DNA of 64,000 bases from contig DDWS01000004.1 of NCBI GenBank assembly GCA_002347685.1, positions 64,360-128,359 on the forward strand, written 5' to 3'. The translations under genes were made by a program, and so were the position numbers. This document shows, piece after piece, positions 1 to 64,000 of this stretch. The stretch comes from Syntrophaceae bacterium UBA2280 (GTDB taxonomy: Bacteria; Desulfobacterota; Syntrophia; Syntrophales; Smithellaceae). The notes under the pieces are model-generated. The model made no database searches, had not been told where the DNA came from, and worked only from the letters and a program-made list of their open reading frames with translations. Positions within the stretch are counted from its first letter, which is position 1, and each line of letters starts with the position of its first letter.

Positions 1-608
1 GGCTGGCATTGGCTGTTCAAAAACTCAACCTGGCGTATGTGGTTATTACATCTGTTACCAGGGATGATCTCCCCGATGGCGGTGCAGGACAGTTTGCACG
101 AACCATCGGGGAAATTCGGAGTCTATGTCCGGGAACGCGAATTGAAATATTAGTGCCCGATTTTAAAGGTGATCCGGATCTGATCCAAATGGTTTGCGAT
201 GCCCGTCCGGACATGTTCAATCACAATATTGAAACCGTTCCACGGCTATATGAAACGGTTCGACCCCAGGCGTCCTTTCAGCGGTCGTTAAAAGTACTGT
301 CATTGGCTTCAGAATCAAACCTGCCGGTAAAATCGGGTATGATGTTAGGCTTGGGAGAAACATCAAGCGAAGTTGAAAGTACGCTTGTGGAGTTGATGAA
401 AAATGGATGTCGGTATCTGACATTAGGGCAGTATCTGGCACCATCTCCAGATCACATACCTGTGGCCCGGTATGTACAACCCCATGAATTCGAAGAGTGG
501 GCCAGAAAAGCAGAGGGTATGGGATTTAAAGATGTTGCGGCCGGTCCATTCGTCAGGAGCTCTTACAGGGCTGACCAGATGGCGGCTGAAAAAATTGCCG
601 CGGCTTGA
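1..608 (+). CDS. lipA: lipoyl synthase, C-terminal part (5' end lies outside the window)
   Basis: The ORF is open to the window edge. The translation (VVITSVTRDDLPDGGA...ILVPDFKG...NHNIETVPRLY...GMMLGLGET...LTLGQYL.PS..H.PV.RYV.P) matches the conserved C-terminal two thirds of LipA. Confidence 0.9.
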   Translation, partial: LALAVQKLNLAYVVITSVTRDDLPDGGAGQFARTIGEIRSLCPGTRIEILVPDFKGDPDLIQMVCDARPDMFNHNIETVPRLYETVRPQASFQRSLKVLSLASESNLPVKSGMMLGLGETSSEVESTLVELMKNGCRYLTLGQYLAPSPDHIPVARYVQPHEFEEWARKAEGMGFKDVAAGPFVRSSYRADQMAAEKIAAA

Positions 609-737
609 AAGTTGCGATGTCTCTTAATGTGTGCATGTTTTCATCTGTCGGTTGCTGATGGTGTATTGTGTAGATCCTCGTGGAAATACTTCTGCAATGA
701 ATGACCGCTGGACAAACCATCATGGTCTAAGAAAGGA

Positions 738-1163
738 ATGAATCTTATGGAAATAGAAGGATACAACATGCCCGAGGAACTTCATTATGAAGAACACCAT
801 TACTGGGTCCGGGTGGAAGGCGGCATACTGATCATGGGCATGGATGATTTTGCTCAGAAGATGGCAGGTGATATCGTGTTTGTCCAGCTTCCGTTTGAGG
901 GTAAGAAACTAACGCAGGGCAAGAAGTTTTCATCAGTCGAGTCGGGGAAATGGGTAGGCTCCATCTTTGCACCGGTCCATGGTGAATTGTTGCAATCCAA
1001 CAGCAAACTTGAAACAACACCAACCTTAATCAACCATGATTGCTACGGCGAAGGATGGATTTTTAAAATCAGACCGGATGACATCAACGATATAAAAAGC
1101 CTCATCAATGGAGCAGAAGCAATTAAAGAGTGGGTCCTGGCTGATATTGACAAGTACAAATAA
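738..1163 (+). CDS. gcvH: GcvH-family lipoyl-carrier protein (glycine-cleavage H / LbpA-like)
   Basis: EHHYWVRVEGG...GMDDFAQ..GDIVFV.LP and the candidate lipoyl-lysine context SVESGKW are typical of the H-protein fold. No gcvT or gcvP is nearby. The start is ambiguous (738, 747 or 768). Confidence 0.8.
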   Translation: MNLMEIEGYNMPEELHYEEHHYWVRVEGGILIMGMDDFAQKMAGDIVFVQLPFEGKKLTQGKKFSSVESGKWVGSIFAPVHGELLQSNSKLETTPTLINHDCYGEGWIFKIRPDDINDIKSLINGAEAIKEWVLADIDKYK

Positions 1164-1184
1164 AAATGAAGCCACCTGGCATGC

Positions 1185-2846
1185 ATGAATAATGAAAATC
1201 GGGAAAATATGAATTCTGCATCAAAAAAAAGATTATCCTCCACATGGAGATTGCTTGATACACCTCCCATGACTGCTGCCGAAAACATGGCGCTCGATGA
1301 GGTGCTGGTGGAATGCAAGGGCAACGGAAACACACCGAATACGATCCGCTTCCTGCAGTTTTCGCCCCGGGCTGTGCTTGTGGGTTACCACCAGTCTGTT
1401 TATGAAGAAATTCGAAGGGAATACTGCCAGACCCATGGAATTGACATCAACAGAAGGATAACGGGCGGCGGTGCAATATTCTTCGATGAAAATCAGTTAG
1501 GCTGGGAGGTGATCTGTGACAAATCTTTCTTTAACGTCACCATTCCGAACCAGCGGCTTTTCAGAATTCTGTGTAATCCGGTGATCACAGCTCTGGAGCT
1601 TTTGGGGGTCAAGGCAAAATTCAGACCCCGAAATGATATTGAAGTTAATGGACGCAAAATATCCGGTACGGGTGGCACGGAATCAGGTAACGCGTTTCTT
1701 TTCCAGGGAACTATGCTTGTTGATTTTGACGTGGACACCATGCTGCGGGCTCTTCGAATTCCTGTGGAAAAACTCAAAGCAAAAGAGATTGATTCGGTCA
1801 AGGACAGGGTGACCAGCCTGAAATGGGAATTGGGATTCATCCCAACCCTCGACAATATCAAGCGGGCCATCCGGCATGGATTTGAAGCTCATTTGGGAAT
1901 CCATTTGGAGGCGGCCGGTCTAACTGACGAAGAGCAACAGCACTTCGAAAAGAAGGTGTCAGGATTTCGCAAGGCAAAATGGGTCGATAGGGTCAACCCG
2001 AAATTTCAGCAAAGCGAAACCATTCAATGCGCTTATAAAGCAGATGCCGGTATGGTACGCTTTACCCTGGTCGTGAATCTAAAGCAGATGCTCCTTAAAA
2101 ACATTTTTATCACAGGAGATTTTCTGTCTTTTCCAGGCGGATCCCTGTACGACCTGGAATCCTGCCTTCGTGGTGTTTCGCTTAAAAGAGAAGTCCTTTA
2201 TCCGATCATTAGCAAATATTTTCTAGATGGACACATCGTCATACCAGGAATGTCATTTGAAGAATTTATCAAGCCACTGGATCAGGCCATTGAAAAAGTA
2301 GCCATCACCAGATACGGGATCCCCCTTGAGCATTGCAATCTGATTTCCGTTGTCAATGGATCATTCGAAGAGATTGTCCAAAAGAAAATCGGTGCGCTAC
2401 TCCTGCCTTATTGTGCAAAAATTACCCATTGTGATCTGCGGTATAAAAAAGGATGTCGTACCTGCGGGCAGGAAGACTGCTCGATCGGACCGGCATGGCT
2501 GATGGGTCTGCAAAGCAAGATGGAGGTAGTCAGCGTTGTCAGCTTTGAAGACCTCTGGACTGAGCTTATGCGCATAAAAAATAGAGGGATAGAGGCTTAC
2601 ATCGGCTGCTGCTGTCAGCCTTTTTTTATAAAACACCAAGACGATTTTGAGAAATCCGGGATACCGGGTATCATGCTCGATATCGATAATACTACCTGTT
2701 ACGAACTGGATCAGGCCAGGGAAGCATACGCGGGGAAATTCGAAAATCAGACAAGCCTGAATCTGGACTTGTTACAAATCATTCTCGATACGGCATCAAG
2801 AATCCAGCAGCAGAAAGAGGAGTATGGGACTCATGCCATCATATGA
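1185..2846 (+). CDS. lplA: lipoate-protein ligase (LplA catalytic + C-terminal accessory domain) fused to a Cys-rich DUF116-like domain
   Basis: The N-terminal part (RFLQFSP.AVLVGYHQ...INRRITGGGAIFFD...GRKISGT) is LplA/BPL_LplA_LipB-like. From about residue 405 the pattern LLLPYC..x..C..x..CRTCG..C.I ... YIGCCCQPFF ... IPGIMLDIDNTTC follows the DUF116 cysteine pattern. Confidence 0.8.
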   Translation: MNNENRENMNSASKKRLSSTWRLLDTPPMTAAENMALDEVLVECKGNGNTPNTIRFLQFSPRAVLVGYHQSVYEEIRREYCQTHGIDINRRITGGGAIFFDENQLGWEVICDKSFFNVTIPNQRLFRILCNPVITALELLGVKAKFRPRNDIEVNGRKISGTGGTESGNAFLFQGTMLVDFDVDTMLRALRIPVEKLKAKEIDSVKDRVTSLKWELGFIPTLDNIKRAIRHGFEAHLGIHLEAAGLTDEEQQHFEKKVSGFRKAKWVDRVNPKFQQSETIQCAYKADAGMVRFTLVVNLKQMLLKNIFITGDFLSFPGGSLYDLESCLRGVSLKREVLYPIISKYFLDGHIVIPGMSFEEFIKPLDQAIEKVAITRYGIPLEHCNLISVVNGSFEEIVQKKIGALLLPYCAKITHCDLRYKKGCRTCGQEDCSIGPAWLMGLQSKMEVVSVVSFEDLWTELMRIKNRGIEAYIGCCCQPFFIKHQDDFEKSGIPGIMLDIDNTTCYELDQAREAYAGKFENQTSLNLDLLQIILDTASRIQQQKEEYGTHAII

Positions 2847-3888
2847 TGTGTTGGTTGTTGGTGCTGGTCCTGCTGGAGGGGCAACAGCTCTGGCCGCAGC
2901 CCGCGCCGGCGCCCGGGTTCTTTGCATCGAACGTCATAATGCAGTGGGGGTACCCGTGCAGTGTGCCGAACATATTCCAGCCCTGCTGGTAGGGCAGATG
3001 GATCTGGGGGCAAGCTTTATCGTTCAATCGACGCGCGGTATGAAGTTTTTTTTACCCGGATCTCCAGTCAGGGAAACGGCCATGCCGGGATTTGTTGTGA
3101 ACCGGGATCATTTTGACCAGTGTCTCATTCAGGCCGCGATCGATGCCGGTGCAGAGTTGATGACCGCGACGCAAGCCATCCGGCGCATGGATGACGATAC
3201 CATCCTGCTGCGACGAAAATCAGGACAGTCTTTTACGGTTAAAGCCGGAGTCATTGTGGGTGCTGACGGTCCCCGCTCCCTAGTGGGCCGATGGGTGGGT
3301 TCGGTAAATCAACACTTGCTGAGTGCCATGCAAATCACCATGCCACTTGCCGCACCGATGGAGCATACAGAAGTTTACTTTGATCGTGATTATTATGCCG
3401 GCTATGGCTGGCTATTTCCAAAAAAAGACATTGCCAATGTAGGTATAGGACTTAAAAAATGTTTACATGACCCCAAACATTTGCGAACGAAACTTGACGA
3501 CCTGGCAGCTCGTCTGAGTGCGGAAGGCAAAATTCGGGGAGCACCAGTGAGTGTCACATACGGTTGGATACCGGCCGGGCCGGTCCGAAAGGCGGCCTAT
3601 GGCAACGTTATTCTTGTCGGTGATGCGGCAGGACACACACACCCGATCACCGGTGCAGGCATATTTATGGCTGTTACCTGCGGGCAAATGGCCGGAAAAT
3701 GGGCCGCAATAGCGGCGAAAGAAAAAGATATGCGACTCCTTTTGCAGTACGATACTCAATGGCGGGATCTTTTTGAAGATACATTGACCAGGGCCTGTCA
3801 GCACAGGATAACAATGGAAGACAGATGGGAACAGTTCCCCGAAATTATCAAATCATGTTGGGAGGCATACAGGGTTTATGATGGATGA
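2824..3888 (+). CDS. geranylgeranyl-reductase-like FAD-dependent oxidoreductase
   Basis: It has the N-terminal dinucleotide fold YDVLVVGAGPAGGATALAAARAGARVLCIE and the later motif VGDAAGHTHPITGAGI. An alternative start at 2833 has better spacing to the GAGGAG Shine-Dalgarno. Confidence 0.8.
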   Translation: MGLMPSYDVLVVGAGPAGGATALAAARAGARVLCIERHNAVGVPVQCAEHIPALLVGQMDLGASFIVQSTRGMKFFLPGSPVRETAMPGFVVNRDHFDQCLIQAAIDAGAELMTATQAIRRMDDDTILLRRKSGQSFTVKAGVIVGADGPRSLVGRWVGSVNQHLLSAMQITMPLAAPMEHTEVYFDRDYYAGYGWLFPKKDIANVGIGLKKCLHDPKHLRTKLDDLAARLSAEGKIRGAPVSVTYGWIPAGPVRKAAYGNVILVGDAAGHTHPITGAGIFMAVTCGQMAGKWAAIAAKEKDMRLLLQYDTQWRDLFEDTLTRACQHRITMEDRWEQFPEIIKSCWEAYRVYDG

Positions 3889-4828
3889 ATTCGGCAGACG
3901 ACTGAACAGAGCCCGGGAACTGTCCTGGCAAAACCTGGGGACGAACATTACATTTTATCTGCCGGGTATGTTTTCCTGTGACGGCATGAGGGGAAAGTAT
4001 CCTATGATATCCATAACAGGAGACCATTGCAAATTGCAATGCAACCATTGCCGCGGAAAAATTCTAGAAAAGATGATTCCGGCCGCCACACCAGCCTTGT
4101 TGGTTGACAAATGCCAGGAGTTACATGGCAAAGGTATGCTCGGCGTTTTGATCAGCGGTGGATGTGACGCAAATGGTGAATTACCATGGGAACCATTTTT
4201 AGAGGCTATCTATGCTGTCAAGTCGGCAACAGGGCTATTGATATCTATCCACAGCGGGTTAGTTGATATGGAACAGGCCATGGAGCTTAAACAGGCCGGT
4301 GTGGATCAGGCATTGATCGATGTGATAGGCGATGATGAAACGTTTCGCAAGACCTGCCGTTTGCCCTTTGGTGTTGATCGGATTGAAAAGAGCATGGAGG
4401 CGCTCACCAATGCGGGAATTCCCATGGTGCCTCATATTGTTTGTGGGTTGGATGGTGGCCGTATCAAAGGGGAAAAGACCGCTGTTGCCATGATTTCACG
4501 GTTTCCCGTAGCGCATTTGGTAATTGTTTCTCTAATGGATATTTCGAAAACCACTTCCTTCCGGACAACACTTCCGAAACCTGAAGATGTGGCCGATGTG
4601 ATCGTTGAGGCTCGATTCCAGATGCCTCAAACTGTCATCAGCCTTGGATGCGCACGTCAGCGGGGAAACAGGCGCATGGAAACAATAGCCGTCGATGCCG
4701 GGGTCAATCGGCTTGCGATGCCATCGGATGAGGCAATCGAAAGATCAGAAAGCTACGGGCTTAATACCAGATTCCAAAAGACCTGTTGTTCCGTTACCGC
4801 TGATTTTTCGAGTGAAAAATGGCAATAA
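3878..4828 (+). CDS. radical SAM protein (LipS1/LipS2-type candidate)
   Basis: It has a CX3CX2C cluster motif (GDHCKLQCNHCRG). It sits directly after lplA and the GGR-like gene. Confidence 0.7.
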   Translation: MMDEFGRRLNRARELSWQNLGTNITFYLPGMFSCDGMRGKYPMISITGDHCKLQCNHCRGKILEKMIPAATPALLVDKCQELHGKGMLGVLISGGCDANGELPWEPFLEAIYAVKSATGLLISIHSGLVDMEQAMELKQAGVDQALIDVIGDDETFRKTCRLPFGVDRIEKSMEALTNAGIPMVPHIVCGLDGGRIKGEKTAVAMISRFPVAHLVIVSLMDISKTTSFRTTLPKPEDVADVIVEARFQMPQTVISLGCARQRGNRRMETIAVDAGVNRLAMPSDEAIERSESYGLNTRFQKTCCSVTADFSSEKWQ

Positions 4829-4840
4829 GATGATTTGTGA

Positions 4841-5914
4841 TTGAATGGTATGGACTATTTAGAACAACATCAATTTGAGAGCCCTAAATACCTGCGTATG
4901 AGCCTGGCGGCAGCCATGACGCTTGATTTCAAAAAAGGCCTTTTCTACAGGAATGCAAAACTATTTTGTATAAACCTGTTGCTGACCTATGGTTCAGGGT
5001 GCGTTGCGCGTTGCGCATACTGTGGTCTTTCCAGTCAGCGGGCGGGGCAATCCGATCATAAGAGTTTTATCCGGGTAGTATGGCCAACACACGCCTTGGA
5101 TGAGATTATCCAGAGTATCAACAGACACCAGGACCGTGTGAAGCGGATCTGTGTATCTCAGGTGACCCATAAAAACGCAGGTCATGACACGTATGCTATT
5201 TGCCGGGTCCTTCGCGGAAGTTATGACATCCCGATATCTCTTCTGGTTGCACCTACCACTACAACGCGTAAAGATCTTATGGCTTATAAGACGGCGGGTG
5301 CCGATAAGATTGGTGTCGCCATTGATCTTGCAACGCCTGATCTGTTCGATCAATACCGCGGGGCGGGTGTGAATGGTCCCCACCGATGGGAAACCTATCT
5401 TGAACGCCTGGTTCAGGCCATTGAAATATTTGGTCGGCGTAATGCGGGAGCCCACTTTATCTGCGGTATGGGTGAAACGGAAAAAGAACTCGTAACTGCC
5501 ATTCAGATGGTTCAGGATATGGGCGGATGGACTCATTTATTTTCATTTTTCCCCGAAGCCGGTTCTCGCCTGGAGGACCGTCCGGCACCGCCCATGGATA
5601 AGTACCGCCGCATCCAATTGGCTCGTTTCCTGATTGACGAAGGACTGACGCGCCTGGAACGATTCGTCTTTGATGAAAGCAATCAGATTGTTGATTACGG
5701 AATTTCACACGACCGTCTAGAGGCCGTGATAGATAGTGGCAACCCATTTCGCACAAGCGGCTGTGCGGGCTATGATGGACAGGTTGCCTGCAATCGGCCC
5801 TATGCCAATTCCCGTCCCGGGCCTGACATTCGAAACTATCCTTTTCCTCCGGACCGTGATGACATGATCCGTATCCGCGGTCAAATGGGGCTCAACCTGG
5901 GTAAGGTGTCATGA
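4841..5914 (+). CDS. radical SAM protein, BioB/LipS-like (LipS1/LipS2-type candidate)
   Basis: It has a CX3CX2C motif (GSGCVARCAYCGLS) and a TIM-barrel-like length. TTG at 4841 or ATG at 4850 could be the start. Confidence 0.7.
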   Translation: MNGMDYLEQHQFESPKYLRMSLAAAMTLDFKKGLFYRNAKLFCINLLLTYGSGCVARCAYCGLSSQRAGQSDHKSFIRVVWPTHALDEIIQSINRHQDRVKRICVSQVTHKNAGHDTYAICRVLRGSYDIPISLLVAPTTTTRKDLMAYKTAGADKIGVAIDLATPDLFDQYRGAGVNGPHRWETYLERLVQAIEIFGRRNAGAHFICGMGETEKELVTAIQMVQDMGGWTHLFSFFPEAGSRLEDRPAPPMDKYRRIQLARFLIDEGLTRLERFVFDESNQIVDYGISHDRLEAVIDSGNPFRTSGCAGYDGQVACNRPYANSRPGPDIRNYPFPPDRDDMIRIRGQMGLNLGKVS

Positions 5915-5953
5915 ATATAACAAACCTACAAGAATCGGGGGAAGTAAACATCA

Positions 5954-7402
5954 TTGAATAAAACCACTTTGCTTTCAATAAAAGAAAAATTCGGAACCAG
6001 GGCCAGTGATTCGCTAATGGAACGTGAACTTTATTCCCGCGACCTTGCCCCTGTGCCCTCATGGCTTGTGAAATTACTGTTCAATGCCTTGCCCGAAATC
6101 GTTGTTCGCCCGGCCTCGACAAAAGAGATCTCGGAACTGATGAAGCTGGCTTGGACCGAGCATGTACCGGTTACGCCACGGGCAGGAGCTACGACTGTAT
6201 TTTTCAATACAGTTCCCGTCAAGGGCGGGATTGTGATGGACCTCAATCTCATAAAAGGGATAGTGGCGGTAGATGAAGAACAAATGACGGTGACCGTCAG
6301 GGCCGCTACCACCTGGGGTGAACTTGAAGAATATCTAAATCAGCTCAATTATGCATGCAAATCGGTTCCCAGTAGCGCTCCTGCGGCAACCATTGGCGGT
6401 TGGCTATGCATGATGGGTTATGGTCCGGGGAGCTTGAAATATGGGAGCCTGATGTCTCAGGTCAAGGCAATAGAAGTTGTTTTGCCGAACGGGCGTGTAC
6501 AGAAGTATTCAAAAGAAATGACCCCATCAATTGATCGTTATGCGGCATCAGAAGGAACACTGGGGATTATAACAGAGATCGAACTTGAAATACGTGCGCT
6601 GACCTCCATGAAGCACTTTCTGTTTCATGTCCCGGATATTGAGCATGCCCTTCTTGCAATCAAGAATTTCGTAGGAAGAAAAACGATTCCTTATAACATA
6701 CACTTTTCTGACGCTCATTATATGCGGACCATGAAGGACCTGGGTATGGCCCATTGGGATACAAAATGTGGTTGTCTCATTTCGGTTGATTACGAGGGGT
6801 CTGTTGAGGAGCTGTCTGCCGTCGAAGCCGATATCGACATGTATATGAAATCTGACACACTGCTTACAAGACTCCCGGATGCTGTTGCCGAAAAGGAATG
6901 GGATGAGAGGTTCCGATCCATAAGGCTCAAAAGGGGCGGGCCGTCCGTGCTGGGAGGAGAGGTATGGATGCCGATAAAAAATCTGCCTTCATATATGAGG
7001 GATCTGGAGCAAATGGCTAACCGTTACGGTGTTGAACTGATCACATACGGGCATGTGGTTTCACCTGAGCATACTACCATGATGACTGCATTATTTGCAG
7101 ATGAAACGAGTGCGCTAAAATACATGCTCGATCTCAGCCTTGTCAAAAAGATACAGGATGCCGGCTACCGTAATGGAGGATGCCCTTATGGTGTCGGGCT
7201 TTGGAACACGCCCTATATCAGGCGTATTTACAACCGAGCGGGCCTGAAGAGGATAAGGGAGCGCAAAAGAACGGTGGATCCTTCCGATATTATGAACCCC
7301 GGCAAAATCTATCAGACACCGTTTATGCTAAACGCCGTTCATTTCCATATTAGTATGGAAATCCTTGCGGCAGTGCGCAAAGTGTTCCAGAAAGGATGGT
7401 AG
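5954..7402 (+). CDS. FAD-linked oxidase (GlcD / D-lactate dehydrogenase-like flavoprotein)
   Basis: PCMH-type FAD-binding signature: VVRPAST.EISELMKLA....PVTPRAGATT ... GIV.DL..... (TTG start with a GGGGGAAG Shine-Dalgarno). Confidence 0.8.
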   Translation: MNKTTLLSIKEKFGTRASDSLMERELYSRDLAPVPSWLVKLLFNALPEIVVRPASTKEISELMKLAWTEHVPVTPRAGATTVFFNTVPVKGGIVMDLNLIKGIVAVDEEQMTVTVRAATTWGELEEYLNQLNYACKSVPSSAPAATIGGWLCMMGYGPGSLKYGSLMSQVKAIEVVLPNGRVQKYSKEMTPSIDRYAASEGTLGIITEIELEIRALTSMKHFLFHVPDIEHALLAIKNFVGRKTIPYNIHFSDAHYMRTMKDLGMAHWDTKCGCLISVDYEGSVEELSAVEADIDMYMKSDTLLTRLPDAVAEKEWDERFRSIRLKRGGPSVLGGEVWMPIKNLPSYMRDLEQMANRYGVELITYGHVVSPEHTTMMTALFADETSALKYMLDLSLVKKIQDAGYRNGGCPYGVGLWNTPYIRRIYNRAGLKRIRERKRTVDPSDIMNPGKIYQTPFMLNAVHFHISMEILAAVRKVFQKGW

Positions 7403-7406
7403 ATTG

Positions 7407-8573
7407 ATGTCCGAACATGTGCCCATATATACCACATTAGAAAAGGAATCCTTGATTTGCGCCAGGTGCGGATACTGCCGTAACGCCTGTCCGGTTTATC
7501 AGACCATAGGCTGGGAGTCTGCTACACCAAGGGGTAAGATAAGTCTTGCACGTCAGATATTCGCTCTCGACAATAAAGAAAAGATGACCGATGAGTTTGT
7601 GCAGAGAGTATCTCAATGTACCCTTTGCGGTGCGTGTGCCCATGAATGCGCCACCGATATCGATACGCAACGCTTATGGATCGAACTCCGGCAACGAATA
7701 GCAACTACGGGAAAAGCGCCAAAGGGGTATGATGTTCTTCGCAAGAATTTGCAGGCCAATAAAAATATCACGACAACCGGCAATGACGAGAGACTGGACT
7801 GGGCGCAGGATCTGGACAATGCAGATCATCTTAAGTCTCGAATCGGCGCCGACGTCTGCTACTTTGTAGGCTGTGTATCCTCGTTCTTCCCGCAGGCTTC
7901 TGAAATTGCTGTGGCGGTTTCAGAAATACTTACTGCGGCAAATATCAATTTTACAACCCTGGGAGGTGAGGAGTGGTGCTGCGGCTTTCCACTGCGTGGT
8001 TGCGGTTTTGTCGATGATGGCCGGCAGTTCATTAAACATAACGTTCAAAGGATTAAAGAACTTGGTATCCACACGATCGTTGCGAGTTGTCCATCCTGCT
8101 ATCATGTATGGAAAAAAGACGCAGATGAATATCTCGATGGGTATGAACTGAATGTGTTTCACATAACGGAATTCATCGCCCTTTTGATCCAAAACAAGCA
8201 GATCAGGTTGAAGGCTATGCATGAAACAATCACCTATCATGATCCATGTGATCTCGGTCGCAACAGCGGTGTGTTTCAGCCACCACGTTACATTATTCAG
8301 AATATCCCTGATGTGACGCTTGTTGAATTGAAACACAATCAAATGAAATCATTATGCTGTGGCGGGGGAGGCAACTTGCAGAGTGTGGATCCGGAACTGA
8401 CAAACGCTATATCTGCCACAAGGACTCAGGAGATCAGAGAGTCGGGTGCCTCTGTGATTGTTTCAGCCTGCCAGCAATGCATGAAAATTTTGAGTATTTC
8501 TGTACGCAAAGCCGGGTTGCCTGTTAAAGTTATGGATATATGCCAACTTGTTCTGAAACAGATGGTTCGATAG
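7407..8573 (+). CDS. Fe-S oxidoreductase with two 4Fe-4S ferredoxin motifs and two CCG domains (GlcF / HdrD-like)
   Basis: It has CARCGYCRNACP and CTLCGACAHEC motifs, then CYFVGC...CCGFPL and PCDLGR...CCGGGG...ACQQC. ATG 7407 follows the stop of the upstream gene at 7402. Confidence 0.8.
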   Translation: MSEHVPIYTTLEKESLICARCGYCRNACPVYQTIGWESATPRGKISLARQIFALDNKEKMTDEFVQRVSQCTLCGACAHECATDIDTQRLWIELRQRIATTGKAPKGYDVLRKNLQANKNITTTGNDERLDWAQDLDNADHLKSRIGADVCYFVGCVSSFFPQASEIAVAVSEILTAANINFTTLGGEEWCCGFPLRGCGFVDDGRQFIKHNVQRIKELGIHTIVASCPSCYHVWKKDADEYLDGYELNVFHITEFIALLIQNKQIRLKAMHETITYHDPCDLGRNSGVFQPPRYIIQNIPDVTLVELKHNQMKSLCCGGGGNLQSVDPELTNAISATRTQEIRESGASVIVSACQQCMKILSISVRKAGLPVKVMDICQLVLKQMVR

Positions 8574-8612
8574 AAGAGTGTAGATTGCATAAGAAGCATC
8601 GAAGGAGGTTGC

Positions 8613-9812
8613 ATGCGAGAGTATAATTTATTGGAAAAATTAGTACAAGTGAGTCCTGGAATGGAAATATGGTGGGATTCATCACCCGTAATCTTCTCAA
8701 ACTGGTGTCAAAGACTATTGACCAAAGCGGGAGACGGCGATCGCGATACGCTGGAAGGCCAGTTCGGCCGAATGCTTAACTGCGAAAAGCCGGATGCATC
8801 TCTTTTCCGCGGAGTGACTACAAATCCTTCCTTATCCCTTCAAGCCATTAAGGACGATGAACCCTACTGGCAAGAGGTGACACGAGAATTGATCGGGAAG
8901 AACCCGGGGATAGATAAAGAGTCTCTCTTCTGGGTTCTTTATAAAGAAGTTGTCAGACGCGGTTCGGAAATGTTTCTGCCGCTGTTCGAAAAGACGAACT
9001 ATCGGCAAGGATATCTTTCCGGGCAGGTAGATCCCAGAAGCTCCTTCGACCGCGATGCAATGCTGAGGCAGGCACTAGAAATAGCCGCAATCAATCCCAA
9101 TGTCATGGTCAAAATCCCCGGTACGAAGGAAGGGTATGAAGTCATCGAAATTCTAACCGCTCAGGGGATTGCGACGAATAATACAGCATCCTTTATATTG
9201 CCGCAACTGATGGATTGCGCCCGTTCTGTGCAAAGAGGGTTGGAGACGGCAAGAAAAAACAAAGTTGACCTTTCACGCTGGCGATCGGTGATCACCCATA
9301 TGGAAGCACGTTTCGGGGATTTAGGCGGGCTGAGAAAATTTGGGGAAGAGAAAGGCATTGCACTTTCTGAATCGGACGTTCGCCTGGCAGAGTTGGCAAT
9401 CTTCAAGAAAGCTTACCGTCTGCTCAAAGAAGGACAATATTCTAGCAAGCTTCTTTCCTGCTCCCTGCGTTTAGGGCCGACCGTAGACGGGGTTTTACGG
9501 ATCTGGCATCTTGAGGAGAAAGCCGGCGCAAATATCGTAGTGACCTGTCCTCCTGCCTTTATAGATGAAATAATCAATTTCCCCAAACAGGAAAACATTA
9601 CTTTTGAAAAGGATCGTATTGACCACGAGATCCCCAAAGATGTGTTGGATAGATTGCTGAAGATCCCTTATTTCGAGCGGGCCTATGAGGAGGACGGCTA
9701 CAGCAGGGATGAGTATAACAGTCATCCGTCATTGGTGAAAACCGTGGAGGGCTTTTCTAAAGCAACCGATGAGATGATTGAATTTGTTGGAAAATGCCTT
9801 GGAAAAAGCTAA
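8613..9812 (+). CDS. transaldolase-family protein (long form; Gln at the usual catalytic-Glu position)
   Basis: It has the FRGVTTNPSL motif, a Schiff-base lysine context (VMVKIPGT) and ATNNTASF. A strong Shine-Dalgarno (GAAGGAGG) precedes it. Confidence 0.75.
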   Translation: MREYNLLEKLVQVSPGMEIWWDSSPVIFSNWCQRLLTKAGDGDRDTLEGQFGRMLNCEKPDASLFRGVTTNPSLSLQAIKDDEPYWQEVTRELIGKNPGIDKESLFWVLYKEVVRRGSEMFLPLFEKTNYRQGYLSGQVDPRSSFDRDAMLRQALEIAAINPNVMVKIPGTKEGYEVIEILTAQGIATNNTASFILPQLMDCARSVQRGLETARKNKVDLSRWRSVITHMEARFGDLGGLRKFGEEKGIALSESDVRLAELAIFKKAYRLLKEGQYSSKLLSCSLRLGPTVDGVLRIWHLEEKAGANIVVTCPPAFIDEIINFPKQENITFEKDRIDHEIPKDVLDRLLKIPYFERAYEEDGYSRDEYNSHPSLVKTVEGFSKATDEMIEFVGKCLGKS

Positions 9813-10299
9813 TATACATTACATCCGAGGATATCTCAAAGAGGATGAGTGGCGATATCCACGGCAGTATTTGAATATGGATAGGCTGACAAAAATGCGG
9901 TAATGGCGTGTACGCTTGGCTTACCGGCTACCGGATGGAGAGATGGATAAATCGAAAAATGTGAAAGATCCTTGACACTATACAACAGATTGAATATACA
10001 ATAATATTTATTATAATCGTCGCATTATCATTAGGTTTAAAAGGTGGCATCAAAATGATATCTTTGATCTCTAGATTCTCTTGATTGTTGAATATAATAA
10101 TGGAGCACACCAATATTTCCATGGTAATTAATAATAAGGATACACTGGAAGCGAATAAATACTATCGGACAACTCCAGCGCTGGATTCCTGGTACTTTTT
10201 TCCAAAGATGACGTTAATAAATTTCCGGGGATCGCTTTATTTACCTTTACGGGGGAACGAAATGAACACAAGAAGATCAAGAAAAACAGAGAGGCTGGT

Positions 10300-11028
10300 A
10301 TGATATACTCAAGAGGACATATCCCCTTATATTTTCAGTTATACTTGCAATTGAAACAAGAAATCACGATTGGTGACCGACCCCCGGGATCTACTCTGCC
10401 AAGTATCGATGAGCTAAATAAACAAACCGACATCAGTCATGGAATGATTCGTAAAGCTATGGGAATGCTTGAAGAGGAGGGTTTGGTTTTTCGAAAAACG
10501 CGTGTGGGAACTATAGTCAAAGAAAGCCCTAATCGAATTCTGTGGGTTCCTTCCTCATCTATAAAGGAGATTAGAGATCGTATGATGTCCGATAAAGTGG
10601 TTCCCTTATCAGCAGGCTGGGTCGATGTTCCGAATCATGTTTATATTGTTTTCCAGAACCATGAAAGTGCTTTTAAAAAAAAGCAGATTTATCAACTTCA
10701 TTTTCTGCTCATAGCAAAAGAGGATGAGCGAAGACGGAACCTTACAACTCTTTTTGTTCCGGCATGGCGCTATAAGGAAGTTGAGAAGACCAAGATGCAC
10801 AAACTTCCCATAAATACCGTTGTCAACGATTTGAACCTGGTAAAGATCAAACAGATCATTCGACCGTGGTTTTGTGATTCCGAAGCATCAAAGCATCTTG
10901 CAATACCGGAGGGTACGCCAATCTTTCATCGCACATTAATTGCTTTTCTTGCCGATGGCAGACCGTTGGGTATGCTTGAACAGATGGCGACCGTCTATGC
11001 CCTGGAAAGAGATATTGATATTCAATAG
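10300..11028 (+). CDS. GntR/HutC-family transcriptional regulator (wHTH + UTRA-like effector domain)
   Basis: The N-terminus (PLYFQLYLQLKQEI..G...PGSTLPSIDELNKQTDISHGMIRKAMGMLEEEGLVFRK.RVGTIV) fits the GntR wHTH. Confidence 0.8.
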   Translation: MIYSRGHIPLYFQLYLQLKQEITIGDRPPGSTLPSIDELNKQTDISHGMIRKAMGMLEEEGLVFRKTRVGTIVKESPNRILWVPSSSIKEIRDRMMSDKVVPLSAGWVDVPNHVYIVFQNHESAFKKKQIYQLHFLLIAKEDERRRNLTTLFVPAWRYKEVEKTKMHKLPINTVVNDLNLVKIKQIIRPWFCDSEASKHLAIPEGTPIFHRTLIAFLADGRPLGMLEQMATVYALERDIDIQ

Positions 11029-11242
11029 GTGTCTTTATCTTTTTGAATAGTAACATGTATAGACTGCACCCTCGGGGGTGGACAGATTGAATTCGGTCAG
11101 TTGGCCAGGGGTTTTGGTGTTTCTTGATACAGGATAGTGCAGAGAATGTTTATACCTGAATATTTTAAAATATTTCAAACTGTAATAGCTAGAGCCACAG
11201 ATTATAAAATTAGTACGCAGTAAACGCAACAGGCAAAGATAA

Positions 11243-12004
11243 ATGCGAATCGCTACAATTATGACAAGTATGCACAATACCGATAATTTGATCATAAGGG
11301 ACGTTCCCGTTACTTCTACGATTGTGCAATTAGATGATCATTCCATGGCAATCATCGACACCGGCATGGCCGACAATCCGGCGTTTGTCGAAAAACTGGC
11401 TGAAATGGGTTTTCAACCATCTGATTTTAGTCTTGTCATTAACACCCATCTCCACCCCGATCATATTGGCGGCAACAGGCTCTTCACGAATGCCCGAATC
11501 ATGATCAGCCAGAGGGAACTCGAATATCACAGATATTTGAATAAACTTATACTGCAATGCAATGACCCGGAAGCTTTATTGAGTCCAGCCTCTCATCCTC
11601 ATGTGAGTGCCAGGCCGGTGTTGTTCAGGCATCTGAAGGAATTGGCTGAGAGATACCCGGTCTCGGATTTGATTGGATATCCTGAATCGCTGGTATTCCT
11701 GGAGGACAACCACATGCCTCATAAAAACATTGGGTTCATATCGGTGCCAGGTCATTCGATTGATGACCATGCAGTAGTTTTGTATGGTCATACTACAAAG
11801 GTTTTGATAGCAGGCGACGCATTGATTCACCGTGATCTATGGCATCAGCAAACAATTCCACATATGAATTTTAGTGAGGATATGTTTCGCAGGAGCGCAA
11901 AGCAAATAACCGGATTTCCCGGGATCATTATTCCCGGACATGACCGTGCCTTTAATAATGCCGATGGAAAGTATGTGGAGATGAATGAGTTTATCCCCTT
12001 ATAA
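11243..12004 (+). CDS. MBL-fold metallo-hydrolase
   Basis: It has the HLHPDHIGG (HxHxDH) motif, and later VPGHS and GD.LIH. Confidence 0.8.
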   Translation: MRIATIMTSMHNTDNLIIRDVPVTSTIVQLDDHSMAIIDTGMADNPAFVEKLAEMGFQPSDFSLVINTHLHPDHIGGNRLFTNARIMISQRELEYHRYLNKLILQCNDPEALLSPASHPHVSARPVLFRHLKELAERYPVSDLIGYPESLVFLEDNHMPHKNIGFISVPGHSIDDHAVVLYGHTTKVLIAGDALIHRDLWHQQTIPHMNFSEDMFRRSAKQITGFPGIIIPGHDRAFNNADGKYVEMNEFIPL

Positions 12005-12031
12005 CAACGCATATCATATTTTGGAGATATT

Positions 12032-12952
12032 ATGGAACTCACAGTAAATACGATTATCGATTCTGAAAAATGCAACGGTTGCGGTTTATGTGTAAAGGTT
12101 TGCCCGCGTGAAACGCTTTCCTTGGTAAACGGTAAAGCCTGTGTTACGGGAAAAACGTCGAATAACTGTGGACATTGCGTTGCGGCGTGTCCGATGGATG
12201 CAGTGCGGGTAACGACCCTTGAACCGCTGCAATTTTCTTCATTCAACACTGAGAATGCCTGGATCAAACACGGAATGCCGGACATTGGTCAACTGGTTCA
12301 GCTTATGGCTTCGCGCCGCTCTTGTCGCAATTTTAAAATGAAACCGGTGGACAGAAGCATTTTGGAAGATTTGGTTACGATTGGGACCACGGCACCCACA
12401 GGGTCGAACAGTCAGGAATGGACTTTTACAATTTTGCCGGATAGAAGCCAAACAGAGAATTTAGGTGATCATGTCTTGAGCTACTTCCAAAAGCTTAACC
12501 GCATGGCACGGATCACTATGCTGCGCAAGGTATTAAGGTTCCTTGGAAAAGATGAGCTCGAGCGCTACTATAATAATTATTACGAGCGTAACGAAGAGCG
12601 TATTCGTAATTGGAAATCAAAGGAAAAGGATATGCTGTTCCATGGGGCCCAGGCTGTCATTTTGGTTGGTACAACTGAAGCAGCCGCTTGTCCGAAGGAA
12701 GACGCTCTCCTTGCAACCCAAAACATTCTGCTTGCCGCCCATGCCATGGGTCTTGGCACTTGTCTAATCGGCTTTGCTGTGATGGCGCTAACACGAGACC
12801 AGTCGATCTATAAGGCCCTTGGCCTGGGGTGCAAAGAGAGCATCCATTCAGCCATCGCAATAGGTTGGCCCAATGAGAAATATAACAAGATCATTTCGCG
12901 TAAAAAGATTAAACCTCTCTATTCCAGTATGGACCCCGTCCATTTTCTATAG
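12032..12952 (+). CDS. nitroreductase-family protein with an N-terminal 2x[4Fe-4S] ferredoxin domain
   Basis: It has CNGCGLCVKVCP and CGHCVAACP, then the nitroreductase-like RRSCRNF...AP.G.N.Q.W.F. Confidence 0.8.
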   Translation: MELTVNTIIDSEKCNGCGLCVKVCPRETLSLVNGKACVTGKTSNNCGHCVAACPMDAVRVTTLEPLQFSSFNTENAWIKHGMPDIGQLVQLMASRRSCRNFKMKPVDRSILEDLVTIGTTAPTGSNSQEWTFTILPDRSQTENLGDHVLSYFQKLNRMARITMLRKVLRFLGKDELERYYNNYYERNEERIRNWKSKEKDMLFHGAQAVILVGTTEAAACPKEDALLATQNILLAAHAMGLGTCLIGFAVMALTRDQSIYKALGLGCKESIHSAIAIGWPNEKYNKIISRKKIKPLYSSMDPVHFL

Positions 12953-13073
12953 GACAAGAGGTTAAATTGATATTCGAGTGGATTCGACTCAAATCAAACA
13001 GCGATCATTGGTGCATTCATGACCTTATCCCGAAATATATATCAGAAAAATAACATTGGGTCCAATAACGACT

Positions 13074-13721
13074 ATGTACACTGCATTCTTTGATCTAGAC
13101 CATACCATTCTTAATATTTCGACCGGGCGGATTATGTTCAGGGGCTCCTATGCACATAATCTTATAGGCAGGAAGGAAGTCGGCAAAGCCATCATCATGA
13201 TTATGCTCTATCGCATGGGCATTTTAAGCGCGGAATCGGCAATCGAACGCTGGTTAGGATGGTACAAGGGCATGACTGTCGAAATGATGCAACCCATAGC
13301 GGTCTATTCTGCTGATAAACTAAAATGTGCAATCCGTAACGATGCCCGCAGAGAGATAAAATATCACCGGGACAATGGTGCGCATACGGTAATCCTTTCC
13401 GCGTCAACAGCATATTTCTGCGATCAGGTTAAGACAGAACTTCAGATGGATGATATTATCTGTACTGAACTTGAAATCATTGATGATCGTTATACCGGTA
13501 GGATGAAGGGAAAATATTGTTATGGAACCGAAAAACTCGTCCGGGCCCGTCAATATTGCAAAGATAAGAAAATCAACATGGATGATGCTTTTTATTACGC
13601 AGATTCAATAGCTGATCTTCCGGTATTCGAGGCGGTTGGTGTTCCTGTATGCGTTACACCTGATAGAAAGCTAGAGAGGATTGCGTTGAAACGGGGATGG
13701 AAGATCGATATCTGGAAATAA
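13074..13721 (+). CDS. HAD-IB family hydrolase (SerB-like)
   Basis: It has AFFDLDHTIL (the DxDxT motif) and a late YADSIADLP. ATG 13074 is preferred over the TTG at 13056 given in the ORF track. Confidence 0.75.
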   Translation: MYTAFFDLDHTILNISTGRIMFRGSYAHNLIGRKEVGKAIIMIMLYRMGILSAESAIERWLGWYKGMTVEMMQPIAVYSADKLKCAIRNDARREIKYHRDNGAHTVILSASTAYFCDQVKTELQMDDIICTELEIIDDRYTGRMKGKYCYGTEKLVRARQYCKDKKINMDDAFYYADSIADLPVFEAVGVPVCVTPDRKLERIALKRGWKIDIWK

Positions 13722-13734
13722 ACGGAATCATAGA

Positions 13735-14350
13735 TTGGACTGCACCCTCAAAGTTGGACAAAACATATCAGAGTGGTTGGCAGGAACCCCGACTCCGGGA
13801 AACGGTAGAAAGGGACTTGCCATAAATATCCTAGACAAGCTGCCGATAGAATCCGGCGCCATTTACATCATGGATCGCGGTTATCTGGATTACGCACGTC
13901 TTTACAAACTGCATCAATCGGCAGCATACTTTGTTACACGCGCCAAGAACAACGCCAGATACCACCGGCGATATTATCAGAAGATCGACAAATCGTCCGG
14001 ACTCAAATCCGACCAGATCATTACGCGGCACGGTTATTATTCCAAGAAGGATTATCCCGAAAGACTCCGGCGAGTCGCTTATTACGACGAAAAGAAAAAC
14101 AAGATTCTGGTTTTCTTGACAAACAATTTCACGCTACCGGCACTAACGATCACAGAGATTTACCGCAAACGTTGGCAGATCGAGTTATTCTTCAAGTGGA
14201 TCAAACAGCATCTGCGAATCAAGACGTTTTTACGGCACATCCGAGAATGCGGTCAAAACACAAATCTGGATTTCTATCTCCGTTTATGTACTGGTTGCAA
14301 ACATCAAGAGACAGTTGAATCTGGAGCAGAGTCTCTATACAATTTTATGA
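13735..14350 (+). pseudogene. IS4-family DDE transposase remnant (5'-truncated, frameshifted, 3'-truncated)
   Basis: The core (IYIMDRGYLDYARLY...FVTRAKNN...YRKRWQIELFFKWIKQHLRIKTF) is a typical IS4/IS5-type DDE region. After the T5 run at 14227-14231 the conserved continuation FYGTSENAVKTQIWISISVYVLVANIKRQLNLEQSLYTIL is read in another frame. No N-terminal domain is present. Confidence 0.7.
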
Positions 14351-14558
14351 TGTCACCTTTAATACTGACCATTCCCATGTTTTCACCTCTTAATATAATT
14401 AAAAACTATCCCTAAGATACGTTTCGTGTATCAAATTATCGAGGAATGCTTATGAATAAAAACTTCCCCAGTAAAAAGATTCAGAGAGCTTGCTTTCAGG
14501 TCTAATTTCTTCTAACGGTTTTCTAACGGAATACCGTCAAAATGAGTTTATACGGCCT

Positions 14559-14605
14559 TACGGGGGTTAGTGGCATACTGCACATTTATACCAATAACCC
14601 CCGTA
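14559..14605. repeat. 11-bp inverted repeat (TACGGGGGTTA / TAACCCCCGTA) with a 25-nt loop
   Basis: Read directly from the sequence. It lies between the IS remnant and the tRNA fragment. Confidence 0.6.
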
Positions 14606-14668
14606 TATTCGCACATCTAGTATAGTTGATGTAAAATTGATTTTATGTTCATCCATCCTTTTCATTAA

Positions 14669-14714
14669 GCTCATAACCCAAAGGTCACAGGTTCAAATCC
14701 TGTCCCCGCTACCA
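14669..14714 (+). pseudogene. 3' half of tRNA-Met (anticodon loop CTCATAA to CCA end); the 5' half is absent
   Basis: The sequence GCTCATAACCCAAAGGTCACAGGTTCAAATCCTGTCCCCGCTACCA covers anticodon loop, variable loop, T-arm (ACAGG/TTCAAAT/CCTGT), acceptor 3' strand and CCA. No complementary acceptor 5' strand (AGCGGGG) or D-arm occurs upstream. Confidence 0.75.
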
Positions 14715-14720
14715 AATAAA

Positions 14721-14766
14721 ATAAGGGGGTTACCCAGTTAATGGTTAACCCCCTTATTTATATTTT
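14721..14766 (+). terminator. rho-independent terminator-like hairpin after the tRNA fragment
   Basis: ATAAGGGGGTTACC-cagttaat-GGTTAACCCCCTTAT is followed by a T-rich tail. Confidence 0.6.
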
Positions 14767-15019
14767 AAAATAATTTCCAACCTTCAGAATGAAATTGAGC
14801 ATAAAAGATGACAGCCCATTAGCCACACATTCACTGTGACAGATTGCGTTCCTTTTTTATCCATTTCGCGACTCTAGCTTAATATTTGGTACATGTTATA
14901 TTCTGAAGGCAGGTCACTCGGCCACTCTTCATTCTCACCTTTCACTCCCTGCCCCGACAATCAGAATGGTGCTTTGGAACAAGACCAGTTGGCGACTTTA
15001 GCTCAGAATGTGGGGAATT

Positions 15020-15724
15020 TTATGATTGCTTGCTTTGGCTTTTCTTCTTTTCTTTGGCCGTCTTGGATGGCGGACGACTCACTTCCTTTTTTGTTTTTCC
15101 CTCACGGAGGACGAATGCGGGGATAAGAATAAATTTCAGGGTTTCTTTGACTAGATCGATGTAACATTTTCGATCGAGTTTTAACATCAGACGAAAATAA
15201 TTTTCCCCGGAAATAAAGTTGTGCATTCCGTTCATGATGCTCATTACTTCCATCATGGCCCTGGGCGATGGATTTTTTGCGTCTTTTGCCAGGCCCATAG
15301 CATAAGCGATGTCGCCGCTGAATTCCGGCACTTTGAAATCAATGTCGACCTCGTTCCTTGTTTTGCTAAAATAGCGGAGCAGGACGAGGTTCGATATTTC
15401 CGGGTGGTCAAACAAATAATCCGTCATCATGTCGAGGGAGATGTTCATACGTTCTTCCAGGGAGCTGCCGTGGACGATTTTCTCCACCTTGAGAAGCTCT
15501 TTCCCCAGATCGTTGTTCACATCCATGACGACGGCTTCATAGAGGTCATTTTTATCGCCCCAGTGGTAGTGAAGGGTGGAAATGTCGATTCCCACTTCCT
15601 TGGCAATCATTCGGGTTGTCGTGCCGTGGAAGCCGTATTCACCAAAAATATGGCGGGCGGCTGTCAGGATCCTAGCTTTCATGGATTCGGGGTTTTTACG
15701 AGCCTTTTCAAGCGGTGATCTCAT
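15020..15724 (-). CDS. TetR/AcrR-family transcriptional regulator with a Lys/Ser-rich C-terminal tail
   Basis: The HTH region is ILTAARHIFGEYGFHGTTTRMIAKEVGIDISTLHYHWGDKNDLY. The start at 15724 (MRSPLEK) has a GAGGGAG Shine-Dalgarno; the longer ORF to 15793 is less likely. Confidence 0.85.
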   Translation of the reverse strand: MRSPLEKARKNPESMKARILTAARHIFGEYGFHGTTTRMIAKEVGIDISTLHYHWGDKNDLYEAVVMDVNNDLGKELLKVEKIVHGSSLEERMNISLDMMTDYLFDHPEISNLVLLRYFSKTRNEVDIDFKVPEFSGDIAYAMGLAKDAKNPSPRAMMEVMSIMNGMHNFISGENYFRLMLKLDRKCYIDLVKETLKFILIPAFVLREGKTKKEVSRPPSKTAKEKKKSQSKQS

Positions 15725-16063
15725 CACTTCACTCCCTCTTCTTTGGTTCCATTTTTTGATTGAACTGCTATTATAATAATTGTAAATCGTCAAGGATTTT
15801 TGATTTTGCCAAGACGTCAGGGGTTCATTCCGGCATGAGGTCTGGAGAAGGACCTGTCGCTCACCATGCGCTCGTGATACGCATTCAAATGAAATGTCTG
15901 CGTGTCACGTACGACAGGCTGATTTCTTTAAAAACCTGATACGACACCCTCGTTGACCGCCTATGTGCTTTTAGAGATACATTTTCCACGGAAGGCATAA
16001 GAACGTCTCACTGCTTCGCGCGCCATTTTCATAACAACTGTAAAAGTTGCTCACCTGAAAATA

Positions 16064-16411
16064 TCATCCTTTGGAAAAATTGATCTGCGAGTATGGGTAG
16101 CGTGCATGCAGGAGAGCCCTGATTGCCGCCTGTATTTGTTGATCGATGATGGGTTCTACTTCGCTGACCGGCTTTCCCTGTGCGTCAATTTTCGTCTTCC
16201 AGGAATGAAGGTAACCGGGGATAAAAAGGAACCGGCATCCGGTGCGCCCGCAACAAGAGTTGTCAACAGTCGCAACCCCCAGAAGATAGAGATATTCTTT
16301 TCCGCTGTGCGTCAGACGTCCTTCTTCGACGATTTCGTAATGACCCGCAATGAATTGCACTTCTTCCCCGATTTCGTGATGCGTGTAGTTCTCCATCCTA
16401 TGCTTCCTCAC
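16064..16411 (-). CDS. hypothetical small protein with an SCCGxxGC motif
   Basis: It is an intact 110-115 codon ORF. A good Shine-Dalgarno (GAGGAAG) precedes the ATG at 16396. I recognise no family. Confidence 0.5.
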   Translation of the reverse strand: MRKHRMENYTHHEIGEEVQFIAGHYEIVEEGRLTHSGKEYLYLLGVATVDNSCCGRTGCRFLFIPGYLHSWKTKIDAQGKPVSEVEPIIDQQIQAAIRALLHARYPYSQINFSKG

Positions 16412-16679
16412 ATCTTTTTGCTGTATACCTTCGCTTTTTTATGCATGAAAGAAACAAAATACCGCTCGCGTATGTCAAGTTTGCCGACGCTCGTCTTGAG
16501 CTGAGCTTCATGTGCATGACGAAGTCGCCAGGATTTCGCCGTTCTATTTTCAGGGATTCCTGGATGCTTTGATCGTTGTCTGCGGAATATCCGCCGTTGG
16601 AAAGACACAGTCCGGCAGCCCGCTATTTTTCCGTCATGCAGGCCTGTAACGGCCGACTCTAGATCCCGGAATGATTCTG

Positions 16680-16693
16680 ATCCATTAATGGAT
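16680..16693. promoter_or_regulatory. perfect 14-bp palindrome ATCCATTAATGGAT (operator candidate)
   Basis: Read directly from the intergenic DNA upstream of the acyl-CoA locus. Confidence 0.35.
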
Positions 16694-16752
16694 TCCCGGT
16701 TTCTGTGATGTTTCTTCTAGGAAAAAATGTCAACATATTATATCATATGTTT

Positions 16753-16766
16753 CAATCAATTGATTG
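16753..16766. promoter_or_regulatory. perfect 14-bp palindrome CAATCAATTGATTG (TetR-type operator candidate)
   Basis: Read directly from the sequence. The half-site TTGATTG recurs at 15756-15762, just upstream of the intact TetR gene. Confidence 0.4.
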
Positions 16767-17008
16767 TGTCAATATGTTAATTCCTGTAAAAAGTCAAGAG
16801 GGTTTCTTTAAGGGGGAGCCTTGCTGCTGACGCAATGGTGATATAAATGCAGGATGTCTTGCGTCCCTGCAGGGATATGCTTTAAAATTACCAATAATTA
16901 CTGCGTAATGGATCATAACAGCCATTTCTTGAAAAAATATCTTGACAAAAAATGAATTTCGAAATAATAAGTCCATCAAATGATGGAATTGTTGGATTGA
17001 ACTAATAT

Positions 17009-17592
17009 TTGGAATGTCTAATATCGGAGCAGAGTATGGGCGCGATTTTTGAAACGACTATGGAAGATCCCAACTTTGCGAACGGAAGAAATCTGGTCTT
17101 GTTCCACCGTCTTTTCGGGCCATACGGTTCCCACGATATAGTGACCCGGATGATGATTTGGAAAAAGGGCATCGATATTTCCACTCTGCATTCGTTCCTG
17201 TAAAGGAAGACGATCTCATGAAGTTGTCACTTTCTTTAGCAGCAAGGCTTTCGGCCGGAAACTCCTCGATGAGGGGAAAATTATCCGCGGCCTTCCCGGG
17301 CAGGAAGGTTTTATTTGCGTTTTTCGAAGTGTCGGATCATTCGGAAGATAAAATTGAAGTTACTCCTCAGAAAATAACCGAAGTTAAAAATCGAATCAAA
17401 CCTCTCTTCAGGACAAAGGCAAGGGATGCATCGACTAAAAAATTCAGCAAGGCCGATGCGCTTGTGATACCGGCTCTGCCGTTATCCCGCACCTTACGGG
17501 ATTCCCATATAGAAAAAAGAGAAATGATTATAGTGCCCCGTTGTTGCGAGGCAGGAGGTGCAGCATGCCGGTCCGAAATGGCGGGGGGATAA
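17009..17592 (+). pseudogene. decayed TetR-family paralogue
   Basis: LVLFHRLFGPYGSHDIVTRMMIWKKGIDISTLHSFL aligns by eye with ILTAARHIFGEYGFHGTTTRMIAKEVGIDISTLHYHW of the intact TetR. It then hits a stop, and the rest is only readable in another frame and is degenerate. Confidence 0.5.
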
Positions 17593-17755
17593 CAAAACTG
17601 ATGACACCGGGCATAAACAGTTACAGCCCTGGAACCTTCCGCGGGCAGTTGCGGGCCGGGGCGAAAGCCAAAAGCTGTTTTCTCTCGTAAAGTATCAATA
17701 TTATTGACGGTGGCAAACGGGCTTATTCATAAAATGAAAAAAAGGAGAAGTCAGC

Positions 17756-18562
17756 ATGGAAAATGAATCGTTTCTTAAAGTTGAAAAAACCGGTCATGTA
17801 GCCTGGCTGATTCTGAACAGACCGAAACAGCGCAATACCATGACCATGGAATTTTTCCAGGAAATCCACCGGCTTTTTGAGGCGTTTGATGAAGATGACG
17901 ATGTGCGCGTCGTCGTCATTCGGGCGGAAGGAAAGAGCTTTACCGCGGGGCTGGACCTTGTTGCCGCCCAGTCTCTCCTTGGAGACGGGTCGGCTGTGTA
18001 CCGGGAAGAACTCCGCAGAAAAATCATGAAGCTCCAGGAGAGTATGACCGCGATCGAAAAATGCCGGAAACCTGTTATTGCCGCCATTCACGGGTACTGC
18101 ATCGGTGGAGGCGTCGATCTTACCAGCGCTTGTGATATCCGGCTTGCGTCTCGGGACGCCATCTTCTCCATCCGGGAAACGCGAATCGGCATCATAGCCG
18201 ATATCGGGACCCTCCAACGTGTTCCGTACATTATCGGAGAAGGCTGGTTTAGGGAACTGGCTCTGACCGGCAGGGATTGGACTGCTGAGGAAGCCCTGAA
18301 GATGGGGTACATCACACGGCTCTGCGAGAACGGTCAGGCTCTTTTTGATGAGGCCCGAAACCTGGCTGAAGAGATAGCCGGTTTGCCCCCCCTCGCTGTT
18401 CAGGGCATCAAGGAAGTCGCGAATTACAGCCGTGATCACGGTATTCAGCAGGGACTGGAATATGTGGCCCAGCGGAATTCCGCATTGGTGCCCAATGATG
18501 ATATGATTGAAGCGGTTGCAGCGTTCCTTGAAAAACGGGCGCCGAATTTTCGCGGGCGATAG
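17756..18562 (+). CDS. enoyl-CoA hydratase/isomerase (crotonase family; dienoyl-CoA isomerase-like)
   Basis: The motifs are VVVIRAEGKSFTAGLDL and PVIAAIHGYCIGGGVDL. The Shine-Dalgarno is AAAGGAGAAG. Confidence 0.9.
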   Translation: MENESFLKVEKTGHVAWLILNRPKQRNTMTMEFFQEIHRLFEAFDEDDDVRVVVIRAEGKSFTAGLDLVAAQSLLGDGSAVYREELRRKIMKLQESMTAIEKCRKPVIAAIHGYCIGGGVDLTSACDIRLASRDAIFSIRETRIGIIADIGTLQRVPYIIGEGWFRELALTGRDWTAEEALKMGYITRLCENGQALFDEARNLAEEIAGLPPLAVQGIKEVANYSRDHGIQQGLEYVAQRNSALVPNDDMIEAVAAFLEKRAPNFRGR

Positions 18563-18651
18563 GGAATATCAGATGATCTCATGTCATCTGTTCGATTCAT
18601 AGTGAGAGAAGGGAGTTTGATTACAGACAGAAGGTGTATTGGCAAAACCAG

Positions 18652-18671
18652 GTGAGTGAGTGAGTGAGTGA
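18652..18671. repeat. (GTGA)5 tetranucleotide microsatellite
   Basis: Read directly: GTGAGTGAGTGAGTGAGTGA, about 50 nt upstream of the acyl-CoA ligase start codon. Confidence 0.95.
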
Positions 18672-18722
18672 GAAGAAGGCTCTGAAGAATTGGCGTCACA
18701 GACAAGATGAAGGAGGAACAAA

Positions 18723-20402
18723 ATGTCGTTTGATAGATTATGGCACAAATCCTATGCTTCAAGTGTTTCTGGGGAAATCAATCTTGAAAAAATCACGATG
18801 GCGGAAGTTCTGACGAGAACAGCGGGCAAATATCCGGACCGAATTGCTTTCATTTACATGGGTAAGAAGATTACCTATCGAGAATTGGAAAAATTGGTAA
18901 ACCGTTTTACCCGGGCATTGATCGACGTCGGAGTGCGGGAAGGAGACAAGGTGGCAGTTCTCCTGCCCAACATACCGCAGATAATCATTGCCGATCATGC
19001 CGTCTATCGTGTGGGGGCTGCGACCACCATGAACAATCCGCTTTATACGGAGCGGGAATTAACCCACCAGCTCAATGATTCGGATGCCACCATCCTGGTA
19101 ACGTTGGATCTTCTGCTTCCCCGGGTGCTCAAAATCAAGAACGAAACAAAGATCAAGAAAATCATTACCTGCCATATCAGTGACTATCTGCCCTTTCCCA
19201 AGAAGCAGCTTTTTCCCTATGTAAAAAAGACAATGTTCAGAAAGGTGGAACCGCAGCCGGACGTTTATGAATTTATGGATCTTATTGCTAAATATTCCGA
19301 TGCACCGGTGGAAAACAAGGCAAAGTGGGATTCGCTGGCCGCTCTTATCTACACCGGGGGAACGACTGGTGTCAGCAAGGGCGCTATGTTGACCCATGCC
19401 AATATCTCATCAATTGTCCAGCAGTTCTCCGCATGGTTTCCCGATCTAAAGGGCACATACCAGAATCTCACGGGGATTTATCCCGTGTTTCATTCCGCCG
19501 GGTATTCGGTAAGCCAGAACCTTCCTATCTGGAATGGCTGGGGCTGCACGCTGGTGCCAAAACCGGAACCGGAAGTTATCGTCGAAATGCTTGAAAAGTA
19601 CCGGCCGACATTCCTTACCGGTGTGCCCACTATTTATACGGCACTGCTGGGCAATGAAAAATTCCGGAAGATGGATCTTTCCTTTGTGACGGGATATTTT
19701 GGAGGGGCGGCGCCCCTGCCGGAAAACACACTGAATCAGTTGAAAGAACTCCACGGGGCAATCATCTATGATGTTTACGGCGCTACTGAGAATACGGCAT
19801 TTGCAACGACTACTCCCTGGGGTGGGAAGGTAAAAATCGGGACAGTGGGACTTCCGCTTCCCAACACGGATATTAAAGTCGTGGATGTTGAGACCGGCAC
19901 CAAGGGACTCCCCATCGGCGAAAACGGTGAAATTTGCATTAAAGGTCCCCAGGTGATGACCGGGTACTATAAAAAACCGGAAGAAACAGCGAATGCCCTC
20001 AAGGATGGATGGTTTTATACCGGAGACATCGGGTTCATCGATGAGGATGGGTACCTGACCATATCAGACCGCAAAAAGGACGTCATCGTGGCGAGCGGCT
20101 TCAATGTCTTTCCCAAAGAGATAGATGAAATCCTCTTCGAGCACCCCAGGATCAGCGAGGCCTGTTGTATAGGTATTCCTGACGAGTACAGGGGTGAAAC
20201 TGTAAAAGCTTTCATTGTGGCCAAGCCCGGAGAGACGCTGACGAAACAGGAGGTGACGGCCTTCTGCAAAGAGAGACTGACGGGCTACAAGGTTCCCACA
20301 GAGGTGGAATTTATTGAAGAGCTTCCCAAGAGTGCGATTGGCAAGATCATGCGTCGCGAACTGAGGGAGATGGATAAGAAAAAAAGGGAGAAAGTGTCAT
20401 GA
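18723..20402 (+). CDS. long/medium-chain acyl-CoA ligase (AMP-forming)
   Basis: It has the AMP-binding motif IYTGGTTGVSKGAMLTH, plus YGATE, GDIG..DEDGYL.I.DRKKD and a terminal GKI.RREL. Confidence 0.9.
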   Translation: MSFDRLWHKSYASSVSGEINLEKITMAEVLTRTAGKYPDRIAFIYMGKKITYRELEKLVNRFTRALIDVGVREGDKVAVLLPNIPQIIIADHAVYRVGAATTMNNPLYTERELTHQLNDSDATILVTLDLLLPRVLKIKNETKIKKIITCHISDYLPFPKKQLFPYVKKTMFRKVEPQPDVYEFMDLIAKYSDAPVENKAKWDSLAALIYTGGTTGVSKGAMLTHANISSIVQQFSAWFPDLKGTYQNLTGIYPVFHSAGYSVSQNLPIWNGWGCTLVPKPEPEVIVEMLEKYRPTFLTGVPTIYTALLGNEKFRKMDLSFVTGYFGGAAPLPENTLNQLKELHGAIIYDVYGATENTAFATTTPWGGKVKIGTVGLPLPNTDIKVVDVETGTKGLPIGENGEICIKGPQVMTGYYKKPEETANALKDGWFYTGDIGFIDEDGYLTISDRKKDVIVASGFNVFPKEIDEILFEHPRISEACCIGIPDEYRGETVKAFIVAKPGETLTKQEVTAFCKERLTGYKVPTEVEFIEELPKSAIGKIMRRELREMDKKKREKVS

Positions 20403-21205
20403 GTGCGTTGATTCCGGAATTCAAGACATTGCTCTTCGAAGAAAAAGAACCGCACATTGGCGTGGTGACCATGAACCGTCCCCGGCAGCTCAATGCCATC
20501 AACCTGGATATGCTCATCGACTTCGAAAGGCTGTTTCAGGTATTGTCTGAGAAAGATTCCATCAGGGTTCTCATCATCACGGGCGCCGGCAAGGGGTATT
20601 CTTCGGGCGCTGATCTCAATGATGCAGTGATCTACAAGGAGTCCGAAGCGTTTGCGGATCCTGAAAAGTTCTTGAAACTCGTGCAGGAACGATACGCCGC
20701 CCTGATTCTGGGCATGAGAAGGATTCCCCAGCCGATTATATCGGCCGTGAACGGACCGGCCGCCGGAGGAGGTTTTTCCATGACGCTTGCCAGCGATATC
20801 CGGGTGGCGTGCAAAGAAGCCTATTTTGTGGCCTCTTTCATTAATATCGGGCTTTCCGGTGGTGAACTGGGATGCTCTTTTTTGCTGCCCCGGCTGGTGG
20901 GGCTCGCGCACGCTTCCGACATTCTGCTTACCGGCAGGAAGATCGGGGCACAGGAAGCTGAAAAAATAGGTCTCATCAATAAGCTGGTTTTGCGGGATGA
21001 TCTTCTGGAAACAGCGCTCGCCTATGGAAGATTGATGGCATGCAAAAGCGTGGGAGGCCTGAAGCTCACCAAGCGGGTTCTGAGTGAAAATATTACGGCT
21101 CCGTCGCTGGAAAGTGCGGTGAACCTGGAAAACCGAAACCAGACCATCATGGTTTTTTCAGGCGAGTTTTTCAAGCTGGTCGGGCAATTTTGTAAAGAGC
21201 CATGA
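20399..21205 (+). CDS. enoyl-CoA hydratase (crotonase family)
   Basis: The motifs are VLIITGAGKGYSSGADL and PIISAVNGPAAGGGFS. It has an ATGA overlap with the upstream gene. Confidence 0.9.
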   Translation: MSALIPEFKTLLFEEKEPHIGVVTMNRPRQLNAINLDMLIDFERLFQVLSEKDSIRVLIITGAGKGYSSGADLNDAVIYKESEAFADPEKFLKLVQERYAALILGMRRIPQPIISAVNGPAAGGGFSMTLASDIRVACKEAYFVASFINIGLSGGELGCSFLLPRLVGLAHASDILLTGRKIGAQEAEKIGLINKLVLRDDLLETALAYGRLMACKSVGGLKLTKRVLSENITAPSLESAVNLENRNQTIMVFSGEFFKLVGQFCKEP

Positions 21206-21297
21206 TCAGCTTCACTCGCCGTTCCAGGGGTAAAACGAAAATGACCACGACAAAACGAAACATATGGGAAAGTTTCTCGTAGAGGAGAATGTGTGTA

Positions 21298-23166
21298 ATG
21301 CAGAAGTATCTGGTTGATCATCGTGATTTGCAGTTTGCCTTGTTCGAATTTCTGGAAGTGGACAAAATGAACAGCTTCCAGCGTTATGAAAATTTTGATC
21401 GTGGCGTATACGAGGAAACGATCCGCCTGGCCGAAAGGATTGCGGCGGAATCGGTTTTCCCGGCGAATGTGACCGGGCACAGGGAGGGATGCCATTATGA
21501 TCCGCAAACCAGATCTGTGCGATTACCCTCGGGGTATCAAGCTGCGGCCAAGGCGCTCTTTGATGCGGGATTCTTAAGTATTGCCGATGACCAGGACATC
21601 GGAGGAGCAGGGATGCCGCTGGCCATCCAGTCGTGTGCCTGGGAAATATTTTGCGGGGCCGGCGGAGCACTAATGCTTTTTTTCATGCTGGGGCACGGGG
21701 CAGCTCATTTAATCCATAGTTTCGGGACCCCAAAACAGAAGTCCCGCTATGTGAAAAAGCTTCTTTCCGGTGAATGGGGCGGAACCATGTGCCTTACGGA
21801 ACCGGAGGCAGGCTCCGATGTGGGGGCTTTGAAAACAAAAGCCGTCCTGCAGTCCGACGGATCGTATAGAATTACCGGGCAAAAGTGTTTCATTACCAAC
21901 GGAGACCAGGACGTCACCCGCCAGATTGTCTATCCGGTTCTGGCCCGCATTGAAGGGGACCCGCAGGGAACCAAAGGGATTTCCATATTCATCGTCCCCA
22001 AGTATCTGGTCAATGATGATGGGACCCTGGGAGAAAGAAACGATGTGTTCTGCACCGGCGTGGAGCATAAGATGGGCGCCCACGGATCGGCGACCTGCGC
22101 CATGTCCTTTGGTGAAGATGAATGCTGTACGGGTTATCTGCTGGGCGAGCGGGGCCGCGGTATGAATATCATGTTTCAGATGCTCAATGAAACAAGACTC
22201 GAGGTCGGCATTATGGCGTTGGGAGGTTCCTCCGCAGCTTTACAGTGTGCCGTTGATTACGCGCGCACCCGACTGCAGGGGGTTCACTTCAGCCGGATGT
22301 TCGATACGGACGCTCCTAAAGTTCCCATCATTGAACATCCCGATGTCACGAGAATGCTGATGGGAATGAAGGGCTGCGTCGAGGCGGAACGGATGCTGTC
22401 CTATTATGTGGCAAAGCAGATCGACCTGGCCAGGCTGCTCGAAGGGGAAGCAAGCCGGGAAGCCCGGGCCCTGGTCGATATTCTCATCCCCCTGGTCAAG
22501 GCGGGCAATTCGGAAAATGCATGGCAGATCACTGCCGAAGCGATACAAGTCCACGGGGGATATGGCTATTGCTCGGATTATCCCGTAGAGCAGCTTGCGG
22601 TGGACTGCAAGGTTCTGAGCATTGTCGAAGGAACAAACGGCATCCAGTCGCTGGATCTGGTCATGAGGAAGATCCTGTTGAATTCCGATCAGAAGAATTA
22701 CAAAGTTTTAAAATCAAGAATGTTACAGACGATCGAAAACGCATCCGGTATCGTCGACGACGTTTACCGGAATATGCTCCTTACGGGGCTTGAACGGATG
22801 GATTCCATTTTGGATTCCATGAAAAAGCATATGGATGCGGGGCGATATCATACGCTGCTCATCAACGTTGATCCCGTGCGCAGGGCCTTTTTCGATTTGA
22901 TGCTTGCCTGGATGCACATGTGGTGTCTGATGCTGGCGCGCCCGAAGCTTTCCGCGCTTACGGCCGGTGCAGAAGGTGAGGCACTGGCGGGAGTCCTTGC
23001 CCGGGATGCAGAGGCGGCTTTCTATTATGGCAAGGTATGCGCGTCGGAATTCTGGCTGGCGTCTGAGTTCCCGAAATATTTTGGGAAAATGGATGGAATA
23101 TCGCTTAGTGAAAAAATTGATTTCCTGCCCGGGAATGCGGTTTTTTCTTCTCATCCTTGTTCGTGA
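21298..23166 (+). CDS. large acyl-CoA dehydrogenase (about 620 aa, extended C-terminal domain)
   Basis: It has GTMCLTEPEAGSD, KCFITNGD and VHGGYGY motifs. ATG 21298 has better Shine-Dalgarno spacing than 21289. Confidence 0.85.
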   Translation: MQKYLVDHRDLQFALFEFLEVDKMNSFQRYENFDRGVYEETIRLAERIAAESVFPANVTGHREGCHYDPQTRSVRLPSGYQAAAKALFDAGFLSIADDQDIGGAGMPLAIQSCAWEIFCGAGGALMLFFMLGHGAAHLIHSFGTPKQKSRYVKKLLSGEWGGTMCLTEPEAGSDVGALKTKAVLQSDGSYRITGQKCFITNGDQDVTRQIVYPVLARIEGDPQGTKGISIFIVPKYLVNDDGTLGERNDVFCTGVEHKMGAHGSATCAMSFGEDECCTGYLLGERGRGMNIMFQMLNETRLEVGIMALGGSSAALQCAVDYARTRLQGVHFSRMFDTDAPKVPIIEHPDVTRMLMGMKGCVEAERMLSYYVAKQIDLARLLEGEASREARALVDILIPLVKAGNSENAWQITAEAIQVHGGYGYCSDYPVEQLAVDCKVLSIVEGTNGIQSLDLVMRKILLNSDQKNYKVLKSRMLQTIENASGIVDDVYRNMLLTGLERMDSILDSMKKHMDAGRYHTLLINVDPVRRAFFDLMLAWMHMWCLMLARPKLSALTAGAEGEALAGVLARDAEAAFYYGKVCASEFWLASEFPKYFGKMDGISLSEKIDFLPGNAVFSSHPCS

Positions 23167-23248
23167 GGTCGCAGGGAAGAATTCGGATTGCCGCCCGGTG
23201 ACAGGATGGATAAGGTATGTCGGGCTGAAATACTCAAGGAGGATTTAC

Positions 23249-24232
23249 ATGAAAACGGCAATAACTGAGATGTTTGGTATCAAGTATCCCATTATCTGTG
23301 GGGCGATGATGTGGCTTTGCAAGCCGACACTGTGCGCGGCGATTTCCAATGCAGGGGGGATGGGAAATCTTACTGCCGCCAATTATGAAACGGAACAGGA
23401 TTTCCGCAATGCGATCCTGGAGACACGAAAGCTTACCGACAAGCCGTTCATGGTGGGCGTGACCATTCTTCCCTCGGTGCGCATAACACCCGGACATCAC
23501 CAGATGTACCTGCGGGTCTGCGCGGAAGAAAAAGTGGCGGGAATCGAGGTTTCCGGTGCTCCTGTAGATAAGGGGGTGGGACCGGAATATATCGACCTGC
23601 TGAAAAAAGCAGGCGTTAAGCTCTTTCACAAGGTGGGATCGGTACGTCATGCCCTGCATGCGGAGAAGGCGGGCTACGATGGCATCTACGCCGCCGGCAT
23701 CGAGGAAGGCGGTCACCCGTTGGACGATGATGTCACAACCATGGTGTTGACCCCCCGCATTGCCGAATCCGTGAGAATACCTGTGGTGACGGTGGGGGGT
23801 ATTGCCAACGGAAAGTCCCTCGCGGCGGCTCTGTCGCTTGGCGCGGAGGGAGTTATGATGGCCAGCCGTTTCCTTGCGACCAAGGAGTGTGTGGTTCACG
23901 AAAATATCAAACAGGAAATTGTAAGACGTCAGGAACACGAAACCACGCTAATCTGCAAAACCCTTCACCTGCAGGGTCGGGCCCTCAAGAACCAGGTGGT
24001 CCGGGAAATATGTGAAATCGAGGAAAAAGGAGGGGGATTTGAGGCTCTTTATCCCCTCATTGCAGGTGATCGAATGAAACAGGCATGGGATGATGGCGAT
24101 GTCGATGTTGCTCCCATGATGGTGGGGCAATCCATCGGGCTCATCAAGGATGTGCCCACCTGCCAGGAGCTGATGCAGCGAATGGTGAAAGAGGCGCAGG
24201 AAACGCTGGCGAGGGCAAGCAAGCTGTTTTAG
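23249..24232 (+). CDS. nitronate monooxygenase / FabK-like FMN enoyl reductase family protein
   Basis: The motifs are FGIKYPIICGAMMW...ISNAGGMG and VTVGGIA.G....AL.LGAEGV. A Shine-Dalgarno (AAGGAGG) precedes ATG 23249. The longer ORF from 22967 overlaps the upstream dehydrogenase. Confidence 0.85.
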   Translation: MKTAITEMFGIKYPIICGAMMWLCKPTLCAAISNAGGMGNLTAANYETEQDFRNAILETRKLTDKPFMVGVTILPSVRITPGHHQMYLRVCAEEKVAGIEVSGAPVDKGVGPEYIDLLKKAGVKLFHKVGSVRHALHAEKAGYDGIYAAGIEEGGHPLDDDVTTMVLTPRIAESVRIPVVTVGGIANGKSLAAALSLGAEGVMMASRFLATKECVVHENIKQEIVRRQEHETTLICKTLHLQGRALKNQVVREICEIEEKGGGFEALYPLIAGDRMKQAWDDGDVDVAPMMVGQSIGLIKDVPTCQELMQRMVKEAQETLARASKLF

Positions 24233-24356
24233 CTTCCGGGCACATGCCGCGCGGGTGAAAAAGTCCGGGTTGTCTCATCGACGAAAATGCCGCGCATGCT
24301 TTACAAGAGAAAAACGGCGGCAGGATATTAAAAAAGATTTTGTATCAATCGCCCGC

Positions 24357-24385
24357 AGACAAGAAATAGCAAGGCACTATATAAT
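24357..24385 (+). promoter_or_regulatory. sigma-70-like promoter candidate (AGACAA-17 nt-TATAAT)
   Basis: The hexamers and spacing were read directly, in the 294-bp gap before the SDR-SCP2 gene. Confidence 0.3.
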
Positions 24386-24526
24386 TTTTTAAAAATAGAT
24401 GGCAGAGACGGAATTTTTGAATCGTTTGTAGATCAGGCGATGGAATAAATAGATTGAATAATAAAGTTGATATGCAGATAAGCCAGATGGTTATCAAGAG
24501 ACATTTCATAAAAAAGGAGAACGATT

Positions 24527-25798
24527 ATGGGATCAAGTGAGGAAATCCGTTTTGATGGTCGAGTGGCCATCGTCACTGGCGCGGGTGGCGGACTGGGGCG
24601 TGTGTACGCCCTTGAGTTTGCGAGGCGGGGTGCAAAAGTAGTGGTCAATGATTTTGGCGGCGCCAGGGATGGTTCCGGCAAAGGAGCGGCAGGTCCGGCG
24701 GATAAAGTCGTTGATGAAATTAAAGCGTTGGGAGGAGAATCTGTTGCCAACTATGACAATGTCGCGACGGCAGATGGAGGGGCAAACATCGTCAAGACAG
24801 CCGTTGATGCCTTCGGGAAGGTTGACATCCTGATAAACAATGCGGGCATTCTGCGGGACAAGGGCATTCTCAAAATGGAGCCGGAAAACTGGCAGGTTGT
24901 TCTTGATGTTCATCTGAACGGGGCCTTCAATGTGACGCGTCCGGCTTTCAGTGTCATGCGGGACAATGGTTTCGGCCGGATCATCATGACGACATCTGCC
25001 GCAGGGCTTTACGGCAATTTCGGTCAGAGCAATTACTCCTCAGCCAAGTTGGGTATTGTCGGTTTTATGAACTCCCTGAAGCTCGAGGGGGTGAAGTACA
25101 ACATTAAAGTAAACACGGTGGCACCCATTGCCGCATCCCGGCTCACGGAGGACATTCTGCCCCCCGATCTGCTGGCCAAGATGAATCCGGATTATGTTGC
25201 CCCTATCGTCCTCTATCTCTGCTCGGAGGAATGCGGCGACACCGGCAGGATTTTCAATTGCGGCGCAGGATTTTACAATCGTGTCGCCGTGATGACGAGC
25301 CCCGGTGTCGTCGTCGGAGGCGGCAAGAAAATTCCTTCCCTTGAGGACGTTTCCGCCAACTGGGCGAAAATCATGGATTTCAAGGGTGCCAAGGAATACG
25401 GACAATTGAACGACCTGGTTCTTCAAGATCTCCTTTCGGCTTTGGAGGAAAAGAAAGAATCGGCCCAGGGCGGCGGATTCACTGTCGTGAAGGATGTCTT
25501 TGAAAGAATGCCCGGCGCCTTTCAGGCCGGCGGGGCGGGAGGAGCAGCAGTTGTTTTCCAGTACTGCATCTCCGGTGGCGGCGGCGGTGATTGGTCTGCC
25601 GATATCAGGGACGGTGCGTGTACCGTGACTTCCGGCATCCATGGAAGCCCGACCTGTACGCTGAAGATCAGTGCAGAGGATTTTCTTGACCTGATGAACG
25701 GCAAGGTAAACGCCATGAAGGCTTATACTTCGGGAAAACTGAAGATCGAAGGGGATATCATGAAATCCCAGCTACTGGAGAAAATCTTCAAATTTTAA
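24527..25798 (+). CDS. MFE-2-type (D-specific) 3-hydroxyacyl-CoA dehydrogenase SDR fused to a C-terminal SCP2 domain
   Basis: FDGRVAIVTGAGGGLGRVYALEFARRGAKVVVNDFGG and YSSAK are the signature of the 17beta-HSD4/MFE-2 dehydrogenase subfamily. The C-terminus (DFLDLMNGK.NAMKAYTSGKLKIEGDIMKSQ) is SCP2-like. Confidence 0.85.
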   Translation: MGSSEEIRFDGRVAIVTGAGGGLGRVYALEFARRGAKVVVNDFGGARDGSGKGAAGPADKVVDEIKALGGESVANYDNVATADGGANIVKTAVDAFGKVDILINNAGILRDKGILKMEPENWQVVLDVHLNGAFNVTRPAFSVMRDNGFGRIIMTTSAAGLYGNFGQSNYSSAKLGIVGFMNSLKLEGVKYNIKVNTVAPIAASRLTEDILPPDLLAKMNPDYVAPIVLYLCSEECGDTGRIFNCGAGFYNRVAVMTSPGVVVGGGKKIPSLEDVSANWAKIMDFKGAKEYGQLNDLVLQDLLSALEEKKESAQGGGFTVVKDVFERMPGAFQAGGAGGAAVVFQYCISGGGGGDWSADIRDGACTVTSGIHGSPTCTLKISAEDFLDLMNGKVNAMKAYTSGKLKIEGDIMKSQLLEKIFKF

Positions 25799-25868
25799 GG
25801 CGGGGATATCCTGAAGGATCGACTTTAAAAATGAACGCAATATATTGTAAACGAAGGAGGTACAAACG

Positions 25869-28589
25869 ATGATTGGAATTACATCATACGGAGCCTATAT
25901 CCCACGCCTGCGATTGGACAGAATGGCGATTTATCAAGCTTTGGGCTGGTTCGCTCCGGCGCTGATCAGTGTGGCCCAGGGCGAACGTTCCATGTGCAAT
26001 TATGATGAGGATAGTCTGACGATGGCTGTTGCCGCGTCCATGGATTGTTTAATTGGAAAAGACAAAAAAAAGATAGATGCAGGATACCTCTGTTCCACGA
26101 GCCTGCCTTTCCTTGATCGCCAGAATGCCGGCATTATGACCACAGCTCTGAATCTGCGGAGCGACATGAATACGGCGGATTTCACGTCTTCCCAGCGGGC
26201 GGGTACGACCGGTCTGTTGACCGCCCTGGATGTCGTCAAATCGGGGAACCGAAAATCCATCCTGGTTACCGCGTCCGACAAAAGGCAGACCCGTCCTGCC
26301 GCCTTTTACGAGATGTGGTTCGGCGACGGCGCAGCGTCCGTCCTGGTCGGAGACGAAGACGTTGTGGCTGAATTCCTGGGTTCGTATTCCCTGACCTATG
26401 ATTTTGTCGATCATTACCGGGGATCCAAATCAGAGTTCGACTACACATGGGAAGAACGGTGGCTCCGTGAAGAAGGCTATGGCAAGATTATTCCCGAAGC
26501 GGTCAACGGCCTGTTCAAGAAGTTGAATATCACGATGAATGACGTGCAAAAACTGGTCTTTCCCTGTTTCTTCAAGGCGGAACACAAGGCGATCGGGAAG
26601 AAGTTGGGGGCCACTCCGGACAAACTGGCCGATACACTGCACGAGGTCACCGGAGAGACCGGCGTTGCGCATTCTCTGCTGATGCTTGTCGGGGCGCTCG
26701 AAACGGCAAAGCCGGGAGACGGCATCCTTGTGGCTGGTTTTGGACAGGGGTGTGACGCTCTCTATTTCAAGGTAACTGAAAACATAAATAAATTGGCCGA
26801 TCGCGCGGGGCTCAAAGGATCGCTGGCCTGCAAGAAGACCACGGACAACTACATGAAGTTCCTGAAATTCCGGGAACTGATCAATCCGGAGATGGGAATC
26901 CGGGCGGAAGCACCGGTGCAGACGACCATGACGGCCCTGTGGCGGAACCGGAAAATGATCCTCGGGTTTGTTGGTGGAAAATGCCGGGATTGCGGAACGG
27001 CTCAGTTTCCCCCGGCGGATCTTTGTGTGAATCCGGCATGCGGTCATACCGGAACACAGGACGATTACGAATTCGCCAACGTCAAGGCCAGGGTCCGCTC
27101 GTTTACGGGAGATCTGCTGGCCGTGTCGGTTGATCCCCCGGCGATTTACGGAATGGTGCAGTTTGAGGGTGGTGGCCGGCAAGTGATGGATTTCACGGAC
27201 AGCGAGTTGAACGACATCAAAATCGGTATGCCCGTCAAGATGTCTTTCCGGAGACGAGTCGTGGACACGGTCCGGGGATTTTCACAATACTTCTGGAAAG
27301 CCGTTCCTCAGACGGACTGGACGCCGGAAATCGATTTTAATGGGCGGGTGGCTATTGTAACAGGCGCCGGTGGTGGTTTGGGCCGCGCTTATGCCTTGGA
27401 ACTGGGTCGCCGCGGAGCAAAGGTTGTTGTGAACGATTTCGGAGGCGCACGCGACGGTTCGGGATCAGGGGCCGCCGGGCCCGCGGACATGGTTGTTGAG
27501 GAGATCAAGGCCATGGGAAGCGAAGCCGTTGCCAATTACGATAACGTCGCCACGCCGGAAGGCGGTCAAAAGATCGTGAAAACGGCCCTGGACGCTTTCG
27601 GCAAAGTCGATATTCTCATCAACAACGCCGGCATTCTCCGGGATAAAGGCATCCTGAAGATGGAGCCGGAAAACTGGTCGGCCGTTCTCGCCGTCCATCT
27701 CAACGGCGCCTATAATGTGACGAGGCCGGCTTTTGAGGCCATGCGGAACAATGGGTTCGGCCGTATCATCATGACAACATCTGCGGCAGGTCTTTATGGT
27801 AACTTCGGCCAGACGAATTATTCCTCAGCCAAACTGGGGGTTGTCGGATTCATGAATACGCTGAAGCTGGAGGGCGCTAAATACGATATCAAAGTCAACA
27901 CCATCGCTCCCATTGCTGCGTCCCGCTTAACGCAAGACATGATGCCGCCGGAGATGCTCCAGAAAATGAATCCGGATTACGTTGCAGGTATCGTCCTGCA
28001 TCTGTGTTCCGAAGATTGCAAGGATTCCGGTAATATCTTCAATGCAGGGGCTGGATTCTTCAGCCGGGCGGCTATATTGACCGGGCCCGGCGTGATGCTG
28101 GGTGACGACACGCATGTGCCGACGCCGGAAATGATTCGCGACAACTGGGAAAAGATCAATAGCATGGAAGGGGCGAAACCCTATACGGAACTCAATATGG
28201 CCATTATGGAATTTCTGACGCCGTCCGCAGCTGGTGCCCCGGTTGCAGGAGGTGGCGCCAGCGGTCTGGACGTCGCAGGGGTCTTCAAGCAAATGCCCTC
28301 TGTTTTCAATTTGGCGGCGGCTGCCGGCAAGGATGTGACCTTCCAGTTCAATATCTCCGGTCCGACAGGCGGGGATTGGTTTGTCGCCGTCAAGGATGGA
28401 ACGTGCAGCGTCACGGTCGGGAAGGGAGACAATCCCACGACAACCATCGGCATAGCCGATACGGATTTTGTTGACCTGATTACCGGAAAGCTTGACGGCA
28501 TGAAGGCCTTCAGCGCCGGAAAACTGAAGGTCGGCGGAGACATGATGAAATCCCAGCTTATCGGAAAGCTGTTCAAATTCAATCAATGA
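25869..28589 (+). CDS. four-module fusion: HMG-CoA-synthase/KAS-III-like thiolase fold + DUF35 (Zn-ribbon/OB) + MFE-2-type SDR + SCP2
   Basis: Residues 1 to about 345 (IGITSYGAYIPR.R......WFGDGAA) are HMGCS-like. CRDCGTAQFPPADLCVNPACGH plus an OB segment is DUF35-like. From about nt 27330 the protein is a near copy of the 24527 SDR-SCP2 protein. Confidence 0.85.
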   Translation: MIGITSYGAYIPRLRLDRMAIYQALGWFAPALISVAQGERSMCNYDEDSLTMAVAASMDCLIGKDKKKIDAGYLCSTSLPFLDRQNAGIMTTALNLRSDMNTADFTSSQRAGTTGLLTALDVVKSGNRKSILVTASDKRQTRPAAFYEMWFGDGAASVLVGDEDVVAEFLGSYSLTYDFVDHYRGSKSEFDYTWEERWLREEGYGKIIPEAVNGLFKKLNITMNDVQKLVFPCFFKAEHKAIGKKLGATPDKLADTLHEVTGETGVAHSLLMLVGALETAKPGDGILVAGFGQGCDALYFKVTENINKLADRAGLKGSLACKKTTDNYMKFLKFRELINPEMGIRAEAPVQTTMTALWRNRKMILGFVGGKCRDCGTAQFPPADLCVNPACGHTGTQDDYEFANVKARVRSFTGDLLAVSVDPPAIYGMVQFEGGGRQVMDFTDSELNDIKIGMPVKMSFRRRVVDTVRGFSQYFWKAVPQTDWTPEIDFNGRVAIVTGAGGGLGRAYALELGRRGAKVVVNDFGGARDGSGSGAAGPADMVVEEIKAMGSEAVANYDNVATPEGGQKIVKTALDAFGKVDILINNAGILRDKGILKMEPENWSAVLAVHLNGAYNVTRPAFEAMRNNGFGRIIMTTSAAGLYGNFGQTNYSSAKLGVVGFMNTLKLEGAKYDIKVNTIAPIAASRLTQDMMPPEMLQKMNPDYVAGIVLHLCSEDCKDSGNIFNAGAGFFSRAAILTGPGVMLGDDTHVPTPEMIRDNWEKINSMEGAKPYTELNMAIMEFLTPSAAGAPVAGGGASGLDVAGVFKQMPSVFNLAAAAGKDVTFQFNISGPTGGDWFVAVKDGTCSVTVGKGDNPTTTIGIADTDFVDLITGKLDGMKAFSAGKLKVGGDMMKSQLIGKLFKFNQ

Positions 28590-28601
28590 GGAGGTGGTGT
28601 T

Positions 28602-29816
28602 ATGGCTTCAGGAATCAGAGATAAAGTCGCTATTATCGGCATGGGATGCAGCCGGTTCGGAGAGCGATGGGATATAGGAGCCGAGGGGCTGATGGTGGAG
28701 GCCTTTCAGGAAGCGCTTGTGGATGCAGGCCTTGAAACGAAGGATATCCAGGCGGCCTGGTACGGGGTTTGTATGGATGAGGTCAATGTAGGCAAGGGAG
28801 CTCCGTCGATGAGTATGGCCCTTCGTCTGCCCAACATTCCCGTTTCCAGAATGGAAAACTATTGCGCCACGGGCACGGAAGCGTTTCGCGGCGCCGTCTA
28901 TGGTGTCGCGTCCGGTGCCTATGATATTTGTCTGGCCCTTGGCGTTGAGAAGTTGAAGGATACAGGGTACGGAGGTCTCCCTGCATGGGGGTCAACGGCG
29001 GGAACCCTCATGTGGCAGTTCTTTCCCAATGCGACGGCGCCGGGACTTTTTGCCCAGCTTGCTTCTGCCTATGTCGCCAAATACAAGATTCAAAATGAGG
29101 ACATCAAACAGGCCATCGCCCATGTCTCGGTGAAAAGCCACGCGAATGGTGCTTTGAATCCCAAGGCTCATTTGCGGAAAGTGGTTACCATGGATCAGGT
29201 TCTGGCGGCCCCGATCATCGCCTGGCCTTTAGGATTGTTCGACTGTTGCGGTGTCAGCGACGGTTCGGCCTGTGCCATTGTGACAACACCGGAAATCGCC
29301 CAGAAACTGGGCAGAAAAAAGAAAGACCTGGTTACGGTCAAGGCCGTTCAGCTGTCTGTCAGCAATGGTTATGAAGGTAGCTTCAATGAATGGGACGGAA
29401 CGAATTTCGTCACCACGGACAAATGTGCGACAGCCACCTATAAGGAAGCCGGAATCACGAACCCGCGAGAGGAGATCAGCATGTTCGAATGTCATGACTG
29501 TTTCTCCATCACGGAACTCGTGACGTATGAGGATCTCCACCTCTCCGAGCGGGGCCAGGCCTGGAAAGATGCTTTAAACGGCATGTACGACCGGGACGGT
29601 AAAATCCCGGCCCAGATCGATGGAGGCCTCAAGTGTTTCGGACACCCCATCGGGGCCTCGGGGCTGCGGATGATTTATGAAATGTACCTGCAGCTTCAGG
29701 GACGGGCGGACAAGCGTCAGCTCGAAAATCCGCGCTACGGTTTGACACACAACCTGGGTGGTTTCCCTCACCAGAACGTGTGCGCTATTTCCATCGTAGG
29801 AATGTATGGAAAGTAA
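28602..29816 (+). CDS. SCPx-type thiolase (lipid-transfer-protein-like thiolase, Ltp family)
   Basis: It has the nucleophile context MENYCATGTEAF and the C-terminal segments GGLKCFGHPIGASG and NLGG. Such thiolases typically partner with DUF35 proteins. Confidence 0.9.
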   Translation: MASGIRDKVAIIGMGCSRFGERWDIGAEGLMVEAFQEALVDAGLETKDIQAAWYGVCMDEVNVGKGAPSMSMALRLPNIPVSRMENYCATGTEAFRGAVYGVASGAYDICLALGVEKLKDTGYGGLPAWGSTAGTLMWQFFPNATAPGLFAQLASAYVAKYKIQNEDIKQAIAHVSVKSHANGALNPKAHLRKVVTMDQVLAAPIIAWPLGLFDCCGVSDGSACAIVTTPEIAQKLGRKKKDLVTVKAVQLSVSNGYEGSFNEWDGTNFVTTDKCATATYKEAGITNPREEISMFECHDCFSITELVTYEDLHLSERGQAWKDALNGMYDRDGKIPAQIDGGLKCFGHPIGASGLRMIYEMYLQLQGRADKRQLENPRYGLTHNLGGFPHQNVCAISIVGMYGK

Positions 29817-29842
29817 TACTGCATGACGCGGATGATCCCTGT

Positions 29843-29882
29843 GCCGCGGAGGTGGTGGAGCCGCTTCCTTCACCTCTGCGGC
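29843..29882 (+). other. GC-rich hairpin (GCCGCGGAGGTG / CACCTCTGCGGC, 11 of 12 bp) without a U-tract
   Basis: Read directly from the 140-bp gap between the thiolase and the acyl-CoA dehydrogenase. Confidence 0.5.
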
Positions 29883-29957
29883 ATCCTCCGACAGGATCAG
29901 TTTCTGCGGAGATGTCGGAAGCGTCATGACAATGAATGTTGACGAGGAGACAGATTG

Positions 29958-31100
29958 ATGGATATTATCAAATACACGGATGAACACCGAATGTTCCGGG
30001 ATACTTTTCGGAAATTCGTTACGAATGAACTGCTTCCCCATGTCGAGGAATGGGAAGAGGCCGGTATTGTTCCCAAAAGCGCCTGGAAGAAAATGGGGGA
30101 GCACGGATTTCTGGGCATGTCCGTTCCGGTGGAATACGGCGGCGCGGGAGCGGATTTTCTGTATTCGGTGATTGTCACCGAAGAATTGTCGCATTCAAAT
30201 TTTGCGGGACTTGCGGCCCCCCTGCATACCGATATCGTTGTCCCTTACCTCATTTCCTTCGGTTCTGAAGAGCAGAAGCATAAATATCTTCCCGGTTGCG
30301 TCACCGGAGATATCATCACGGCGGTGGCTATGACGGAACCCAATACCGGCAGCGACCTTGCCGCTATTAAAATGACAGCTGTGGAGGACGGAAATGACTT
30401 TGTCCTGAATGGCCAGAAAACCTTTATCAGCAACGGAATCAATTGTGATCTGTGCATTGTGGCGGCAAAAGATCCGGCAGGTACTGACCCCCATAAGGCG
30501 GTGGATCTTTACATTGTGGAGGCCGGTACTCCCGGCTTTGAGAAGGGCAGGCAGATTAAAAAAGCCGGCTGGCACAGCCAGGATACGTCCGAGCTGTATT
30601 TCACGGACTGCAGGATTCCCAAAGGTAACCGTCTGGGCGAAAAGGGGACCGGGTTTGTGAAGCTTATGATGAAGCTTCAACAGGAGCGTCTGGTTGTTGC
30701 CATCTGTGGCATTGCGGCCGCCGAATACATGCTGGAGACAACCATCAAGTATTGCCGGGAACGGACGGTTTTCGGAAAGCCCGTCTCCAAGTTTCAGGTC
30801 AATCAGTTCACCCTTGTGGAAATCGCCACGGAGATCCGGATCGGTCGGACCTTTGTCGACAAGCTGATTGTGGATCATATGGAGGGACAGCAGGTCATTA
30901 TCGAGACGTCGATGGCTAAATACTGGATCACGGACATGGCCCACCAGGTTGCGGACAGATGCCTGCAACTGCATGGAGGGTATGGGTACTGCGATGAATA
31001 CGGGATTTCGCGGGCCTGGCGCGACAGCCGGGTGAGCCGGATCTTCGCCGGAACCAATGAAATCATGAAAGTTATTATTGCCCGGTTTATGGGATTATAA
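29958..31100 (+). CDS. acyl-CoA dehydrogenase (about 380 aa, short/medium/branched-chain type)
   Basis: It has AMTEPNTGSD, FISNG and LHGGYGY motifs. ATG 29958 sits 7 nt after GAGGAGA. Confidence 0.9.
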   Translation: MDIIKYTDEHRMFRDTFRKFVTNELLPHVEEWEEAGIVPKSAWKKMGEHGFLGMSVPVEYGGAGADFLYSVIVTEELSHSNFAGLAAPLHTDIVVPYLISFGSEEQKHKYLPGCVTGDIITAVAMTEPNTGSDLAAIKMTAVEDGNDFVLNGQKTFISNGINCDLCIVAAKDPAGTDPHKAVDLYIVEAGTPGFEKGRQIKKAGWHSQDTSELYFTDCRIPKGNRLGEKGTGFVKLMMKLQQERLVVAICGIAAAEYMLETTIKYCRERTVFGKPVSKFQVNQFTLVEIATEIRIGRTFVDKLIVDHMEGQQVIIETSMAKYWITDMAHQVADRCLQLHGGYGYCDEYGISRAWRDSRVSRIFAGTNEIMKVIIARFMGL

Positions 31101-31110
31101 AGGGGGGAAT

Positions 31111-32292
31111 GTGCCCGGACCACTTGAAGGATTGAAAATTCTCGACTTTACGACTCTTTTGCCGGGGCCATATGCAACCATGACCCTTGCCGATTTGGGG
31201 GCGGATGTCCTATCTGTCGTTTCAGGAAGCCGGCCCGACTTGGCTGCTATCACGCCGCCGTTCATCACAGGAACGGACTTGTCCGTTGCATCGGCTTATC
31301 TGGGTCGTGGGAAGATGTCCATTACGCTCAACCTGAAAGATTCGCGGGCTATACAGATCATCAATCGTCTTCTGGGGGAGTATGACATTCTCATTGAGCA
31401 GTTCCGTCCGGGGGTGATGTCGAAGTTCGGCTTGGGCTTTTCCCAGATCGGGGAGAAATACCCGTCCCTGATCTATTGCTCCCTGACGGGATATGGCCAG
31501 ACGGGACCGCTGAAAGACAGAGCGGGTCACGACATCAATTATTTATCCCTCTCGGGACTCATGAGCTATGCGGGGCGCAAAGAAGGCGGGCCCGTTCCTA
31601 TGCCCATGCAGATTGCCGATGTGGCTTCGGGGTCGAATAGTGCAATCATCGCCATCCTGGCCGCAGTCATCCACAGGCAGAAGACAGGGAAGGGACAACA
31701 TCTCGACATATCCATGACGGACGGGGTTTTCGCTTTCAATGCCCTGGCCGCTGCGGCTTGTCTGGCGGCAGGCGAAATCCCGGAAAGGGAGGGTTTTATC
31801 CTCAATGGTGGGTCCCTTTACGATTTTTATAAGACGGCGGACAACCAATATCTGGGGTTCGGGGGCATGGAACCGCAGTTCTTTGCCGCCTTCTGCCAGG
31901 CGATCGGGCGTCCCGATTTGATTGCCGGCGGGTTTATGCCGCCGGATCTGTCCAGGGTTAAGGAGGAGATACGGACTGTGATCCGCGGGAAAACCAAGGC
32001 GGAATGGGAACGCATTTTCGACAAGGTGGAAGCCTGCGTAGAACCGGTGATTTCTCTGCCGGAGGCAATGAACAGCGCTCTGGCCAGGGAACGGGGATGG
32101 ACGGTTGAGGTCACTTTACCCGATGGAGGCACCGTGAGGCAGCCGACTTGTCCCTTCAAATTTTCAGCAACGCCCGTTGCGTACGGTAATACGGGCGTAA
32201 AGGCAGGAACGCACAACAGGAAGGTTTTCCTTGATCTGGGATATGGCGAGGAAGAGATCGATGAATTCCAGAGGACAGGACTTCTTTCGTGA
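31111..32292 (+). CDS. family III CoA-transferase (CaiB/BaiF) / alpha-methylacyl-CoA racemase-like
   Basis: GPLEGLKILDFTTLLPGPYATMTLADLGADV and GHDINYL are typical of the family. GTG 31111 is preceded by AAGGGGGG. Confidence 0.85.
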   Translation: MPGPLEGLKILDFTTLLPGPYATMTLADLGADVLSVVSGSRPDLAAITPPFITGTDLSVASAYLGRGKMSITLNLKDSRAIQIINRLLGEYDILIEQFRPGVMSKFGLGFSQIGEKYPSLIYCSLTGYGQTGPLKDRAGHDINYLSLSGLMSYAGRKEGGPVPMPMQIADVASGSNSAIIAILAAVIHRQKTGKGQHLDISMTDGVFAFNALAAAACLAAGEIPEREGFILNGGSLYDFYKTADNQYLGFGGMEPQFFAAFCQAIGRPDLIAGGFMPPDLSRVKEEIRTVIRGKTKAEWERIFDKVEACVEPVISLPEAMNSALARERGWTVEVTLPDGGTVRQPTCPFKFSATPVAYGNTGVKAGTHNRKVFLDLGYGEEEIDEFQRTGLLS

Positions 32293-32339
32293 TGATGATA
32301 CTCTGAAAATTTTTTTTACCATTAAAATGGGAGGTTATT

Positions 32340-32813
32340 ATGGCAGACAAAACAAAAGCAGGGATGGTGTTTCCCCCTTATACCTTTGAGGTGGAAAAGG
32401 GAAAGATCGCCGAGTTCGCTATGGCCGTTTCGCAGAAGGAGAGCAAGGGCCAGGTGAAACAAATTTATGCCGATTCCGGGAAGGCAAAGGAGGCGGGTTA
32501 CACGGATATTGTTCCAACGTCCACGTTTCAAACATGCTTTTTGCTCTGGGGGGGTGGGGGATTGATGCCCATGCTGCAGGACGTCGGTATCGACCTGGTC
32601 AGGCTGCTTCATGGTGAGGAAGAGTATGAATATCTGCTCCCCATTCATCCGGGCGATGTCATGACCGGGGTTACCAAGGTTGTCGAGATGTATGACAAGG
32701 AGAAGAAGGGCAAGCCGGGGAAATTCATGGAGTTTACTGTTCTGGAAGCGGAAATCAGAAATCAGCGTGGGGAACTGGCGATTCGCGCCCGCACAACTTT
32801 AGTGGAGAGATAG
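32340..32813 (+). CDS. MaoC-N / FAS1-like hotdog subunit (non-catalytic half of a heteromeric R-hydratase)
   Basis: It has hot-dog fold length. YTFEVEKGKIAEFA....LLHGEEEYEY resembles ChsH1/HadA-type partners. Confidence 0.7.
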   Translation: MADKTKAGMVFPPYTFEVEKGKIAEFAMAVSQKESKGQVKQIYADSGKAKEAGYTDIVPTSTFQTCFLLWGGGGLMPMLQDVGIDLVRLLHGEEEYEYLLPIHPGDVMTGVTKVVEMYDKEKKGKPGKFMEFTVLEAEIRNQRGELAIRARTTLVER

Positions 32814-32822
32814 GAGGAGGCC

Positions 32823-33275
32823 ATGACGAAAACATTAACGTATGAGAGTATATCCGTTGGCGACGCGATGCCGACATTTATATCGGATCCCATTACCCGG
32901 ACCCATCTGGTCCGCTATGCCGGAGCATCGGGAGACTTCAATCCCCTCCACCATGATGAGACGTTTGTCAAGCTGTTCGGGATGCCGCGGGTGATTTCTC
33001 ACGGGATGTTCGTGATGGGTATCGTCGGGCAGGCCATCACGGATTGGATCGATGACAAAAATTTGCGTAAATTCGGCGTTCGGTTTTCCGGAATGACGGA
33101 ACCCATGGATATGGATGACCAGAATTCAAAGGAGAGAGCAACGATCGTCGTAACCGGCACGGTGGTTGAAAAGTATGAGATCGACGGAGAGAAAGTAATG
33201 CGTTGCGAAATCAATGCAGCGGACAAACAAGGAAGCGTGAAACTGACGGGATCCTTTGTTGCGGCTCTGTCGTAA
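32823..33275 (+). CDS. MaoC-like (R)-specific enoyl-CoA hydratase subunit
   Basis: It has the hydratase-2 motif RYAGASGDFNPLHHDE....G....ISHGM. Confidence 0.85.
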   Translation: MTKTLTYESISVGDAMPTFISDPITRTHLVRYAGASGDFNPLHHDETFVKLFGMPRVISHGMFVMGIVGQAITDWIDDKNLRKFGVRFSGMTEPMDMDDQNSKERATIVVTGTVVEKYEIDGEKVMRCEINAADKQGSVKLTGSFVAALS

Positions 33276-33290
33276 AAAAGATCACATGAA

Positions 33291-33317
33291 CCGCTCCCGG
33301 CAACTTACCGGGAGCGG
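33291..33317 (+). terminator. 10-bp perfect GC-rich hairpin (CCGCTCCCGG caactta CCGGGAGCGG) with a weak U-tract
   Basis: Read directly, 16 nt after the MaoC stop codon. Confidence 0.4.
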
Positions 33318-33721
33318 CATGATTTACAGGAATGACCATGTCGAAGTTCTTTCCTCTCGAACGGTTGAGTGCGGGATACTTCCTGAGGATGCCGGCATCT
33401 CTTTTCCTGCTGCTGTTGGAAAGAATACCCAAAGAGGCAAAGCAAATGTTGGGGATATGGGATCGAAATTAAAAGCAACGGTATTTCATCAAGCATGTCC
33501 TGCTGGAAGTGGACGCAGCGGTCACATCCATCAAGAGCGAGGATCTCTCGATGGTCGATATTCCAGAAGAAAGTTTTGCTGTTTAGAATTAGACAGATGT
33601 CGTTTATCGTCGATGGCAGTTTCTTGACCATTTGATTATCCGATCATGTCCGGCATCATCGATATCCGGGGGAAGACAGGCATGATCATCAAACAGACGA
33701 TTCTTGAGGAGAACATGATAA

Positions 33722-34171
33722 ATGATTGAGGAAAAGTATCAAGAGCATGTCAAAATGCTTTCGACCATCGTCAAGATCATCGAAAAAATGGGCATCCGTA
33801 TCGTGGAGATGCGGGATCGCTATGTCAAGGTTCTTTTGCCGCTTGAGCCAAACATCAACCATATCGGGACGATCTATGCCGGTTCTCTCTTTTCGGTAGG
33901 CGAGTATATTGCCGGCCCGATTTTTGTTGCTTCTTTTGATTATACAAAATTCTATCCCATCGTCAAAGCCATCAACGTCCAATTCTGCCGACCGGCAACA
34001 ACAGATGTGACGGTGGAAGTGATGCTGAGTGAGGCCGAGGCCGATGCCATCCAGCGTGAGGTTGAAGCAAAGGGGAAGGCCGACTGGAAAATGGATCTGG
34101 AAGTCAAGAACCAGGCCGGGGAGATTTGCTGTCTCCTCCAAGGGGTATGGCAACTGAGAAAATGGAAGTGA
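33722..34171 (+). CDS. hotdog-fold thioesterase (YiiD C-terminal / PaaI-like)
   Basis: Its size and the segment LPLEPN.NHIGTIYAGSLFSVGEY fit the family. Assigned from memory of the family pattern only. Confidence 0.6.
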   Translation: MIEEKYQEHVKMLSTIVKIIEKMGIRIVEMRDRYVKVLLPLEPNINHIGTIYAGSLFSVGEYIAGPIFVASFDYTKFYPIVKAINVQFCRPATTDVTVEVMLSEAEADAIQREVEAKGKADWKMDLEVKNQAGEICCLLQGVWQLRKWK

Positions 34172-34273
34172 CAACTGCACGGTGGTCAGGACCGCAAGAG
34201 CCTTCGCTGCGAATGCAGAAACTAGTTTTTAAATCTAGACCTATTATTACATGACTCTTGAGGAGGTTAGACA

Positions 34274-36172
34274 TTGAGCAATATGAAATATGCAGACGTA
34301 TACAAGCAATCCATTAGTGAGCCGGAAATCTTCTGGGGAAAAGCTGCCGAGGCCATCTCCTGGACAAAAAAATGGGACAAGGTTTTGGACGACAGCAACA
34401 AGCCCTTCTACCGGTGGTTTGCCGGCGGCGAATTAAATACCTGCTATAACGCCCTGGACTACCATGTGGAAAAGGGCCGGAAAGATCAGACCGCCGTTAT
34501 CTACGACAGCCCCGTCACCGATACGGTAAGAAAGATCACCTACGGCGAGCTCCTGGATGAAGTCTCGCGGTTTGCCGGCGCCCTTTCCGCAATCGGCATC
34601 AAAAAAGGCGACACGGTCATTATCTACATGCCGATGATTCCCGAAGCGCTGACCGCGGTGCTGGCCTGTGCGCGCATCGGCGCCGTGCATTCCGTCGTCT
34701 TCGGCGGATTCGCGCCCAATGAACTGGCCATCAGGATTGACGACGCCAGGCCTAAAGTCATGGTTTCCGCCTCCTGCGGAATCGAAGGGAAGAAAACCAT
34801 TGCCTACAAACCGCTGTTGGATGAAGCCATCAAACTGGCTGCGCACAAACCGGAAAAATGCGTGATCTTCCAGCGGCCGCAGGTCCCGGCCGATCTGCAG
34901 CCCGGACGGGATCTCGACTGGAATGCTTTTGTAAAGGATGCCAAACCCGCCGCCTGTGTCCCTGTTGCAGCCACCGACCCGCTCTATATCCTTTACACCT
35001 CGGGAACCACCGGCAAGCCTAAAGGGGTTGTACGTGACAACGGCGGCCATGCCGTGGCCCTGAAATGGTCGATGAAGAATATTTATGATGTGAAACCCGG
35101 CGAGGTTTTCTGGGCGGCCTCCGATGTCGGCTGGGTGGTGGGCCACTCCTACATCATCTATGCACCGCTGCTCTATGGCTGCACAACGATTGTTTATGAG
35201 GGGAAACCCGTGGGGACCCCCGATCCCGGCGCCTTCTGGCGGGTCATTTCCCAGCATGGCGTGTCCGTTTTGTTTACGGCTCCCACGGCGTTTCGCGCCA
35301 TTAAAAAGGAAGACCCCCAGGGCGATTACCTGAAGAAATACGACATTCGCTGCTTGAAATACCTTTTCCTGGCCGGCGAGCGCCTTGACACCGACACGTA
35401 TCACTGGGCCGGCGATATACTGAAGATTTCCGTAGTCGATCATTGGTGGCAGACCGAAACCGGCTGGCCGATCGCCGCCAACTGTATGGGAATCGAACCT
35501 CTTCCGATCAAAGCAGGATCGCCCACCAAACCGGTCCCCGGCTATCATGTCCAGATTCTGGATATGGACGGGGACCCCCTCCCCAACGGCCAGGAGGGAT
35601 CCGTTGTGATCAAGTTGCCGCTCCCTCCCGGCTGCCTGCCCACGCTGTGGCAGGATGACAAGCGTTATCTGGAATATGTAAACGAAAGACCGGGTTATTA
35701 CGTGACCGGTGACGGCGGGCGTTTTGACACCGATGGCTATCTCTTTATCATGGGACGCATCGATGATGTGATCAACGTGGCCGGCCACAGGCTTTCCACA
35801 GGATCGATGGAAGAAATCGTATCCAGGCATAAGGATGTCGCGGAATGCGCCGTCCTGGGCGCGGATGATCAACTCAAGGGCCAGGTGCCCGTTGGTTTTG
35901 TTGTTTTAAAGGCCGGCGTGGATCGCAAGCCCGAAGAGATTATCGCGGAGCTGGTAAAGATGGTGCGCAATGAACTGGGTGCGCTGGCCTGCTTCAAGGA
36001 AGCCGCTGTGGTCAAGGCGCTGCCCAAGACGAGATCCGGCAAGATCCTGCGCTCGACCATGCGCAAGATCGTCGACGGCAAGGATTATGTGGTGCCGTCC
36101 ACCATTGATGATCCGGCAGTCTTGGGATTGATTGCTCAATCAGCTAAAACGATCGGCTACGGAAAAAAATGA
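34274..36172 (+). CDS. propionyl-CoA/acetyl-CoA synthetase family enzyme (PrpE-like)
   Basis: The N-terminus (Y.QSI.EPE.FWG.AA..I.W...W..VLD.....F.RWF.GGELN.CYNALD.HV) plus YTSGTTGKPKGV and GHR.ST.E.E are typical. TTG 34274 sits 7 nt after GAGGAGG. Confidence 0.85.
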   Translation: MSNMKYADVYKQSISEPEIFWGKAAEAISWTKKWDKVLDDSNKPFYRWFAGGELNTCYNALDYHVEKGRKDQTAVIYDSPVTDTVRKITYGELLDEVSRFAGALSAIGIKKGDTVIIYMPMIPEALTAVLACARIGAVHSVVFGGFAPNELAIRIDDARPKVMVSASCGIEGKKTIAYKPLLDEAIKLAAHKPEKCVIFQRPQVPADLQPGRDLDWNAFVKDAKPAACVPVAATDPLYILYTSGTTGKPKGVVRDNGGHAVALKWSMKNIYDVKPGEVFWAASDVGWVVGHSYIIYAPLLYGCTTIVYEGKPVGTPDPGAFWRVISQHGVSVLFTAPTAFRAIKKEDPQGDYLKKYDIRCLKYLFLAGERLDTDTYHWAGDILKISVVDHWWQTETGWPIAANCMGIEPLPIKAGSPTKPVPGYHVQILDMDGDPLPNGQEGSVVIKLPLPPGCLPTLWQDDKRYLEYVNERPGYYVTGDGGRFDTDGYLFIMGRIDDVINVAGHRLSTGSMEEIVSRHKDVAECAVLGADDQLKGQVPVGFVVLKAGVDRKPEEIIAELVKMVRNELGALACFKEAAVVKALPKTRSGKILRSTMRKIVDGKDYVVPSTIDDPAVLGLIAQSAKTIGYGKK

Positions 36173-36631
36173 AATAACTAAGGCAGGAACGGTCGCGATA
36201 ACCTAACCACCTGATGACGTGGGGTCACGCGAAGTGGAACGAGATCACAAGACTGTTCCCTGCGAAAAGGAGACCCTATGGAATTCAAATACGACATAAG
36301 GGGAGTCTGATCAGGAGCGCCAAATCCTCGGCAAATGGTTTTTGAGGCCGAATCACCTGAGGGGATCTAAAGATCTTCCTTATTGTCATGAAATATGCGC
36401 TGCCCATAAGCGCTTGTTTCCTCATGAATAAATGTTACCGAAAGAAGGACGTGGTTGTAGTCAAGATGCCCTTGACATACGAACCCGAAATATTCATACT
36501 GCCTCACATCAAGGTATGGTTTTATCAAAAAAACGAGGCAAGATTTCGAGAAGAAAAAAGTAAGGAGAATGGCTTGACAGTAATATACCACGCTCAGACC
36601 TTTATAAAATATCTTCAAGGGAGGATCGTTC

Positions 36632-38125
36632 ATGCCTGATTATGATGTTGTTGTAATAGGCGCCGGCAATGGAGGACTTACGGCTGCCGCCGGGCTCGCT
36701 AAAAATGGGCATAAAACGCTGCTGCTCGAAAGGCACAATGTCCCGGGCGGATGCGCGACAAGCTTTATCCGGGGGCGATTTGAATTTGAGGTTGCACTTC
36801 ACCAGTTAAGCGGGTTGGGGCTTCCCGAATTTCCGGGGCCTCTGAGAGGCCTGCTTAGCGACCTGGGTGTTCTGGACAAGATCGAGTTCGTTCAGCAGAA
36901 GAACCTCTACCGCATTGTCATTCCCGGGGAAATGGACATCAACCTGAAGGCGGAAAGGGCGGCGGTCCAGGAAGCACTGATGGAAAAATTTCCGGCCGAA
37001 AAGGAAGGGATCAAAAAGTTTTTTGACCTTGTCTATGCGTTCTGCATGGAGTTGGTGAGCGTGATGTTTATCAAGGACCCGGAGGCGAGCCCCGAAAAAT
37101 ATCCGCTCTTTTTTAAGCTTTCGCTGAAGGATTCTCAGGGCATTCTCGATGACTACTTCAAAAACCCCTGCCTGCAGCAGGCTGTGTCGATCTATTGGAG
37201 CTATGCCGGCCTACCGCCGAGCAAGCTCAGTTTTATGGATCTGGCCATGATGATCTGGGCCTACATCGAATTCAAACCCTGGCACATGAAGGGAGGGTCG
37301 CAGGCGATGTCCAATGCGATTTGCGACGCTTTCATCACATACGGCGGGGAGGCAAGGTTCAATTGCGCAGCAAAGAAAATCAAGGTCGAAAACGGCAAAA
37401 TCCAATCCGTCATAACCGAAGACGGGGATGAGATATCGACGAGATTTGTCGTTTCCAATGCCGGTCCGATTCCAACCTTAATCGATATGATCGGCGCGGA
37501 CAACTGCCCGGCGGCTGAGCTCCGAACGCTCAATGCCAGGACAGTCGGCCTGTCGGCATTCACGCTTTATATGGGCTTCGACTGCGACCCGGCTGATATG
37601 GGAATCGATAAGACGACCAACTTCATCTGTTCGACAGCGGACGCGGAAGAGGCCTACAAGAGGATGAAAACGCTGGATGCGGTCGGGTTTTCACTACTGA
37701 CCTGCTACGACGTGGATGATCCCGAATTTTCGCCCGCGGGTTCATGCCAGGCCGCGCTCGTTACGCTTCAGTATGCGCAGCCCTGGATGAGCGTTCCGCC
37801 TTCAAAATATTACGACACGAAATACCGTTTCGCCGGGGCAATGATTGATCTGGCTGAAAAAGTTTTTCCCGATATCAGGAAGCATTTGGAGGAGGCAGAA
37901 CCGGCAACGCCGCTCACGCATATGCGCTACCTCGGTCATCCGGGCGGTTCAATTTACGGTTCGGAACACTTTACCAGGGAGACGAGCCTGTTTGTAGAAT
38001 CAAAATCGGCAATTCAGGGGCTGTATTTCACGGGCGCATGGAATGGTTCCGGCGGATTCCAGCCTACGCTTCAATCGGGCGCATCTGCAGCCAGATCGAT
38101 TTCATGGCTTCTTAACAAGCGGTAA
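36632..38125 (+). CDS. phytoene-desaturase-family (CrtI-like) NAD(P)/FAD-dependent oxidoreductase
   Basis: It starts YDVVVIGAGNGGLTAAAGLAKNGHKTLLLERHNVPGGCA and is about 500 aa long. Confidence 0.8.
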   Translation: MPDYDVVVIGAGNGGLTAAAGLAKNGHKTLLLERHNVPGGCATSFIRGRFEFEVALHQLSGLGLPEFPGPLRGLLSDLGVLDKIEFVQQKNLYRIVIPGEMDINLKAERAAVQEALMEKFPAEKEGIKKFFDLVYAFCMELVSVMFIKDPEASPEKYPLFFKLSLKDSQGILDDYFKNPCLQQAVSIYWSYAGLPPSKLSFMDLAMMIWAYIEFKPWHMKGGSQAMSNAICDAFITYGGEARFNCAAKKIKVENGKIQSVITEDGDEISTRFVVSNAGPIPTLIDMIGADNCPAAELRTLNARTVGLSAFTLYMGFDCDPADMGIDKTTNFICSTADAEEAYKRMKTLDAVGFSLLTCYDVDDPEFSPAGSCQAALVTLQYAQPWMSVPPSKYYDTKYRFAGAMIDLAEKVFPDIRKHLEEAEPATPLTHMRYLGHPGGSIYGSEHFTRETSLFVESKSAIQGLYFTGAWNGSGGFQPTLQSGASAARSISWLLNKR

Positions 38126-38135
38126 GGGAGGGGAT

Positions 38136-39293
38136 ATGGCTAAAGAAAACATCATCCAGAAACTCGAAGGATATGATGATATCATCAGAGAGAATGTTGT
38201 CCTTGAAAAATACGGATTTGACTATCAGGCGAAAAAGGGAGAGGTCAGAAGCATCATAGATGCACTTCACCCGGCAAAGCTTGATCTGATCGTATCGGAA
38301 ATCGTGCAGGAGACTCCAAGCGCAAAATCCATGAAACTGGTCAGCGTTGACGGCATTCTCCCGCCGTTTCAGGCCGGACAGTATATCAACGTCTTTGTGG
38401 AGACGGGTGGGGTCCGGACCAGCAGACCTTACAGCATTGCATCGTCTCCGACACAGACCGGCTATTATGAGATCACGGTCAGAAGGGTGGATAACGGATT
38501 TGTCTCGAACTACCTGCTCGACGAATTAAAGCTCGGCGACAGGCTCACGAGTTCGGCGCCGTCGGGGAATTTTCATTACAATCCGCTCTTTCACGGCGAC
38601 AGGCTGGCGTTCATCGCCGGCGGCAGCGGCATCACCCCTTTCATGAGCATGATCAGGGAGCTCGCCGATAAAAACCTGGACCGCAGACTGCACCTGTTTT
38701 ACGGGAGCAGGATCGAGGATGATGTCATCTACCGGAAAGAAATAGAAAGGATTGAATCGGTCCATAAGAACTTCACCTGGGACTTGGTCGTATCCGAACC
38801 GAACTCGTCTTTTTGCGGACTCAAGGGATTCATTCATGTCGATCTGATCCGGGAAAAGATTGACGGCCCCGACTGGATGTTCTTTGTTTGCGGACCGGAG
38901 GCCATGTATCAATTCTGTCTGCCTGAGCTTGAAAAAATGCCGATGCCGGGCAGGAAGACAAAGATCGAGGTCATGGGCGCGTCGAAGAATATAACAGCGC
39001 ACCCCGGCTGGCCGGAAAACGTCAAAGCCGGTGATGCTTTCAGTGTTGCGATTAAAGGAAAAAAGACGATCAGTGCGCTTGCCTCTGAGCCGCTTATGAT
39101 ATCGCTGGAGAGGGCGGGCCTGGTGATTCCCGCCCTGTGCCGATCGGGTGAGTGCAGTCTCTGCAGGACCAAGCTGCTTTCGGGTAAGGTCTATCAGCCG
39201 AACGGCGTAAAGCTGAGAAAGTCTGACCGGGTCTTTGGATATATCCATCCCTGCATGGCATATCCGATAACCGATATTGAAATATTGCTTTAG
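38136..39293 (+). CDS. ferredoxin-NAD(P) reductase-like flavoprotein with a C-terminal plant-type 2Fe-2S domain
   Basis: RPYSIASSP marks FAD binding, AGGSGITPFMS marks NAD binding, and CRSGECSLCRTKLLSG...HPC marks the 2Fe-2S domain. ATG 38136 follows AAGGGAGGGG. Confidence 0.8.
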   Translation: MAKENIIQKLEGYDDIIRENVVLEKYGFDYQAKKGEVRSIIDALHPAKLDLIVSEIVQETPSAKSMKLVSVDGILPPFQAGQYINVFVETGGVRTSRPYSIASSPTQTGYYEITVRRVDNGFVSNYLLDELKLGDRLTSSAPSGNFHYNPLFHGDRLAFIAGGSGITPFMSMIRELADKNLDRRLHLFYGSRIEDDVIYRKEIERIESVHKNFTWDLVVSEPNSSFCGLKGFIHVDLIREKIDGPDWMFFVCGPEAMYQFCLPELEKMPMPGRKTKIEVMGASKNITAHPGWPENVKAGDAFSVAIKGKKTISALASEPLMISLERAGLVIPALCRSGECSLCRTKLLSGKVYQPNGVKLRKSDRVFGYIHPCMAYPITDIEILL

Positions 39294-39451
39294 ATAAAAT
39301 CAAAGTCGAACCGGGCATTGCCAATAGTTCGGTCTTGATATCACGCTTTTCGAAGTGTCCGCTATTGCTATGCCACTTCAATTTGTTCAACATGCTGTTT
39401 GATCGATGACGAAGCATCGGCGCGAAATGAAAAAAAGGGGGTGATGCAGGA

Positions 39452-40843
39452 TCAGTCCACCCATCCGTTGGCAATATTCAATCGCTTCAGCTTTTCCACA
39501 AGGGTGGTGCGGTTGAGATTGAGCAGCTTGGCCGCGCGATTTTTCACACCGCCGCTCATTTTCAGTGCTTTGAGCAGCAGGTCCTTTTCCAGCCGGCTGA
39601 TGTGATCGTTAAAATCGATGCCGTCGTCGGTGAACATCACCGCACTGACGGTTGTGCCGGCAACTTGCGCATTGCGGATTTTAGCCGGCAAATCATCCAC
39701 GTGAATCTCCCCTTCTTCTTTCATGACGACCAGCATTTCGATGAGATTTTGCAGTTCGCGCACATTACCGGGCCAGGAATAACGCATGAGATAGTCGACG
39801 GCCTGAGGGGTGATGCGTTCCACGTTCTTCTTTTTGAGCTTGTTGAAATTCGTCAGAAAATGGTTGGCCAATATCACGATGTCGGAGCCGCGTTCACGAA
39901 GGGCGGGTAAATGGATGGGGATGACATTAATGCGGTAAAAGAGGTCTTCGCGGAATCTTTTTTCGGCAACGGCCGCTTCGAGATTCTGATTGGTAGCGGT
40001 GATGATCCGCACGTCAGCGTTGATGGTTTTCACGCCTCCGATACGTTCGAACTGCTTTTCCTGAATGACACGCAGAACTTTGACCTGAAGCGCCGGGCTC
40101 ATATCCCCGATTTCATCCAGAAAGATTGTGCCGCCCTGAGCCAGTTCGAATCGTCCCATGCGATTGCGGATTGCGCCGGTGAATGCACCTTTTTCATGAC
40201 CGAACAACTCGCTTTCCAGCAAGTCTTCAGGTATGGCGCCGCAATTGACGGGGATCATCGGGTGAGAACGCCGGTCGCTCTTGAAGTGAATGGCACGGGC
40301 GACCAGTTCCTTGCCGGTTCCGCTTTCCCCGGTGATCAGCACAGTGCTGTCCGAGTTGGATACTTTTTCGATGGTGTCAAAAACCTTCTTCATGCAGTCG
40401 CTGTAGCCGATGATTTTGTCAAAATCCTGTCGCTCTTTGAGGTGCTCTTTAAGAGAGATATTTTCGTCACGGAGTTTGGCAAAGGACATTGCCCGGTTCA
40501 CCGATAATTTAACGAGATCATCTTTGATGGGTTTGGTGATAAAATCGAAAGCCCCCATTTTCATGGCGATGACCGCCGTATGGACTGTGCCGTGGCCGGT
40601 GACCATGATCACCAGGTTGTCGCGGTTGACATCTTTGATATATTTAAGAAATTCCAGTCCGTCGACATTGGGCATTCTCAGGTCGGTGATCACCAGATCA
40701 AAATGATCTTCAATAAAGACTTCGATGCCTTCACGCCCGTCACAGACGGTTTTAACGGTATAGCCTTCATCCATTAGCAATTGTGCAAGATTTTCCTTGC
40801 TGAGTTCATTGTCGTCGGCAATCAGAATTTTTCCGTTCTTCAT
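39452..40843 (-). CDS. sigma-54-dependent response regulator (REC + AAA+ + Fis-type HTH, NtrC family)
   Basis: It has ILIADDNE....DLVITDLRMP, GESGTGKE, EKGAFTGA and a C-terminal NRTTLVEKLKR. The start at 40843 has a GGGAG Shine-Dalgarno. Confidence 0.9.
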   Translation of the reverse strand: MKNGKILIADDNELSKENLAQLLMDEGYTVKTVCDGREGIEVFIEDHFDLVITDLRMPNVDGLEFLKYIKDVNRDNLVIMVTGHGTVHTAVIAMKMGAFDFITKPIKDDLVKLSVNRAMSFAKLRDENISLKEHLKERQDFDKIIGYSDCMKKVFDTIEKVSNSDSTVLITGESGTGKELVARAIHFKSDRRSHPMIPVNCGAIPEDLLESELFGHEKGAFTGAIRNRMGRFELAQGGTIFLDEIGDMSPALQVKVLRVIQEKQFERIGGVKTINADVRIITATNQNLEAAVAEKRFREDLFYRINVIPIHLPALRERGSDIVILANHFLTNFNKLKKKNVERITPQAVDYLMRYSWPGNVRELQNLIEMLVVMKEEGEIHVDDLPAKIRNAQVAGTTVSAVMFTDDGIDFNDHISRLEKDLLLKALKMSGGVKNRAAKLLNLNRTTLVEKLKRLNIANGWVD

Positions 40844-40937
40844 ATCGCTCCCTGATGATGGAATCAGAATAACCACTGTTATTAAAGGGTTCAATTGACG
40901 GCATCATAGGATACGAATGTCTAAAAATCAATAAGAA

Positions 40938-40957
40938 AGTGTCAAAGAGTGTCAAAA
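40938..40957. promoter_or_regulatory. tandem direct repeat AGTGTCAAAG/AGTGTCAAAA (a third copy, GTGTCAAT, is at 40988-40995); enhancer/UAS candidate
   Basis: Read directly from the divergent regulator/cheR intergenic region, about 180-235 nt upstream of the sigma-54 promoter. Confidence 0.35.
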
Positions 40958-41171
40958 AATGAACATTGTGATGGTAAACCGGACATGGTGTCAATAAGTC
41001 TGCAAGGCAATAATGCGAAATTATGAGAAAGTATTCAAGTATTGCGTGATTCTGCCGAATAAAACTCTGTAGATGAAGCAGCCTTCTGCGGTGCGGGCGG
41101 TGTGTAGCGAAGGTCATTATTTAAGACCGCGTGAATTTCTATATAAAACAAAGAATGATGTGTCTCACTGT

Positions 41172-41187
41172 TGGCATAAGTATTGCT
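41172..41187 (+). promoter_or_regulatory. sigma-54 (-24/-12) promoter TGGCATAAGTATTGCT upstream of cheR
   Basis: It shows GG-N10-GC with a TTGC element at exact consensus spacing. Confidence 0.6.
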
Positions 41188-41255
41188 TTTAAAATCAATG
41201 GTTTGCCGTATTTTACAGCAAAACAGAATGGCGAAAAGAGATCTTATTTTAAGGG

Positions 41256-42122
41256 TTGAGCGGCGATGATCATCAGGAAAAATTGGCGCATTCTATGTTG
41301 ATGAACAATTATGAACTCAAGAACAGTGATTTCGAAAAAATCAGCCGTCTGATTTACGAGCAGTGCGGTATTCACCTGCATGAAGGGAAAAAGGAACTGG
41401 TGAAGGCGCGCTTGAGCAAAAGACTTCGCGCGGGCAGCTATACATCTTTTTCAGATTATTACAAATACGTCACTACACAGGAAGGATCGGATGAATTGAT
41501 CGCGATGATCGATTCCATCTCGACCAATCTAACGTCATTTTTTCGCGAAGCAAGTCATTTTGTCCGTCTGCAGAATATCATCGCCACGGCGGTCGAAAAA
41601 TCAGGCCAGAAGAAAGCAGTGTTTCACGTCTGGTCCGCGGGGTGTTCCACAGGTGAAGAACCTTATACACTTGCGATCACGTTCAGGGAGGCCGCGTCTC
41701 ACCATCACTTTGAAGCATCCATCCTGGCTACGGACATATCCACGAAAGTTTTGAAAATCGCTGAAAAAGGCGTTTATGGCAAAGAAAGGATCAAGGGCGT
41801 TGCAGTTCCCCTTCTGAAAAAGTATTTTCAGCAGGGTACCGGTCAGTCGGAAGGGAATGTGCGCGTTAAAAGCGAACTCCGGGGTATGGTCACTTTTAAA
41901 AGATTCAACCTGATGGATCGTTTTCAGGACAGTCACCATTTCGATTTCATCTTTTGCCGTAACGTTATGATCTATTTCGATAAAAAAACGCAAAACGTAC
42001 TGGTCAACAAGTTTTATGATTCGCTCAAAAGCGGCGGTTACTTCTTCGTGGGGCACTCTGAAAGTTTAACCGGTTTGCAACATTCATTCAAATACGTGGA
42101 GCCGAGTGTTTATCTGAAATAA
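41256..42122 (+). CDS. cheR: chemotaxis protein methyltransferase CheR
   Basis: The motifs are F..I..LIYE..GI.L...K..LV..RL..R, SFFRE and VWSAGCSTGEEPY. The start is uncertain (TTG 41256, ATG 41295 or 41301). Confidence 0.9.
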   Translation: MSGDDHQEKLAHSMLMNNYELKNSDFEKISRLIYEQCGIHLHEGKKELVKARLSKRLRAGSYTSFSDYYKYVTTQEGSDELIAMIDSISTNLTSFFREASHFVRLQNIIATAVEKSGQKKAVFHVWSAGCSTGEEPYTLAITFREAASHHHFEASILATDISTKVLKIAEKGVYGKERIKGVAVPLLKKYFQQGTGQSEGNVRVKSELRGMVTFKRFNLMDRFQDSHHFDFIFCRNVMIYFDKKTQNVLVNKFYDSLKSGGYFFVGHSESLTGLQHSFKYVEPSVYLK

Positions 42123-42124
42123 CT

Positions 42125-42607
42125 ATGGGCGATTTGATTGTTGGAATATCTGATCTTAAGATCAGCAATAATGATAACGATGTGATTGTGACGTATGCAT
42201 TGGGGTCCTGTATCGGCATATCTGTTTTTGATCCGGTCGCCAAAGTGGGGGGGATGCTCCATTACATGCTTCCGGAATCTTCGCTGGACGAAAAAAAGGC
42301 AAGGGAAAATCCGGCGATGTTTGCGGATACCGGCATTCCGCTGCTGTTTAAGTCCTGCTATCAATTGGGTGCGGATAAAAAACGCATGATTGTCCGCGCG
42401 GCAGGCGGCGCGAGCATTCTGGATGACACCAATTTTTTTCGTATCGGACAAAAGAACATTATGGCGATGAGAAAGATATTCTGGAAAAACAACGTGATGA
42501 TTACCAGCGAGGATACGGGCGCAAATCACAACCGCACTGTACGCCTGCAGATCGCAACCGGTAAAACCTACGTTCGCACGGCCGGAGGTGAAATGAAGGA
42601 ACTATGA
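42125..42607 (+). CDS. cheD: chemoreceptor glutamine deamidase CheD
   Basis: ALGSCIGI...D.....GGM.HYMLP and GG...N.TV.L....G are typical of CheD. Confidence 0.85.
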   Translation: MGDLIVGISDLKISNNDNDVIVTYALGSCIGISVFDPVAKVGGMLHYMLPESSLDEKKARENPAMFADTGIPLLFKSCYQLGADKKRMIVRAAGGASILDDTNFFRIGQKNIMAMRKIFWKNNVMITSEDTGANHNRTVRLQIATGKTYVRTAGGEMKEL

Positions 42608-43455
42608 AAGCTGTCAACCGCATTCTAAAATCGATCAATACGATTCCGGCATTTCCGGCTACGGGGAATAAAGTTTCCCAGTTACTCAACCGGATTGATT
42701 ATTCCGTATCCGAAGTGACCAATGTCATCCGGTTTGATCCGTCGATTACCGCCAATCTCCTCAAGATGGCCAATTCCGCCTATTTCAGCCCACAGCACAA
42801 AATCAGCACGATCAATGATGCGGTGATTTATCTGGGGCAGAAGAATCTGCTTTTGGCAATCCAGACAGCCGGGATTTCCAAGTATTATAAAAAGGGTTCT
42901 TCCGGCTATTTTGACAAGGCGACGGATTTGTGGGAGCATTCCGTGGCCGTCGCGCTGATGTCGCAGATTCTATCCAGGAAGATAACCGGCGAGGAAAATA
43001 CGACTCTTTACACCGCCGCGCTGCTGCATGATGTCGGGAAAATTATCATGGGTGAGTTTGTTCGTGACGAAATGCAAAAAATAACCATGCTGGTTGAAGA
43101 ACAGCATATGTCCTTTCTGGAAGCGGAGGAACTGGTTTTAGGGATCAATCATGCCGATCTGGGCGGTAAAATTGCCGAACACTGGAACTTTCCGGTAGAA
43201 ATTCGCGATGCGATTTCCTATCATCACCGGCCGGACCTGCTGGAAAAGGAAGACAAGATCATGCCCTGGATCGTCTACATGGCTGATGAAGCCTGCCTGA
43301 TGATGGGAATCGGCAGCGGGGTGGAAGGTTTGGCTCAGCGTGCGGTGAGTGAGCTTTTAAAGAAATTCAATTTGCGGATGAGGGACCTTGAGATGAGCAT
43401 GGTTTTGCTGTCGGACGATTTAAAACGTGCCCGGGAAGTCATCAGCATTGTTTAG
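42604..43455 (+). CDS. HDOD-domain signalling protein
   Basis: The motifs are P.FPA.......LL...D.S..EV..VI..DPS.TANLLK.ANSAYF, ALLHDVGK and NHADLGGKIAEHWNFP. Confidence 0.8.
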   Translation: MKAVNRILKSINTIPAFPATGNKVSQLLNRIDYSVSEVTNVIRFDPSITANLLKMANSAYFSPQHKISTINDAVIYLGQKNLLLAIQTAGISKYYKKGSSGYFDKATDLWEHSVAVALMSQILSRKITGEENTTLYTAALLHDVGKIIMGEFVRDEMQKITMLVEEQHMSFLEAEELVLGINHADLGGKIAEHWNFPVEIRDAISYHHRPDLLEKEDKIMPWIVYMADEACLMMGIGSGVEGLAQRAVSELLKKFNLRMRDLEMSMVLLSDDLKRAREVISIV

Positions 43456-43488
43456 CGTGAAGAATAGAAACAAGGGAAGGTAGAGGAT

Positions 43489-43920
43489 ATGTCATTCAAT
43501 GTTTTGATTGTGGATGATTCAGGCTCGATGAGGGCGGTGATTAAGAAAATCATCACGATTTCCGGGTTTCATATGGATAACTGCCATGAGGCGGGAAACG
43601 GCAGGGAGGCGCTGACGCTGCTGGAGGACCACTGGGTGGATGTGATTATTTCCGATATCAATATGCCGGAAATCAACGGCCTGGAATTGCTCGATGCACT
43701 CAAACGCAATGAAACCCTCAAGGAAATTCCGGTGATCATGATAACAACCGAAGGTTCTGAAGAGCGCATGAAAGAAGCCTTCGCGCGCGGGGCGAAAGGA
43801 TTTATAAAAAAACCCTTTTTGCCGGAACAGATTCGAAAAGTTCTCTATGATGTGATAGGAGTGGGTGAAGATGGGAGATATGAAGAAAATCCAAGAAATG
43901 ATGATGAACTCGATTTTTGA
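43489..43920 (+). CDS. CheY-like single-domain response regulator
   Basis: The motifs are VLIVDDS..MR......DVIISDINMP..NGLE and KKPF. Confidence 0.85.
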   Translation: MSFNVLIVDDSGSMRAVIKKIITISGFHMDNCHEAGNGREALTLLEDHWVDVIISDINMPEINGLELLDALKRNETLKEIPVIMITTEGSEERMKEAFARGAKGFIKKPFLPEQIRKVLYDVIGVGEDGRYEENPRNDDELDF

Positions 43921-44311
43921 TGTCTATGAAAAGATGTTCTTCGTTTTTCTGGAACCGGTGGATGAGGACATCCGCTATGACATGGCCACATCTATCCGTT
44001 TCACCGGTCCGCTCAAGGGCGAACTGACAGCCTTCATCAGCGAAAGAATGGCCGTCAGCATGGTGGAGAATATGCTTGGCCTGGAGAAACAGGAAGTGAC
44101 CCAAAAGCATATGGAAGATTGTGCGAAGGAATCCATTAATATGATTTGCGGTCATTTTCTCAACAAACTCGATCCGTCAAAGGTATTTGATCTGTCGATT
44201 CCTGAATATGAAAAAAGGGCAGGTATTTTCAAAAAGGAGGATTTGGCGACGCTCAACATCGCGTTTGACTCCGACGGAGATATGATGGGTATTTCCATGA
44301 CGATTTCATAG
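43865..44311 (+). CDS. cheX: CheX-family chemotaxis phosphatase
   Basis: Its size and the segment ...EDCAKESINMICGHFL fit the CheX family. It overlaps the upstream gene, and the true start may be 43871-43904. Confidence 0.65.
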   Translation: MKMGDMKKIQEMMMNSIFDVYEKMFFVFLEPVDEDIRYDMATSIRFTGPLKGELTAFISERMAVSMVENMLGLEKQEVTQKHMEDCAKESINMICGHFLNKLDPSKVFDLSIPEYEKRAGIFKKEDLATLNIAFDSDGDMMGISMTIS

Positions 44312-44364
44312 GGCGGAAAAACGAGAAGGTGCCGGTGTAAAATCGAAGGCTGTATCTCGGCTAG

Positions 44365-45414
<1,050 letters not shown>

Positions 45415-45416
45415 CT

Positions 45417-47627
45417 ATGCATTATGATGAATTAATTTCGTTGTTGAATAAGCTGGCCCAGGAGTATCTTTTTCTCGACAGTCGAGAACTGGATATCTCC
45501 ACGTCGGGCAGGCTCCTCAATCATCTGGAACTCATTGTCGATGAGGCCAAAAAACAAAAAGTGGCTTCCATGAAGACCTGTGCCGATAGTCTGAGCCAGA
45601 TTCTGGAAAATGTCATCCTCGACACGATCAAGGATAAGGAAAACGCGGCCAGGGTATTTGAAGGCGGTATTCATCTGATGCAGGAGATCGCCGACAGTTT
45701 CAAAAACACAGGAAACTATCAGGGAAGCATCAAGGAATTTCTGGAAAAAACAAGCGCCGTCGCGGGTGTTGCCAGCAGCCGCGACTCTCAAGGCAATGCC
45801 TTAGGCCAAGTGCCGGCTGCGGACGCAGCGGAGGCTACCGTTACAAAGGAGTTTCAAATACAGGATGAGTCGCTCACCCGTGATTTTATCGCAGAAGGGC
45901 TCGAATACATCGAAGAGATTGAGATCAATATTCTGAACCTGGAAAATGAGCCGGAGAACAAAGATTATATCAACGCCATTTTCCGGCCGTTTCACTCCAT
46001 CAAAGGCGTGGCCAGTTTCCTCAACCTCGAAAAAATCAGAGCGCTTGCACACAATCTGGAGAGCCTGCTCGACAAGGCCCGAAACGGCGAGATCGACGTT
46101 ACACCCGCCCTGATTGATGTGGTTCTCGACGGCGCCGACGCGCTCAAAGCACTGATCGGCCAGTTGAGGGATGTGCTCGAAGGCAGGAAGACCCCGGCGG
46201 TTGACCTTGATATTCCGTCATTAGAATCAAGAATTCATAAAGTCGAACAAGGGTTTGATATCCAGGCAGGCGGGAAAAAGATCGGCGAAATCCTCGTTGA
46301 TGACGGTATTATCTCTCAGGAAAAACTCGAACAGACACTAAGCAAGGAGATGACCGGCGGCAAGAAAATCGGTCAGACGCTCATTGAAGAGGGTGTTGTT
46401 AAGCCCAAACAGGTTTCCCAGGCGCTGCGTAAACAGGTAGATCAGGTCACGGATTTGACCACAATCCGTGTGGATACGATAAAACTCGATGATTTGATCG
46501 ATATGGTAGGCGAGCTGGTTATCACCCAGACGATGATTTCCAGAGATTTGAGGAATCAGGTCAACGCCGATAAGAGGCTGGTTCGTGACATCTCACAGTT
46601 TTTCCGGATTACCTCCGCTTTGCAGCGTGTGTCAACCACTCTGAGGATGATTCCCATCAAGCAAACGTTTCAACGCATGTCCCGTTTGGTCAGGGACCTG
46701 GCCAAAAATGCAGGAAAGAACGTTTCGGTGGAGATGGTCGGCGAAGATACGGAAATCGATCGCAATATGGTCGATGAAATCTATAATCCGCTGGTGCACA
46801 TGATCCGCAATTCCGTGGATCACGGACTGGAAACGCCGGAAGAACGGATCAAGGCAGGTAAATCCGAAAGATGTGTGATTACACTGAAGGCCTATCACCG
46901 CGGCGGCAATATCGTGATTGAAATCGGCGATGACGGCCGGGGACTCGATCGGCAGAAAATTCTTGAAAAATCCATCAAAGCCGGGCACATTCAGCGTGAC
47001 GACACGCTTACGGATCAGGAAATATACAGACTGATCTTTCTGCCCGGTCTGTCCACGGCGGAAAAGGTGACCGATGTGTCCGGCCGCGGAGTCGGCATGG
47101 ATGTGGTCAAACGCGCTGTGGAAAAACTTCGCGGTAAAATTGAAATTGAAAGCACTGTTGGAGAAGGCACGATTTTTACTACGCGTTTTCCTCTGACTCT
47201 GGCCATTATCGACGGCATGATTGTCAAAGTCGGCAATGAAAGCTACATCATCCCGACGACCGCCATCCGCCAGGCGCTTCGTCCGCCACGTGAAACCTAT
47301 AATAATGTTGTCGGAAGGGGTGAGACGATTCATGCGATGGGACATCTTATGCCTTTGATTCGCATGTATGATCTGTTTGACATCGAACCGGAATACAAAG
47401 ATCCCTGGGATGCCATTGTGGTTGTGGTCGAAGGGGAAGCAGGTTCGCGGTGTCTGATGGTGGATAAAATCATCGGCAAAACCGAAGTGGTGGTTAAAAG
47501 CCTGGGCGAGAGCTTAAAAAACATCAGAGGTCTGGCCGGTGGCGCGATCCTGGGTAACGGACGGGTCGGATTGATCATTGATACGGAAGGTTTATTCGAG
47601 TTGGCGGAAGATCGATCATTGCAGTAG
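45417..47627 (+). CDS. cheA: chemotaxis histidine kinase CheA (N-terminal extension, Hpt, MshEN-like insert in place of P2, dimerisation, HATPase, CheW-like P5)
   Basis: FRPFHSIKG marks the Hpt histidine, TIRVD..KLD.L.D.VGELVI marks P3, N.VDHG/DDGRG/GRGVGMD marks the ATPase, and a C-terminal CheW-like domain follows. An alternative GTG start is at 45411. Confidence 0.9.
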   Translation: MHYDELISLLNKLAQEYLFLDSRELDISTSGRLLNHLELIVDEAKKQKVASMKTCADSLSQILENVILDTIKDKENAARVFEGGIHLMQEIADSFKNTGNYQGSIKEFLEKTSAVAGVASSRDSQGNALGQVPAADAAEATVTKEFQIQDESLTRDFIAEGLEYIEEIEINILNLENEPENKDYINAIFRPFHSIKGVASFLNLEKIRALAHNLESLLDKARNGEIDVTPALIDVVLDGADALKALIGQLRDVLEGRKTPAVDLDIPSLESRIHKVEQGFDIQAGGKKIGEILVDDGIISQEKLEQTLSKEMTGGKKIGQTLIEEGVVKPKQVSQALRKQVDQVTDLTTIRVDTIKLDDLIDMVGELVITQTMISRDLRNQVNADKRLVRDISQFFRITSALQRVSTTLRMIPIKQTFQRMSRLVRDLAKNAGKNVSVEMVGEDTEIDRNMVDEIYNPLVHMIRNSVDHGLETPEERIKAGKSERCVITLKAYHRGGNIVIEIGDDGRGLDRQKILEKSIKAGHIQRDDTLTDQEIYRLIFLPGLSTAEKVTDVSGRGVGMDVVKRAVEKLRGKIEIESTVGEGTIFTTRFPLTLAIIDGMIVKVGNESYIIPTTAIRQALRPPRETYNNVVGRGETIHAMGHLMPLIRMYDLFDIEPEYKDPWDAIVVVVEGEAGSRCLMVDKIIGKTEVVVKSLGESLKNIRGLAGGAILGNGRVGLIIDTEGLFELAEDRSLQ
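46278..46436 (+). other. MshEN/T2SSE_N-like tandem motif inside CheA (24 aa + 5-aa spacer + 24 aa)
   Basis: KIGEILVDDGIISQEKLEQTLSKE-MTGGK-KIGQTLIEEGVVKPKQVSQALRKQ compares well with the consensus RLGxx(LVI)(LVI)xxG(LVI)(LVI)xxxxLxxxLxxQ. Confidence 0.6.
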
Positions 47628-47666
47628 TTCTTTCAGGGACGAAGATAAAAATAGGAGAGGTAAACC

Positions 47667-48056
47667 ATGAGTGAAAAAAACATCAAAGTATTAATTGTTG
47701 ACGATTTTGCCACAATGAGAAAGGTGGTCCGTAACCTGTTGAAACAGGTCGGGTACGATGACATTGTCGAAGCGGAAGACGGCGTTATGGCACTCAAAGC
47801 GCTCAAGACGCATAAAATCGATTTCATCATTTCCGATTGGAACATGCCGAACATGACGGGTCTGGAACTGCTCAAGGCGGTGCGGGCGGACGCGGAACTG
47901 GCATCAACGCCTTTTCTCATGGTGACGGCTGAAGCGCTTCAGGACAATGTTGTCGCGGCGGTAAAGGCGGGCGTGAATAACTATATCGTAAAGCCGTTTA
48001 CTGCGGAAGTCTTAAATGAAAAAATAAAAAAGATCATGGATAGCATCGGAAAATGA
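47667..48056 (+). CDS. cheY: chemotaxis response regulator CheY
   Basis: The motifs are KVLIVDDFATMRK..RNLL...G...V.EAEDG..AL......DFIISDWNMPNM.GLELLK..R and NNYIVKPF. Confidence 0.9.
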   Translation: MSEKNIKVLIVDDFATMRKVVRNLLKQVGYDDIVEAEDGVMALKALKTHKIDFIISDWNMPNMTGLELLKAVRADAELASTPFLMVTAEALQDNVVAAVKAGVNNYIVKPFTAEVLNEKIKKIMDSIGK

Positions 48057-48088
48057 GATGGCTTCATGATATCGATGAAAGGCAACCT

Positions 48089-48550
48089 ATGAATGTGAAA
48101 TTTATCAACCCGTTTCTGGACGGGACGGTCAGTGTGCTAAAGACGATGGCTTTTGTTGAACCGCGAGCGGCAAAACCTTATTTGAAAGTCGATAATCTGG
48201 CTAAAGGGGATGTCTCCGGAATCATCGGCCTGACCGGATCCGCGACAGGTTCGCTGGCGTTGAGTTTCAGCGAAGCAGCCATTTTGAAAATCGTCTCCAA
48301 CATGCTGGGTGAAAATATCAAGAGTCTCAACAGCGACATTAAGGATGCCGTGGGTGAAATCACCAACATGATCTCCGGAGTGGCCAGAAAGCATCTCGAA
48401 GCGGAAGGCTTTTACATCCAGGCCGCCATTCCGACCGTCGTGTCAGGAAAGGATCACTCCATCACGCATGTGCTGGGCGGGCCGAGTCTCATTATTCCCT
48501 TTGAAATTGATGAGGGAACATTCGTTGTGGATGTGTGTCTAAACGAGTAG
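48089..48550 (+). CDS. cheX: CheX-family chemotaxis phosphatase (second copy)
   Basis: The motifs are INPF.......VL.TM, SGIIGLTG and DAVGEITNMISG.A. The ORF track starts at 48053, but ATG 48089 has a GAAAGG Shine-Dalgarno. Confidence 0.7.
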   Translation: MNVKFINPFLDGTVSVLKTMAFVEPRAAKPYLKVDNLAKGDVSGIIGLTGSATGSLALSFSEAAILKIVSNMLGENIKSLNSDIKDAVGEITNMISGVARKHLEAEGFYIQAAIPTVVSGKDHSITHVLGGPSLIIPFEIDEGTFVVDVCLNE

Positions 48551-48553
48551 CGG

Positions 48554-49381
48554 TCAGTTCTCCGGGTGCAGGACGATGATGCTGATACGCCGGTTGCGCT
48601 GGTCGCGGGGGTCAAGAGGCAAGAGCAGCTCCTGATCGGCATAGCCCACTACTCTGGCGATTCTTGTCGGATCCGTGCCGGATTCTTCTAGGACACGGCG
48701 GGCGGCTGACGCGCGTGATGTGGAAAGCTCCCAGTTGGTGACTTGTCCCCCCCGAAACGGGGCGGCGTCGGTATGCCCTTCCACAACGATTTTGCCGGGT
48801 ATCTGATTCATGTTATCCGCAACCACTTGAAGGATTTCCCTGGCCCTCTGGGTGGGCTTCGCGGAGCCCAGCGGAAACATCATGGAGCCATCCGAGTCGA
48901 TCACCTGGACACGGATACCGCCTTCGATGACGTCCACCAGGACTTGATCACGATATGCGGCCATTTTATCGTCGATAGACGTCCGGATCTTTTTGACCAG
49001 GTCTTCATCACGTGCATCTGTGGTTTGTTTTCCCCTCTTCTGGCCGAATTCCGCCTGACTTTTGCCCCGCACATTTACGGAGGCCAGTGAAGCTGGCTGA
49101 CCGGAGGCATCCTGGGGAAAGCGGGGATCCGTCGCTTTGCTGTCTTTTAGATCCAGGGCCGACGAACCACTTTCCTGAAAAATGCTGTATTTAAGAAAAT
49201 ACTCCGAAACGGCGGCTCTTCTTTCGTCGGAAACCATGCTCAAGAGCCATAACAGAAGGAAAAAAGCCATCATGGCGGTTACAAAGTCGGCATACGCGAC
49301 TTTCCACGAGCCGCCGTGAGCGCCTCCGCCCTTGGCCTTCTTGACTTTCTTGATGATAATTTGCTGTGGACGATCTTCCAT
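48554..49381 (-). CDS. motB: flagellar stator protein MotB (OmpA-like C-terminal domain)
   Basis: It has the plug/TM region GGSWKVAYADFVTAMMAFFLLLW and the C-terminal VEGHTD..P.......NWELS..RA. Confidence 0.85.
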   Translation of the reverse strand: MEDRPQQIIIKKVKKAKGGGAHGGSWKVAYADFVTAMMAFFLLLWLLSMVSDERRAAVSEYFLKYSIFQESGSSALDLKDSKATDPRFPQDASGQPASLASVNVRGKSQAEFGQKRGKQTTDARDEDLVKKIRTSIDDKMAAYRDQVLVDVIEGGIRVQVIDSDGSMMFPLGSAKPTQRAREILQVVADNMNQIPGKIVVEGHTDAAPFRGGQVTNWELSTSRASAARRVLEESGTDPTRIARVVGYADQELLLPLDPRDQRNRRISIIVLHPEN

Positions 49382-49392
49382 AATCCTATGCG

Positions 49393-50271
49393 TTACTTCG
49401 TTTTTGCCTGACTGGTTTTCGCATTGCGCAGTGCGTCTTCCATTTCAAGGAAAGAGGGTTTAACGGAAGACGGGATCACCCGTCGTCCGAATTCCACGGC
49501 CACTTTCGGCGCCGCGCCACCGCCGATGAAGGCCAGAAGCGCCACTTTAATCACGTTTAAGTATTGCAGGTCTTCGTTGGCAATAAATTCCATATTTCTT
49601 GCCATCGGACCCACATATCCATAGCAAAGTAAAACGCCCAGGAATGTCCCGACCAGTGCCGCACCGATACTCGCACCCAGAACTTCAGGCGGTTCCTTGA
49701 TCTTGCCCATGGTTAAAATGACGCCCAGAACCGCCGCGACGATACCGAGTCCGGGAAGCCCGTCGGCGATGACGCCGACACTGTGCGAAGGCGTCATCGC
49801 TTCTTCATGATGGGCCTCGAGTTCCTGATCGATCAATGACTCCAGTTCGTGAGGGGCAATCGTAGTGGTCATGACGGTGCGCAGTGTGTCCGTGATGAGT
49901 TCAATGGCCGCATGATTTTGTAAAACTTTTGGGTACTGGGAGAAAATTGGGCTTTGTTCGGGTTCGTCCACGTCCGATTCGATGGAAACGAGCCCCTGCT
50001 GACGGATTTTATAAAATATGCCGTTGATCATCAAGAGAACTTCAATGTAATCCTGCTTCGTAATCGGTTTGTTGGTAAAAATGCGCGAAATGGAGCCGCC
50101 TACCGCTTTGATGACTTTCAGAGGCGACGCGATGATGAAACCCCCGAGGGCGGCCCCGCCGATGATCATAAATTCCACCGGTTTGAAAATGATGGAAAGA
50201 TTCCCGCCTTCGAGAAGATAGCCGCCGATTACGGCGACCGAAACAATCACAAAACCGATAATGGCAATCAT
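49393..50271 (-). CDS. motA: flagellar stator protein MotA
   Basis: The N-terminus (IIG.VIV...VIGGYLLEGGNL) and the C-terminal TM3/TM4 segment (LPGLGI..AVLGVI.TM....P...LG..I..ALV.TF.G) fit MotA. Confidence 0.9.
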   Translation of the reverse strand: MIAIIGFVIVSVAVIGGYLLEGGNLSIIFKPVEFMIIGGAALGGFIIASPLKVIKAVGGSISRIFTNKPITKQDYIEVLLMINGIFYKIRQQGLVSIESDVDEPEQSPIFSQYPKVLQNHAAIELITDTLRTVMTTTIAPHELESLIDQELEAHHEEAMTPSHSVGVIADGLPGLGIVAAVLGVILTMGKIKEPPEVLGASIGAALVGTFLGVLLCYGYVGPMARNMEFIANEDLQYLNVIKVALLAFIGGGAAPKVAVEFGRRVIPSSVKPSFLEMEDALRNAKTSQAKTK

Positions 50272-50283
50272 GGGATCATGAAC

Positions 50284-50823
50284 CTATTTTCTTTTTTCAC
50301 GCAGGATTTCTCTTTCCGTCTCAAAGACAAACTTGATGATTTCATCGCGGACAAAATCATCGATTGCGATAAAGTGCACCGCAGTGTTGTAGTTAGGATG
50401 CGGTACGGCCACATCCACCACTTCCCCGTAGAGAAAGAGTGCCATCGGCCTTTGCATGGTGAGCATAAGCTTGATTTCCAGGATATCACCCGGCTCGAAA
50501 GAGCAGTCGGAAAAAAAACTCATTCCGCCGCCACCAATATTCACTTTCGTCATATTCATACAATGAAACCCGTCTTGCTGAATGGTCATCATGCGGATGA
50601 TTTCATTGAGCTTCAAATTAATCGTCTGAAGCCATTGTGCAATAATCTGATCGTCAGGATTGGGCAAAGACTTGAATTCCGCCAGAAACGAATCCCCCGA
50701 TGTTCTTGATCGCAGTTCTAAACGCCGTTCTTTATCAATTTTCTTAATTTCCACGGGGATATAGATTTCAACGCGTGAATATTCCCGCTTGTTGTCAGAA
50801 TCTGTGATCAGTTCGTCCGTCAT
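50284..50823 (-). CDS. PilZ-domain protein (c-di-GMP receptor candidate) co-transcribed with motAB
   Basis: REYSRV fits the RxxxR motif and NIGGGGMSF fits a D/NxSxxG-type motif. It ends 12 nt upstream of motA. Confidence 0.7.
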   Translation of the reverse strand: MTDELITDSDNKREYSRVEIYIPVEIKKIDKERRLELRSRTSGDSFLAEFKSLPNPDDQIIAQWLQTINLKLNEIIRMMTIQQDGFHCMNMTKVNIGGGGMSFFSDCSFEPGDILEIKLMLTMQRPMALFLYGEVVDVAVPHPNYNTAVHFIAIDDFVRDEIIKFVFETEREILREKRK

Positions 50824-50861
50824 GAGTGATCCTTTTTACTAATATCGTTGGTTGATCATCA

Positions 50862-50877
50862 TGCAATGAAAATGCCA
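50862..50877 (-). promoter_or_regulatory. sigma-54 promoter (minus strand reads TGGCATTTTCATTGCA) for pilZ-motA-motB
   Basis: It shows GG-N10-GC with TTGC, about 40 nt upstream of the pilZ start codon. Confidence 0.6.
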
Positions 50878-50961
50878 CTTTGCTTTAATAGCTTTTTCTA
50901 TGAAGAAAACGCGTCAAATTCCCGTTTCGCTGCATATTGCCGATGTGATGAAAGATCTTAG

Positions 50962-50997
50962 TGTCAAATAATTGGCTATTCGGCTGGCTATTTGACA
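50962..50997. promoter_or_regulatory. inverted repeat TGTCAAATA-N18-TATTTGACA between two divergent sigma-54 promoters
   Basis: The arms are perfect 9-bp repeats, read directly. The spacer contains GGCTATT twice. Confidence 0.45.
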
Positions 50998-51072
50998 GAT
51001 TATTGATGCAAAAGAAGAACCCGTAGAAAACGTTTCATTGCCTTTCACATTGATAATATTGTATAATTCTTA

Positions 51073-51088
51073 TGGTATGTATTTTGCT
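51073..51088 (+). promoter_or_regulatory. sigma-54 promoter TGGTATGTATTTTGCT upstream of the SPOR/TPR gene
   Basis: It shows GG-N10-GC with TTGC, 33 nt before ATG 51121. Confidence 0.55.
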
Positions 51089-51120
51089 GTGCATAATCAA
51101 AAAAGTGACGACTGAAAAAC

Positions 51121-53880
51121 ATGCTTTGGAATAATCATCGATTTCATAAAATAGTTTTTTTCTTTGCGGTTGTCCTCATCTGGACGGCATTGTGCGCTTC
51201 TGCGGCCCTGGCCAAAACGTACGGTGTGCATTTTTCTTCCTACAAAACGCTTAAGCAGGCTGAAGAAGAAATCGGGAAAATGAAATCGCTCGGATATGAG
51301 GCATACGCCGTTGAGACAGATTTGCAGGATATGGGCATATGGCATCGGGTGTTTGCGGGAAGGTATGACACTCACCGAAAAGCCGTTGTCGCTGCGGAAC
51401 GGATGAAGAAAAAGAAGATCATCGATCAGTATTTTATTCGTGTTGTGCCCCAGACGGTTGTGCGAGAGAAACAGGTAGTAGCGTCTGCGGCGAAAAAAAC
51501 ACAAGATGCACAGTCCCTTTCGAAAAAGGCTTTCGTGGTTGGAAACACCACCAGCAAACGGTATCATCTGCCGGGTATGCCCTATTACAGCAAGGTCAGA
51601 AAACATCACCGGGTCTTGTTTTCCTCGGAACAGGAAGCCATTGCACAGGGATATTACAAGGCCGGTACTGGCCCGGATGCGGAGAAATCACAAGAGAAGC
51701 CCGTTTTGGAAAGAAAGCCCATTCCGGAAAGAAAAGCCGTTCCAAAAATGCCGCCTGTTTCCCTGGAACCCTTAACAGCACCGCAACCGGCAGACGGACC
51801 CCCGCCGGCGGCACCCCGAAGCTCCGGCGCGAAAAACATCCTCGAACCGCTCAAATTAATTGATGAAAGCCTCGTGGACAGCATGGAATTCAAACATCCG
51901 GACGATTTAGAGATCGTCGAGCCTGAATCGGGCTCACCCCTGTACAGTCAGGCGCTGGGAGAATTAAAAGCCAAGAAGTACGAGCAGGCGCTTGTAACCT
52001 TCAAGGAGTTTATCTCCCGAGAGGACACGGACAAAGAATGGGGACAGCGGGCGCTGAGGCACATGGCGGATTGCCACTACTACCTGGGCAAACAGGGAAA
52101 CAAGCAAAATCTGCTGATTGCCGCCGAATTTTATAAAAATACGCTTCAGAGTTTTCCAGATCCGCGGCCGGAAAATGCCTTGACTTACTATCGTCTCGCC
52201 CGCACCTATGAACATCTGAAATACTATTCGGAAAGCATCCGGCAGTACCAGAATCTGATTGCTAAATATCCTGATTCTTCTTATGAGGCCGAAGGCTATT
52301 TCAAGATAGGCGATATTTATTATCAGGACGGCAAATACGTGCAGGCCGCCGACAGTCTGATTCACTATCTCCGCAAGTACAGGGGAGCGATACGCGCCAA
52401 AGAATCTTTTTATCTGATTGCCCATGCATTTTATAAATCCAGGCAATCGGCCAACGCTGAAATATGGTTTCGGGATGCGCAAAAAAAATGGCCGTCGCTC
52501 GTCGGTGTGCCGCGCGGAATCATCCTGGATCTCGGTCTGCACAAGATGGAGATGCGCCGGTACAATGAAGCGATCAGCGCTTTCTCATATTATGCCAATC
52601 TATACCCGGAGGATGAAAAGATCCGCGAAGTTCTGCTGCATCTGGCCGATGCCTACGTCAAAGACGGTCAGTTTTCGTCCGCTCTGGCCGTCTATAGCCG
52701 GATCATTGACAAATATCCGGATCATCCCGACGCGACCCCGGCAATACTGGCCATGGCATCGCTGGGTGTCCAAAAACCGGGCGTGAAGGCGTTTTCTCAT
52801 ATGAACCACCTGCACTACTATCAAAATCCCATCGATGCCTACGATACGGTCATCATGAAATACCCAACCACCCCATATGCCGAAGAAGCGCTTTTGAAGA
52901 AGGGGGACGCGCTGGCCGGAACAAAACAGAAGCGCCGGGCGGCCGAAATTTATCTGGAATTTCTCAATTTGTACCCGGAAAGCAAACTGGCGGCGGATGC
53001 CGCGCGGGGTCTGAAATCGGCTTCAGCGGATATGATTGATGAATATTACGCAAAAAAGGACTATCTGGCTGTTGCCTATATTTACTTTACCTCGTTTGGT
53101 TCCGTTGCGCTTAAGGAGGATGAATACGACCAGATGAACAAGATTGCGCAGAGTTTAAAAGCGCTGGGCCTTATGGACGACTACCAAAGGATTCTGGCCG
53201 CCTATCTTGGGGTTGCAAAGGACGAAGCCAGCATCAATCAGGTTAGTATCGACATGGCCGAGGGTTTGATGATTCAGGGAAAATATAATCAGGCCGAGCG
53301 TCTGCTTTCGGATCTGATGGGTAAACCGTCCGTGAAAAAAGACGCCGCGACCTTGACAGCCGTTCGCTCAAATCTGGCCGACATTTCATTTCGGCGGGGA
53401 CGATACGGACAAGCCGCAGCCGATTACGGGGATGTGGTGCGTTCCGGTCAGAAGTTAGGTGAGCCGGCGCGTGTCTATACCAATTACGCCAGAGCACTAC
53501 GTGAACAAAATGAAAACGTCCAGGCGCTGCAAACCTATCTGGCGGCGCTCAAGTACTTTAACGGAGAGAAAAAACAGAAAGTCAACGCGGGCGTGGCCTA
53601 TAAGGAAATTGGAGATTTATATCTGCAGGCCAAAAACTTGCCCGACGGCGCACAGATGTATTCCAAATCCGTCCAAAATACGGAGAACCGGGAATTAAGG
53701 CTGTGGTCTCAGTTTCTTCTGGGCCAGGCCTATATGCAGATGTCACGGACCGACGATGCGCAAAACACGTTCAATCAGATCAGGGCCGCTGCGGGGACCG
53801 ACGGTTTCTGGGGTACCGTGCTGGATTACTACATCAGTGACAGGCAGTGGTGGGAAAAGTACGGATCTCAAATAAAGTAA
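51121..53880 (+). CDS. secreted/periplasmic SPOR-domain + multi-TPR protein (919 aa)
   Basis: It has a signal-peptide-like N-terminus. YGVHFSSYKTLKQAEEEI.K.KSLGYEAY.......GIWHRVFAGRY is SPOR-like. Many TPR-like Y/A/L repeats fill the rest. Confidence 0.8.
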   Translation: MLWNNHRFHKIVFFFAVVLIWTALCASAALAKTYGVHFSSYKTLKQAEEEIGKMKSLGYEAYAVETDLQDMGIWHRVFAGRYDTHRKAVVAAERMKKKKIIDQYFIRVVPQTVVREKQVVASAAKKTQDAQSLSKKAFVVGNTTSKRYHLPGMPYYSKVRKHHRVLFSSEQEAIAQGYYKAGTGPDAEKSQEKPVLERKPIPERKAVPKMPPVSLEPLTAPQPADGPPPAAPRSSGAKNILEPLKLIDESLVDSMEFKHPDDLEIVEPESGSPLYSQALGELKAKKYEQALVTFKEFISREDTDKEWGQRALRHMADCHYYLGKQGNKQNLLIAAEFYKNTLQSFPDPRPENALTYYRLARTYEHLKYYSESIRQYQNLIAKYPDSSYEAEGYFKIGDIYYQDGKYVQAADSLIHYLRKYRGAIRAKESFYLIAHAFYKSRQSANAEIWFRDAQKKWPSLVGVPRGIILDLGLHKMEMRRYNEAISAFSYYANLYPEDEKIREVLLHLADAYVKDGQFSSALAVYSRIIDKYPDHPDATPAILAMASLGVQKPGVKAFSHMNHLHYYQNPIDAYDTVIMKYPTTPYAEEALLKKGDALAGTKQKRRAAEIYLEFLNLYPESKLAADAARGLKSASADMIDEYYAKKDYLAVAYIYFTSFGSVALKEDEYDQMNKIAQSLKALGLMDDYQRILAAYLGVAKDEASINQVSIDMAEGLMIQGKYNQAERLLSDLMGKPSVKKDAATLTAVRSNLADISFRRGRYGQAAADYGDVVRSGQKLGEPARVYTNYARALREQNENVQALQTYLAALKYFNGEKKQKVNAGVAYKEIGDLYLQAKNLPDGAQMYSKSVQNTENRELRLWSQFLLGQAYMQMSRTDDAQNTFNQIRAAAGTDGFWGTVLDYYISDRQWWEKYGSQIK

Positions 53881-53900
53881 CAAGGAACAGGAATCAGCGC

Positions 53901-55121
53901 ATGCAAGATTTGGCCGAACTGCAGAAATCATTTGAAAGCTTCAATAAAGCGACGGCGGAGCTTGAGCGAGCCTATCTGCGGCTCGAAGAGAGGTTTGCCC
54001 TGCTCAACCAGGAGCTGGAGGAGAAAAACGCCGAACTCATCAAGACCGTTACGGAAAAAGAGCAGACGAAGAACTATCTGCAAAATATTCTGGAGAGCCT
54101 GATCAACGGTGTCATCGTGACGGATCTCAACGGGCGGATATCCACGCTCAACTCGTGTGCGGAAGTATTTACCGGCGCGCGTCAATCGGAGGTGACAGGA
54201 CGACACATCGGTATCCTGCTGGAATCGATGACAGGTCATGACTGGCAGACGATGAACCTGGAAGAATATTTTAAGGGGGAGTCCGGGCACAAGGTGAAAA
54301 TAAATGACAGGACCCTCGAAATATTCGGGTCGCCTTTTCAATCCACCGATGGTGAAACGATAGGGCATGTCCTTGTGCTGCGTGATATCACGAGGATCGA
54401 GCGGCTCGAAGAGATGGCCAAGAGAACCGAGAAGTTCGAATCGATGGGCGAAATGGCCGCCAATATCGCCCATGAAGTCCGCAATCCTCTCGGCAGTATC
54501 GAATTATTCGCTTCACTGCTTTTAAAAAAGCTAAGCGATCCGAAGGATCGGGAGCGGGTTGTGCAGATTATTTCCTCGGTAAAAAATGTGGACAACAAAA
54601 TATCGAACCTGCTTTTGTTTACGCGCAGACCCACACCGCAGATGCGGCGCATGAATCTGCGCAAGGTCCTGGCGGAGGTGATCAGCTTTTCCGATCAGAT
54701 TATGGAGCAAGGCGGCATAGAATTGTCCGTCCGGTACGCGGATGAGGACATGGACATCGCCGGGGATCCGGAAATGATCAAACAGGTCTTTTTGAATATT
54801 CTGCTCAATGCCCAGCAGGCCATGCCGGAAGGAGGGAGGCTGAATGTCATGACGCGAATTTTGCCCCGCAGTCTTCTGGCGGACGATCAGCAGATCGCGG
54901 AAGTCATTTTTCAAGACATAGGCCCGGGCATTCCAGAATCCAATCTCTCCCGGATATTTGATCCGTTTTTCAGCAATCGCGAAGGCGGATCCGGGCTGGG
55001 TCTGGCTATTGTGCATAATATTGTCAGTGAACATCAGGGTTCGATATCAGTGGAAAACGCGCCACAGGGAGGCATGATCGTCAATGTCGGTTTTCCCGTG
55101 CTGCCGGCAGATCGCTCTTGA
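53901..55121 (+). CDS. cytoplasmic PAS-sensor histidine kinase (FlrB/AtoS-like)
   Basis: It has the H-box (MAANIAHEVRNPL), the N-box (LLNAQQAM) and the G-boxes (DIGPGI and GGSGLGLAI). ATG 53901 lies after the upstream stop. Confidence 0.85.
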   Translation: MQDLAELQKSFESFNKATAELERAYLRLEERFALLNQELEEKNAELIKTVTEKEQTKNYLQNILESLINGVIVTDLNGRISTLNSCAEVFTGARQSEVTGRHIGILLESMTGHDWQTMNLEEYFKGESGHKVKINDRTLEIFGSPFQSTDGETIGHVLVLRDITRIERLEEMAKRTEKFESMGEMAANIAHEVRNPLGSIELFASLLLKKLSDPKDRERVVQIISSVKNVDNKISNLLLFTRRPTPQMRRMNLRKVLAEVISFSDQIMEQGGIELSVRYADEDMDIAGDPEMIKQVFLNILLNAQQAMPEGGRLNVMTRILPRSLLADDQQIAEVIFQDIGPGIPESNLSRIFDPFFSNREGGSGLGLAIVHNIVSEHQGSISVENAPQGGMIVNVGFPVLPADRS

Positions 55122-55136
55122 AGGGGGATATTGTAG

Positions 55137-56546
55137 ATGTCCAACGCGGAAAAATTGTTGATTGTTGATGACGATCAGTCCATGAGGATGGCTCTTTCCG
55201 AGTCGCTGACCTCCTGCGGCTATGATGTGGAAACAGCCGAAAACGGAGCGGATGCGCTCGTCAAGTTCAAAAGCGGCCGGTTTGCCGGCGTCGTCACCGA
55301 TATGCGGATGCCGAAAATGAGCGGCATGGACGTTTTAAGAGGCGTCAAAAGAATATCCCCTCAAACGCCCGTGATTCTGATCACGGCGTACGGTACCGTC
55401 AACACGGCTGTGGAAGCCATGAAAGAGGGTGCTTCCGAATTTATCATGAAACCGTTTTCACTCGACGACCTCGAGTTTGCCGTCAAAAATGTGCTGGCCG
55501 CCAATGTGCAGGCCGGCATGGATGCGGAAGAGCAGTCAAAAGAGGGGGCGGTGTATCCGCACAAAGAGATTATCACCCAGGACAAAAAAATTCTCGAGCT
55601 TCTCGATATGCTCAAGACGGTCGCGCCGAGCAAATCCAGCATCATGATCCAGGGGGAAAGCGGAACCGGGAAGGAGCTTTTTGCCCGTTTCGTTTATCGT
55701 CACAGCCACCGGCGCAAGATGCCCTTTATCGCGGTGAATTGCGCGGCCATTCCCGCGCAGCTTCTGGAAAGTGAAATGTTCGGCTTTGAAAAGGGTGCTT
55801 TCACCGGCGCGTCGGTCAAGAAACTCGGTAAATTCGAACTGGCCGACGGCGGAACACTCCTTCTCGATGAAATATCCGAAATGGATATGGGCCTGCAGGC
55901 AAAATTGCTGCGCGTCATTCAGGAGTCGGAGGTCGACCGCCTGGGCGGCAGGATGCCTGTCCCGGTGGATGTGCGGCTGATTGCCACCACGAATGCCGAT
56001 TTGCAGCAGAGAATTCTGCAGAAGACGTTTCGCAGCGATCTTTATTACCGCCTCAATGTGATCCCGGTGATTGTTCCGCCGCTGCGGGAGCGAAGCGGCG
56101 ATATTTTGCTTCTGGCTGACTATTTTATCCGTAAATACAGCGAAGTCAATGAGAAGAAAGAACCGGGGCTGACTCAAGATGCCAAATCCATCATGATGGC
56201 TTATGACTGGCCGGGAAACGTCCGCGAACTCGAAAATGTCATCGAACGGGCGGTACTCATCTGCGCGGGAGGGCCTATCGGCGCAGGGCATCTTTTTCTA
56301 AAGAAGGATTCCGGGCGCGAAAAGGCGGCAAGGGTGGGTGAGGGCGATACGGAGGTACGGCGTCAGGAAAATGACGGCGATCAGTCAAACACCCTGTATC
56401 AGATGGAAAAAAATATGATTTTTGACACGCTCAATAAAGTTAACTGGAATAAGACGAAAGCGTCAAAAATATTAGGCATCAGCGTGCGTACCATGCGCAA
56501 TAAATTAAACGAGTACGGTATCCAGGATCCGAATTCGGAAGATTGA
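55137..56546 (+). CDS. sigma-54-dependent response regulator (FlrC/FleR/AtoC-like)
   Basis: It has LLIVDDD....VVTDMRMPKMSG, GESGTGKE, EKGAFTGA and the HTH segment NKTKASKILGISVRTMRNKL. Confidence 0.9.
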   Translation: MSNAEKLLIVDDDQSMRMALSESLTSCGYDVETAENGADALVKFKSGRFAGVVTDMRMPKMSGMDVLRGVKRISPQTPVILITAYGTVNTAVEAMKEGASEFIMKPFSLDDLEFAVKNVLAANVQAGMDAEEQSKEGAVYPHKEIITQDKKILELLDMLKTVAPSKSSIMIQGESGTGKELFARFVYRHSHRRKMPFIAVNCAAIPAQLLESEMFGFEKGAFTGASVKKLGKFELADGGTLLLDEISEMDMGLQAKLLRVIQESEVDRLGGRMPVPVDVRLIATTNADLQQRILQKTFRSDLYYRLNVIPVIVPPLRERSGDILLLADYFIRKYSEVNEKKEPGLTQDAKSIMMAYDWPGNVRELENVIERAVLICAGGPIGAGHLFLKKDSGREKAARVGEGDTEVRRQENDGDQSNTLYQMEKNMIFDTLNKVNWNKTKASKILGISVRTMRNKLNEYGIQDPNSED

Positions 56547-56554
56547 GAGGATCC

Positions 56555-56570
56555 TGGTACGCGATTTGCA
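56555..56570 (+). promoter_or_regulatory. sigma-54 promoter TGGTACGCGATTTGCA upstream of flgB
   Basis: It matches TGGCACG-N4-TTGCW at exact spacing, 9 nt after the regulator's stop codon. Confidence 0.65.
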
Positions 56571-56594
56571 AACTTGTTTTGCGAGGCGATAAAA

Positions 56595-56975
56595 ATGGAA
56601 CCACTGTTTGGGAAAACATTTAACACATTATCCACGATGATGGATTACCGATCCGAGCGAAATAAGACAATCACATCTAATATCGCGAATTTGGATACGG
56701 AAGGTTATCGTCCGTCGGACTATGTTTTCAAAGATGATCTCAAGCGGGTTATGGATATGCAAATCAATCTCAAGCGGACGCATGAGAAACATTTTCCCAA
56801 TGGCCGTGACGAAATTTCCGCAAATGACTTTAAAAAGGTGACATCCGAAGAGAAAGTGGATCTGGACACGGAGATGACCAACCTGGCGGAGAACCATCTG
56901 ATGTATAATTTGACCGTCGAATTATTGGCGCGTAAATTCAAAGGCATTCGAAATGTCTTAACGGAGGCCAAGTAA
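56595..56975 (+). CDS. flgB: flagellar basal-body rod protein FlgB
   Basis: It has the motif SNIANLDTEGYRP. ATG 56595 lies downstream of the predicted sigma-54 transcription start, and the TTG at 56574 would be at or upstream of it. Confidence 0.85.
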   Translation: MEPLFGKTFNTLSTMMDYRSERNKTITSNIANLDTEGYRPSDYVFKDDLKRVMDMQINLKRTHEKHFPNGRDEISANDFKKVTSEEKVDLDTEMTNLAENHLMYNLTVELLARKFKGIRNVLTEAK

Positions 56976-56976
56976 A

Positions 56977-57402
56977 ATGGATTTTATGACGACTTTCAAG
57001 ATTACAGGAAGCGGATTGTCGGCGCAACGAAAGAAAATGGACGTCGTCACCAGCAATATTGCAAACGTGTCCACCACCAGCACGCCTGAGGGCGGTCCCT
57101 ACAAAAGGAAAGTCATGTCCTTCGCCGCGGATCCGCTGGAAAAAGGATTTGATGCAAAACTCAAAGACGCGGTCAACGCGGTCAAGGTCGGCCAGATCGT
57201 CGATGAGCAGGAGGGCTTCAAGAAAATATTCGATCCGGCACATCCCGACGCGGACAAAGACGGGATTGTAACCTTGCCCAATGTCAATTTGATGCTGGAG
57301 ATGACCGATTTGATCACGGCTTCGCGCGCCTATGAGGCCAATGCCACGGCGTTTGACGCACTCAAGAATATGGCGCTCAAGGCGATGGAGATCGGAAAAT
57401 AA
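56977..57402 (+). CDS. flgC: flagellar basal-body rod protein FlgC
   Basis: The motifs are I.GSGLSAQR..MDVV.SNIANV.TT and MTDLI.ASRAYEAN. Confidence 0.9.
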   Translation: MDFMTTFKITGSGLSAQRKKMDVVTSNIANVSTTSTPEGGPYKRKVMSFAADPLEKGFDAKLKDAVNAVKVGQIVDEQEGFKKIFDPAHPDADKDGIVTLPNVNLMLEMTDLITASRAYEANATAFDALKNMALKAMEIGK

Positions 57403-57426
57403 CGAACTTTCAGGGAGTATGACGTC

Positions 57427-57741
57427 ATGACGGATATCTTTATACGCAGCGCTGTGGATCCTCTGAAGCCCTTAACTGGTATTGAACCGCAAAAGCCCGA
57501 CGGGGTGGGCCCATCCGCGGGCGGGTCTTTCGGAAACGCTCTGAAAGATGCGATATCGGACATCCATAAGCTGCAAAGCGACGCGGATCAGGCCATTGCC
57601 AAAGTGCAGCTCGAAGACGCGGGCTCCATTCACGAAGCGATGATTGCGCTGGAGAAAGCCGGTATTTCCTTTCAGGTGATGATGCAGGTCCGTAATAAAA
57701 TTCTGGATGCCTACCAGGAAGTCATGCGGATGCAGGTTTAG
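57427..57741 (+). CDS. fliE: flagellar hook-basal body protein FliE
   Basis: The size (104 aa) and the C-terminus (HEAMIALEKA.ISFQ....VRNK...AYQE.MRMQV) fit FliE. Confidence 0.85.
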   Translation: MTDIFIRSAVDPLKPLTGIEPQKPDGVGPSAGGSFGNALKDAISDIHKLQSDADQAIAKVQLEDAGSIHEAMIALEKAGISFQVMMQVRNKILDAYQEVMRMQV

Positions 57742-57767
57742 CGTAACTCTTTGATCGGGATGATTTC

Positions 57768-59309
57768 ATGGACTCAATTTTACAATCGCTCACCAGGCTG
57801 TTTACCGGATTTGAAGCATTAAGCCCTACGCGGAAAGTCTCCGTGGTCATGGTCTTTCTCGTGGCGGCCGCCAGCATTGCGCTGATGGTCTACCTGACTG
57901 TGCAAGTCGAGTACCGGGTGCTTTTTTCGAATCTCTCCGCGGAGGACGGGGGAAGCATCGTGGAAAGACTCAGTGAGAGAAAAATCCCCTACCGGGTATC
58001 CGCCGGAGGCGGGACCATTTCCGTTCCGGCAAAACAGGTCTCCGAGTTGCGCCTTGAGATGGCAGCTTCCGGTTTGCCGCAGGGTGGTGGCGTCGGATTT
58101 GAAATCTTTGACAAAAAGACCCTGGGGGCAACCGAATTCGAACAGCAGCTCAATTACCGGCGTGCACTTCAGGGCGAACTGACCCGCACGATCAACGGAC
58201 TCGATGAAATTCAGTCCAGCCGCGTGCATATCGCTTTACCGAAGGATTCTCTTTTTACCGATCAGCAGAAAAAACCGACCGCGTCCGTAACCCTGCGAAT
58301 AAAAGCAGGTAAAAGCCTGCGCCCCGCGCAGATTGAAGGCATAGCTCATCTGGTGGCCAGTTCGATTGAGGGCATGAATCCGGGCGAGGTCATGATTGTC
58401 GATTCCCGCGGCAACATCCTTTCCGCCAAGCAGGATGACTCCAAACTTTCCGGTTTGACAGCAAGGCAGGTTGATTATCAGCGCAATATGGAACGCGATC
58501 TGGCCGCGCGTATTCAATCCATGCTGGAGAACGTGGTGGGGAAGGGCAACGCTGCCGTGCGTGTAGCGGCGGAACTGGACTTCCGCATTATGGAAAAAAC
58601 GGAAGAAAGCTACGACCCGGAAGCGCAGGTGATTCGCAGCCGGCAGCGCAACGTGGAGACGGAACATGCCGTGGGGAATAACGCGGCCGTATCGGAAAGT
58701 CCGAAAAAAGAAAGCGTCGATGAAATCGTCAACTATGAGATCAACCGGGTCGTCAGCAAGACCGTGATGCCGGTGGGTGAAACGAAGAAATTGTCCATTG
58801 CGGTTCTGGTGGACGGCAAGTATACGAAAAACGAAAACAACGAAGAAGTCTATACGGCACTCACCGCCAATGAAATTGAATCCCTGGAAAATCTGGTACG
58901 CAAGTCCGCCGGTTTTGATGCCCAGCGGGGCGATCAGGTGGTCGTAACGAATATGCCGTTTCGTAAGGCGCAAATCGAAGAAATGGAAGGCGCTACCTTC
59001 CAGAATGCTGTGGATACCGCATCCCCGATTCTCAAGTATGTCGGAATATTCGCTCTGATCGGTTTTATCTTCCTGTTTATCCTGCGACCCCTGTTAAGAA
59101 GCGTGATGAGCGCCTCTGTGTCGCCTCCGATGGCGGAAGCAGGCGCCACTGCAGCAGGTGTCGCGGGTGGTGGTTATGCCCAGCAGGGGGCACAGGAGTA
59201 CCGTCAGGCCGCAGCCGGGCGGTCGATGACGGAAACGGAGATCGCCAGAGAAATGGCACGGGTCGACGCCAAGCAGTTCGCTGATATATTGCGCAACTGG
59301 ATCAAGTAA
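57768..59309 (+). CDS. fliF: flagellar M-ring protein FliF
   Basis: LF..L...D...I...L....I.Y........I.VP...V...R..MA..GLP and GFE.FD fit FliF. It has a C-terminal TM segment and its position is before fliG. Confidence 0.9.
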   Translation: MDSILQSLTRLFTGFEALSPTRKVSVVMVFLVAAASIALMVYLTVQVEYRVLFSNLSAEDGGSIVERLSERKIPYRVSAGGGTISVPAKQVSELRLEMAASGLPQGGGVGFEIFDKKTLGATEFEQQLNYRRALQGELTRTINGLDEIQSSRVHIALPKDSLFTDQQKKPTASVTLRIKAGKSLRPAQIEGIAHLVASSIEGMNPGEVMIVDSRGNILSAKQDDSKLSGLTARQVDYQRNMERDLAARIQSMLENVVGKGNAAVRVAAELDFRIMEKTEESYDPEAQVIRSRQRNVETEHAVGNNAAVSESPKKESVDEIVNYEINRVVSKTVMPVGETKKLSIAVLVDGKYTKNENNEEVYTALTANEIESLENLVRKSAGFDAQRGDQVVVTNMPFRKAQIEEMEGATFQNAVDTASPILKYVGIFALIGFIFLFILRPLLRSVMSASVSPPMAEAGATAAGVAGGGYAQQGAQEYRQAAAGRSMTETEIAREMARVDAKQFADILRNWIK

Positions 59310-59351
59310 CCAAATCAAAGATGAAGATGTGTTTCATCAAAAGAGGACCGT

Positions 59352-60344
59352 ATGACCGGTGAAGAAAAAGCGGCCATTCTGCTTTTGTCTCTGGATGAAG
59401 ATCTGGCCGCCGCTGTGATGAAAAACTTGAGGCCGGCGGAAATCAGGCGTCTGGGCAAACAGATGAGCCGTGTCTCAAATATTCCCGCGGAAACCATCAG
59501 CTCCGTTGCCGGAGAATTCTGCACGATGGCCAAAGAGCTCGGTGGAACGATTTCCGTGCGCGACGGGGCGTCGAAGAATCTGGTCGTCAAGGCTCTGGGT
59601 GAAAAAGACGCGGAAAATATCATGGGTGATGTGGATCAGTCGATGTTTGACAATCCGATTATTGAAAGGCTTCAGGAAATCGATCCGAAAATCATGGCTG
59701 AATTCACGCGGACCGAACATCCGCAAACCATTGCCCTGATTCTAGTCCACTTAAGGCCGGAGAAAGCAGCCCAGGTGCTGGAGCATTTCTCTCAGGCGAT
59801 TCAGTATGAAATTACCAAACGCATGGCGACGCTCAAAAGTGTTCCCCGCGAATTCATCGACGAACTGGCCGCCACGCTGGAAAAGGAACTGATTATCGGC
59901 AATACGTCCGATACCCAAATGGGCGGCACCCAGGTGATCGCCGACATCCTGAACCGTATGAACCGTTCCACCGAAAACGCCATCATGACGTCGCTTGAGG
60001 ATTCCGATCCGGAACTGGCGGCGCAGATCCGCAATTATATGTTCAGCTTCGATGATATTCTGAAGCTCGACGACAAGTCCCTGCAGGAAATGATGAAGGA
60101 AGTCAGCGCCGAGGATCTGGCGCGCGCCCTCAAAATGGTAGATGACGCGCAGCGCGAACGGATCTTCAAGAACATGTCCAAGCGCGGAGCGGAGATGCTC
60201 AGAGAAGAGATATCGCTCATGCCGCCGATCCGGATATCGGAGGTCGAAGCCAGTCAGCGTAAGATAGTGGAAACGACCAAGAAACTGGAAGCGGAAGGCA
60301 GAATCGTGATTCTGCGCGGTGATGAGAAAGATGGATTCGTATAA
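59352..60344 (+). CDS. fliG: flagellar motor switch protein FliG
   Basis: The motifs are GEEKAAILLLSL.ED.AA.V.K.L...E, EHPQTIALIL, MFSFDDI..LDD and the C-terminal torque-helix region. Confidence 0.9.
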   Translation: MTGEEKAAILLLSLDEDLAAAVMKNLRPAEIRRLGKQMSRVSNIPAETISSVAGEFCTMAKELGGTISVRDGASKNLVVKALGEKDAENIMGDVDQSMFDNPIIERLQEIDPKIMAEFTRTEHPQTIALILVHLRPEKAAQVLEHFSQAIQYEITKRMATLKSVPREFIDELAATLEKELIIGNTSDTQMGGTQVIADILNRMNRSTENAIMTSLEDSDPELAAQIRNYMFSFDDILKLDDKSLQEMMKEVSAEDLARALKMVDDAQRERIFKNMSKRGAEMLREEISLMPPIRISEVEASQRKIVETTKKLEAEGRIVILRGDEKDGFV

Positions 60345-61002
60345 AACCAAAGTGATCAAAGCGACGCAAACCTTGGATACCGGGAAGACCGTGCCTTTGT
60401 CTTACGCCGGGAAGGGGAGTGTGCCCGGTACAAAAGGCCCATCGACACCCGGCACCGGTGCAAAGTCGGGAAATTCGAATCCCGGTGACGTCGGATCAGA
60501 CCGCGACGCGCAAATGAAAGACGCAAGCAAAGCGTCTTATGAAAAAGGTTATGCCGACGGTTTGGCGTTTCAGAAAAAAGATGTTGCAATGGCTCTGGAG
60601 GCTCTTTCCGCCGCGACCCGCGCGGTGCCGATGATTCATAAAGACATTCTTGCCAAAGGCGAGGAGCAGATCGTCAAACTGGCGATTGCCATTGCCGAAA
60701 AAATCCTGCACACGGAAGTGACCACCCGTAAGGACGCGATTCTGGAGGTACTGAAAAACGCCATTCGCAGTGTTGCGGATACGGATGGGATGAAAATCCG
60801 TCTCAATCCCCTGGACTTCCGCTACATGATGGAGGTGAAGAAGGATTTTCTTCAGTCGTTTGATTCGCTGCGCAACGTGATGTTTGAGGAGGACTCGTCC
60901 ATCAAAAGAGGTGGCGCGGTTGTGGAAACCGCGCTGGGTGAAGTGGACGCAAGACTCGAAAGCCAGCTCAAGGAGATTAAAACCTCCATGCTGAAATCGT
61001 GA
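60319..61002 (+). CDS. fliH: flagellar assembly protein FliH
   Basis: Its position between fliG and fliI, and the segments YEKGYADG and IVKLAIAIAEKIL, support the call. The start is ambiguous (60319, 60322 or 60331). Confidence 0.75.
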   Translation: MMRKMDSYKTKVIKATQTLDTGKTVPLSYAGKGSVPGTKGPSTPGTGAKSGNSNPGDVGSDRDAQMKDASKASYEKGYADGLAFQKKDVAMALEALSAATRAVPMIHKDILAKGEEQIVKLAIAIAEKILHTEVTTRKDAILEVLKNAIRSVADTDGMKIRLNPLDFRYMMEVKKDFLQSFDSLRNVMFEEDSSIKRGGAVVETALGEVDARLESQLKEIKTSMLKS

Positions 61003-62357
61003 CGCATGAACCATCAGGGCGGACCCGGACCACGATGAACCCACAAATTGACATATCGCGGTATGAGAAACTTCTCAAACGGATGAATCCCATCCGGGTC
61101 AACGGGAAAGTCAGTGAAATTGTCGGTCTGATGGTCGAGGGAAACGGGCCAGCCGCATCGATCGGCGATGTCTGTGGCATCGTTCCCGTCAACGGAGATA
61201 CACCCCTGGAAGCGGAAGTGGTCGGATTCAGAAACGGCCGTGTCCTTTTAATGCCGCTCGAAAGCATCCAGGGCCTGGGGCCGGGCTGTAAAATTCTCTC
61301 CATGGGGCATAAAGCATCCGTCGGTGTCGGACGGGGACTTCTGGGGCGCGTGATTGACGGGAAGGGAAATCCCATCGACAATAAGGGCCCGATCACATAT
61401 CAGGACGAATATCCCATCTATGCCGATCCCATCAATCCGCTGGAACGGGGACGCATTCAGGAACCGATGGATATGGGAATCCGCGCGCTCAACGCGCTGT
61501 TCACCTGTGGCAAGGGCCAGCGCATGGGCATTTTTTCAGGATCCGGCGTCGGGAAAAGCGTTCTCATGGGCATGATCGCATGCAATACCAAGGCGGATGT
61601 CAACGTGATCGGCTTGATCGGTGAGCGGGGCAGGGAGGTTCGCGAGTTTTTAGAAAAGAATCTCGGTGAGGAAGGTCTGGCTCGTTCCGTCGTGGTGGTT
61701 GCCGCATCCGATATGCATCCCCTGATCCGGATGAGGGCCGCCTATGTGGCCACCGCCGTGTCGGAATATTTCCGCGATCAGGGAAACGATGTGCTTTTGA
61801 TGGTGGATTCCCTGACCCGTTTCGCCATGGCACAGAGGGAAATCGGACTTTCGGTGGGAGAGCCGCCGACGACAAAGGGATATACCCCGTCGGTATTCAG
61901 CATGTTGCCGAAACTTCTGGAACGTTCAGGCATTGTGGAGGGCGTGGGCAGCATCACCGGGCTGTACACGATTCTGGTGGAAGGCGATGATTTCAATGAG
62001 CCGATTTCGGACGCGGCCCGGTCAATCCTGGACGGACACATCTCGCTTTCGCGTTCGCTGGCCAACAAAAACCATTATCCGGCCATTGATGTACTGCAAA
62101 GTATCAGCCGTGTGATGATCGACATTGTGGATGATGAGCATAAAAAGAAGGCCAATGATCTGATGAATATTGTCGCCACGTATAAGAAAGCGGAAGATAT
62201 TATCAACATCGGGGCGTATGTGAGCGGTTCCAATCCGGGGATTGATCATGCGGTGAACATGATAGAGAAGGTCAATGCCTTTCTGCGGCAGAATATCGGA
62301 GAGAACATTGGCTTTGGCGAGGCCAGAGAGCAGTTGATGGAACTGCTTCGTGAGTAA
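60999..62357 (+). CDS. fliI: flagellum-specific ATPase FliI
   Basis: It has Walker A (GSGVGKS), the LLMVDSLTRFA segment and the F1-ATPase-like SITGLYTILVEGDD. An alternative ATG is at 61035. Confidence 0.9.
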   Translation: MTHEPSGRTRTTMNPQIDISRYEKLLKRMNPIRVNGKVSEIVGLMVEGNGPAASIGDVCGIVPVNGDTPLEAEVVGFRNGRVLLMPLESIQGLGPGCKILSMGHKASVGVGRGLLGRVIDGKGNPIDNKGPITYQDEYPIYADPINPLERGRIQEPMDMGIRALNALFTCGKGQRMGIFSGSGVGKSVLMGMIACNTKADVNVIGLIGERGREVREFLEKNLGEEGLARSVVVVAASDMHPLIRMRAAYVATAVSEYFRDQGNDVLLMVDSLTRFAMAQREIGLSVGEPPTTKGYTPSVFSMLPKLLERSGIVEGVGSITGLYTILVEGDDFNEPISDAARSILDGHISLSRSLANKNHYPAIDVLQSISRVMIDIVDDEHKKKANDLMNIVATYKKAEDIINIGAYVSGSNPGIDHAVNMIEKVNAFLRQNIGENIGFGEAREQLMELLRE

Positions 62358-62362
62358 GCACC

Positions 62363-62803
62363 ATGTTTAAATTTAAGCTTCAATCCGTGCTTGAATACCG
62401 GATCAATGTTGAAGAGAAAATTCTCGGCGACTATTCCGACATTCGACGCAGGCTGGAAACCGAAAGGGAATTGTTAAATACACTCATCGCCGAGAGGGAA
62501 AGCATGCTCAGTGATTTACGACAGATGCAAAGTACCCTTTTGAGGGCACAGGACATTGCCTCGAGAGTATCATACATAGAGGCAATCCGTCTGAAGGAAC
62601 TCGATCAGATAAACATCATTCAAGAGGTCACAGGCCTTGTGGAGAGCAAAAGAAAAGAATTGGTGGAAGCCGTAAAAAATAGGAAAATCCTGGAAAACTT
62701 AAAGGAACGGCAGTCCGATGAATACCAAAAGACGATGAACGACCTCGAGCAGAAGAGCTCGGACGAAATGTCGGTTCTGAAATTCGGCAGGAGAGAGACA
62801 TGA
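62363..62803 (+). CDS. fliJ: flagellar export chaperone FliJ
   Basis: It is a 146-aa coiled-coil protein directly after fliI. The N-terminus (FKFKLQSVLEYR) is FliJ-like. Confidence 0.7.
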   Translation: MFKFKLQSVLEYRINVEEKILGDYSDIRRRLETERELLNTLIAERESMLSDLRQMQSTLLRAQDIASRVSYIEAIRLKELDQINIIQEVTGLVESKRKELVEAVKNRKILENLKERQSDEYQKTMNDLEQKSSDEMSVLKFGRRET

Positions 62804-63444
62804 AAAAAATAGTTATTGCCATACAGATTGTGGTGCTGATTTTAGCGGTAGTCAAAATCGCTTCGGTTTTCGGCGTGCTGCAGAAAGCCGATGATTGGAC
62901 GTCAGCCGCGTTCGGTCCGGTGCAGGCTTTGGCGCAGCCGGCAGGTGTGCCGGTAGCCGAGAAACCCGTCAAGGAAGTCACGATCGAGGGGCTTTCGACA
63001 ACGCCTCCCGTCGTCAGGGATGCGATGGAGGATACGCTTTCAAAACAAAGAGATCTTGCAGGGGCGCTGGCCGCGCAGAGAGCCGAGCTCGATTTGCGTG
63101 AAAACGCCGTGCGTACCGAGGAGCAGCGGCTGCTTGCGTTGAGAAAAGAGATTGTGGAGAAAATAGATCTGTTAAAAAGCCTGGAGGAAAAAATTGCCGT
63201 ATCGCTCGATGCCGGTCGTGAGCAGGAGATCAAGCGGTATAAAGACATGGCGAAGGTATATGAAGCCACGCCTCCCGCGAAAGCCGGCCCCATGATGGAA
63301 AAACTCGACACCAAAACGGCTGCCGGTATTACCATCAATATGAAACGGGAAAACGCCGGAGCCTTATGGGCTTTCATCAGCCCGCAAAAGGCGGTGGAGA
63401 TCACCCGCGAGATCACCAGGGCGGGGGGATATAAGGACAACTGA
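62800..63444 (+). CDS. MotE/FlbB-like (MgtE_N-type) flagellar accessory protein with an N-terminal TM helix
   Basis: It has a TM start, a coiled-coil middle and a C-terminal segment (Y..M....AA.....D...A..I...M......A..)  resembling the MgtE_N-like flagellar family. Assigned from memory only. Confidence 0.55.
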   Translation: MKKIVIAIQIVVLILAVVKIASVFGVLQKADDWTSAAFGPVQALAQPAGVPVAEKPVKEVTIEGLSTTPPVVRDAMEDTLSKQRDLAGALAAQRAELDLRENAVRTEEQRLLALRKEIVEKIDLLKSLEEKIAVSLDAGREQEIKRYKDMAKVYEATPPAKAGPMMEKLDTKTAAGITINMKRENAGALWAFISPQKAVEITREITRAGGYKDN

Positions 63445-63449
63445 AAAAA

Positions 63450-63504
63450 GTTTCAAGTTTAACGTTTCAAGTTTAAAGTTAACGTTTTAAGTTAAAAAGT
63501 TTCA
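63450..63504. repeat. AT-rich degenerate tandem repeat (GTTTCAAGTTTAA x2, then related GTTAACGTTTTAAGTTAAAAAGTTTCA)
   Basis: Read directly, immediately after the last flagellar gene. Confidence 0.6.
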
Positions 63505-63510
63505 TGTGAT

Positions 63511-63556
63511 GCGTCAGGCGGGTGGACAATGCCTTATCACCCGCCTGACGTTTTTT
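63511..63556 (+). terminator. strong rho-independent terminator
   Basis: GCGTCAGGCGGGTG-gacaatgccttat-CACCCGCCTGACG is followed by TTTTTT. Confidence 0.85.
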
Positions 63557-63558
63557 AG

Positions 63559-63762
63559 CTATCCGATCCCTGTTATGATATTGATTCTGGCGACCCGGCT
63601 TTGCCAGGTCATCATCTAGCGGTCCTCCATGCCAAAGAATTAGAGCGGGGCAATCGCAATCGGGCCACACTGGCCGTCGCCAGAAAAATGGTTGCGTATA
63701 TGCTTGCAGTGGATAAACGAAAAACGGACTTTGCAACTTTAGCCCAAGCCGAGGTTGTCTAA
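63559..63762 (+). pseudogene. C-terminal fragment of a transposase (IS110-family-like), with no start codon
   Basis: The open frame ends ...ERGNRNRATLAVARKMVAYMLAVDKRKTDFATLAQAEVV*. The ATLAVARK(L/M)..Y.L pattern resembles IS110-type C-termini, and no upstream catalytic part is present. Confidence 0.4.
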
Positions 63763-63768
63763 GCTTCA

Positions 63769-63819
63769 ATCCGGTTACACCCGCCATGCTCCACCTGCGG
63801 GCTGCGGGGGTAACCGGAT
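63769..63819. repeat. 14-bp imperfect inverted repeat (ATCCGGTTACACCC / GGGGGTAACCGGAT, 13 of 14) with a 23-nt loop
   Basis: Read directly, just after the transposase-fragment stop. It may be an IS subterminal structure. Confidence 0.45.
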
Positions 63820-64000
63820 CGAAATATAATGTTACCTACAGATGATCTTCCTGCCGGGCCTTGCCGAATTAGGGGACTGCGCCCGTAAAGGAATCGGCGC
63901 CCGTAGAACTGTTTCGAGGCCGGCAGGTTGACCCAAACTCAATCTTCTGCAAGGGTCATTACAAAATCATCATACCTGAGCATGAATGAGACCCTCTGGC

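Follow-up and report, generated by a model that had tools for sequence, protein, structure and literature searches.

A (3R)-hydroxyacyl-CoA dehydrogenase fused to a predicted thiolase-docking unit in anaerobic Thermodesulfobacteriota

Introduction

What might a bacterium gain from joining an HMG-CoA-synthase (HMGS)-like domain, a DUF35 module, an MFE-2-type SDR and an SCP2 lipid-binding domain in a single polypeptide, and from encoding it directly ahead of a thiolase? This question is raised by a locus of Syntrophaceae bacterium UBA2280, within the 64,000-nucleotide stretch of DNA that we analysed and refer to as the window. Here, we examine the parts of this fusion, its relatives and its gene neighbourhood, and weigh the roles that they suggest.

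Results

The preliminary description of the locus had reported one continuous reading frame with four modules, and Pfam and solved-structure matches agree with this assignment. The translation is stop-free, and the same frame appears in the program-made ORF list. The fusion, its parts and the thiolase that follows are arranged as below.

25869..28589, + strand: four-module ORF (pseudo-HMGS, DUF35, MFE-2-type SDR, SCP2; modules as predicted), complete, 906 aa, ATG start
25869..26888, + strand: HMG-CoA-synthase/KAS-III-fold domain, aa 1-340 (PDB matches), tetrad replaced
26889..26933, + strand: connector from the HMGS-like domain to DUF35, aa 341-355, with invariant columns E341, G343, I344, R345, E347 and Q351
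26934..27314, + strand: DUF35 module (Zn-ribbon and OB fold), aa 356-482 (Pfam zf-ChsH2 and OB_ChsH2_C; 6esq_E)
27315..27335, + strand: DUF35-SDR linker, aa 483-489, short and of variable length
27336..28238, + strand: predicted MFE-2-type (3R)-hydroxyacyl-CoA dehydrogenase SDR with C-terminal extension, aa 490-790 (PDB matches, motifs)
28239..28304, + strand: Ala/Gly/Pro-rich flexible tether, aa 791-812, poorly conserved and variable in length
28305..28586, + strand: SCP2 lipid-binding domain, aa 813-906 (Pfam SCP2)
28590..28597, + strand: Shine-Dalgarno sequence GGAGGTGG, directly 3' of the fusion TGA and 4 nt from the thiolase ATG
28602..29816, + strand: thiolase of the HDxF class, 404 aa (Pfam Thiolase_C_1; PDB and NCBIfam matches)

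Relatives of the fusion are encoded in 230 stretches of species-representative genomes (about 230 species-level genomes), almost all of them in Thermodesulfobacteriota, and the 906-aa protein is widely conserved in the anaerobic members of this phylum. Its architecture, at ~905-930 aa, is common to more than 120 sequence clusters drawn from NCBI, JGI, ENA and Logan, and relatives also occur on megabase-size contigs. The N- and C-terminal halves share one frame in 80/80 loci from independent assemblies, all 51 aligned relatives have M1, and the ORF reaches at least 880 aa in 71 of the 77 testable loci, falling short of this length in the other six. An AlphaFold single-chain model of the protein was poor (pLDDT 63, pTM 0.40). 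Within the family as a whole, stand-alone HMGS-DUF35 forms of about 480 aa predominate; these homologues, which extend to Pseudomonadales, share 44-58% identity with the N-terminal half of the fusion, and in their loci the thiolase is next in order and a separate MFE-2-type SDR gene is often adjacent. Further variants carry only the SDR (P0129) or two SCP2 domains without the SDR (P0122).

The N-terminal domain has ACP_syn_III_C at aa 217-295 (29.1 bits, cut-off 26.6), with ACP_syn_III below its cut-off (19.6 vs 24; both Pfam), and the 906-aa protein does not reach the NCBIfam HMGS model (201.7, cut-off 244). Over aa 2-334, the best PDB match is PhlA (9skh_A, 7e-35), other matches being 5m3k_A (8e-29) and the archaeal HMGS 6esq_I (9e-28). 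At the positions of the HMGS tetrad E82/C114/H238/N270, the fusion has T77/Q109/P232/E263; among 51 four-module relatives, T77 and P232 are each found in 51 and E263 in 49, and the nucleophile position 109 is occupied by Q (28) or L (23), never by Cys. Nor does Cys occur at this position in any of 119 divergent stand-alone relatives, in which the tetrad positions vary freely, C43 and C233 are unconserved, and conservation of at least 95% is confined to structural Gly/Pro, a DED-T motif, the Zn-ribbon and the YxWK tail. Because all of the relatives have lost the tetrad at each of its four positions, we take this domain to be a scaffold that contributes no fourth activity, a predicted catalytically dead pseudoenzyme and not a condensing enzyme. 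The same loss of the tetrad in PhlA/MucA and in the fused PfHMGS-DUF35 has been shown experimentally to abolish HMG-CoA synthesis (PMC12960953). In the four-module clade, the pseudo-HMGS domain matches the SDR in its degree of conservation (mean identity 0.75 vs 0.77), which would fit large interfaces and, equally, an unrecognised activity.

The connector at aa 341-355 lies in the gap between the 6esq_I match and the 6esq_E match. In the DUF35 module, aa 372-393 contain CRDCGTAQFPPADLCVNPACGH, the motif quoted previously; zf-ChsH2 is found at aa 367-392 (29.1, cut-off 23.2), OB_ChsH2_C at aa 407-461 lies marginally under its gathering threshold (26.6 vs 27.1; both Pfam), and aa 356-482 match the archaeal DUF35 6esq_E (1.4e-10) along residues 4-129 of its 130. 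The Zn-ribbon residues C372, C375, C386 and C391 are each retained in 51/51 four-module relatives and in 107-114 of 120 sequences family-wide, and the OB fold ends with the family-wide motif Y474-x-W476-K477. The linker that follows varies by 0-5 residues in length and is poorly conserved (alignment columns 488-498).

The C-terminal half matches the MFE-2 dehydrogenases of the PDB, namely 2et6_A (1e-130), human HSD17B4 (1zbq_A, 1e-91) and 1gz6_A (4e-91), with adh_short at aa 493-682 (Pfam, E = 3e-41). Its catalytic S638, Y651 and K655 are intact in 51/51 relatives, as are the TGxGxxLG and NNAG motifs and the NAD-type N522-D523. We infer an active, NAD-dependent (3R)-hydroxyacyl-CoA dehydrogenase, its stereospecificity and cofactor being deduced from homology. 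The tether behind it has a mean identity of 0.36, compared to 0.68-0.77 for the domains, and contains insertions in the alignment. SCP2 was detected at aa 823-903 (Pfam, 59.9 bits, cut-off 21.3, E = 3e-16) and is tandemly duplicated in the relatives P0039 and P0094.

The thiolase gene lies directly 3' of the fusion in 55 of 58 four-module loci and, at 63-72% identity, of essentially all stand-alone forms. Since the Shine-Dalgarno sequence is positioned at the fusion stop, the two genes are predicted to be translationally coupled. The thiolase passes NCBIfam NF004810 (678.8 bits, cut-off 403), and its catalytic residues C88, H298-D-C-F301 and G347-H348 are intact, Cys88, HDCF and GHP being retained in 114/114 loci; it is thus predicted to be catalytically competent, and would be the partner of the scaffold. 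The preliminary description had called it SCPx-type. It does belong to the HDxF/SCP2-thiolase/archaeal-ACAT class, but resembles eukaryotic SCPx less than it does the ACAT of the archaeal complex and BbsB, the PDB matches being 7yvy (1.5e-56), 6esq_A (9e-51), BbsB (4e-40), PhlC (9e-24) and, at only 1e-10, the Ltp2-type 'lipid-transfer protein' 6ok1_A.

Around this pair, we find the following genes.

17756-18562, + strand: crotonase (Pfam, NCBIfam)
18723-20402, + strand: acyl-CoA ligase (Pfam, NCBIfam)
20399-21205, + strand: crotonase (Pfam, NCBIfam)
21289-23166, + strand: acyl-CoA dehydrogenase (ACAD), 625 aa (Pfam, NCBIfam)
22967-24232, + strand: NMO/FabK-like flavoprotein (Pfam, NCBIfam)
24527..25798, + strand: stand-alone SDR-SCP2 paralogue, 423 aa, 66% identical to the C-terminal half of the fusion
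29955..31100, + strand: ACAD, 381 aa, like long-chain-specific ACADs (Pfam, PDB)
31078..32292, + strand: family-III CoA-transferase-fold protein (Pfam CoA_transf_3)
32340-32813, + strand: FAS1_DH/MFE-2-hydratase-2-N-like hot-dog gene (Pfam)
32823-33275, + strand: MaoC hot-dog gene (Pfam)

The SDR-SCP2 paralogue, which sits directly upstream of the fusion in 68 of 69 loci, is orthologous to the C-terminal 420 aa of a ~703-aa hydratase-2-SDR-SCP2 protein, the bacterial MFE-2. In 40 loci the upstream gene codes for 650 aa or more, in 10 for ~420 aa, and in most genomes it takes the long form, a full MFE-2 with hydratase-2 (Pfam). The ACAD at 29955..31100 follows the thiolase in 46/53 loci and matches 2pg0 (2.5e-142) and human LCAD (7e-100). 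The protein encoded at 31078..32292 reaches no NCBIfam cut-off; in the PDB, M. tuberculosis MCR (1x74, 2.6e-54) and SUGCT tie as its best matches. It keeps the racemase motif GHDINY (MCR H126-D127) and the equivalent of D156 in the alignment, and is probably an α-methylacyl-CoA racemase; a racemase-like gene lies downstream in 15/44 loci. The hot-dog pair at 32340..33275 is a candidate heteromeric R-specific enoyl-CoA hydratase, sharing only ~30% identity over 60-85 aa with the hydratase region of the MFE-2-like protein of locus L081, and such small hydratase genes occur in 7/41 loci, close relatives only. The genes at 17756..24232 are predicted to be upstream accessory β-oxidation genes; in other loci, members of their families follow the core. 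The FabK-like gene is limited to 8 close relatives. The conserved neighbours of fusion loci further include acyl-CoA ligases and a TetR regulator. The upstream paralogue and this operon context (MFE-2-like protein, LCAD-like ACAD and racemase-like protein) did not figure in the preliminary description.

Discussion

The 906-aa protein probably docks a degradative thiolase as the non-catalytic subunit of its complex, has acquired a working dehydrogenase and serves R-specific β-oxidation. Most likely, the two final steps of fatty-acid β-oxidation are thereby wired into one complex. In the arrangement that we infer, where fusion and thiolase form a complex channeling intermediates in the catabolic direction, the N-terminal 480 residues, i.e. 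the dead HMGS fold and the DUF35 Zn-ribbon/OB adaptor, would hold the thiolase subunit, as the equivalent unit is known to do in the archaeal thiolase/HMGS/DUF35 complex, in PhlACB/MucABC and in the ACAT/HMGS-DUF35 complex of P. fluorescens. The ~7-residue linker would tie the NAD-type MFE-2-class (3R)-hydroxyacyl-CoA dehydrogenase to this docking unit, and the flexible tether would then carry the SCP2 domain, which may handle the hydrophobic acyl chain. The fusion would oxidise (3R)-hydroxyacyl-CoA to 3-oxoacyl-CoA, which the thiolase would cleave thiolytically, placing an unfavourable step beside a favourable one. Since the NAD-linked oxidation of 3-hydroxyacyl-CoA is endergonic, whereas thiolysis is exergonic, this offers a rationale for their coupling, especially in syntrophs. 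The operon may supply the rest of a peroxisome-resembling R-specific cycle through the MFE-2-like paralogue, the LCAD-like ACAD, the probable α-methylacyl-CoA racemase, acyl-CoA ligases and the TetR regulator. A role in the last β-oxidation steps, as first suggested from the fusion, thus gains support from the intact catalytic residues of SDR and thiolase and from the catabolic neighbours, and the separate SDR genes often adjacent to stand-alone forms lend the proposal Rosetta-stone support. The gene content suggests long-chain and/or 2-methyl-branched acyl-CoA substrates, the branched-chain part more faintly since racemase-like and small hydratase genes are adjacent in so few loci.

The same parts could conceivably run in the opposite, anabolic direction, making fatty acids in an ACP-independent, R-specific manner or by β-oxidation in reverse, akin to the Sulfolobus complex; the thiolase would condense and the fused SDR would reduce the 3-oxoacyl-CoA at once, pulling the unfavourable Claisen condensation. 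The components match those of the archaeal 'FAS complex' (KT, DUF35, R-specific SDR and MaoC dehydratase), the SDR belongs to the R-specific type, and the window contains a FabK-like enoyl reductase homologue at 22967. Moreover, Syntrophales run CoA-ester pathways reversibly. We nevertheless consider this direction unlikely: the invariant Asp523 is the NAD-selecting position in MFE-2, without an NADPH-type basic residue, whereas the archaeal reductase is strictly NADPH-dependent (bioRxiv 10.1101/2024.07.05.601840). In addition, the genes conserved nearby encode acyl-CoA dehydrogenases, acyl-CoA ligases and a TetR regulator, the FabK-like gene is confined to close relatives, and the fused PfHMGS-DUF35/ACAT complex carries out thiolysis but not condensation (PMC12960953).

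It is quite unlikely that the HMGS-like domain has instead adopted a new catalytic function via other residues, for example as a retro-aldol/lyase, hydrolase or acyl-transfer activity on β-branched intermediates, which would make the protein trifunctional. Its SDR-like degree of conservation and the invariant C43, C60, C233, H258, E263 and H268 near the old active site would suit such a function, all the more as nucleophile-less thiolase-fold proteins can be aldolases (Ltp2/Sal, PMC12329534) and an HMGS-superfamily enzyme has been proposed for tertiary-alcohol C-C cleavage in anaerobic limonene degradation. However, the variation of the tetrad and of C43/C233 among the divergent stand-alone relatives argues against it, as do the homologous PhlA, MucA and PfHMGS subunits, which are non-catalytic (PMC12960953).

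A ChsH2(DUF35)/Ltp2- or Shy/Sal-type system for the aldolytic cleavage of steroid or bile-acid side chains, in which DUF35 docks a retro-aldolase, shares with this locus DUF35 ('ChsH2' Pfam domains), the MFE-2-type SDR, SCP2, MaoC and racemase-like genes, but is very improbable here, given that the partner most resembles archaeal ACAT and BbsB and that DUF35 is joined to an HMGS-like domain rather than to a MaoC hydratase; with the thiolase Cys, HDCF and GHP kept in every locus, the ChsH2/Ltp2 aldolase, earlier put forward as a precedent, is an unfit analogy. An assembly or frameshift artefact merging separate genes can be dismissed in view of the in-frame halves, the long ORFs and the many clusters from four sources, the few shorter ORFs and the interrupted one of Desulfothermus (L145) notwithstanding.

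We thus return to a docking subunit with an acquired dehydrogenase. A literature search retrieved no published description of the four-module architecture, in line with the preliminary description, whose author knew of no characterised protein of this kind. The closest known system is the P. fluorescens complex of a fused inactive HMGS-DUF35 and an active ACAT (Nat Commun 2026), and not ChsH2/Ltp2. There, the HMGS-DUF35 protein lacks the tetrad and PfACAT (Cys, HDxF, GHx) performs thiolysis only; its authors see an evolutionary intermediate without a defined pathway (PMC12960953). According to the published description, its anatomy is that of the N-terminal 480 aa of our fusion plus the thiolase. 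However, the Pf protein ends after DUF35, where the 906-aa protein adds the MFE-2-type SDR and SCP2, and while the Pf pathway is undefined, fusion and operon would place the complex described here in R-specific β-oxidation. The archaeal thiolase/HMGS/DUF35 complex (2018), the other precedent named at the outset, proved relevant: all three components are homologous to those of the window (6esq; HMGS 9e-28, DUF35 1.4e-10, thiolase 9e-51), and both share the logic of an unfavourable and a favourable step around a DUF35 adaptor. Yet the archaeal proteins are separate polypeptides with a catalytic HMGS in an anabolic (mevalonate) setting, compared to the predicted dead HMGS fused to DUF35 and SDR in a catabolic context. 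More distant are the Friedel-Crafts acetyltransferases PhlACB (PpATase) and MucABC (SmaATase), where DUF35 is a separate protein; PhlA, the best PDB match of the N-terminal domain, has lost the tetrad too, but PhlC and MucB lack HDxF and acetylate small-molecule acceptors, whereas the window thiolase has HDCF. PKS/NRPS genes were absent among the neighbours of the fusion.

Another near precedent comes from Sulfolobus acidocaldarius, where a KT/DUF35 pair binds an R-specific SDR (ACR) and MaoC-HCD non-covalently (bioRxiv 10.1101/2024.07.05.601840). The activity set of this 'archaeal FAS complex' equals that of the window operon, but it is anabolic, has an NADPH-dependent reductase and no HMGS-like domain, whereas the SDR of the window is fused, of the NAD type and encoded amid ACAD and ligase genes. 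Eukaryotic peroxisomal MFE-2 (HSD17B4, 1e-91) is likewise a (3R)-hydroxyacyl-CoA dehydrogenase with C-terminal SCP2, and the likeness to the peroxisomal MFE-2/SCPx/AMACR set extends to hydratase-2 in the paralogue, an HDxF-class thiolase related to SCP2-thiolase and a racemase-like gene. In SCPx, however, SCP2 is fused to the thiolase, eukaryotic MFE-2 is physically apart from the thiolase, and the peroxisomal system has neither pseudo-HMGS nor DUF35. Benzoylsuccinyl-CoA thiolase BbsAB (BbsB 4e-40) and ChsH2-DUF35/Ltp2 also pair DUF35 with a thiolase-fold enzyme in β-oxidation-like catabolism, but BbsA is DUF35 alone, and ChsH2 is DUF35 fused to a MaoC hydratase, docking an aldolase without a thiolase nucleophile. 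Thiolase/HMGS/DUF35 complexes were therefore already known; what appears to be new here is the fusion of the docking HMGS-DUF35 unit to an MFE-2-type SDR and SCP2.

Results

A continuous reading frame with four modules

The open reading frame at 25869-28589 on the forward strand comprises 906 codons from ATG to TGA, with no internal stop in the ORF listing or the translation, and Pfam recognises the following modules along it.

Pfam matches along the 906-residue fusion
aa 217-295: ACP_syn_III_C, KAS-III/HMGS-type thiolase fold
aa 367-392: zf-ChsH2, the Zn-ribbon of DUF35, 29.1 bits (cut-off 23.2)
aa 407-461: OB_ChsH2_C, the OB fold of DUF35, 26.6 bits, marginally below its cut-off of 27.1
aa 493-682: classical SDR, E = 3e-41
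aa 823-903: SCP2 (PF02036), E = 3e-16, 59.9 bits (gathering score 21.3)

Matches to solved structures fall in the same order. Residues 2-334 resemble PhlA (9skh_A, 7e-35; 5m3k_A, 8e-29) and the HMGS of the archaeal thiolase/HMGS/DUF35 complex (6esq_I, 9e-28), while residues 356-482 cover the full chain of the DUF35 subunit of that complex (6esq_E, 1.4e-10). The C-terminal half matches MFE-2 (3R)-hydroxyacyl-CoA dehydrogenases including their C-terminal extension, with the Candida enzyme (2et6) at 1e-130 and human HSD17B4 (1zbq) at 1e-91, aligned over chain residues 28-320. The fusion reached the cut-off of no curated NCBIfam model. The single four-module frame claimed in the preliminary description is thus borne out. 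An assembly or frameshift artefact at the junctions was ruled out, since the N- and C-terminal halves are contiguous and in frame in 80 of 80 fetched loci, with a frame of at least 880 aa in 71 of 77, and since more than 120 clusters among 5.8 billion proteins drawn from NCBI, JGI, ENA and Logan assemblies match the fusion in architecture and length (~905-930 aa, 63-93% identity). An AlphaFold2 model of the full-length fusion, built on a 51-sequence alignment, was too poor for structural inference (mean pLDDT 63.4, pTM 0.40).

The HMGS-like match stops near residue 340 and the DUF35 match begins at residue 356; the connector between them is probably structured, because it is strongly conserved, with E341, G343, I344, R345, E347 and Q351 invariant. 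From the end of DUF35 near residue 482 to the start of the SDR at residue 490 there is a short linker, poorly conserved and varying in length by a few residues, so that the dehydrogenase should be held close to the DUF35 adaptor. The tether between SDR and SCP2 (aa 791-812) is Ala/Gly/Pro-rich, variable in length and just 36% conserved.

A predicted pseudoenzyme fused to an intact dehydrogenase

The preliminary description had considered the HMGS-like module a possible enzyme, which is not what its residues suggest. The archaeal tetrad E82-C114-H238-N270, counted in the 6esq_I alignment and in agreement with the mutant in PMC12960953, aligns with T77, Q109, P232 and E263 of the fusion. In the 51 four-module relatives these positions are occupied by Thr (51/51), by Gln or Leu (28 and 23) and never by Cys, by Pro (51/51), and by Glu or Asp (49 and 2). 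An exhaustive HMMER search with aa 1-489 yielded 2,972 representative relatives (592 at E ≤ 1e-30), for the most part HMGS-like + DUF35 proteins that stand alone and measure about 465-495 aa. Across 119 divergent stand-alone representatives, the nucleophile position never holds a Cys, and all tetrad positions are free to vary. The NCBIfam HMGS models NF003274 and TIGR00748 were not reached either (201.7 against a cut-off of 244, and 134.1 against 353). Tetrad loss and sub-cut-off scores together rule out a catalytic HMG-CoA synthase, and an HMGS fold that has PhlA as its top PDB match and lacks the tetrad is what is found in inactive scaffolds; judged by its residues, the domain is a pseudoenzyme.

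Family-wide conservation of at least 95% is confined to structural Gly and Pro residues, D46-E47-D48-T51, the Zn-ribbon and a C-terminal Y474-x-W476-K477, a pattern in keeping with a role in structure or at an interface. The mean identity of the pseudo-HMGS domain among the four-module relatives is as high as that of the active SDR domain (0.75 vs 0.77), which leaves room for a function that we do not recognise. A relocated active site is disfavoured, because C43 and C233, invariant within the four-module clade, are not conserved among the 119 stand-alone representatives.

The adjoining modules have kept their characteristic residues. All four Zn-ribbon cysteines of DUF35 are invariant in the 51 four-module relatives, as are the SDR motifs TGxGxxLG (498-505) and NNAG (585-588), the catalytic S638, Y651 and K655, and N522-D523. 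In the MFE-2 dehydrogenases, the counterpart of D523 is the Asp of the 'VVVND' strand, the NAD-selecting position in classical SDRs; by homology, the SDR domain would be R-stereospecific and NAD+-dependent.

The putative partner thiolase

The gene at 28602-29816 follows as the preliminary description had it, its ATG lying 4 nt after GGAGGTGG, which is located directly 3' of the fusion TGA. Its product matches Pfam Thiolase_C_1 and scores above curated NCBIfam NF004810 (678.8 bits vs 403). The best PDB match is an archaeal-type acetyl-CoA acetyltransferase (7yvy, 1.5e-56); further matches are 6esq_A of the archaeal complex (9e-51), BbsB (4e-40) and SCP2-type thiolases. The nucleophile C88, HDCF (298-301) and GHP (347-349) are present in 114 of 114 loci, placing the enzyme by its motifs in the HDxF class (SCP2-type/archaeal ACAT); by retaining Cys, HDxF and GHx it also falls in the degradative sub-class represented by P. 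fluorescens. We rejected the C-acetyltransferase sub-class of PhlACB and MucABC, as HDCF is kept and the neighbours are β-oxidation rather than PKS/NRPS genes. A partner of the Ltp2/Sal steroid aldolase kind (Ltp2 being the analogy originally drawn), with a thiolase fold that lacks the nucleophilic Cys and performs retro-aldol chemistry, is at odds with the invariant Cys88 and with a nearest Ltp-type structure (6ok1_A) at only 1e-10.

A conserved core operon with an MFE-2-like paralogue

Genes in the window around the fusion
15020-15793, reverse strand: TetR-family regulator
17756-24232: five extra β-oxidation genes
21289-23166: among these, a 625-aa acyl-CoA dehydrogenase (ACAD)
22967-24232: FabK-like NMO frame, GTG start as listed
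24527-25798: SDR-SCP2 paralogue, 423 aa
25869-28589, forward strand: fusion
28602-29816: partner thiolase
31078: family-III 'CoA-transferase'
32340 and 32823: two small hot-dog genes
33256-33627: 123-aa frame with no Pfam match, overlapping the end of the MaoC gene
33722-34171: DUF4442/YiiD_C thioesterase-like hot-dog protein
36632-38125: CrtI/carotenoid-isomerase-family FAD oxidoreductase
38043-39293: FNR-like FAD/NAD/2Fe-2S reductase

Across related loci, the conserved core consists of a TetR gene (46/61), a paralogue containing SDR and SCP2 directly upstream of the fusion (68/69), and downstream the thiolase (55/58) followed by an ACAD (46/53). The paralogue in the window is 66% identical to the C-terminal half of the fusion, without gaps. 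In most other genomes the upstream gene encodes ~703 aa with MFE-2_hydrat-2_N, MaoC, SDR and SCP2 domains, by its domain content a complete bacterial MFE-2 including hydratase-2, and the window paralogue is 65% identical to aa 284-702 of this protein. The SDR-SCP2 duplication appears to be old, because the C-terminal half of the fusion scores other fusions higher than upstream paralogues in 62 of 68 loci. The short paralogue is confined to Smithellaceae-like relatives, which have the two small downstream hot-dog genes instead; these were rejected as a simple fission of the hydratase-2 of the long paralogue, given only ~30% identity over 60-85 aa.

The ACAD following the thiolase resembles long-chain-specific enzymes (2pg0, 2.5e-142; human LCAD, 7e-100). 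For the product of 31078, the best match is M. tuberculosis α-methylacyl-CoA racemase (1x74, 2.6e-54), tied with SUGCT; it reaches no NCBIfam cut-off and keeps GHDINY and the Asp156 equivalent in the 1x74 alignment, residues that correspond to MCR H126 and D156, which we take to be the catalytic His/Asp pair of the racemase. Crotonases, acyl-CoA ligases, the long ACAD and the FabK-like flavoprotein make up the remainder of the cluster, and these families recur elsewhere in changed order.

Several local features accompany this arrangement. In most related loci the TetR homologue immediately precedes the core operon and shares its strand; in the window it lies ~9 kb upstream on the opposite strand, with the five extra β-oxidation genes inserted in between. 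The FabK-like frame, found in close relatives only (8 loci), overlaps the 625-aa ACAD by 200 nt; its true start is probably near 23170-23250, because the Pfam match does not set in until residue 97. The DUF4442/YiiD_C gene, which follows the 123-aa frame, is kept in 8 close relatives. At the end of the cluster, the CrtI-like and FNR-like pair may work on unsaturated or isoprenoid acyl chains as a C=C saturase or desaturase that brings its own supply of electrons; the pair also adjoins the core operon in a Desulfobacterales locus (L081), and in another related locus (L082, 19904-22660) its two parts form a single 918-aa protein. Promoter and terminator scans over 16-35 kb remained at chance level (20 found vs 16.4 expected, and 29 vs 20.1) and gave no operon boundaries.

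Outside this region the window holds ordinary chromosomal genes, those for cofactors and redox functions upstream and those for chemotaxis and flagella downstream. An unrelated block at 1185-9812 encodes an LplA/B-like lipoate ligase domain fused to DUF116, an FAD-dependent oxidoreductase, two radical-SAM proteins, a GlcD/GlcF-like pair of FAD-linked oxidase and CCG/4Fe-4S protein, and a transaldolase-family protein. Chemotaxis (CheR, HDOD, CheB, CheA-CheW fusion) and flagellar genes (FliF, FliG, FliI-type ATPase) at 41256-47627 and 57768-62357 make the host, probably a Smithellaceae member, appear motile.

Distribution and modular variants

In a scan of one genome per species, 230 stretches encode relatives, nearly all from Thermodesulfobacteriota. 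Carriers include Smithellaceae, Syntrophaceae/Syntrophus, Desulfobacterales such as Desulfonema, and the Olavius Delta-1 and Delta-4 symbionts; the nearest relatives (92-94%) come from Smithellaceae/Smithella MAGs. Stand-alone ~480-aa forms were found in unclassified bacteria, Adiutricales, Desulfobacteraceae, Hyphomicrobiaceae, Porticoccaceae/Pseudomonadales and one Spirochaetota MAG. In nearly all of these loci a thiolase follows directly, 63-72% identical to the window thiolase, and many have an MFE-2-type SDR as a separate neighbour, just upstream or just after the thiolase.

Variant architectures among relatives of the fusion
P0129 (800 aa): HMGS-like-DUF35-SDR, without SCP2
P0122 (722 aa): HMGS-like-DUF35-SCP2-SCP2, without SDR
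P0039, P0047 and P0094 (1015-1033 aa): four modules with two tandem C-terminal SCP2 domains

This recurring association and modular shuffling indicate, at the level of gene content, that scaffold, thiolase, SDR and SCP2 function jointly. A further relative, P0226 (723 aa; HMGS-like, ATP-grasp and molybdopterin-binding), was set aside as probably a chimeric call or misassembly. In the isolate Desulfothermus okinawensis JCM 13304 (locus L145, ~8001-9442), with an SDR gene upstream and a thiolase gene downstream, the HMGS-like/DUF35 frame stops after 227 codons while homology continues, which could reflect a frameshift, a pseudogene or a sequencing error.

Discussion

Taken together, the domain homologies lead us to infer a stable hetero-oligomer of fusion and thiolase, in which the N-terminal 480 residues would dock the thiolase, as 6esq and 5m3k suggest by homology and the P. 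fluorescens (Pf) complex by precedent. The fused SDR would oxidise (3R)-hydroxyacyl-CoA with NAD+, the thiolase would then cleave the resulting 3-oxoacyl-CoA, and SCP2 would hold the hydrophobic acyl chain. As NAD-linked oxidation is unfavourable and thiolysis favourable, proximity of dehydrogenase and thiolase would pull flux, which would be useful to syntrophs living near equilibrium. Speculatively, the MFE-2-like paralogue may supply hydratase-2 and, given that the dehydrogenase domains of MFE-2 form dimers, an SDR heterodimer may bring it into the complex. Of the original interpretation, the thiolase-centred β-oxidation machine survives; neither the Ltp2 analogy nor the view of the HMGS-like module as potentially enzymatic does.

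A broader reading, which we put forward as tentative and consider rather unlikely in its entirety, is that the fusion forms the core of a self-contained, third type of β-oxidation multienzyme complex dedicated to 2-methyl-branched or very hydrophobic acyl-CoAs (e.g. isoprenoid acids or alkane-fumarate addition products) in energy-limited anaerobes. Here, the dead HMGS and DUF35 would have kept the shared CoA-binding chamber of the archaeal complex, in which the fused (3R)-dehydrogenase would pass the CoA-bound intermediate on to the thiolase by a swinging movement, with no release on the way, and the SDR heterodimer with the MFE-2-like paralogue would recruit hydratase-2 as well. Such a complex would, again only as a doubtful possibility, be distinct both from FadBA/TFP and from a free MFE-2 and SCPx pair. 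If true, the reading would assign a physiological role to ~1,000 'orphan' bacterial HMGS/ACAT/DUF35 loci.

HMGS/ACAT/DUF35 is a recurring platform, employed in archaeal mevalonate synthesis and antibiotic acetylation and present in an orphan class with no defined pathway (PMC12960953). For this class, a functional anchor is offered by an inactive scaffold welded to a 3-hydroxyacyl-CoA dehydrogenase of the peroxisome type and to a lipid carrier, in β-oxidation operons of ~230 sulfate-reducing and syntrophic species; in anoxic sediments, digesters and oil reservoirs, these bacteria mineralise hydrocarbons and fatty acids. Should the complex form as proposed, it would represent an independent evolutionary way to couple the unfavourable dehydrogenase step of β-oxidation with thiolysis, and a clear case of a pseudoenzyme retained as an architectural element. 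Fusion and thiolase constitute an expressible two-gene target for tests of substrate channeling.

Among known systems, one from archaea invites a reading in the synthetic direction: in S. acidocaldarius, an R-specific SDR and a MaoC dehydratase are held non-covalently by a thiolase/DUF35 pair (bioRxiv 10.1101/2024.07.05.601840), and this archaeal KT/DUF35/ACR/MaoC 'FAS complex' is anabolic, with an NADPH-dependent, R-specific ketoacyl-CoA reductase. The window differs in its NAD-type Asp523 and its ACAD/ligase/TetR context, both of which speak against an anabolic complex. The archaeal thiolase/HMGS/DUF35 complex offers an analogy in energetics: there HMGS pulls an unfavourable condensation, and here thiolysis would pull the oxidation. 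The combination of LCAD-like ACAD, racemase-like protein, MFE-2-type enzymes and SCP2 resembles the system by which peroxisomes handle 2-methyl-branched and very hydrophobic acyl-CoAs, which by analogy suggests long-chain, isoprenoid-derived or alkane-derived methyl-branched acids as substrates, although genes behind this comparison adjoin in a minority of loci only. LrcC, the HMGS-superfamily protein of the limonene-degradation paper, is a separate case. PhlA and MucA also lack the E-C-H-N tetrad (PMC12960953, Nat Commun 2026); the window is unlike PhlACB and MucABC in the retained HDCF of its thiolase and its β-oxidation neighbours. In that study, 1,001 of 1,030 bacterial HMGS/ACAT/DUF35 loci had no biosynthetic neighbours, and the P. 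fluorescens representative, a fused HMGS-DUF35 without the tetrad and an ACAT with Cys, HDxF and GHx, made neither HMG-CoA nor acetoacetyl-CoA and carried out acetoacetyl-CoA thiolysis; its authors view it as an evolutionary intermediate of undefined pathway (PMC12960953). By this published description, the Pf complex shares with the window a fused DUF35 (here aa 356-482), the lost tetrad and a co-located ACAT-like thiolase, and it is the nearest precedent; it was absent from the preliminary description, as was the paralogue. In open-access text we found no description of the four-module protein, its operon or omics data, in line with the initial view that no protein of this architecture has been characterised. 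What is new here, as read from the sequence, is a predicted inactive-HMGS/DUF35/thiolase complex that has covalently captured its upstream dehydrogenase and a lipid carrier.

Follow-up and report, generated by a model that had tools for sequence, protein, structure and literature searches.

Two of the closest known relatives of the module discussed here sit in ATPases. In Vibrio cholerae MshE (5HTL; PMC5013675), the MshEN_N subdomain carries two 24-residue motifs in tandem, separated by a five-residue spacer. Gly backbone amides read guanine, and G11L or G40I abolishes binding, whereas changes of charged residues shift the affinity less than five-fold; the Gln at motif position 24 hydrogen-bonds to ribose and phosphate. 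The highest-affinity member measured is GSPII-B of the Thermus thermophilus type IV pilus ATPase PilF (8PDK, 9GL5; PMC11731258, PMC12207366), which has a natural Lys at position 1 of motif 1 and binds c-di-GMP with a Kd of 6 nM, as compared with 150 nM for K167R. Single Gln-to-Glu mutants of PilF keep the binding mode, with affinities of about 40-800 nM according to pH; once both Gln are changed to Glu, binding at pH 7.5 is lost. The 64-residue N subdomain on its own equals the full domain in binding. The motif is necessary, not sufficient: GSPII-A of PilF, which has a long occluding helix and has been proposed to be a landing pad, still fails to bind when its consensus is restored.

The MshEN_N-CheA architecture is not new. 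It has been known since 2016, when Wang et al. (PMC5013675) defined an MshEN_N-only category, named CheA and CheX among the MshEN partners, and listed MshEN_N-CheA fusions, including an Aeromonas veronii CheA (EKB11881; their Supplementary Table 4) whose entry shows a CheY-binding (P2) domain and a first motif that fits poorly. MshEN_N is fused to CheX in Geobacter lovleyi, and a curated NCBI model for the motif exists (NF053729). A literature search for experimental c-di-GMP binding by, or action on, CheA found none, in line with the original prediction, which knew of no characterised c-di-GMP input on this kinase. The characterised c-di-GMP-chemotaxis links that we found, namely Cbp1 (a PilZ chemoreceptor), MapZ-CheR1, PlzC with CheX, and YcgR/FlgZ, serve the same purpose of coupling the c-di-GMP level to swimming, but in each of them the c-di-GMP receptor is a separate PilZ protein or domain that acts on receptors, the methyltransferase CheR, the phosphatase CheX or the motor, and none is built into CheA.

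The CheA described here is encoded in a stretch of 64,000 nucleotides (the window) from Syntrophaceae bacterium UBA2280. Its gene lies within a che/mot/flagellar cluster and is laid out as follows.

45411-47627, forward strand: cheA open reading frame, 738 aa, with a GTG start that overlaps the cheB stop codon (open reading frame list, Pfam)
45426-45764, forward strand: extra N-terminal five-helix domain, aa 6-118 (AlphaFold helices 6-20, 29-48, 52-69, 76-99 and 108-118)
45867-46181, forward strand: P1/Hpt domain, aa 153-257, with the phospho-acceptor His195 in FRPFHSIKG (Pfam Hpt 156-253, E 1.2e-14)
46182-46277, forward strand: linker from P1 to MshEN_N, aa 258-289, with one short helix at 268-279 (AlphaFold), ending in Gly-Gly-Lys
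46278-46349, forward strand: MshEN_N motif 1, aa 290-313, KIGEILVDDGIISQEKLEQTLSKE, helices alpha1 and alpha2 (NF053729 match)
46350-46364, forward strand: five-residue spacer MTGGK, aa 314-318 (read from the sequence)
46365-46436, forward strand: MshEN_N motif 2, aa 319-342, KIGQTLIEEGVVKPKQVSQALRKQ, helices alpha3 and alpha4 (NF053729 match)
46437-46460, forward strand: hinge from MshEN_N to P3, aa 343-350, eight residues
46461-46646, forward strand: P3 dimerisation domain, aa 351-412 (Pfam H-kinase_dim 350-407; AlphaFold helices 356-378 and 388-412)
46785-47198, forward strand: P4 ATP-binding kinase domain, aa 459-596 (Pfam HATPase_c; matches to PDB CheA sequences)
47214-47603, forward strand: P5 CheW-like coupling domain, aa 602-731 (Pfam CheW 602-731)

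The protein follows the CheA order Hpt(P1)-P3-P4-P5, with Pfam matches to Hpt, H-kinase_dim (residues 350-407, starting at TIRVDTIKLDDLIDMVGELV), HATPase_c and CheW, and is matched by PDB CheA sequences at E 1e-104; it scores under the cut-offs of the NCBIfam CheA equivalog models (417.6 versus 793). The 120 homologues compared are 71-94% identical and 717-754 aa long. The N-terminal domain at aa 6-118, for which AlphaFold gives a pLDDT mostly above 90, matches no Pfam family; that it is a degenerate copy of P1 can be set aside, since BLASTP against CheA's own P1 finds no similarity. P2 (PF07194) has no Pfam match in the protein, and helices are the only secondary structure in the AlphaFold model from residue 258 to 350, so that P2 is absent, just as had been proposed for the interval between P1 and P3. 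The window protein is a flagellar-type CheA that lacks the CheY-docking domain.

In the P2 position, residues 290-342, encoded by exactly nucleotides 46278-46436, read as motif 1, MTGGK and motif 2. The original prediction saw here two 24-residue MshEN-type copies, at residues 290-313 and 319-342 between Hpt/P1 and P3, with five residues between them, and this reading of the sequence is confirmed. NF053729 ("c-di-GMP_motif, MshE-related") aligns over model positions 1-53 of 53 and scores 51.6 bits, above its cut-off of 38 (E 6e-14 for the whole CheA, 6.6e-16 for the segment alone). A phmmer search of PDB sequences aligns the segment without gaps to both MshE (5HTL, E 2.8e-7) and PilF (E 6e-16), so placing motif 1 on MshE 9-32 and motif 2 on MshE 38-61. 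When all six-frame open reading frames of 50 aa or more in the window (64,230 residues) are searched with a relaxed motif, the only two matches are these copies; judged by sequence, the tandem resemblance is beyond chance. AlphaFold models the segment as a four-helix bundle (pLDDT 76.8), whose top Foldseek match is c-di-GMP-bound MshE (5HTL; rmsd 1.0 A over 56 columns, probability 1.00), followed by the PilF GSPII-B complexes 8PFA and 8PDK, with an rmsd of 1.0-1.2 A and a probability of 1.00 across the top matches. The curated HMM, the PDB sequence match and the predicted fold together support true homology to the MshEN_N module.

The prediction of an MshEN-type domain holds for the MshEN_N subdomain, on the strength of the HMM, PDB and fold matches, and fails for a full MshEN. 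T2SSE_N (PF05157), the Pfam family proposed as a check, has no match in the window CheA, where Pfam reports instead a weak DUF4388 match over motif 2; NF053729 proved to be the informative model. Because T2SSE_N is missing and P3 begins eight residues after motif 2, we file the segment as MshEN_N-only: the protein has the N-terminal four-helix subdomain alone, placed directly N-terminal to H-kinase_dim (motif 2 ends at 342, P3 runs from about 351). Compared with MshE, it lacks MshEN_C/T2SSE_N1 and the secretion ATPase, and its module is internal to a histidine kinase, not N-terminal. MshEN_C is the source of Asp108 in MshE, and its absence from the window CheA counts against direct input. A further relative is NfrB, whose positions 482-548 match CheA residues 289-360 in a local HMM alignment. 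NfrB is named "cyclic di-3',5'-guanylate-activated" in NCBIfam, and an MshEN-carrying enzyme is thus already annotated as c-di-GMP-controlled; it is, however, a glycosyltransferase with a full MshEN C-terminal to the catalytic domain, whereas the window protein is a kinase with MshEN_N.

The residues that would meet the ligand can be read off the MshE register, in which K290 corresponds to R9, G292 to G11, L306 to L25, L310 to L29, G321 to G40, V335 to L54, L339 to L58 and Q342 to Q61. The motif tested was (R/K/L)(L/I/V)Gxx(L/V/I)(L/V/I)xxG(L/V/I)(L/V/I)xxxxLxxxLxxQ. Copy 2 agrees with the consensus except for Val335 in place of the first Leu, a change allowed by the relaxed pattern that Wang et al. 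gave. In copy 1, the sole mismatch is at the final position, where Glu313 is not one of the residues of the relaxed set (QNKRYWST). The position-3 Gly is present in both motifs (G292, G321), and the consensus Gln of position 24 is present as Q342 in motif 2 and replaced by Glu313, the equivalent of MshE Gln32, in motif 1. Position 1 is Lys in both motifs (Lys290, Lys319), unlike the Arg of MshE. These Lys and Glu deviations are as originally described; Val335 went unmentioned. The concern that Arg-to-Lys changes might abolish binding is not borne out by PilF, in which the natural Lys binds more tightly than the engineered Arg. PilF also bears on Glu313, which its engineered Q190E mimics; this variant still binds, in the same mode. 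The wild-type PilF domain differs from the window module in having Gln where the latter has its natural Glu313, and Leu at position 1 of motif 2, where the window has Lys319; PilF is, moreover, a pilus ATPase and the window protein a CheA. By analogy with the PilF mutants, Glu313 probably weakens c-di-GMP binding and renders it pH-sensitive.

Only one of the two Gln residues is altered in the window CheA, unlike in the PilF double mutant.

A different ligand, such as 3'3'-cGAMP or another cyclic dinucleotide in place of c-di-GMP, seems highly improbable. MshEN does bind cGAMP weakly (Kd 3.3e-4 M), and the altered motif-1 half-site of the Syntrophales clade could in principle shift the specificity of one base or phosphate pocket; yet both motifs retain the Gly and the backbone amides after it, which read guanine O6 and N7, residue 313 touches ribose and phosphate and not the base, and nothing points to the existence of a cGAMP-specific MshEN.

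The homologue survey that the original prediction called for places MshEN_N-CheA in at least 153 species-level genomes, with hosts that include Syntrophales, Nitrospira, Planctomycetota, Desulfovibrio, Pseudomonas, Aeromonas, Dechloromonas, Actinoplanes and others. Among the best 150 cluster representatives, 96 have the module ahead of H-kinase_dim, and it is placed in the same way in all 80 genome loci of a first scan. In these loci it was detected with a family HMM built from 97 segments; single-sequence phmmer probes missed the module in most distant CheAs. Conservation was assessed in 55 diverse CheAs, 29-55% identical to that of the window and each drawn from its own 50%-identity cluster. 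NF053729 matches every one of them, and only two have a P2 domain. Just 29 columns are invariant; two of these are G292 and G321, and the rest lie mostly in the catalytic domains. Q313, Q342, L295, L324 and A338, as well as the phospho-acceptor H195, are kept in at least 90%. Among the 120 close homologues, motif 2 is conserved to the level of P3, P4 and P5. Lys is the commonest residue at motif position 1 in the CheA-linked family. Gln occupies position 313 in 84 of 97 family members and in one of 96 in the Syntrophales clade, which otherwise has K, N, S, T or V; this loss could mean that ligand binding there is relaxed or altered. Of 96 close homologues, 80 have a six-residue spacer, and in the family as a whole its length varies between about 1 and 18 residues, which rules out a spacer of exactly five as a diagnostic feature. 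The window-type CheAs have K.G/K.G motifs, a spacer of 5-6 residues and no P2; the beta- and gammaproteobacterial CheAs examined have RLG.../PLG... motifs and spacers of 10-18 residues. Because the loci of the latter are Che2-like (CheY-CheA-...-CheR-CheD-CheB), we suspected Pseudomonas aeruginosa CheA2 (PA0178) of being a carrier, but P. aeruginosa is absent from the best 80 loci of a second scan, and a literature search for PA0178 together with c-di-GMP returned nothing relevant.

This pattern of conservation bears on whether the module could be a mere structural element, that is, a ligand-independent spacer of the MshEN_N fold or a docking "landing pad" that has lost, or never had, useful affinity for c-di-GMP. 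PilF GSPII-A, itself a proposed landing pad, and XpsE share the fold and do not bind; the window CheA and its clade have lost the motif-1 Gln, and spacer and hinge lengths differ among relatives. Against such a role, it is the ligand-contact Gly at position 3 and Gln at position 24 that are near-invariant in the 55 CheAs, and the helix-packing core less so, and the non-binding relatives differ at several key positions (in GSPII-A, His33, Ser39, Ala41 and Arg62), the window CheA at one. The Gly-Gly ahead of helix alpha1 also speaks against it: Gly-Gly-Lys stands before motif 1, alpha1 starts at residue 291 in the AlphaFold model, and Pro, Gly and Ser are frequent at positions 286-289 across the CheA-linked family. 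Together, the Gly-Gly and the predicted start of alpha1 would argue against an occluding helix of the GSPII-A type. We regard a purely structural role as unlikely.

The genes around cheA are laid out as follows.

41256-45414, forward strand: upstream che genes (Pfam, open reading frame list, as for the six that follow)
41256-42122, forward strand: cheR
42125-42607, forward strand: cheD
42604-43455, forward strand: HDOD protein
43489-43920, forward strand: receiver protein
43865-44311, forward strand: cheX-like gene
44386-45414, forward strand: cheB
47667-48056, forward strand: cheY, downstream of cheA (Pfam Response_reg)
48053-48550, forward strand: cheX phosphatase, downstream of cheA (Pfam CheX)
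48554-49381, reverse strand: motB (Pfam MotB_plug/OmpA)
49393-50271, reverse strand: motA (Pfam MotA_N/MotA_ExbB)
50284-50823, reverse strand: PilZ-domain protein with an RxxxR motif (Pfam PilZ)

The same upstream gene order recurs in Smithella and Syntrophales loci (L001-L007). The PilZ gene adjoins the stator genes motAB, and its product is a candidate second c-di-GMP receptor; no GGDEF, EAL or HD-GYP genes were found among the window ORFs scanned, which counts against direct input. The module could instead substitute for P2: it would dock CheY or CheB (or CheX), whether or not c-di-GMP is bound, and thereby determine the phosphotransfer partner rather than the activity of the kinase. Its location at the P2 position, the absence of P2 from 53 of the 55 family members, the MshEN_N-CheX fusion of G. 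lovleyi and an operon coding for two receiver proteins, for CheB and for two CheX-like proteins fit this role. On the other side, no MshEN_N domain is known to bind a receiver domain. P2 of Escherichia coli CheA is dispensable for chemotaxis, and many CheA classes lack P2 and carry no replacement. The A. veronii CheA of the 2016 list, finally, has both a CheY-binding domain and MshEN_N, and the two are thus not simple alternatives. A docking role of this kind strikes us as a decidedly long shot.

We posit, with slightly better than even confidence, that the MshEN_N module in place of P2 binds c-di-GMP and acts directly on the CheA kinase; in this sense, the original interpretation of the module as a direct c-di-GMP input is partly supported. 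We infer that the window CheA binds c-di-GMP, and likewise in which direction, and how, its kinase activity would be affected. The 53-residue four-helix bundle of the GSPII/MshE family would bind one c-di-GMP. The contacts would be the Gly292 and Gly321 backbone amides and two hydrophobic clusters, Ile291/Val335/Leu339 and Ile320/Leu306/Leu310, with Lys290 and Lys319 stacking on the ligand and Gln342 hydrogen-bonding to it. Held on the eight-residue hinge just before the P3 helix, the module would lie near where P1 must reach P4. By the mechanism that we consider most likely, ligand binding would then stiffen or re-orient the P1-P3 tether and alter (i) the reach of P1 to the P4 ATP site or (ii) phosphate transfer to CheY/CheB, so that, when c-di-GMP is high, CheA itself would be the point at which chemotactic output is retuned. 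That binding would lead on to kinase regulation is conjecture. We reject a rigid coupling of alpha4 to the first P3 helix in view of the low-confidence break at residues 347-350 (pLDDT below 50) and the variable linker; a flexible hinge whose length differs across the family makes rigid mechanical coupling unlikely. A more specific proposal, that c-di-GMP gates the kinase or phosphotransfer throughout a widespread P2-less class, with a pH-dependence conferred by Glu313 in the window's clade, we advance tentatively and consider somewhat less probable than its opposite.

The idea of an MshEN_N-CheA dates from 2016; what the window contributes is a further instance and a better-defined picture of the family, not a new concept. 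The survey indicates that the design is common and that its ligand-contact residues are under selection, and it names cultured hosts with MshEN_N-CheA: Stutzerimonas stutzeri, Aeromonas, Dechloromonas denitrificans, Methylobacter tundripaludum, Desulfovibrio and Actinoplanes. If the proposed mechanism is true, c-di-GMP would act at CheA, at the top of the phosphorelay, and the P2-less class would have a second-messenger input of its own.

The open reading frame at 45411-47627 encodes a protein identified as CheA, at the level of sequence, by its Pfam Hpt, H-kinase_dim, HATPase_c and CheW-like domains.

45411-47627, + strand: cheA, 738 aa
CheA residues 156-253, + strand: Hpt (P1), Pfam
CheA residues 290-342 (nt 46278-46436, exact mapping), + strand: MshEN_N tandem motif, from the sequence
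CheA residues 350-407, + strand: H-kinase_dim (P3), Pfam
CheA residues 459-596, + strand: HATPase_c, Pfam
CheA residues 602-731, + strand: CheW-like, Pfam

Read directly, residues 290-342 are KIGEILVDDGIISQEKLEQTLSKE / MTGGK / KIGQTLIEEGVVKPKQVSQALRKQ. The original prediction, an MshEN-type signature in place of P2, is confirmed as an observation: the motif sequence, its five-residue spacer, the landmarks FRPFHSIKG and TIRVDTIKLDD on either flank and the Lys and Glu deviations from consensus had all been read correctly. P2 is indeed lacking, since CheA has no Pfam P2 match and the AlphaFold model of the full-length protein (pLDDT 88) contains only helices from the end of P1 (257) to the start of P3 (356). 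N-terminal to P1, residues 6-118 (45426-45764, + strand) form an extra five-helix domain, predicted confidently by AlphaFold. Pfam does not match it, and BLASTP finds no similarity between it and the P1 of the same protein; many relatives have a second Hpt domain at this position.

Profile and pairwise comparisons place the MshEN_N match beyond chance. NCBIfam NF053729 (53 positions; curated cut-off, 38 bits) spans residues 290-342 end to end with 51.6 bits (E 6e-14), and in phmmer searches of PDB sequences a 77-residue segment matched Thermus thermophilus PilF (E 6e-16) and Vibrio cholerae MshE (5HTL; E 2.8e-7). The alignment to MshE has no gaps and keeps the same register, pairing K290, I291, G292, L306, L310 and E313 of motif 1 with R9, L10, G11, L25, L29 and Q32, and K319, I320, G321, V335, L339 and Q342 of motif 2 with R38, L39, G40, L54, L58 and Q61. 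Among six-frame window ORFs of at least 50 aa (64,230 residues), the relaxed motif occurs twice, both times as the CheA copies. Pfam T2SSE_N, which had been proposed as a check, does not match CheA; the segment comprises the N-terminal four-helix subdomain only, not a full MshEN.

For the 93-residue segment, AlphaFold was given an alignment of 30 sequences and returned a model (pLDDT 76.8) in which four helices lead into the first helix of P3. Its top Foldseek match in the PDB is 5HTL, "MshE with cdg" (rmsd 1.0 Å over 56 columns, probability 1.00), and a series of PilF GSPII-B c-di-GMP complexes ranks next. In the full-length model the bundle helices span 291-297, 303-313, 320-326 and 332-347, and a low-confidence hinge at 347-350 separates them from P3. 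Among solved CheA structures none spans MshEN_N, the alignment of PDB chains covering P1 and resuming only at about residue 338. P2 of this CheA is replaced by a conserved MshEN_N module, predicted to fold, that a short flexible hinge connects to P3. Its position could point to a P2-like partner-docking element, a role that we regard as quite improbable.

The module is kept in all 120 closest homologues (71-94% identical to the window's CheA), whose names include Smithella, Smithellaceae and Syntrophaceae. Motif 2 is nearly invariant among close homologues (K[IL]GQxLIEEGxVKPKQxSQALRKQ), with conservation equal to that of P3-P5; in the 96 in which both motifs fit the relaxed pattern, the spacer has six residues in 80, and position 24 of motif 1 is occupied by K, N, S, T or V, with Gln in just one. 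When 1.84 billion cluster representatives were searched exhaustively by phmmer with CheA residues 280-410, 2018 matches had an E of 1e-3 or lower and 189 an E of 1e-10 or lower. MshEN_N lies directly N-terminal to P3 in 96 of the best 150 representatives, 54 of these 96 being complete CheAs; in many cluster-representative CheAs Hpt is present twice, or MshEN_N two to three times. The same search retrieved unusual proteins of 900-1500 aa (P0126, P0129, P0145, P0136 and P0137), some combining Hpt and several MshEN_N-like repeats with TSP3 or dockerin repeats, others carrying DUF4388 as a repeat four to five times. The Pfam DUF4388 model overlaps an MshEN_N half-motif at its positions 47-83, an indication that the two models describe related helices.

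Across 55 full-length CheAs (29-55% identical to the window's CheA), NF053729 matches all and Pfam P2 only two; G292 and G321 are invariant, most other invariant residues falling in catalytic domains, and Q313, Q342, L295, L324 and A338 are at least 90% conserved. In the CheA-linked family, position 1 is most often Lys in both motifs. Two scans of species-representative genomes found the MshEN_N-P3 stretch at no fewer than 153 distinct loci (159 kept, with six contigs common to both scans removed and L157, which matched only the P3 part of the query, left out), and with a family HMM every one of the 80 first-scan loci showed the module. The loci carry names from Smithella/Syntrophales, Nitrospira, Planctomycetota, Desulfovibrio, Desulfuromonas, Zixiibacteriota, Omnitrophota, Pseudomonas/Stutzerimonas, Aeromonas, Shewanella, Cellvibrio, Methylobacter, Thiobacillus, Dechloromonas, Zoogloea, Accumulibacter, Actinoplanes and Dactylosporangium. 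In the beta- and gammaproteobacterial CheAs among these loci the motifs are RLG... / PLG..., and the spacer has 10-18 residues. In L029, L041, L051, L056, L073 and other loci from Pseudomonas/Stutzerimonas, Dechloromonas, Zoogloea and relatives, MshEN_N-CheA sits in cheY-cheA-...-cheR-cheD-cheB clusters, which resemble the P. aeruginosa Che2 cluster; the roughly 160 residues between Hpt and MshEN_N in these CheAs have no Pfam P2 match.

In MshE, Arg9 side-chain atoms stack on a guanine base, changes to Arg9, Asp12 or Gln32 shift affinity by a factor below five, hydrophobic changes lower it more than ten-fold, and binding is lost in G11L and G40I; the relaxed search pattern of that study permits [RKPN] at position 1 (Wang et al. 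2016, PMC5013675). Lys occurs naturally at position 1 of PilF GSPII-B, with a Kd of 6 nM versus 150 nM for K167R, two further Lys-bearing domains bind at 13.5 and 53 nM, and the consensus has been formally widened to (R/K/L)LG... (Neissner et al. 2024). Because natural Lys domains bind tightly and K167R weakens PilF, Lys at position 1 is no defect, and the Arg-to-Lys changes, feared as the main threat to binding, pose no risk. PilF Q190E, the exact counterpart of CheA Glu313, leaves the binding mode unchanged, with a protonated Glu hydrogen-bonded to phosphate, and has a Kd of ~800 nM at pH 8.5 and ~40 nM at pH 4.5; binding at pH 7.5 is lost only when both Gln are changed to Glu, and the N subdomain on its own (64 residues) matches the full domain in binding (PMC11731258, PMC12207366). 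By analogy, the CheA module should retain c-di-GMP binding, but in a weaker, pH-dependent form. PilF GSPII-A remains non-binding even with a restored consensus, its site blocked by an N-capped, extended helix alpha1 and inter-subdomain contacts; the prediction is that such a block is disfavored in CheA, where Gly-Gly-Lys precedes motif 1, the AlphaFold helix starts at residue 291, and the C-subdomain is absent. The real uncertainty lies in Glu313 and in the broader rule that a matching motif is by itself no guarantee of binding. A module that serves as a ligand-independent structural or docking element would accord with that rule; we consider it unlikely.

CheA lies in a flagellar chemotaxis locus; next to the stator genes is another candidate c-di-GMP receptor. 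The + strand order is cheR, cheD, HDOD protein, receiver, cheX-like, cheB, cheA, cheY, cheX; motB, motA and a PilZ protein occupy the opposite strand, and flagellar flgB, flgC, fliF, fliG and fliI follow from 56.5 kb on.

42604-43455, + strand: HDOD-domain protein, inside the che operon between cheD and the receiver gene
43489-43920, + strand: receiver ORF, from the ORF list
43865-44311, + strand: cheX-like ORF, from the ORF list
48554-49381, - strand: motB, stator gene
49393-50271, - strand: motA, adjoining the PilZ gene
50284-50823, - strand: PilZ-domain protein, 179 aa, directly upstream of the stator genes

As listed, the receiver and cheX-like ORFs overlap by 56 nt, and the true cheX-like start is probably further downstream. 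The PilZ protein has an RxxxR motif (REYSR) and NIGGGG at the usual D/NxSxxG position, and may act as a c-di-GMP effector of the flagellar-brake type; Smithella loci L003 and L004 share the PilZ-motA-motB arrangement. The cheD-HDOD-receiver-cheB-cheA order is kept in the Smithella/Syntrophales loci L001-L006, flanked by cheR, cheY and cheX wherever the contig extends far enough. The HDOD gene has the same placement in L001-L006, and HDOD also occurs near MshEN_N-CheA in L017-L019 and L050. No cheW or chemoreceptor genes were detected next to the che cluster, nor did the window yield a separate CheW-like ORF. At 17756-36172 (+ strand), an extended series of genes of the beta-oxidation type (enoyl-CoA hydratase, acyl-CoA dehydrogenases, thiolase, SCP2-fused short-chain dehydrogenases, family III CoA-transferase, AMP-forming ligases) fits a Smithella-type fatty-acid- or alkane-degrading syntroph.

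The MshEN_N-CheA architecture was already listed, as was (MshEN_N)2-CheX in Geobacter lovleyi, by Wang et al. 2016 (PMC5013675); our literature search found no paper measuring c-di-GMP binding to a CheA or its effect on CheA activity. The known c-di-GMP-to-chemotaxis routes that surfaced all differ in acting via separate PilZ proteins or domains (a PilZ chemoreceptor, MapZ-CheR, PlzC with CheX). Direct c-di-GMP input to CheA, as originally proposed, is sound as a hypothesis but neither new nor rare, and the window's CheA is a further instance of a known, experimentally uncharacterised kind. We lean slightly toward a module that binds c-di-GMP and regulates CheA, a different dinucleotide as ligand being a minor possibility. 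[quoted passage not shown] Since the hinge varies in length and is predicted with low confidence, CheA would more plausibly be regulated through a tether or by steric effects than by rigid transmission along a helix. One c-di-GMP molecule would bind per MshEN_N module and order the bundle; P1 would then differ in how far it reaches, or how it is oriented, with respect to P4 or to CheY and CheB, and kinase output would be altered.
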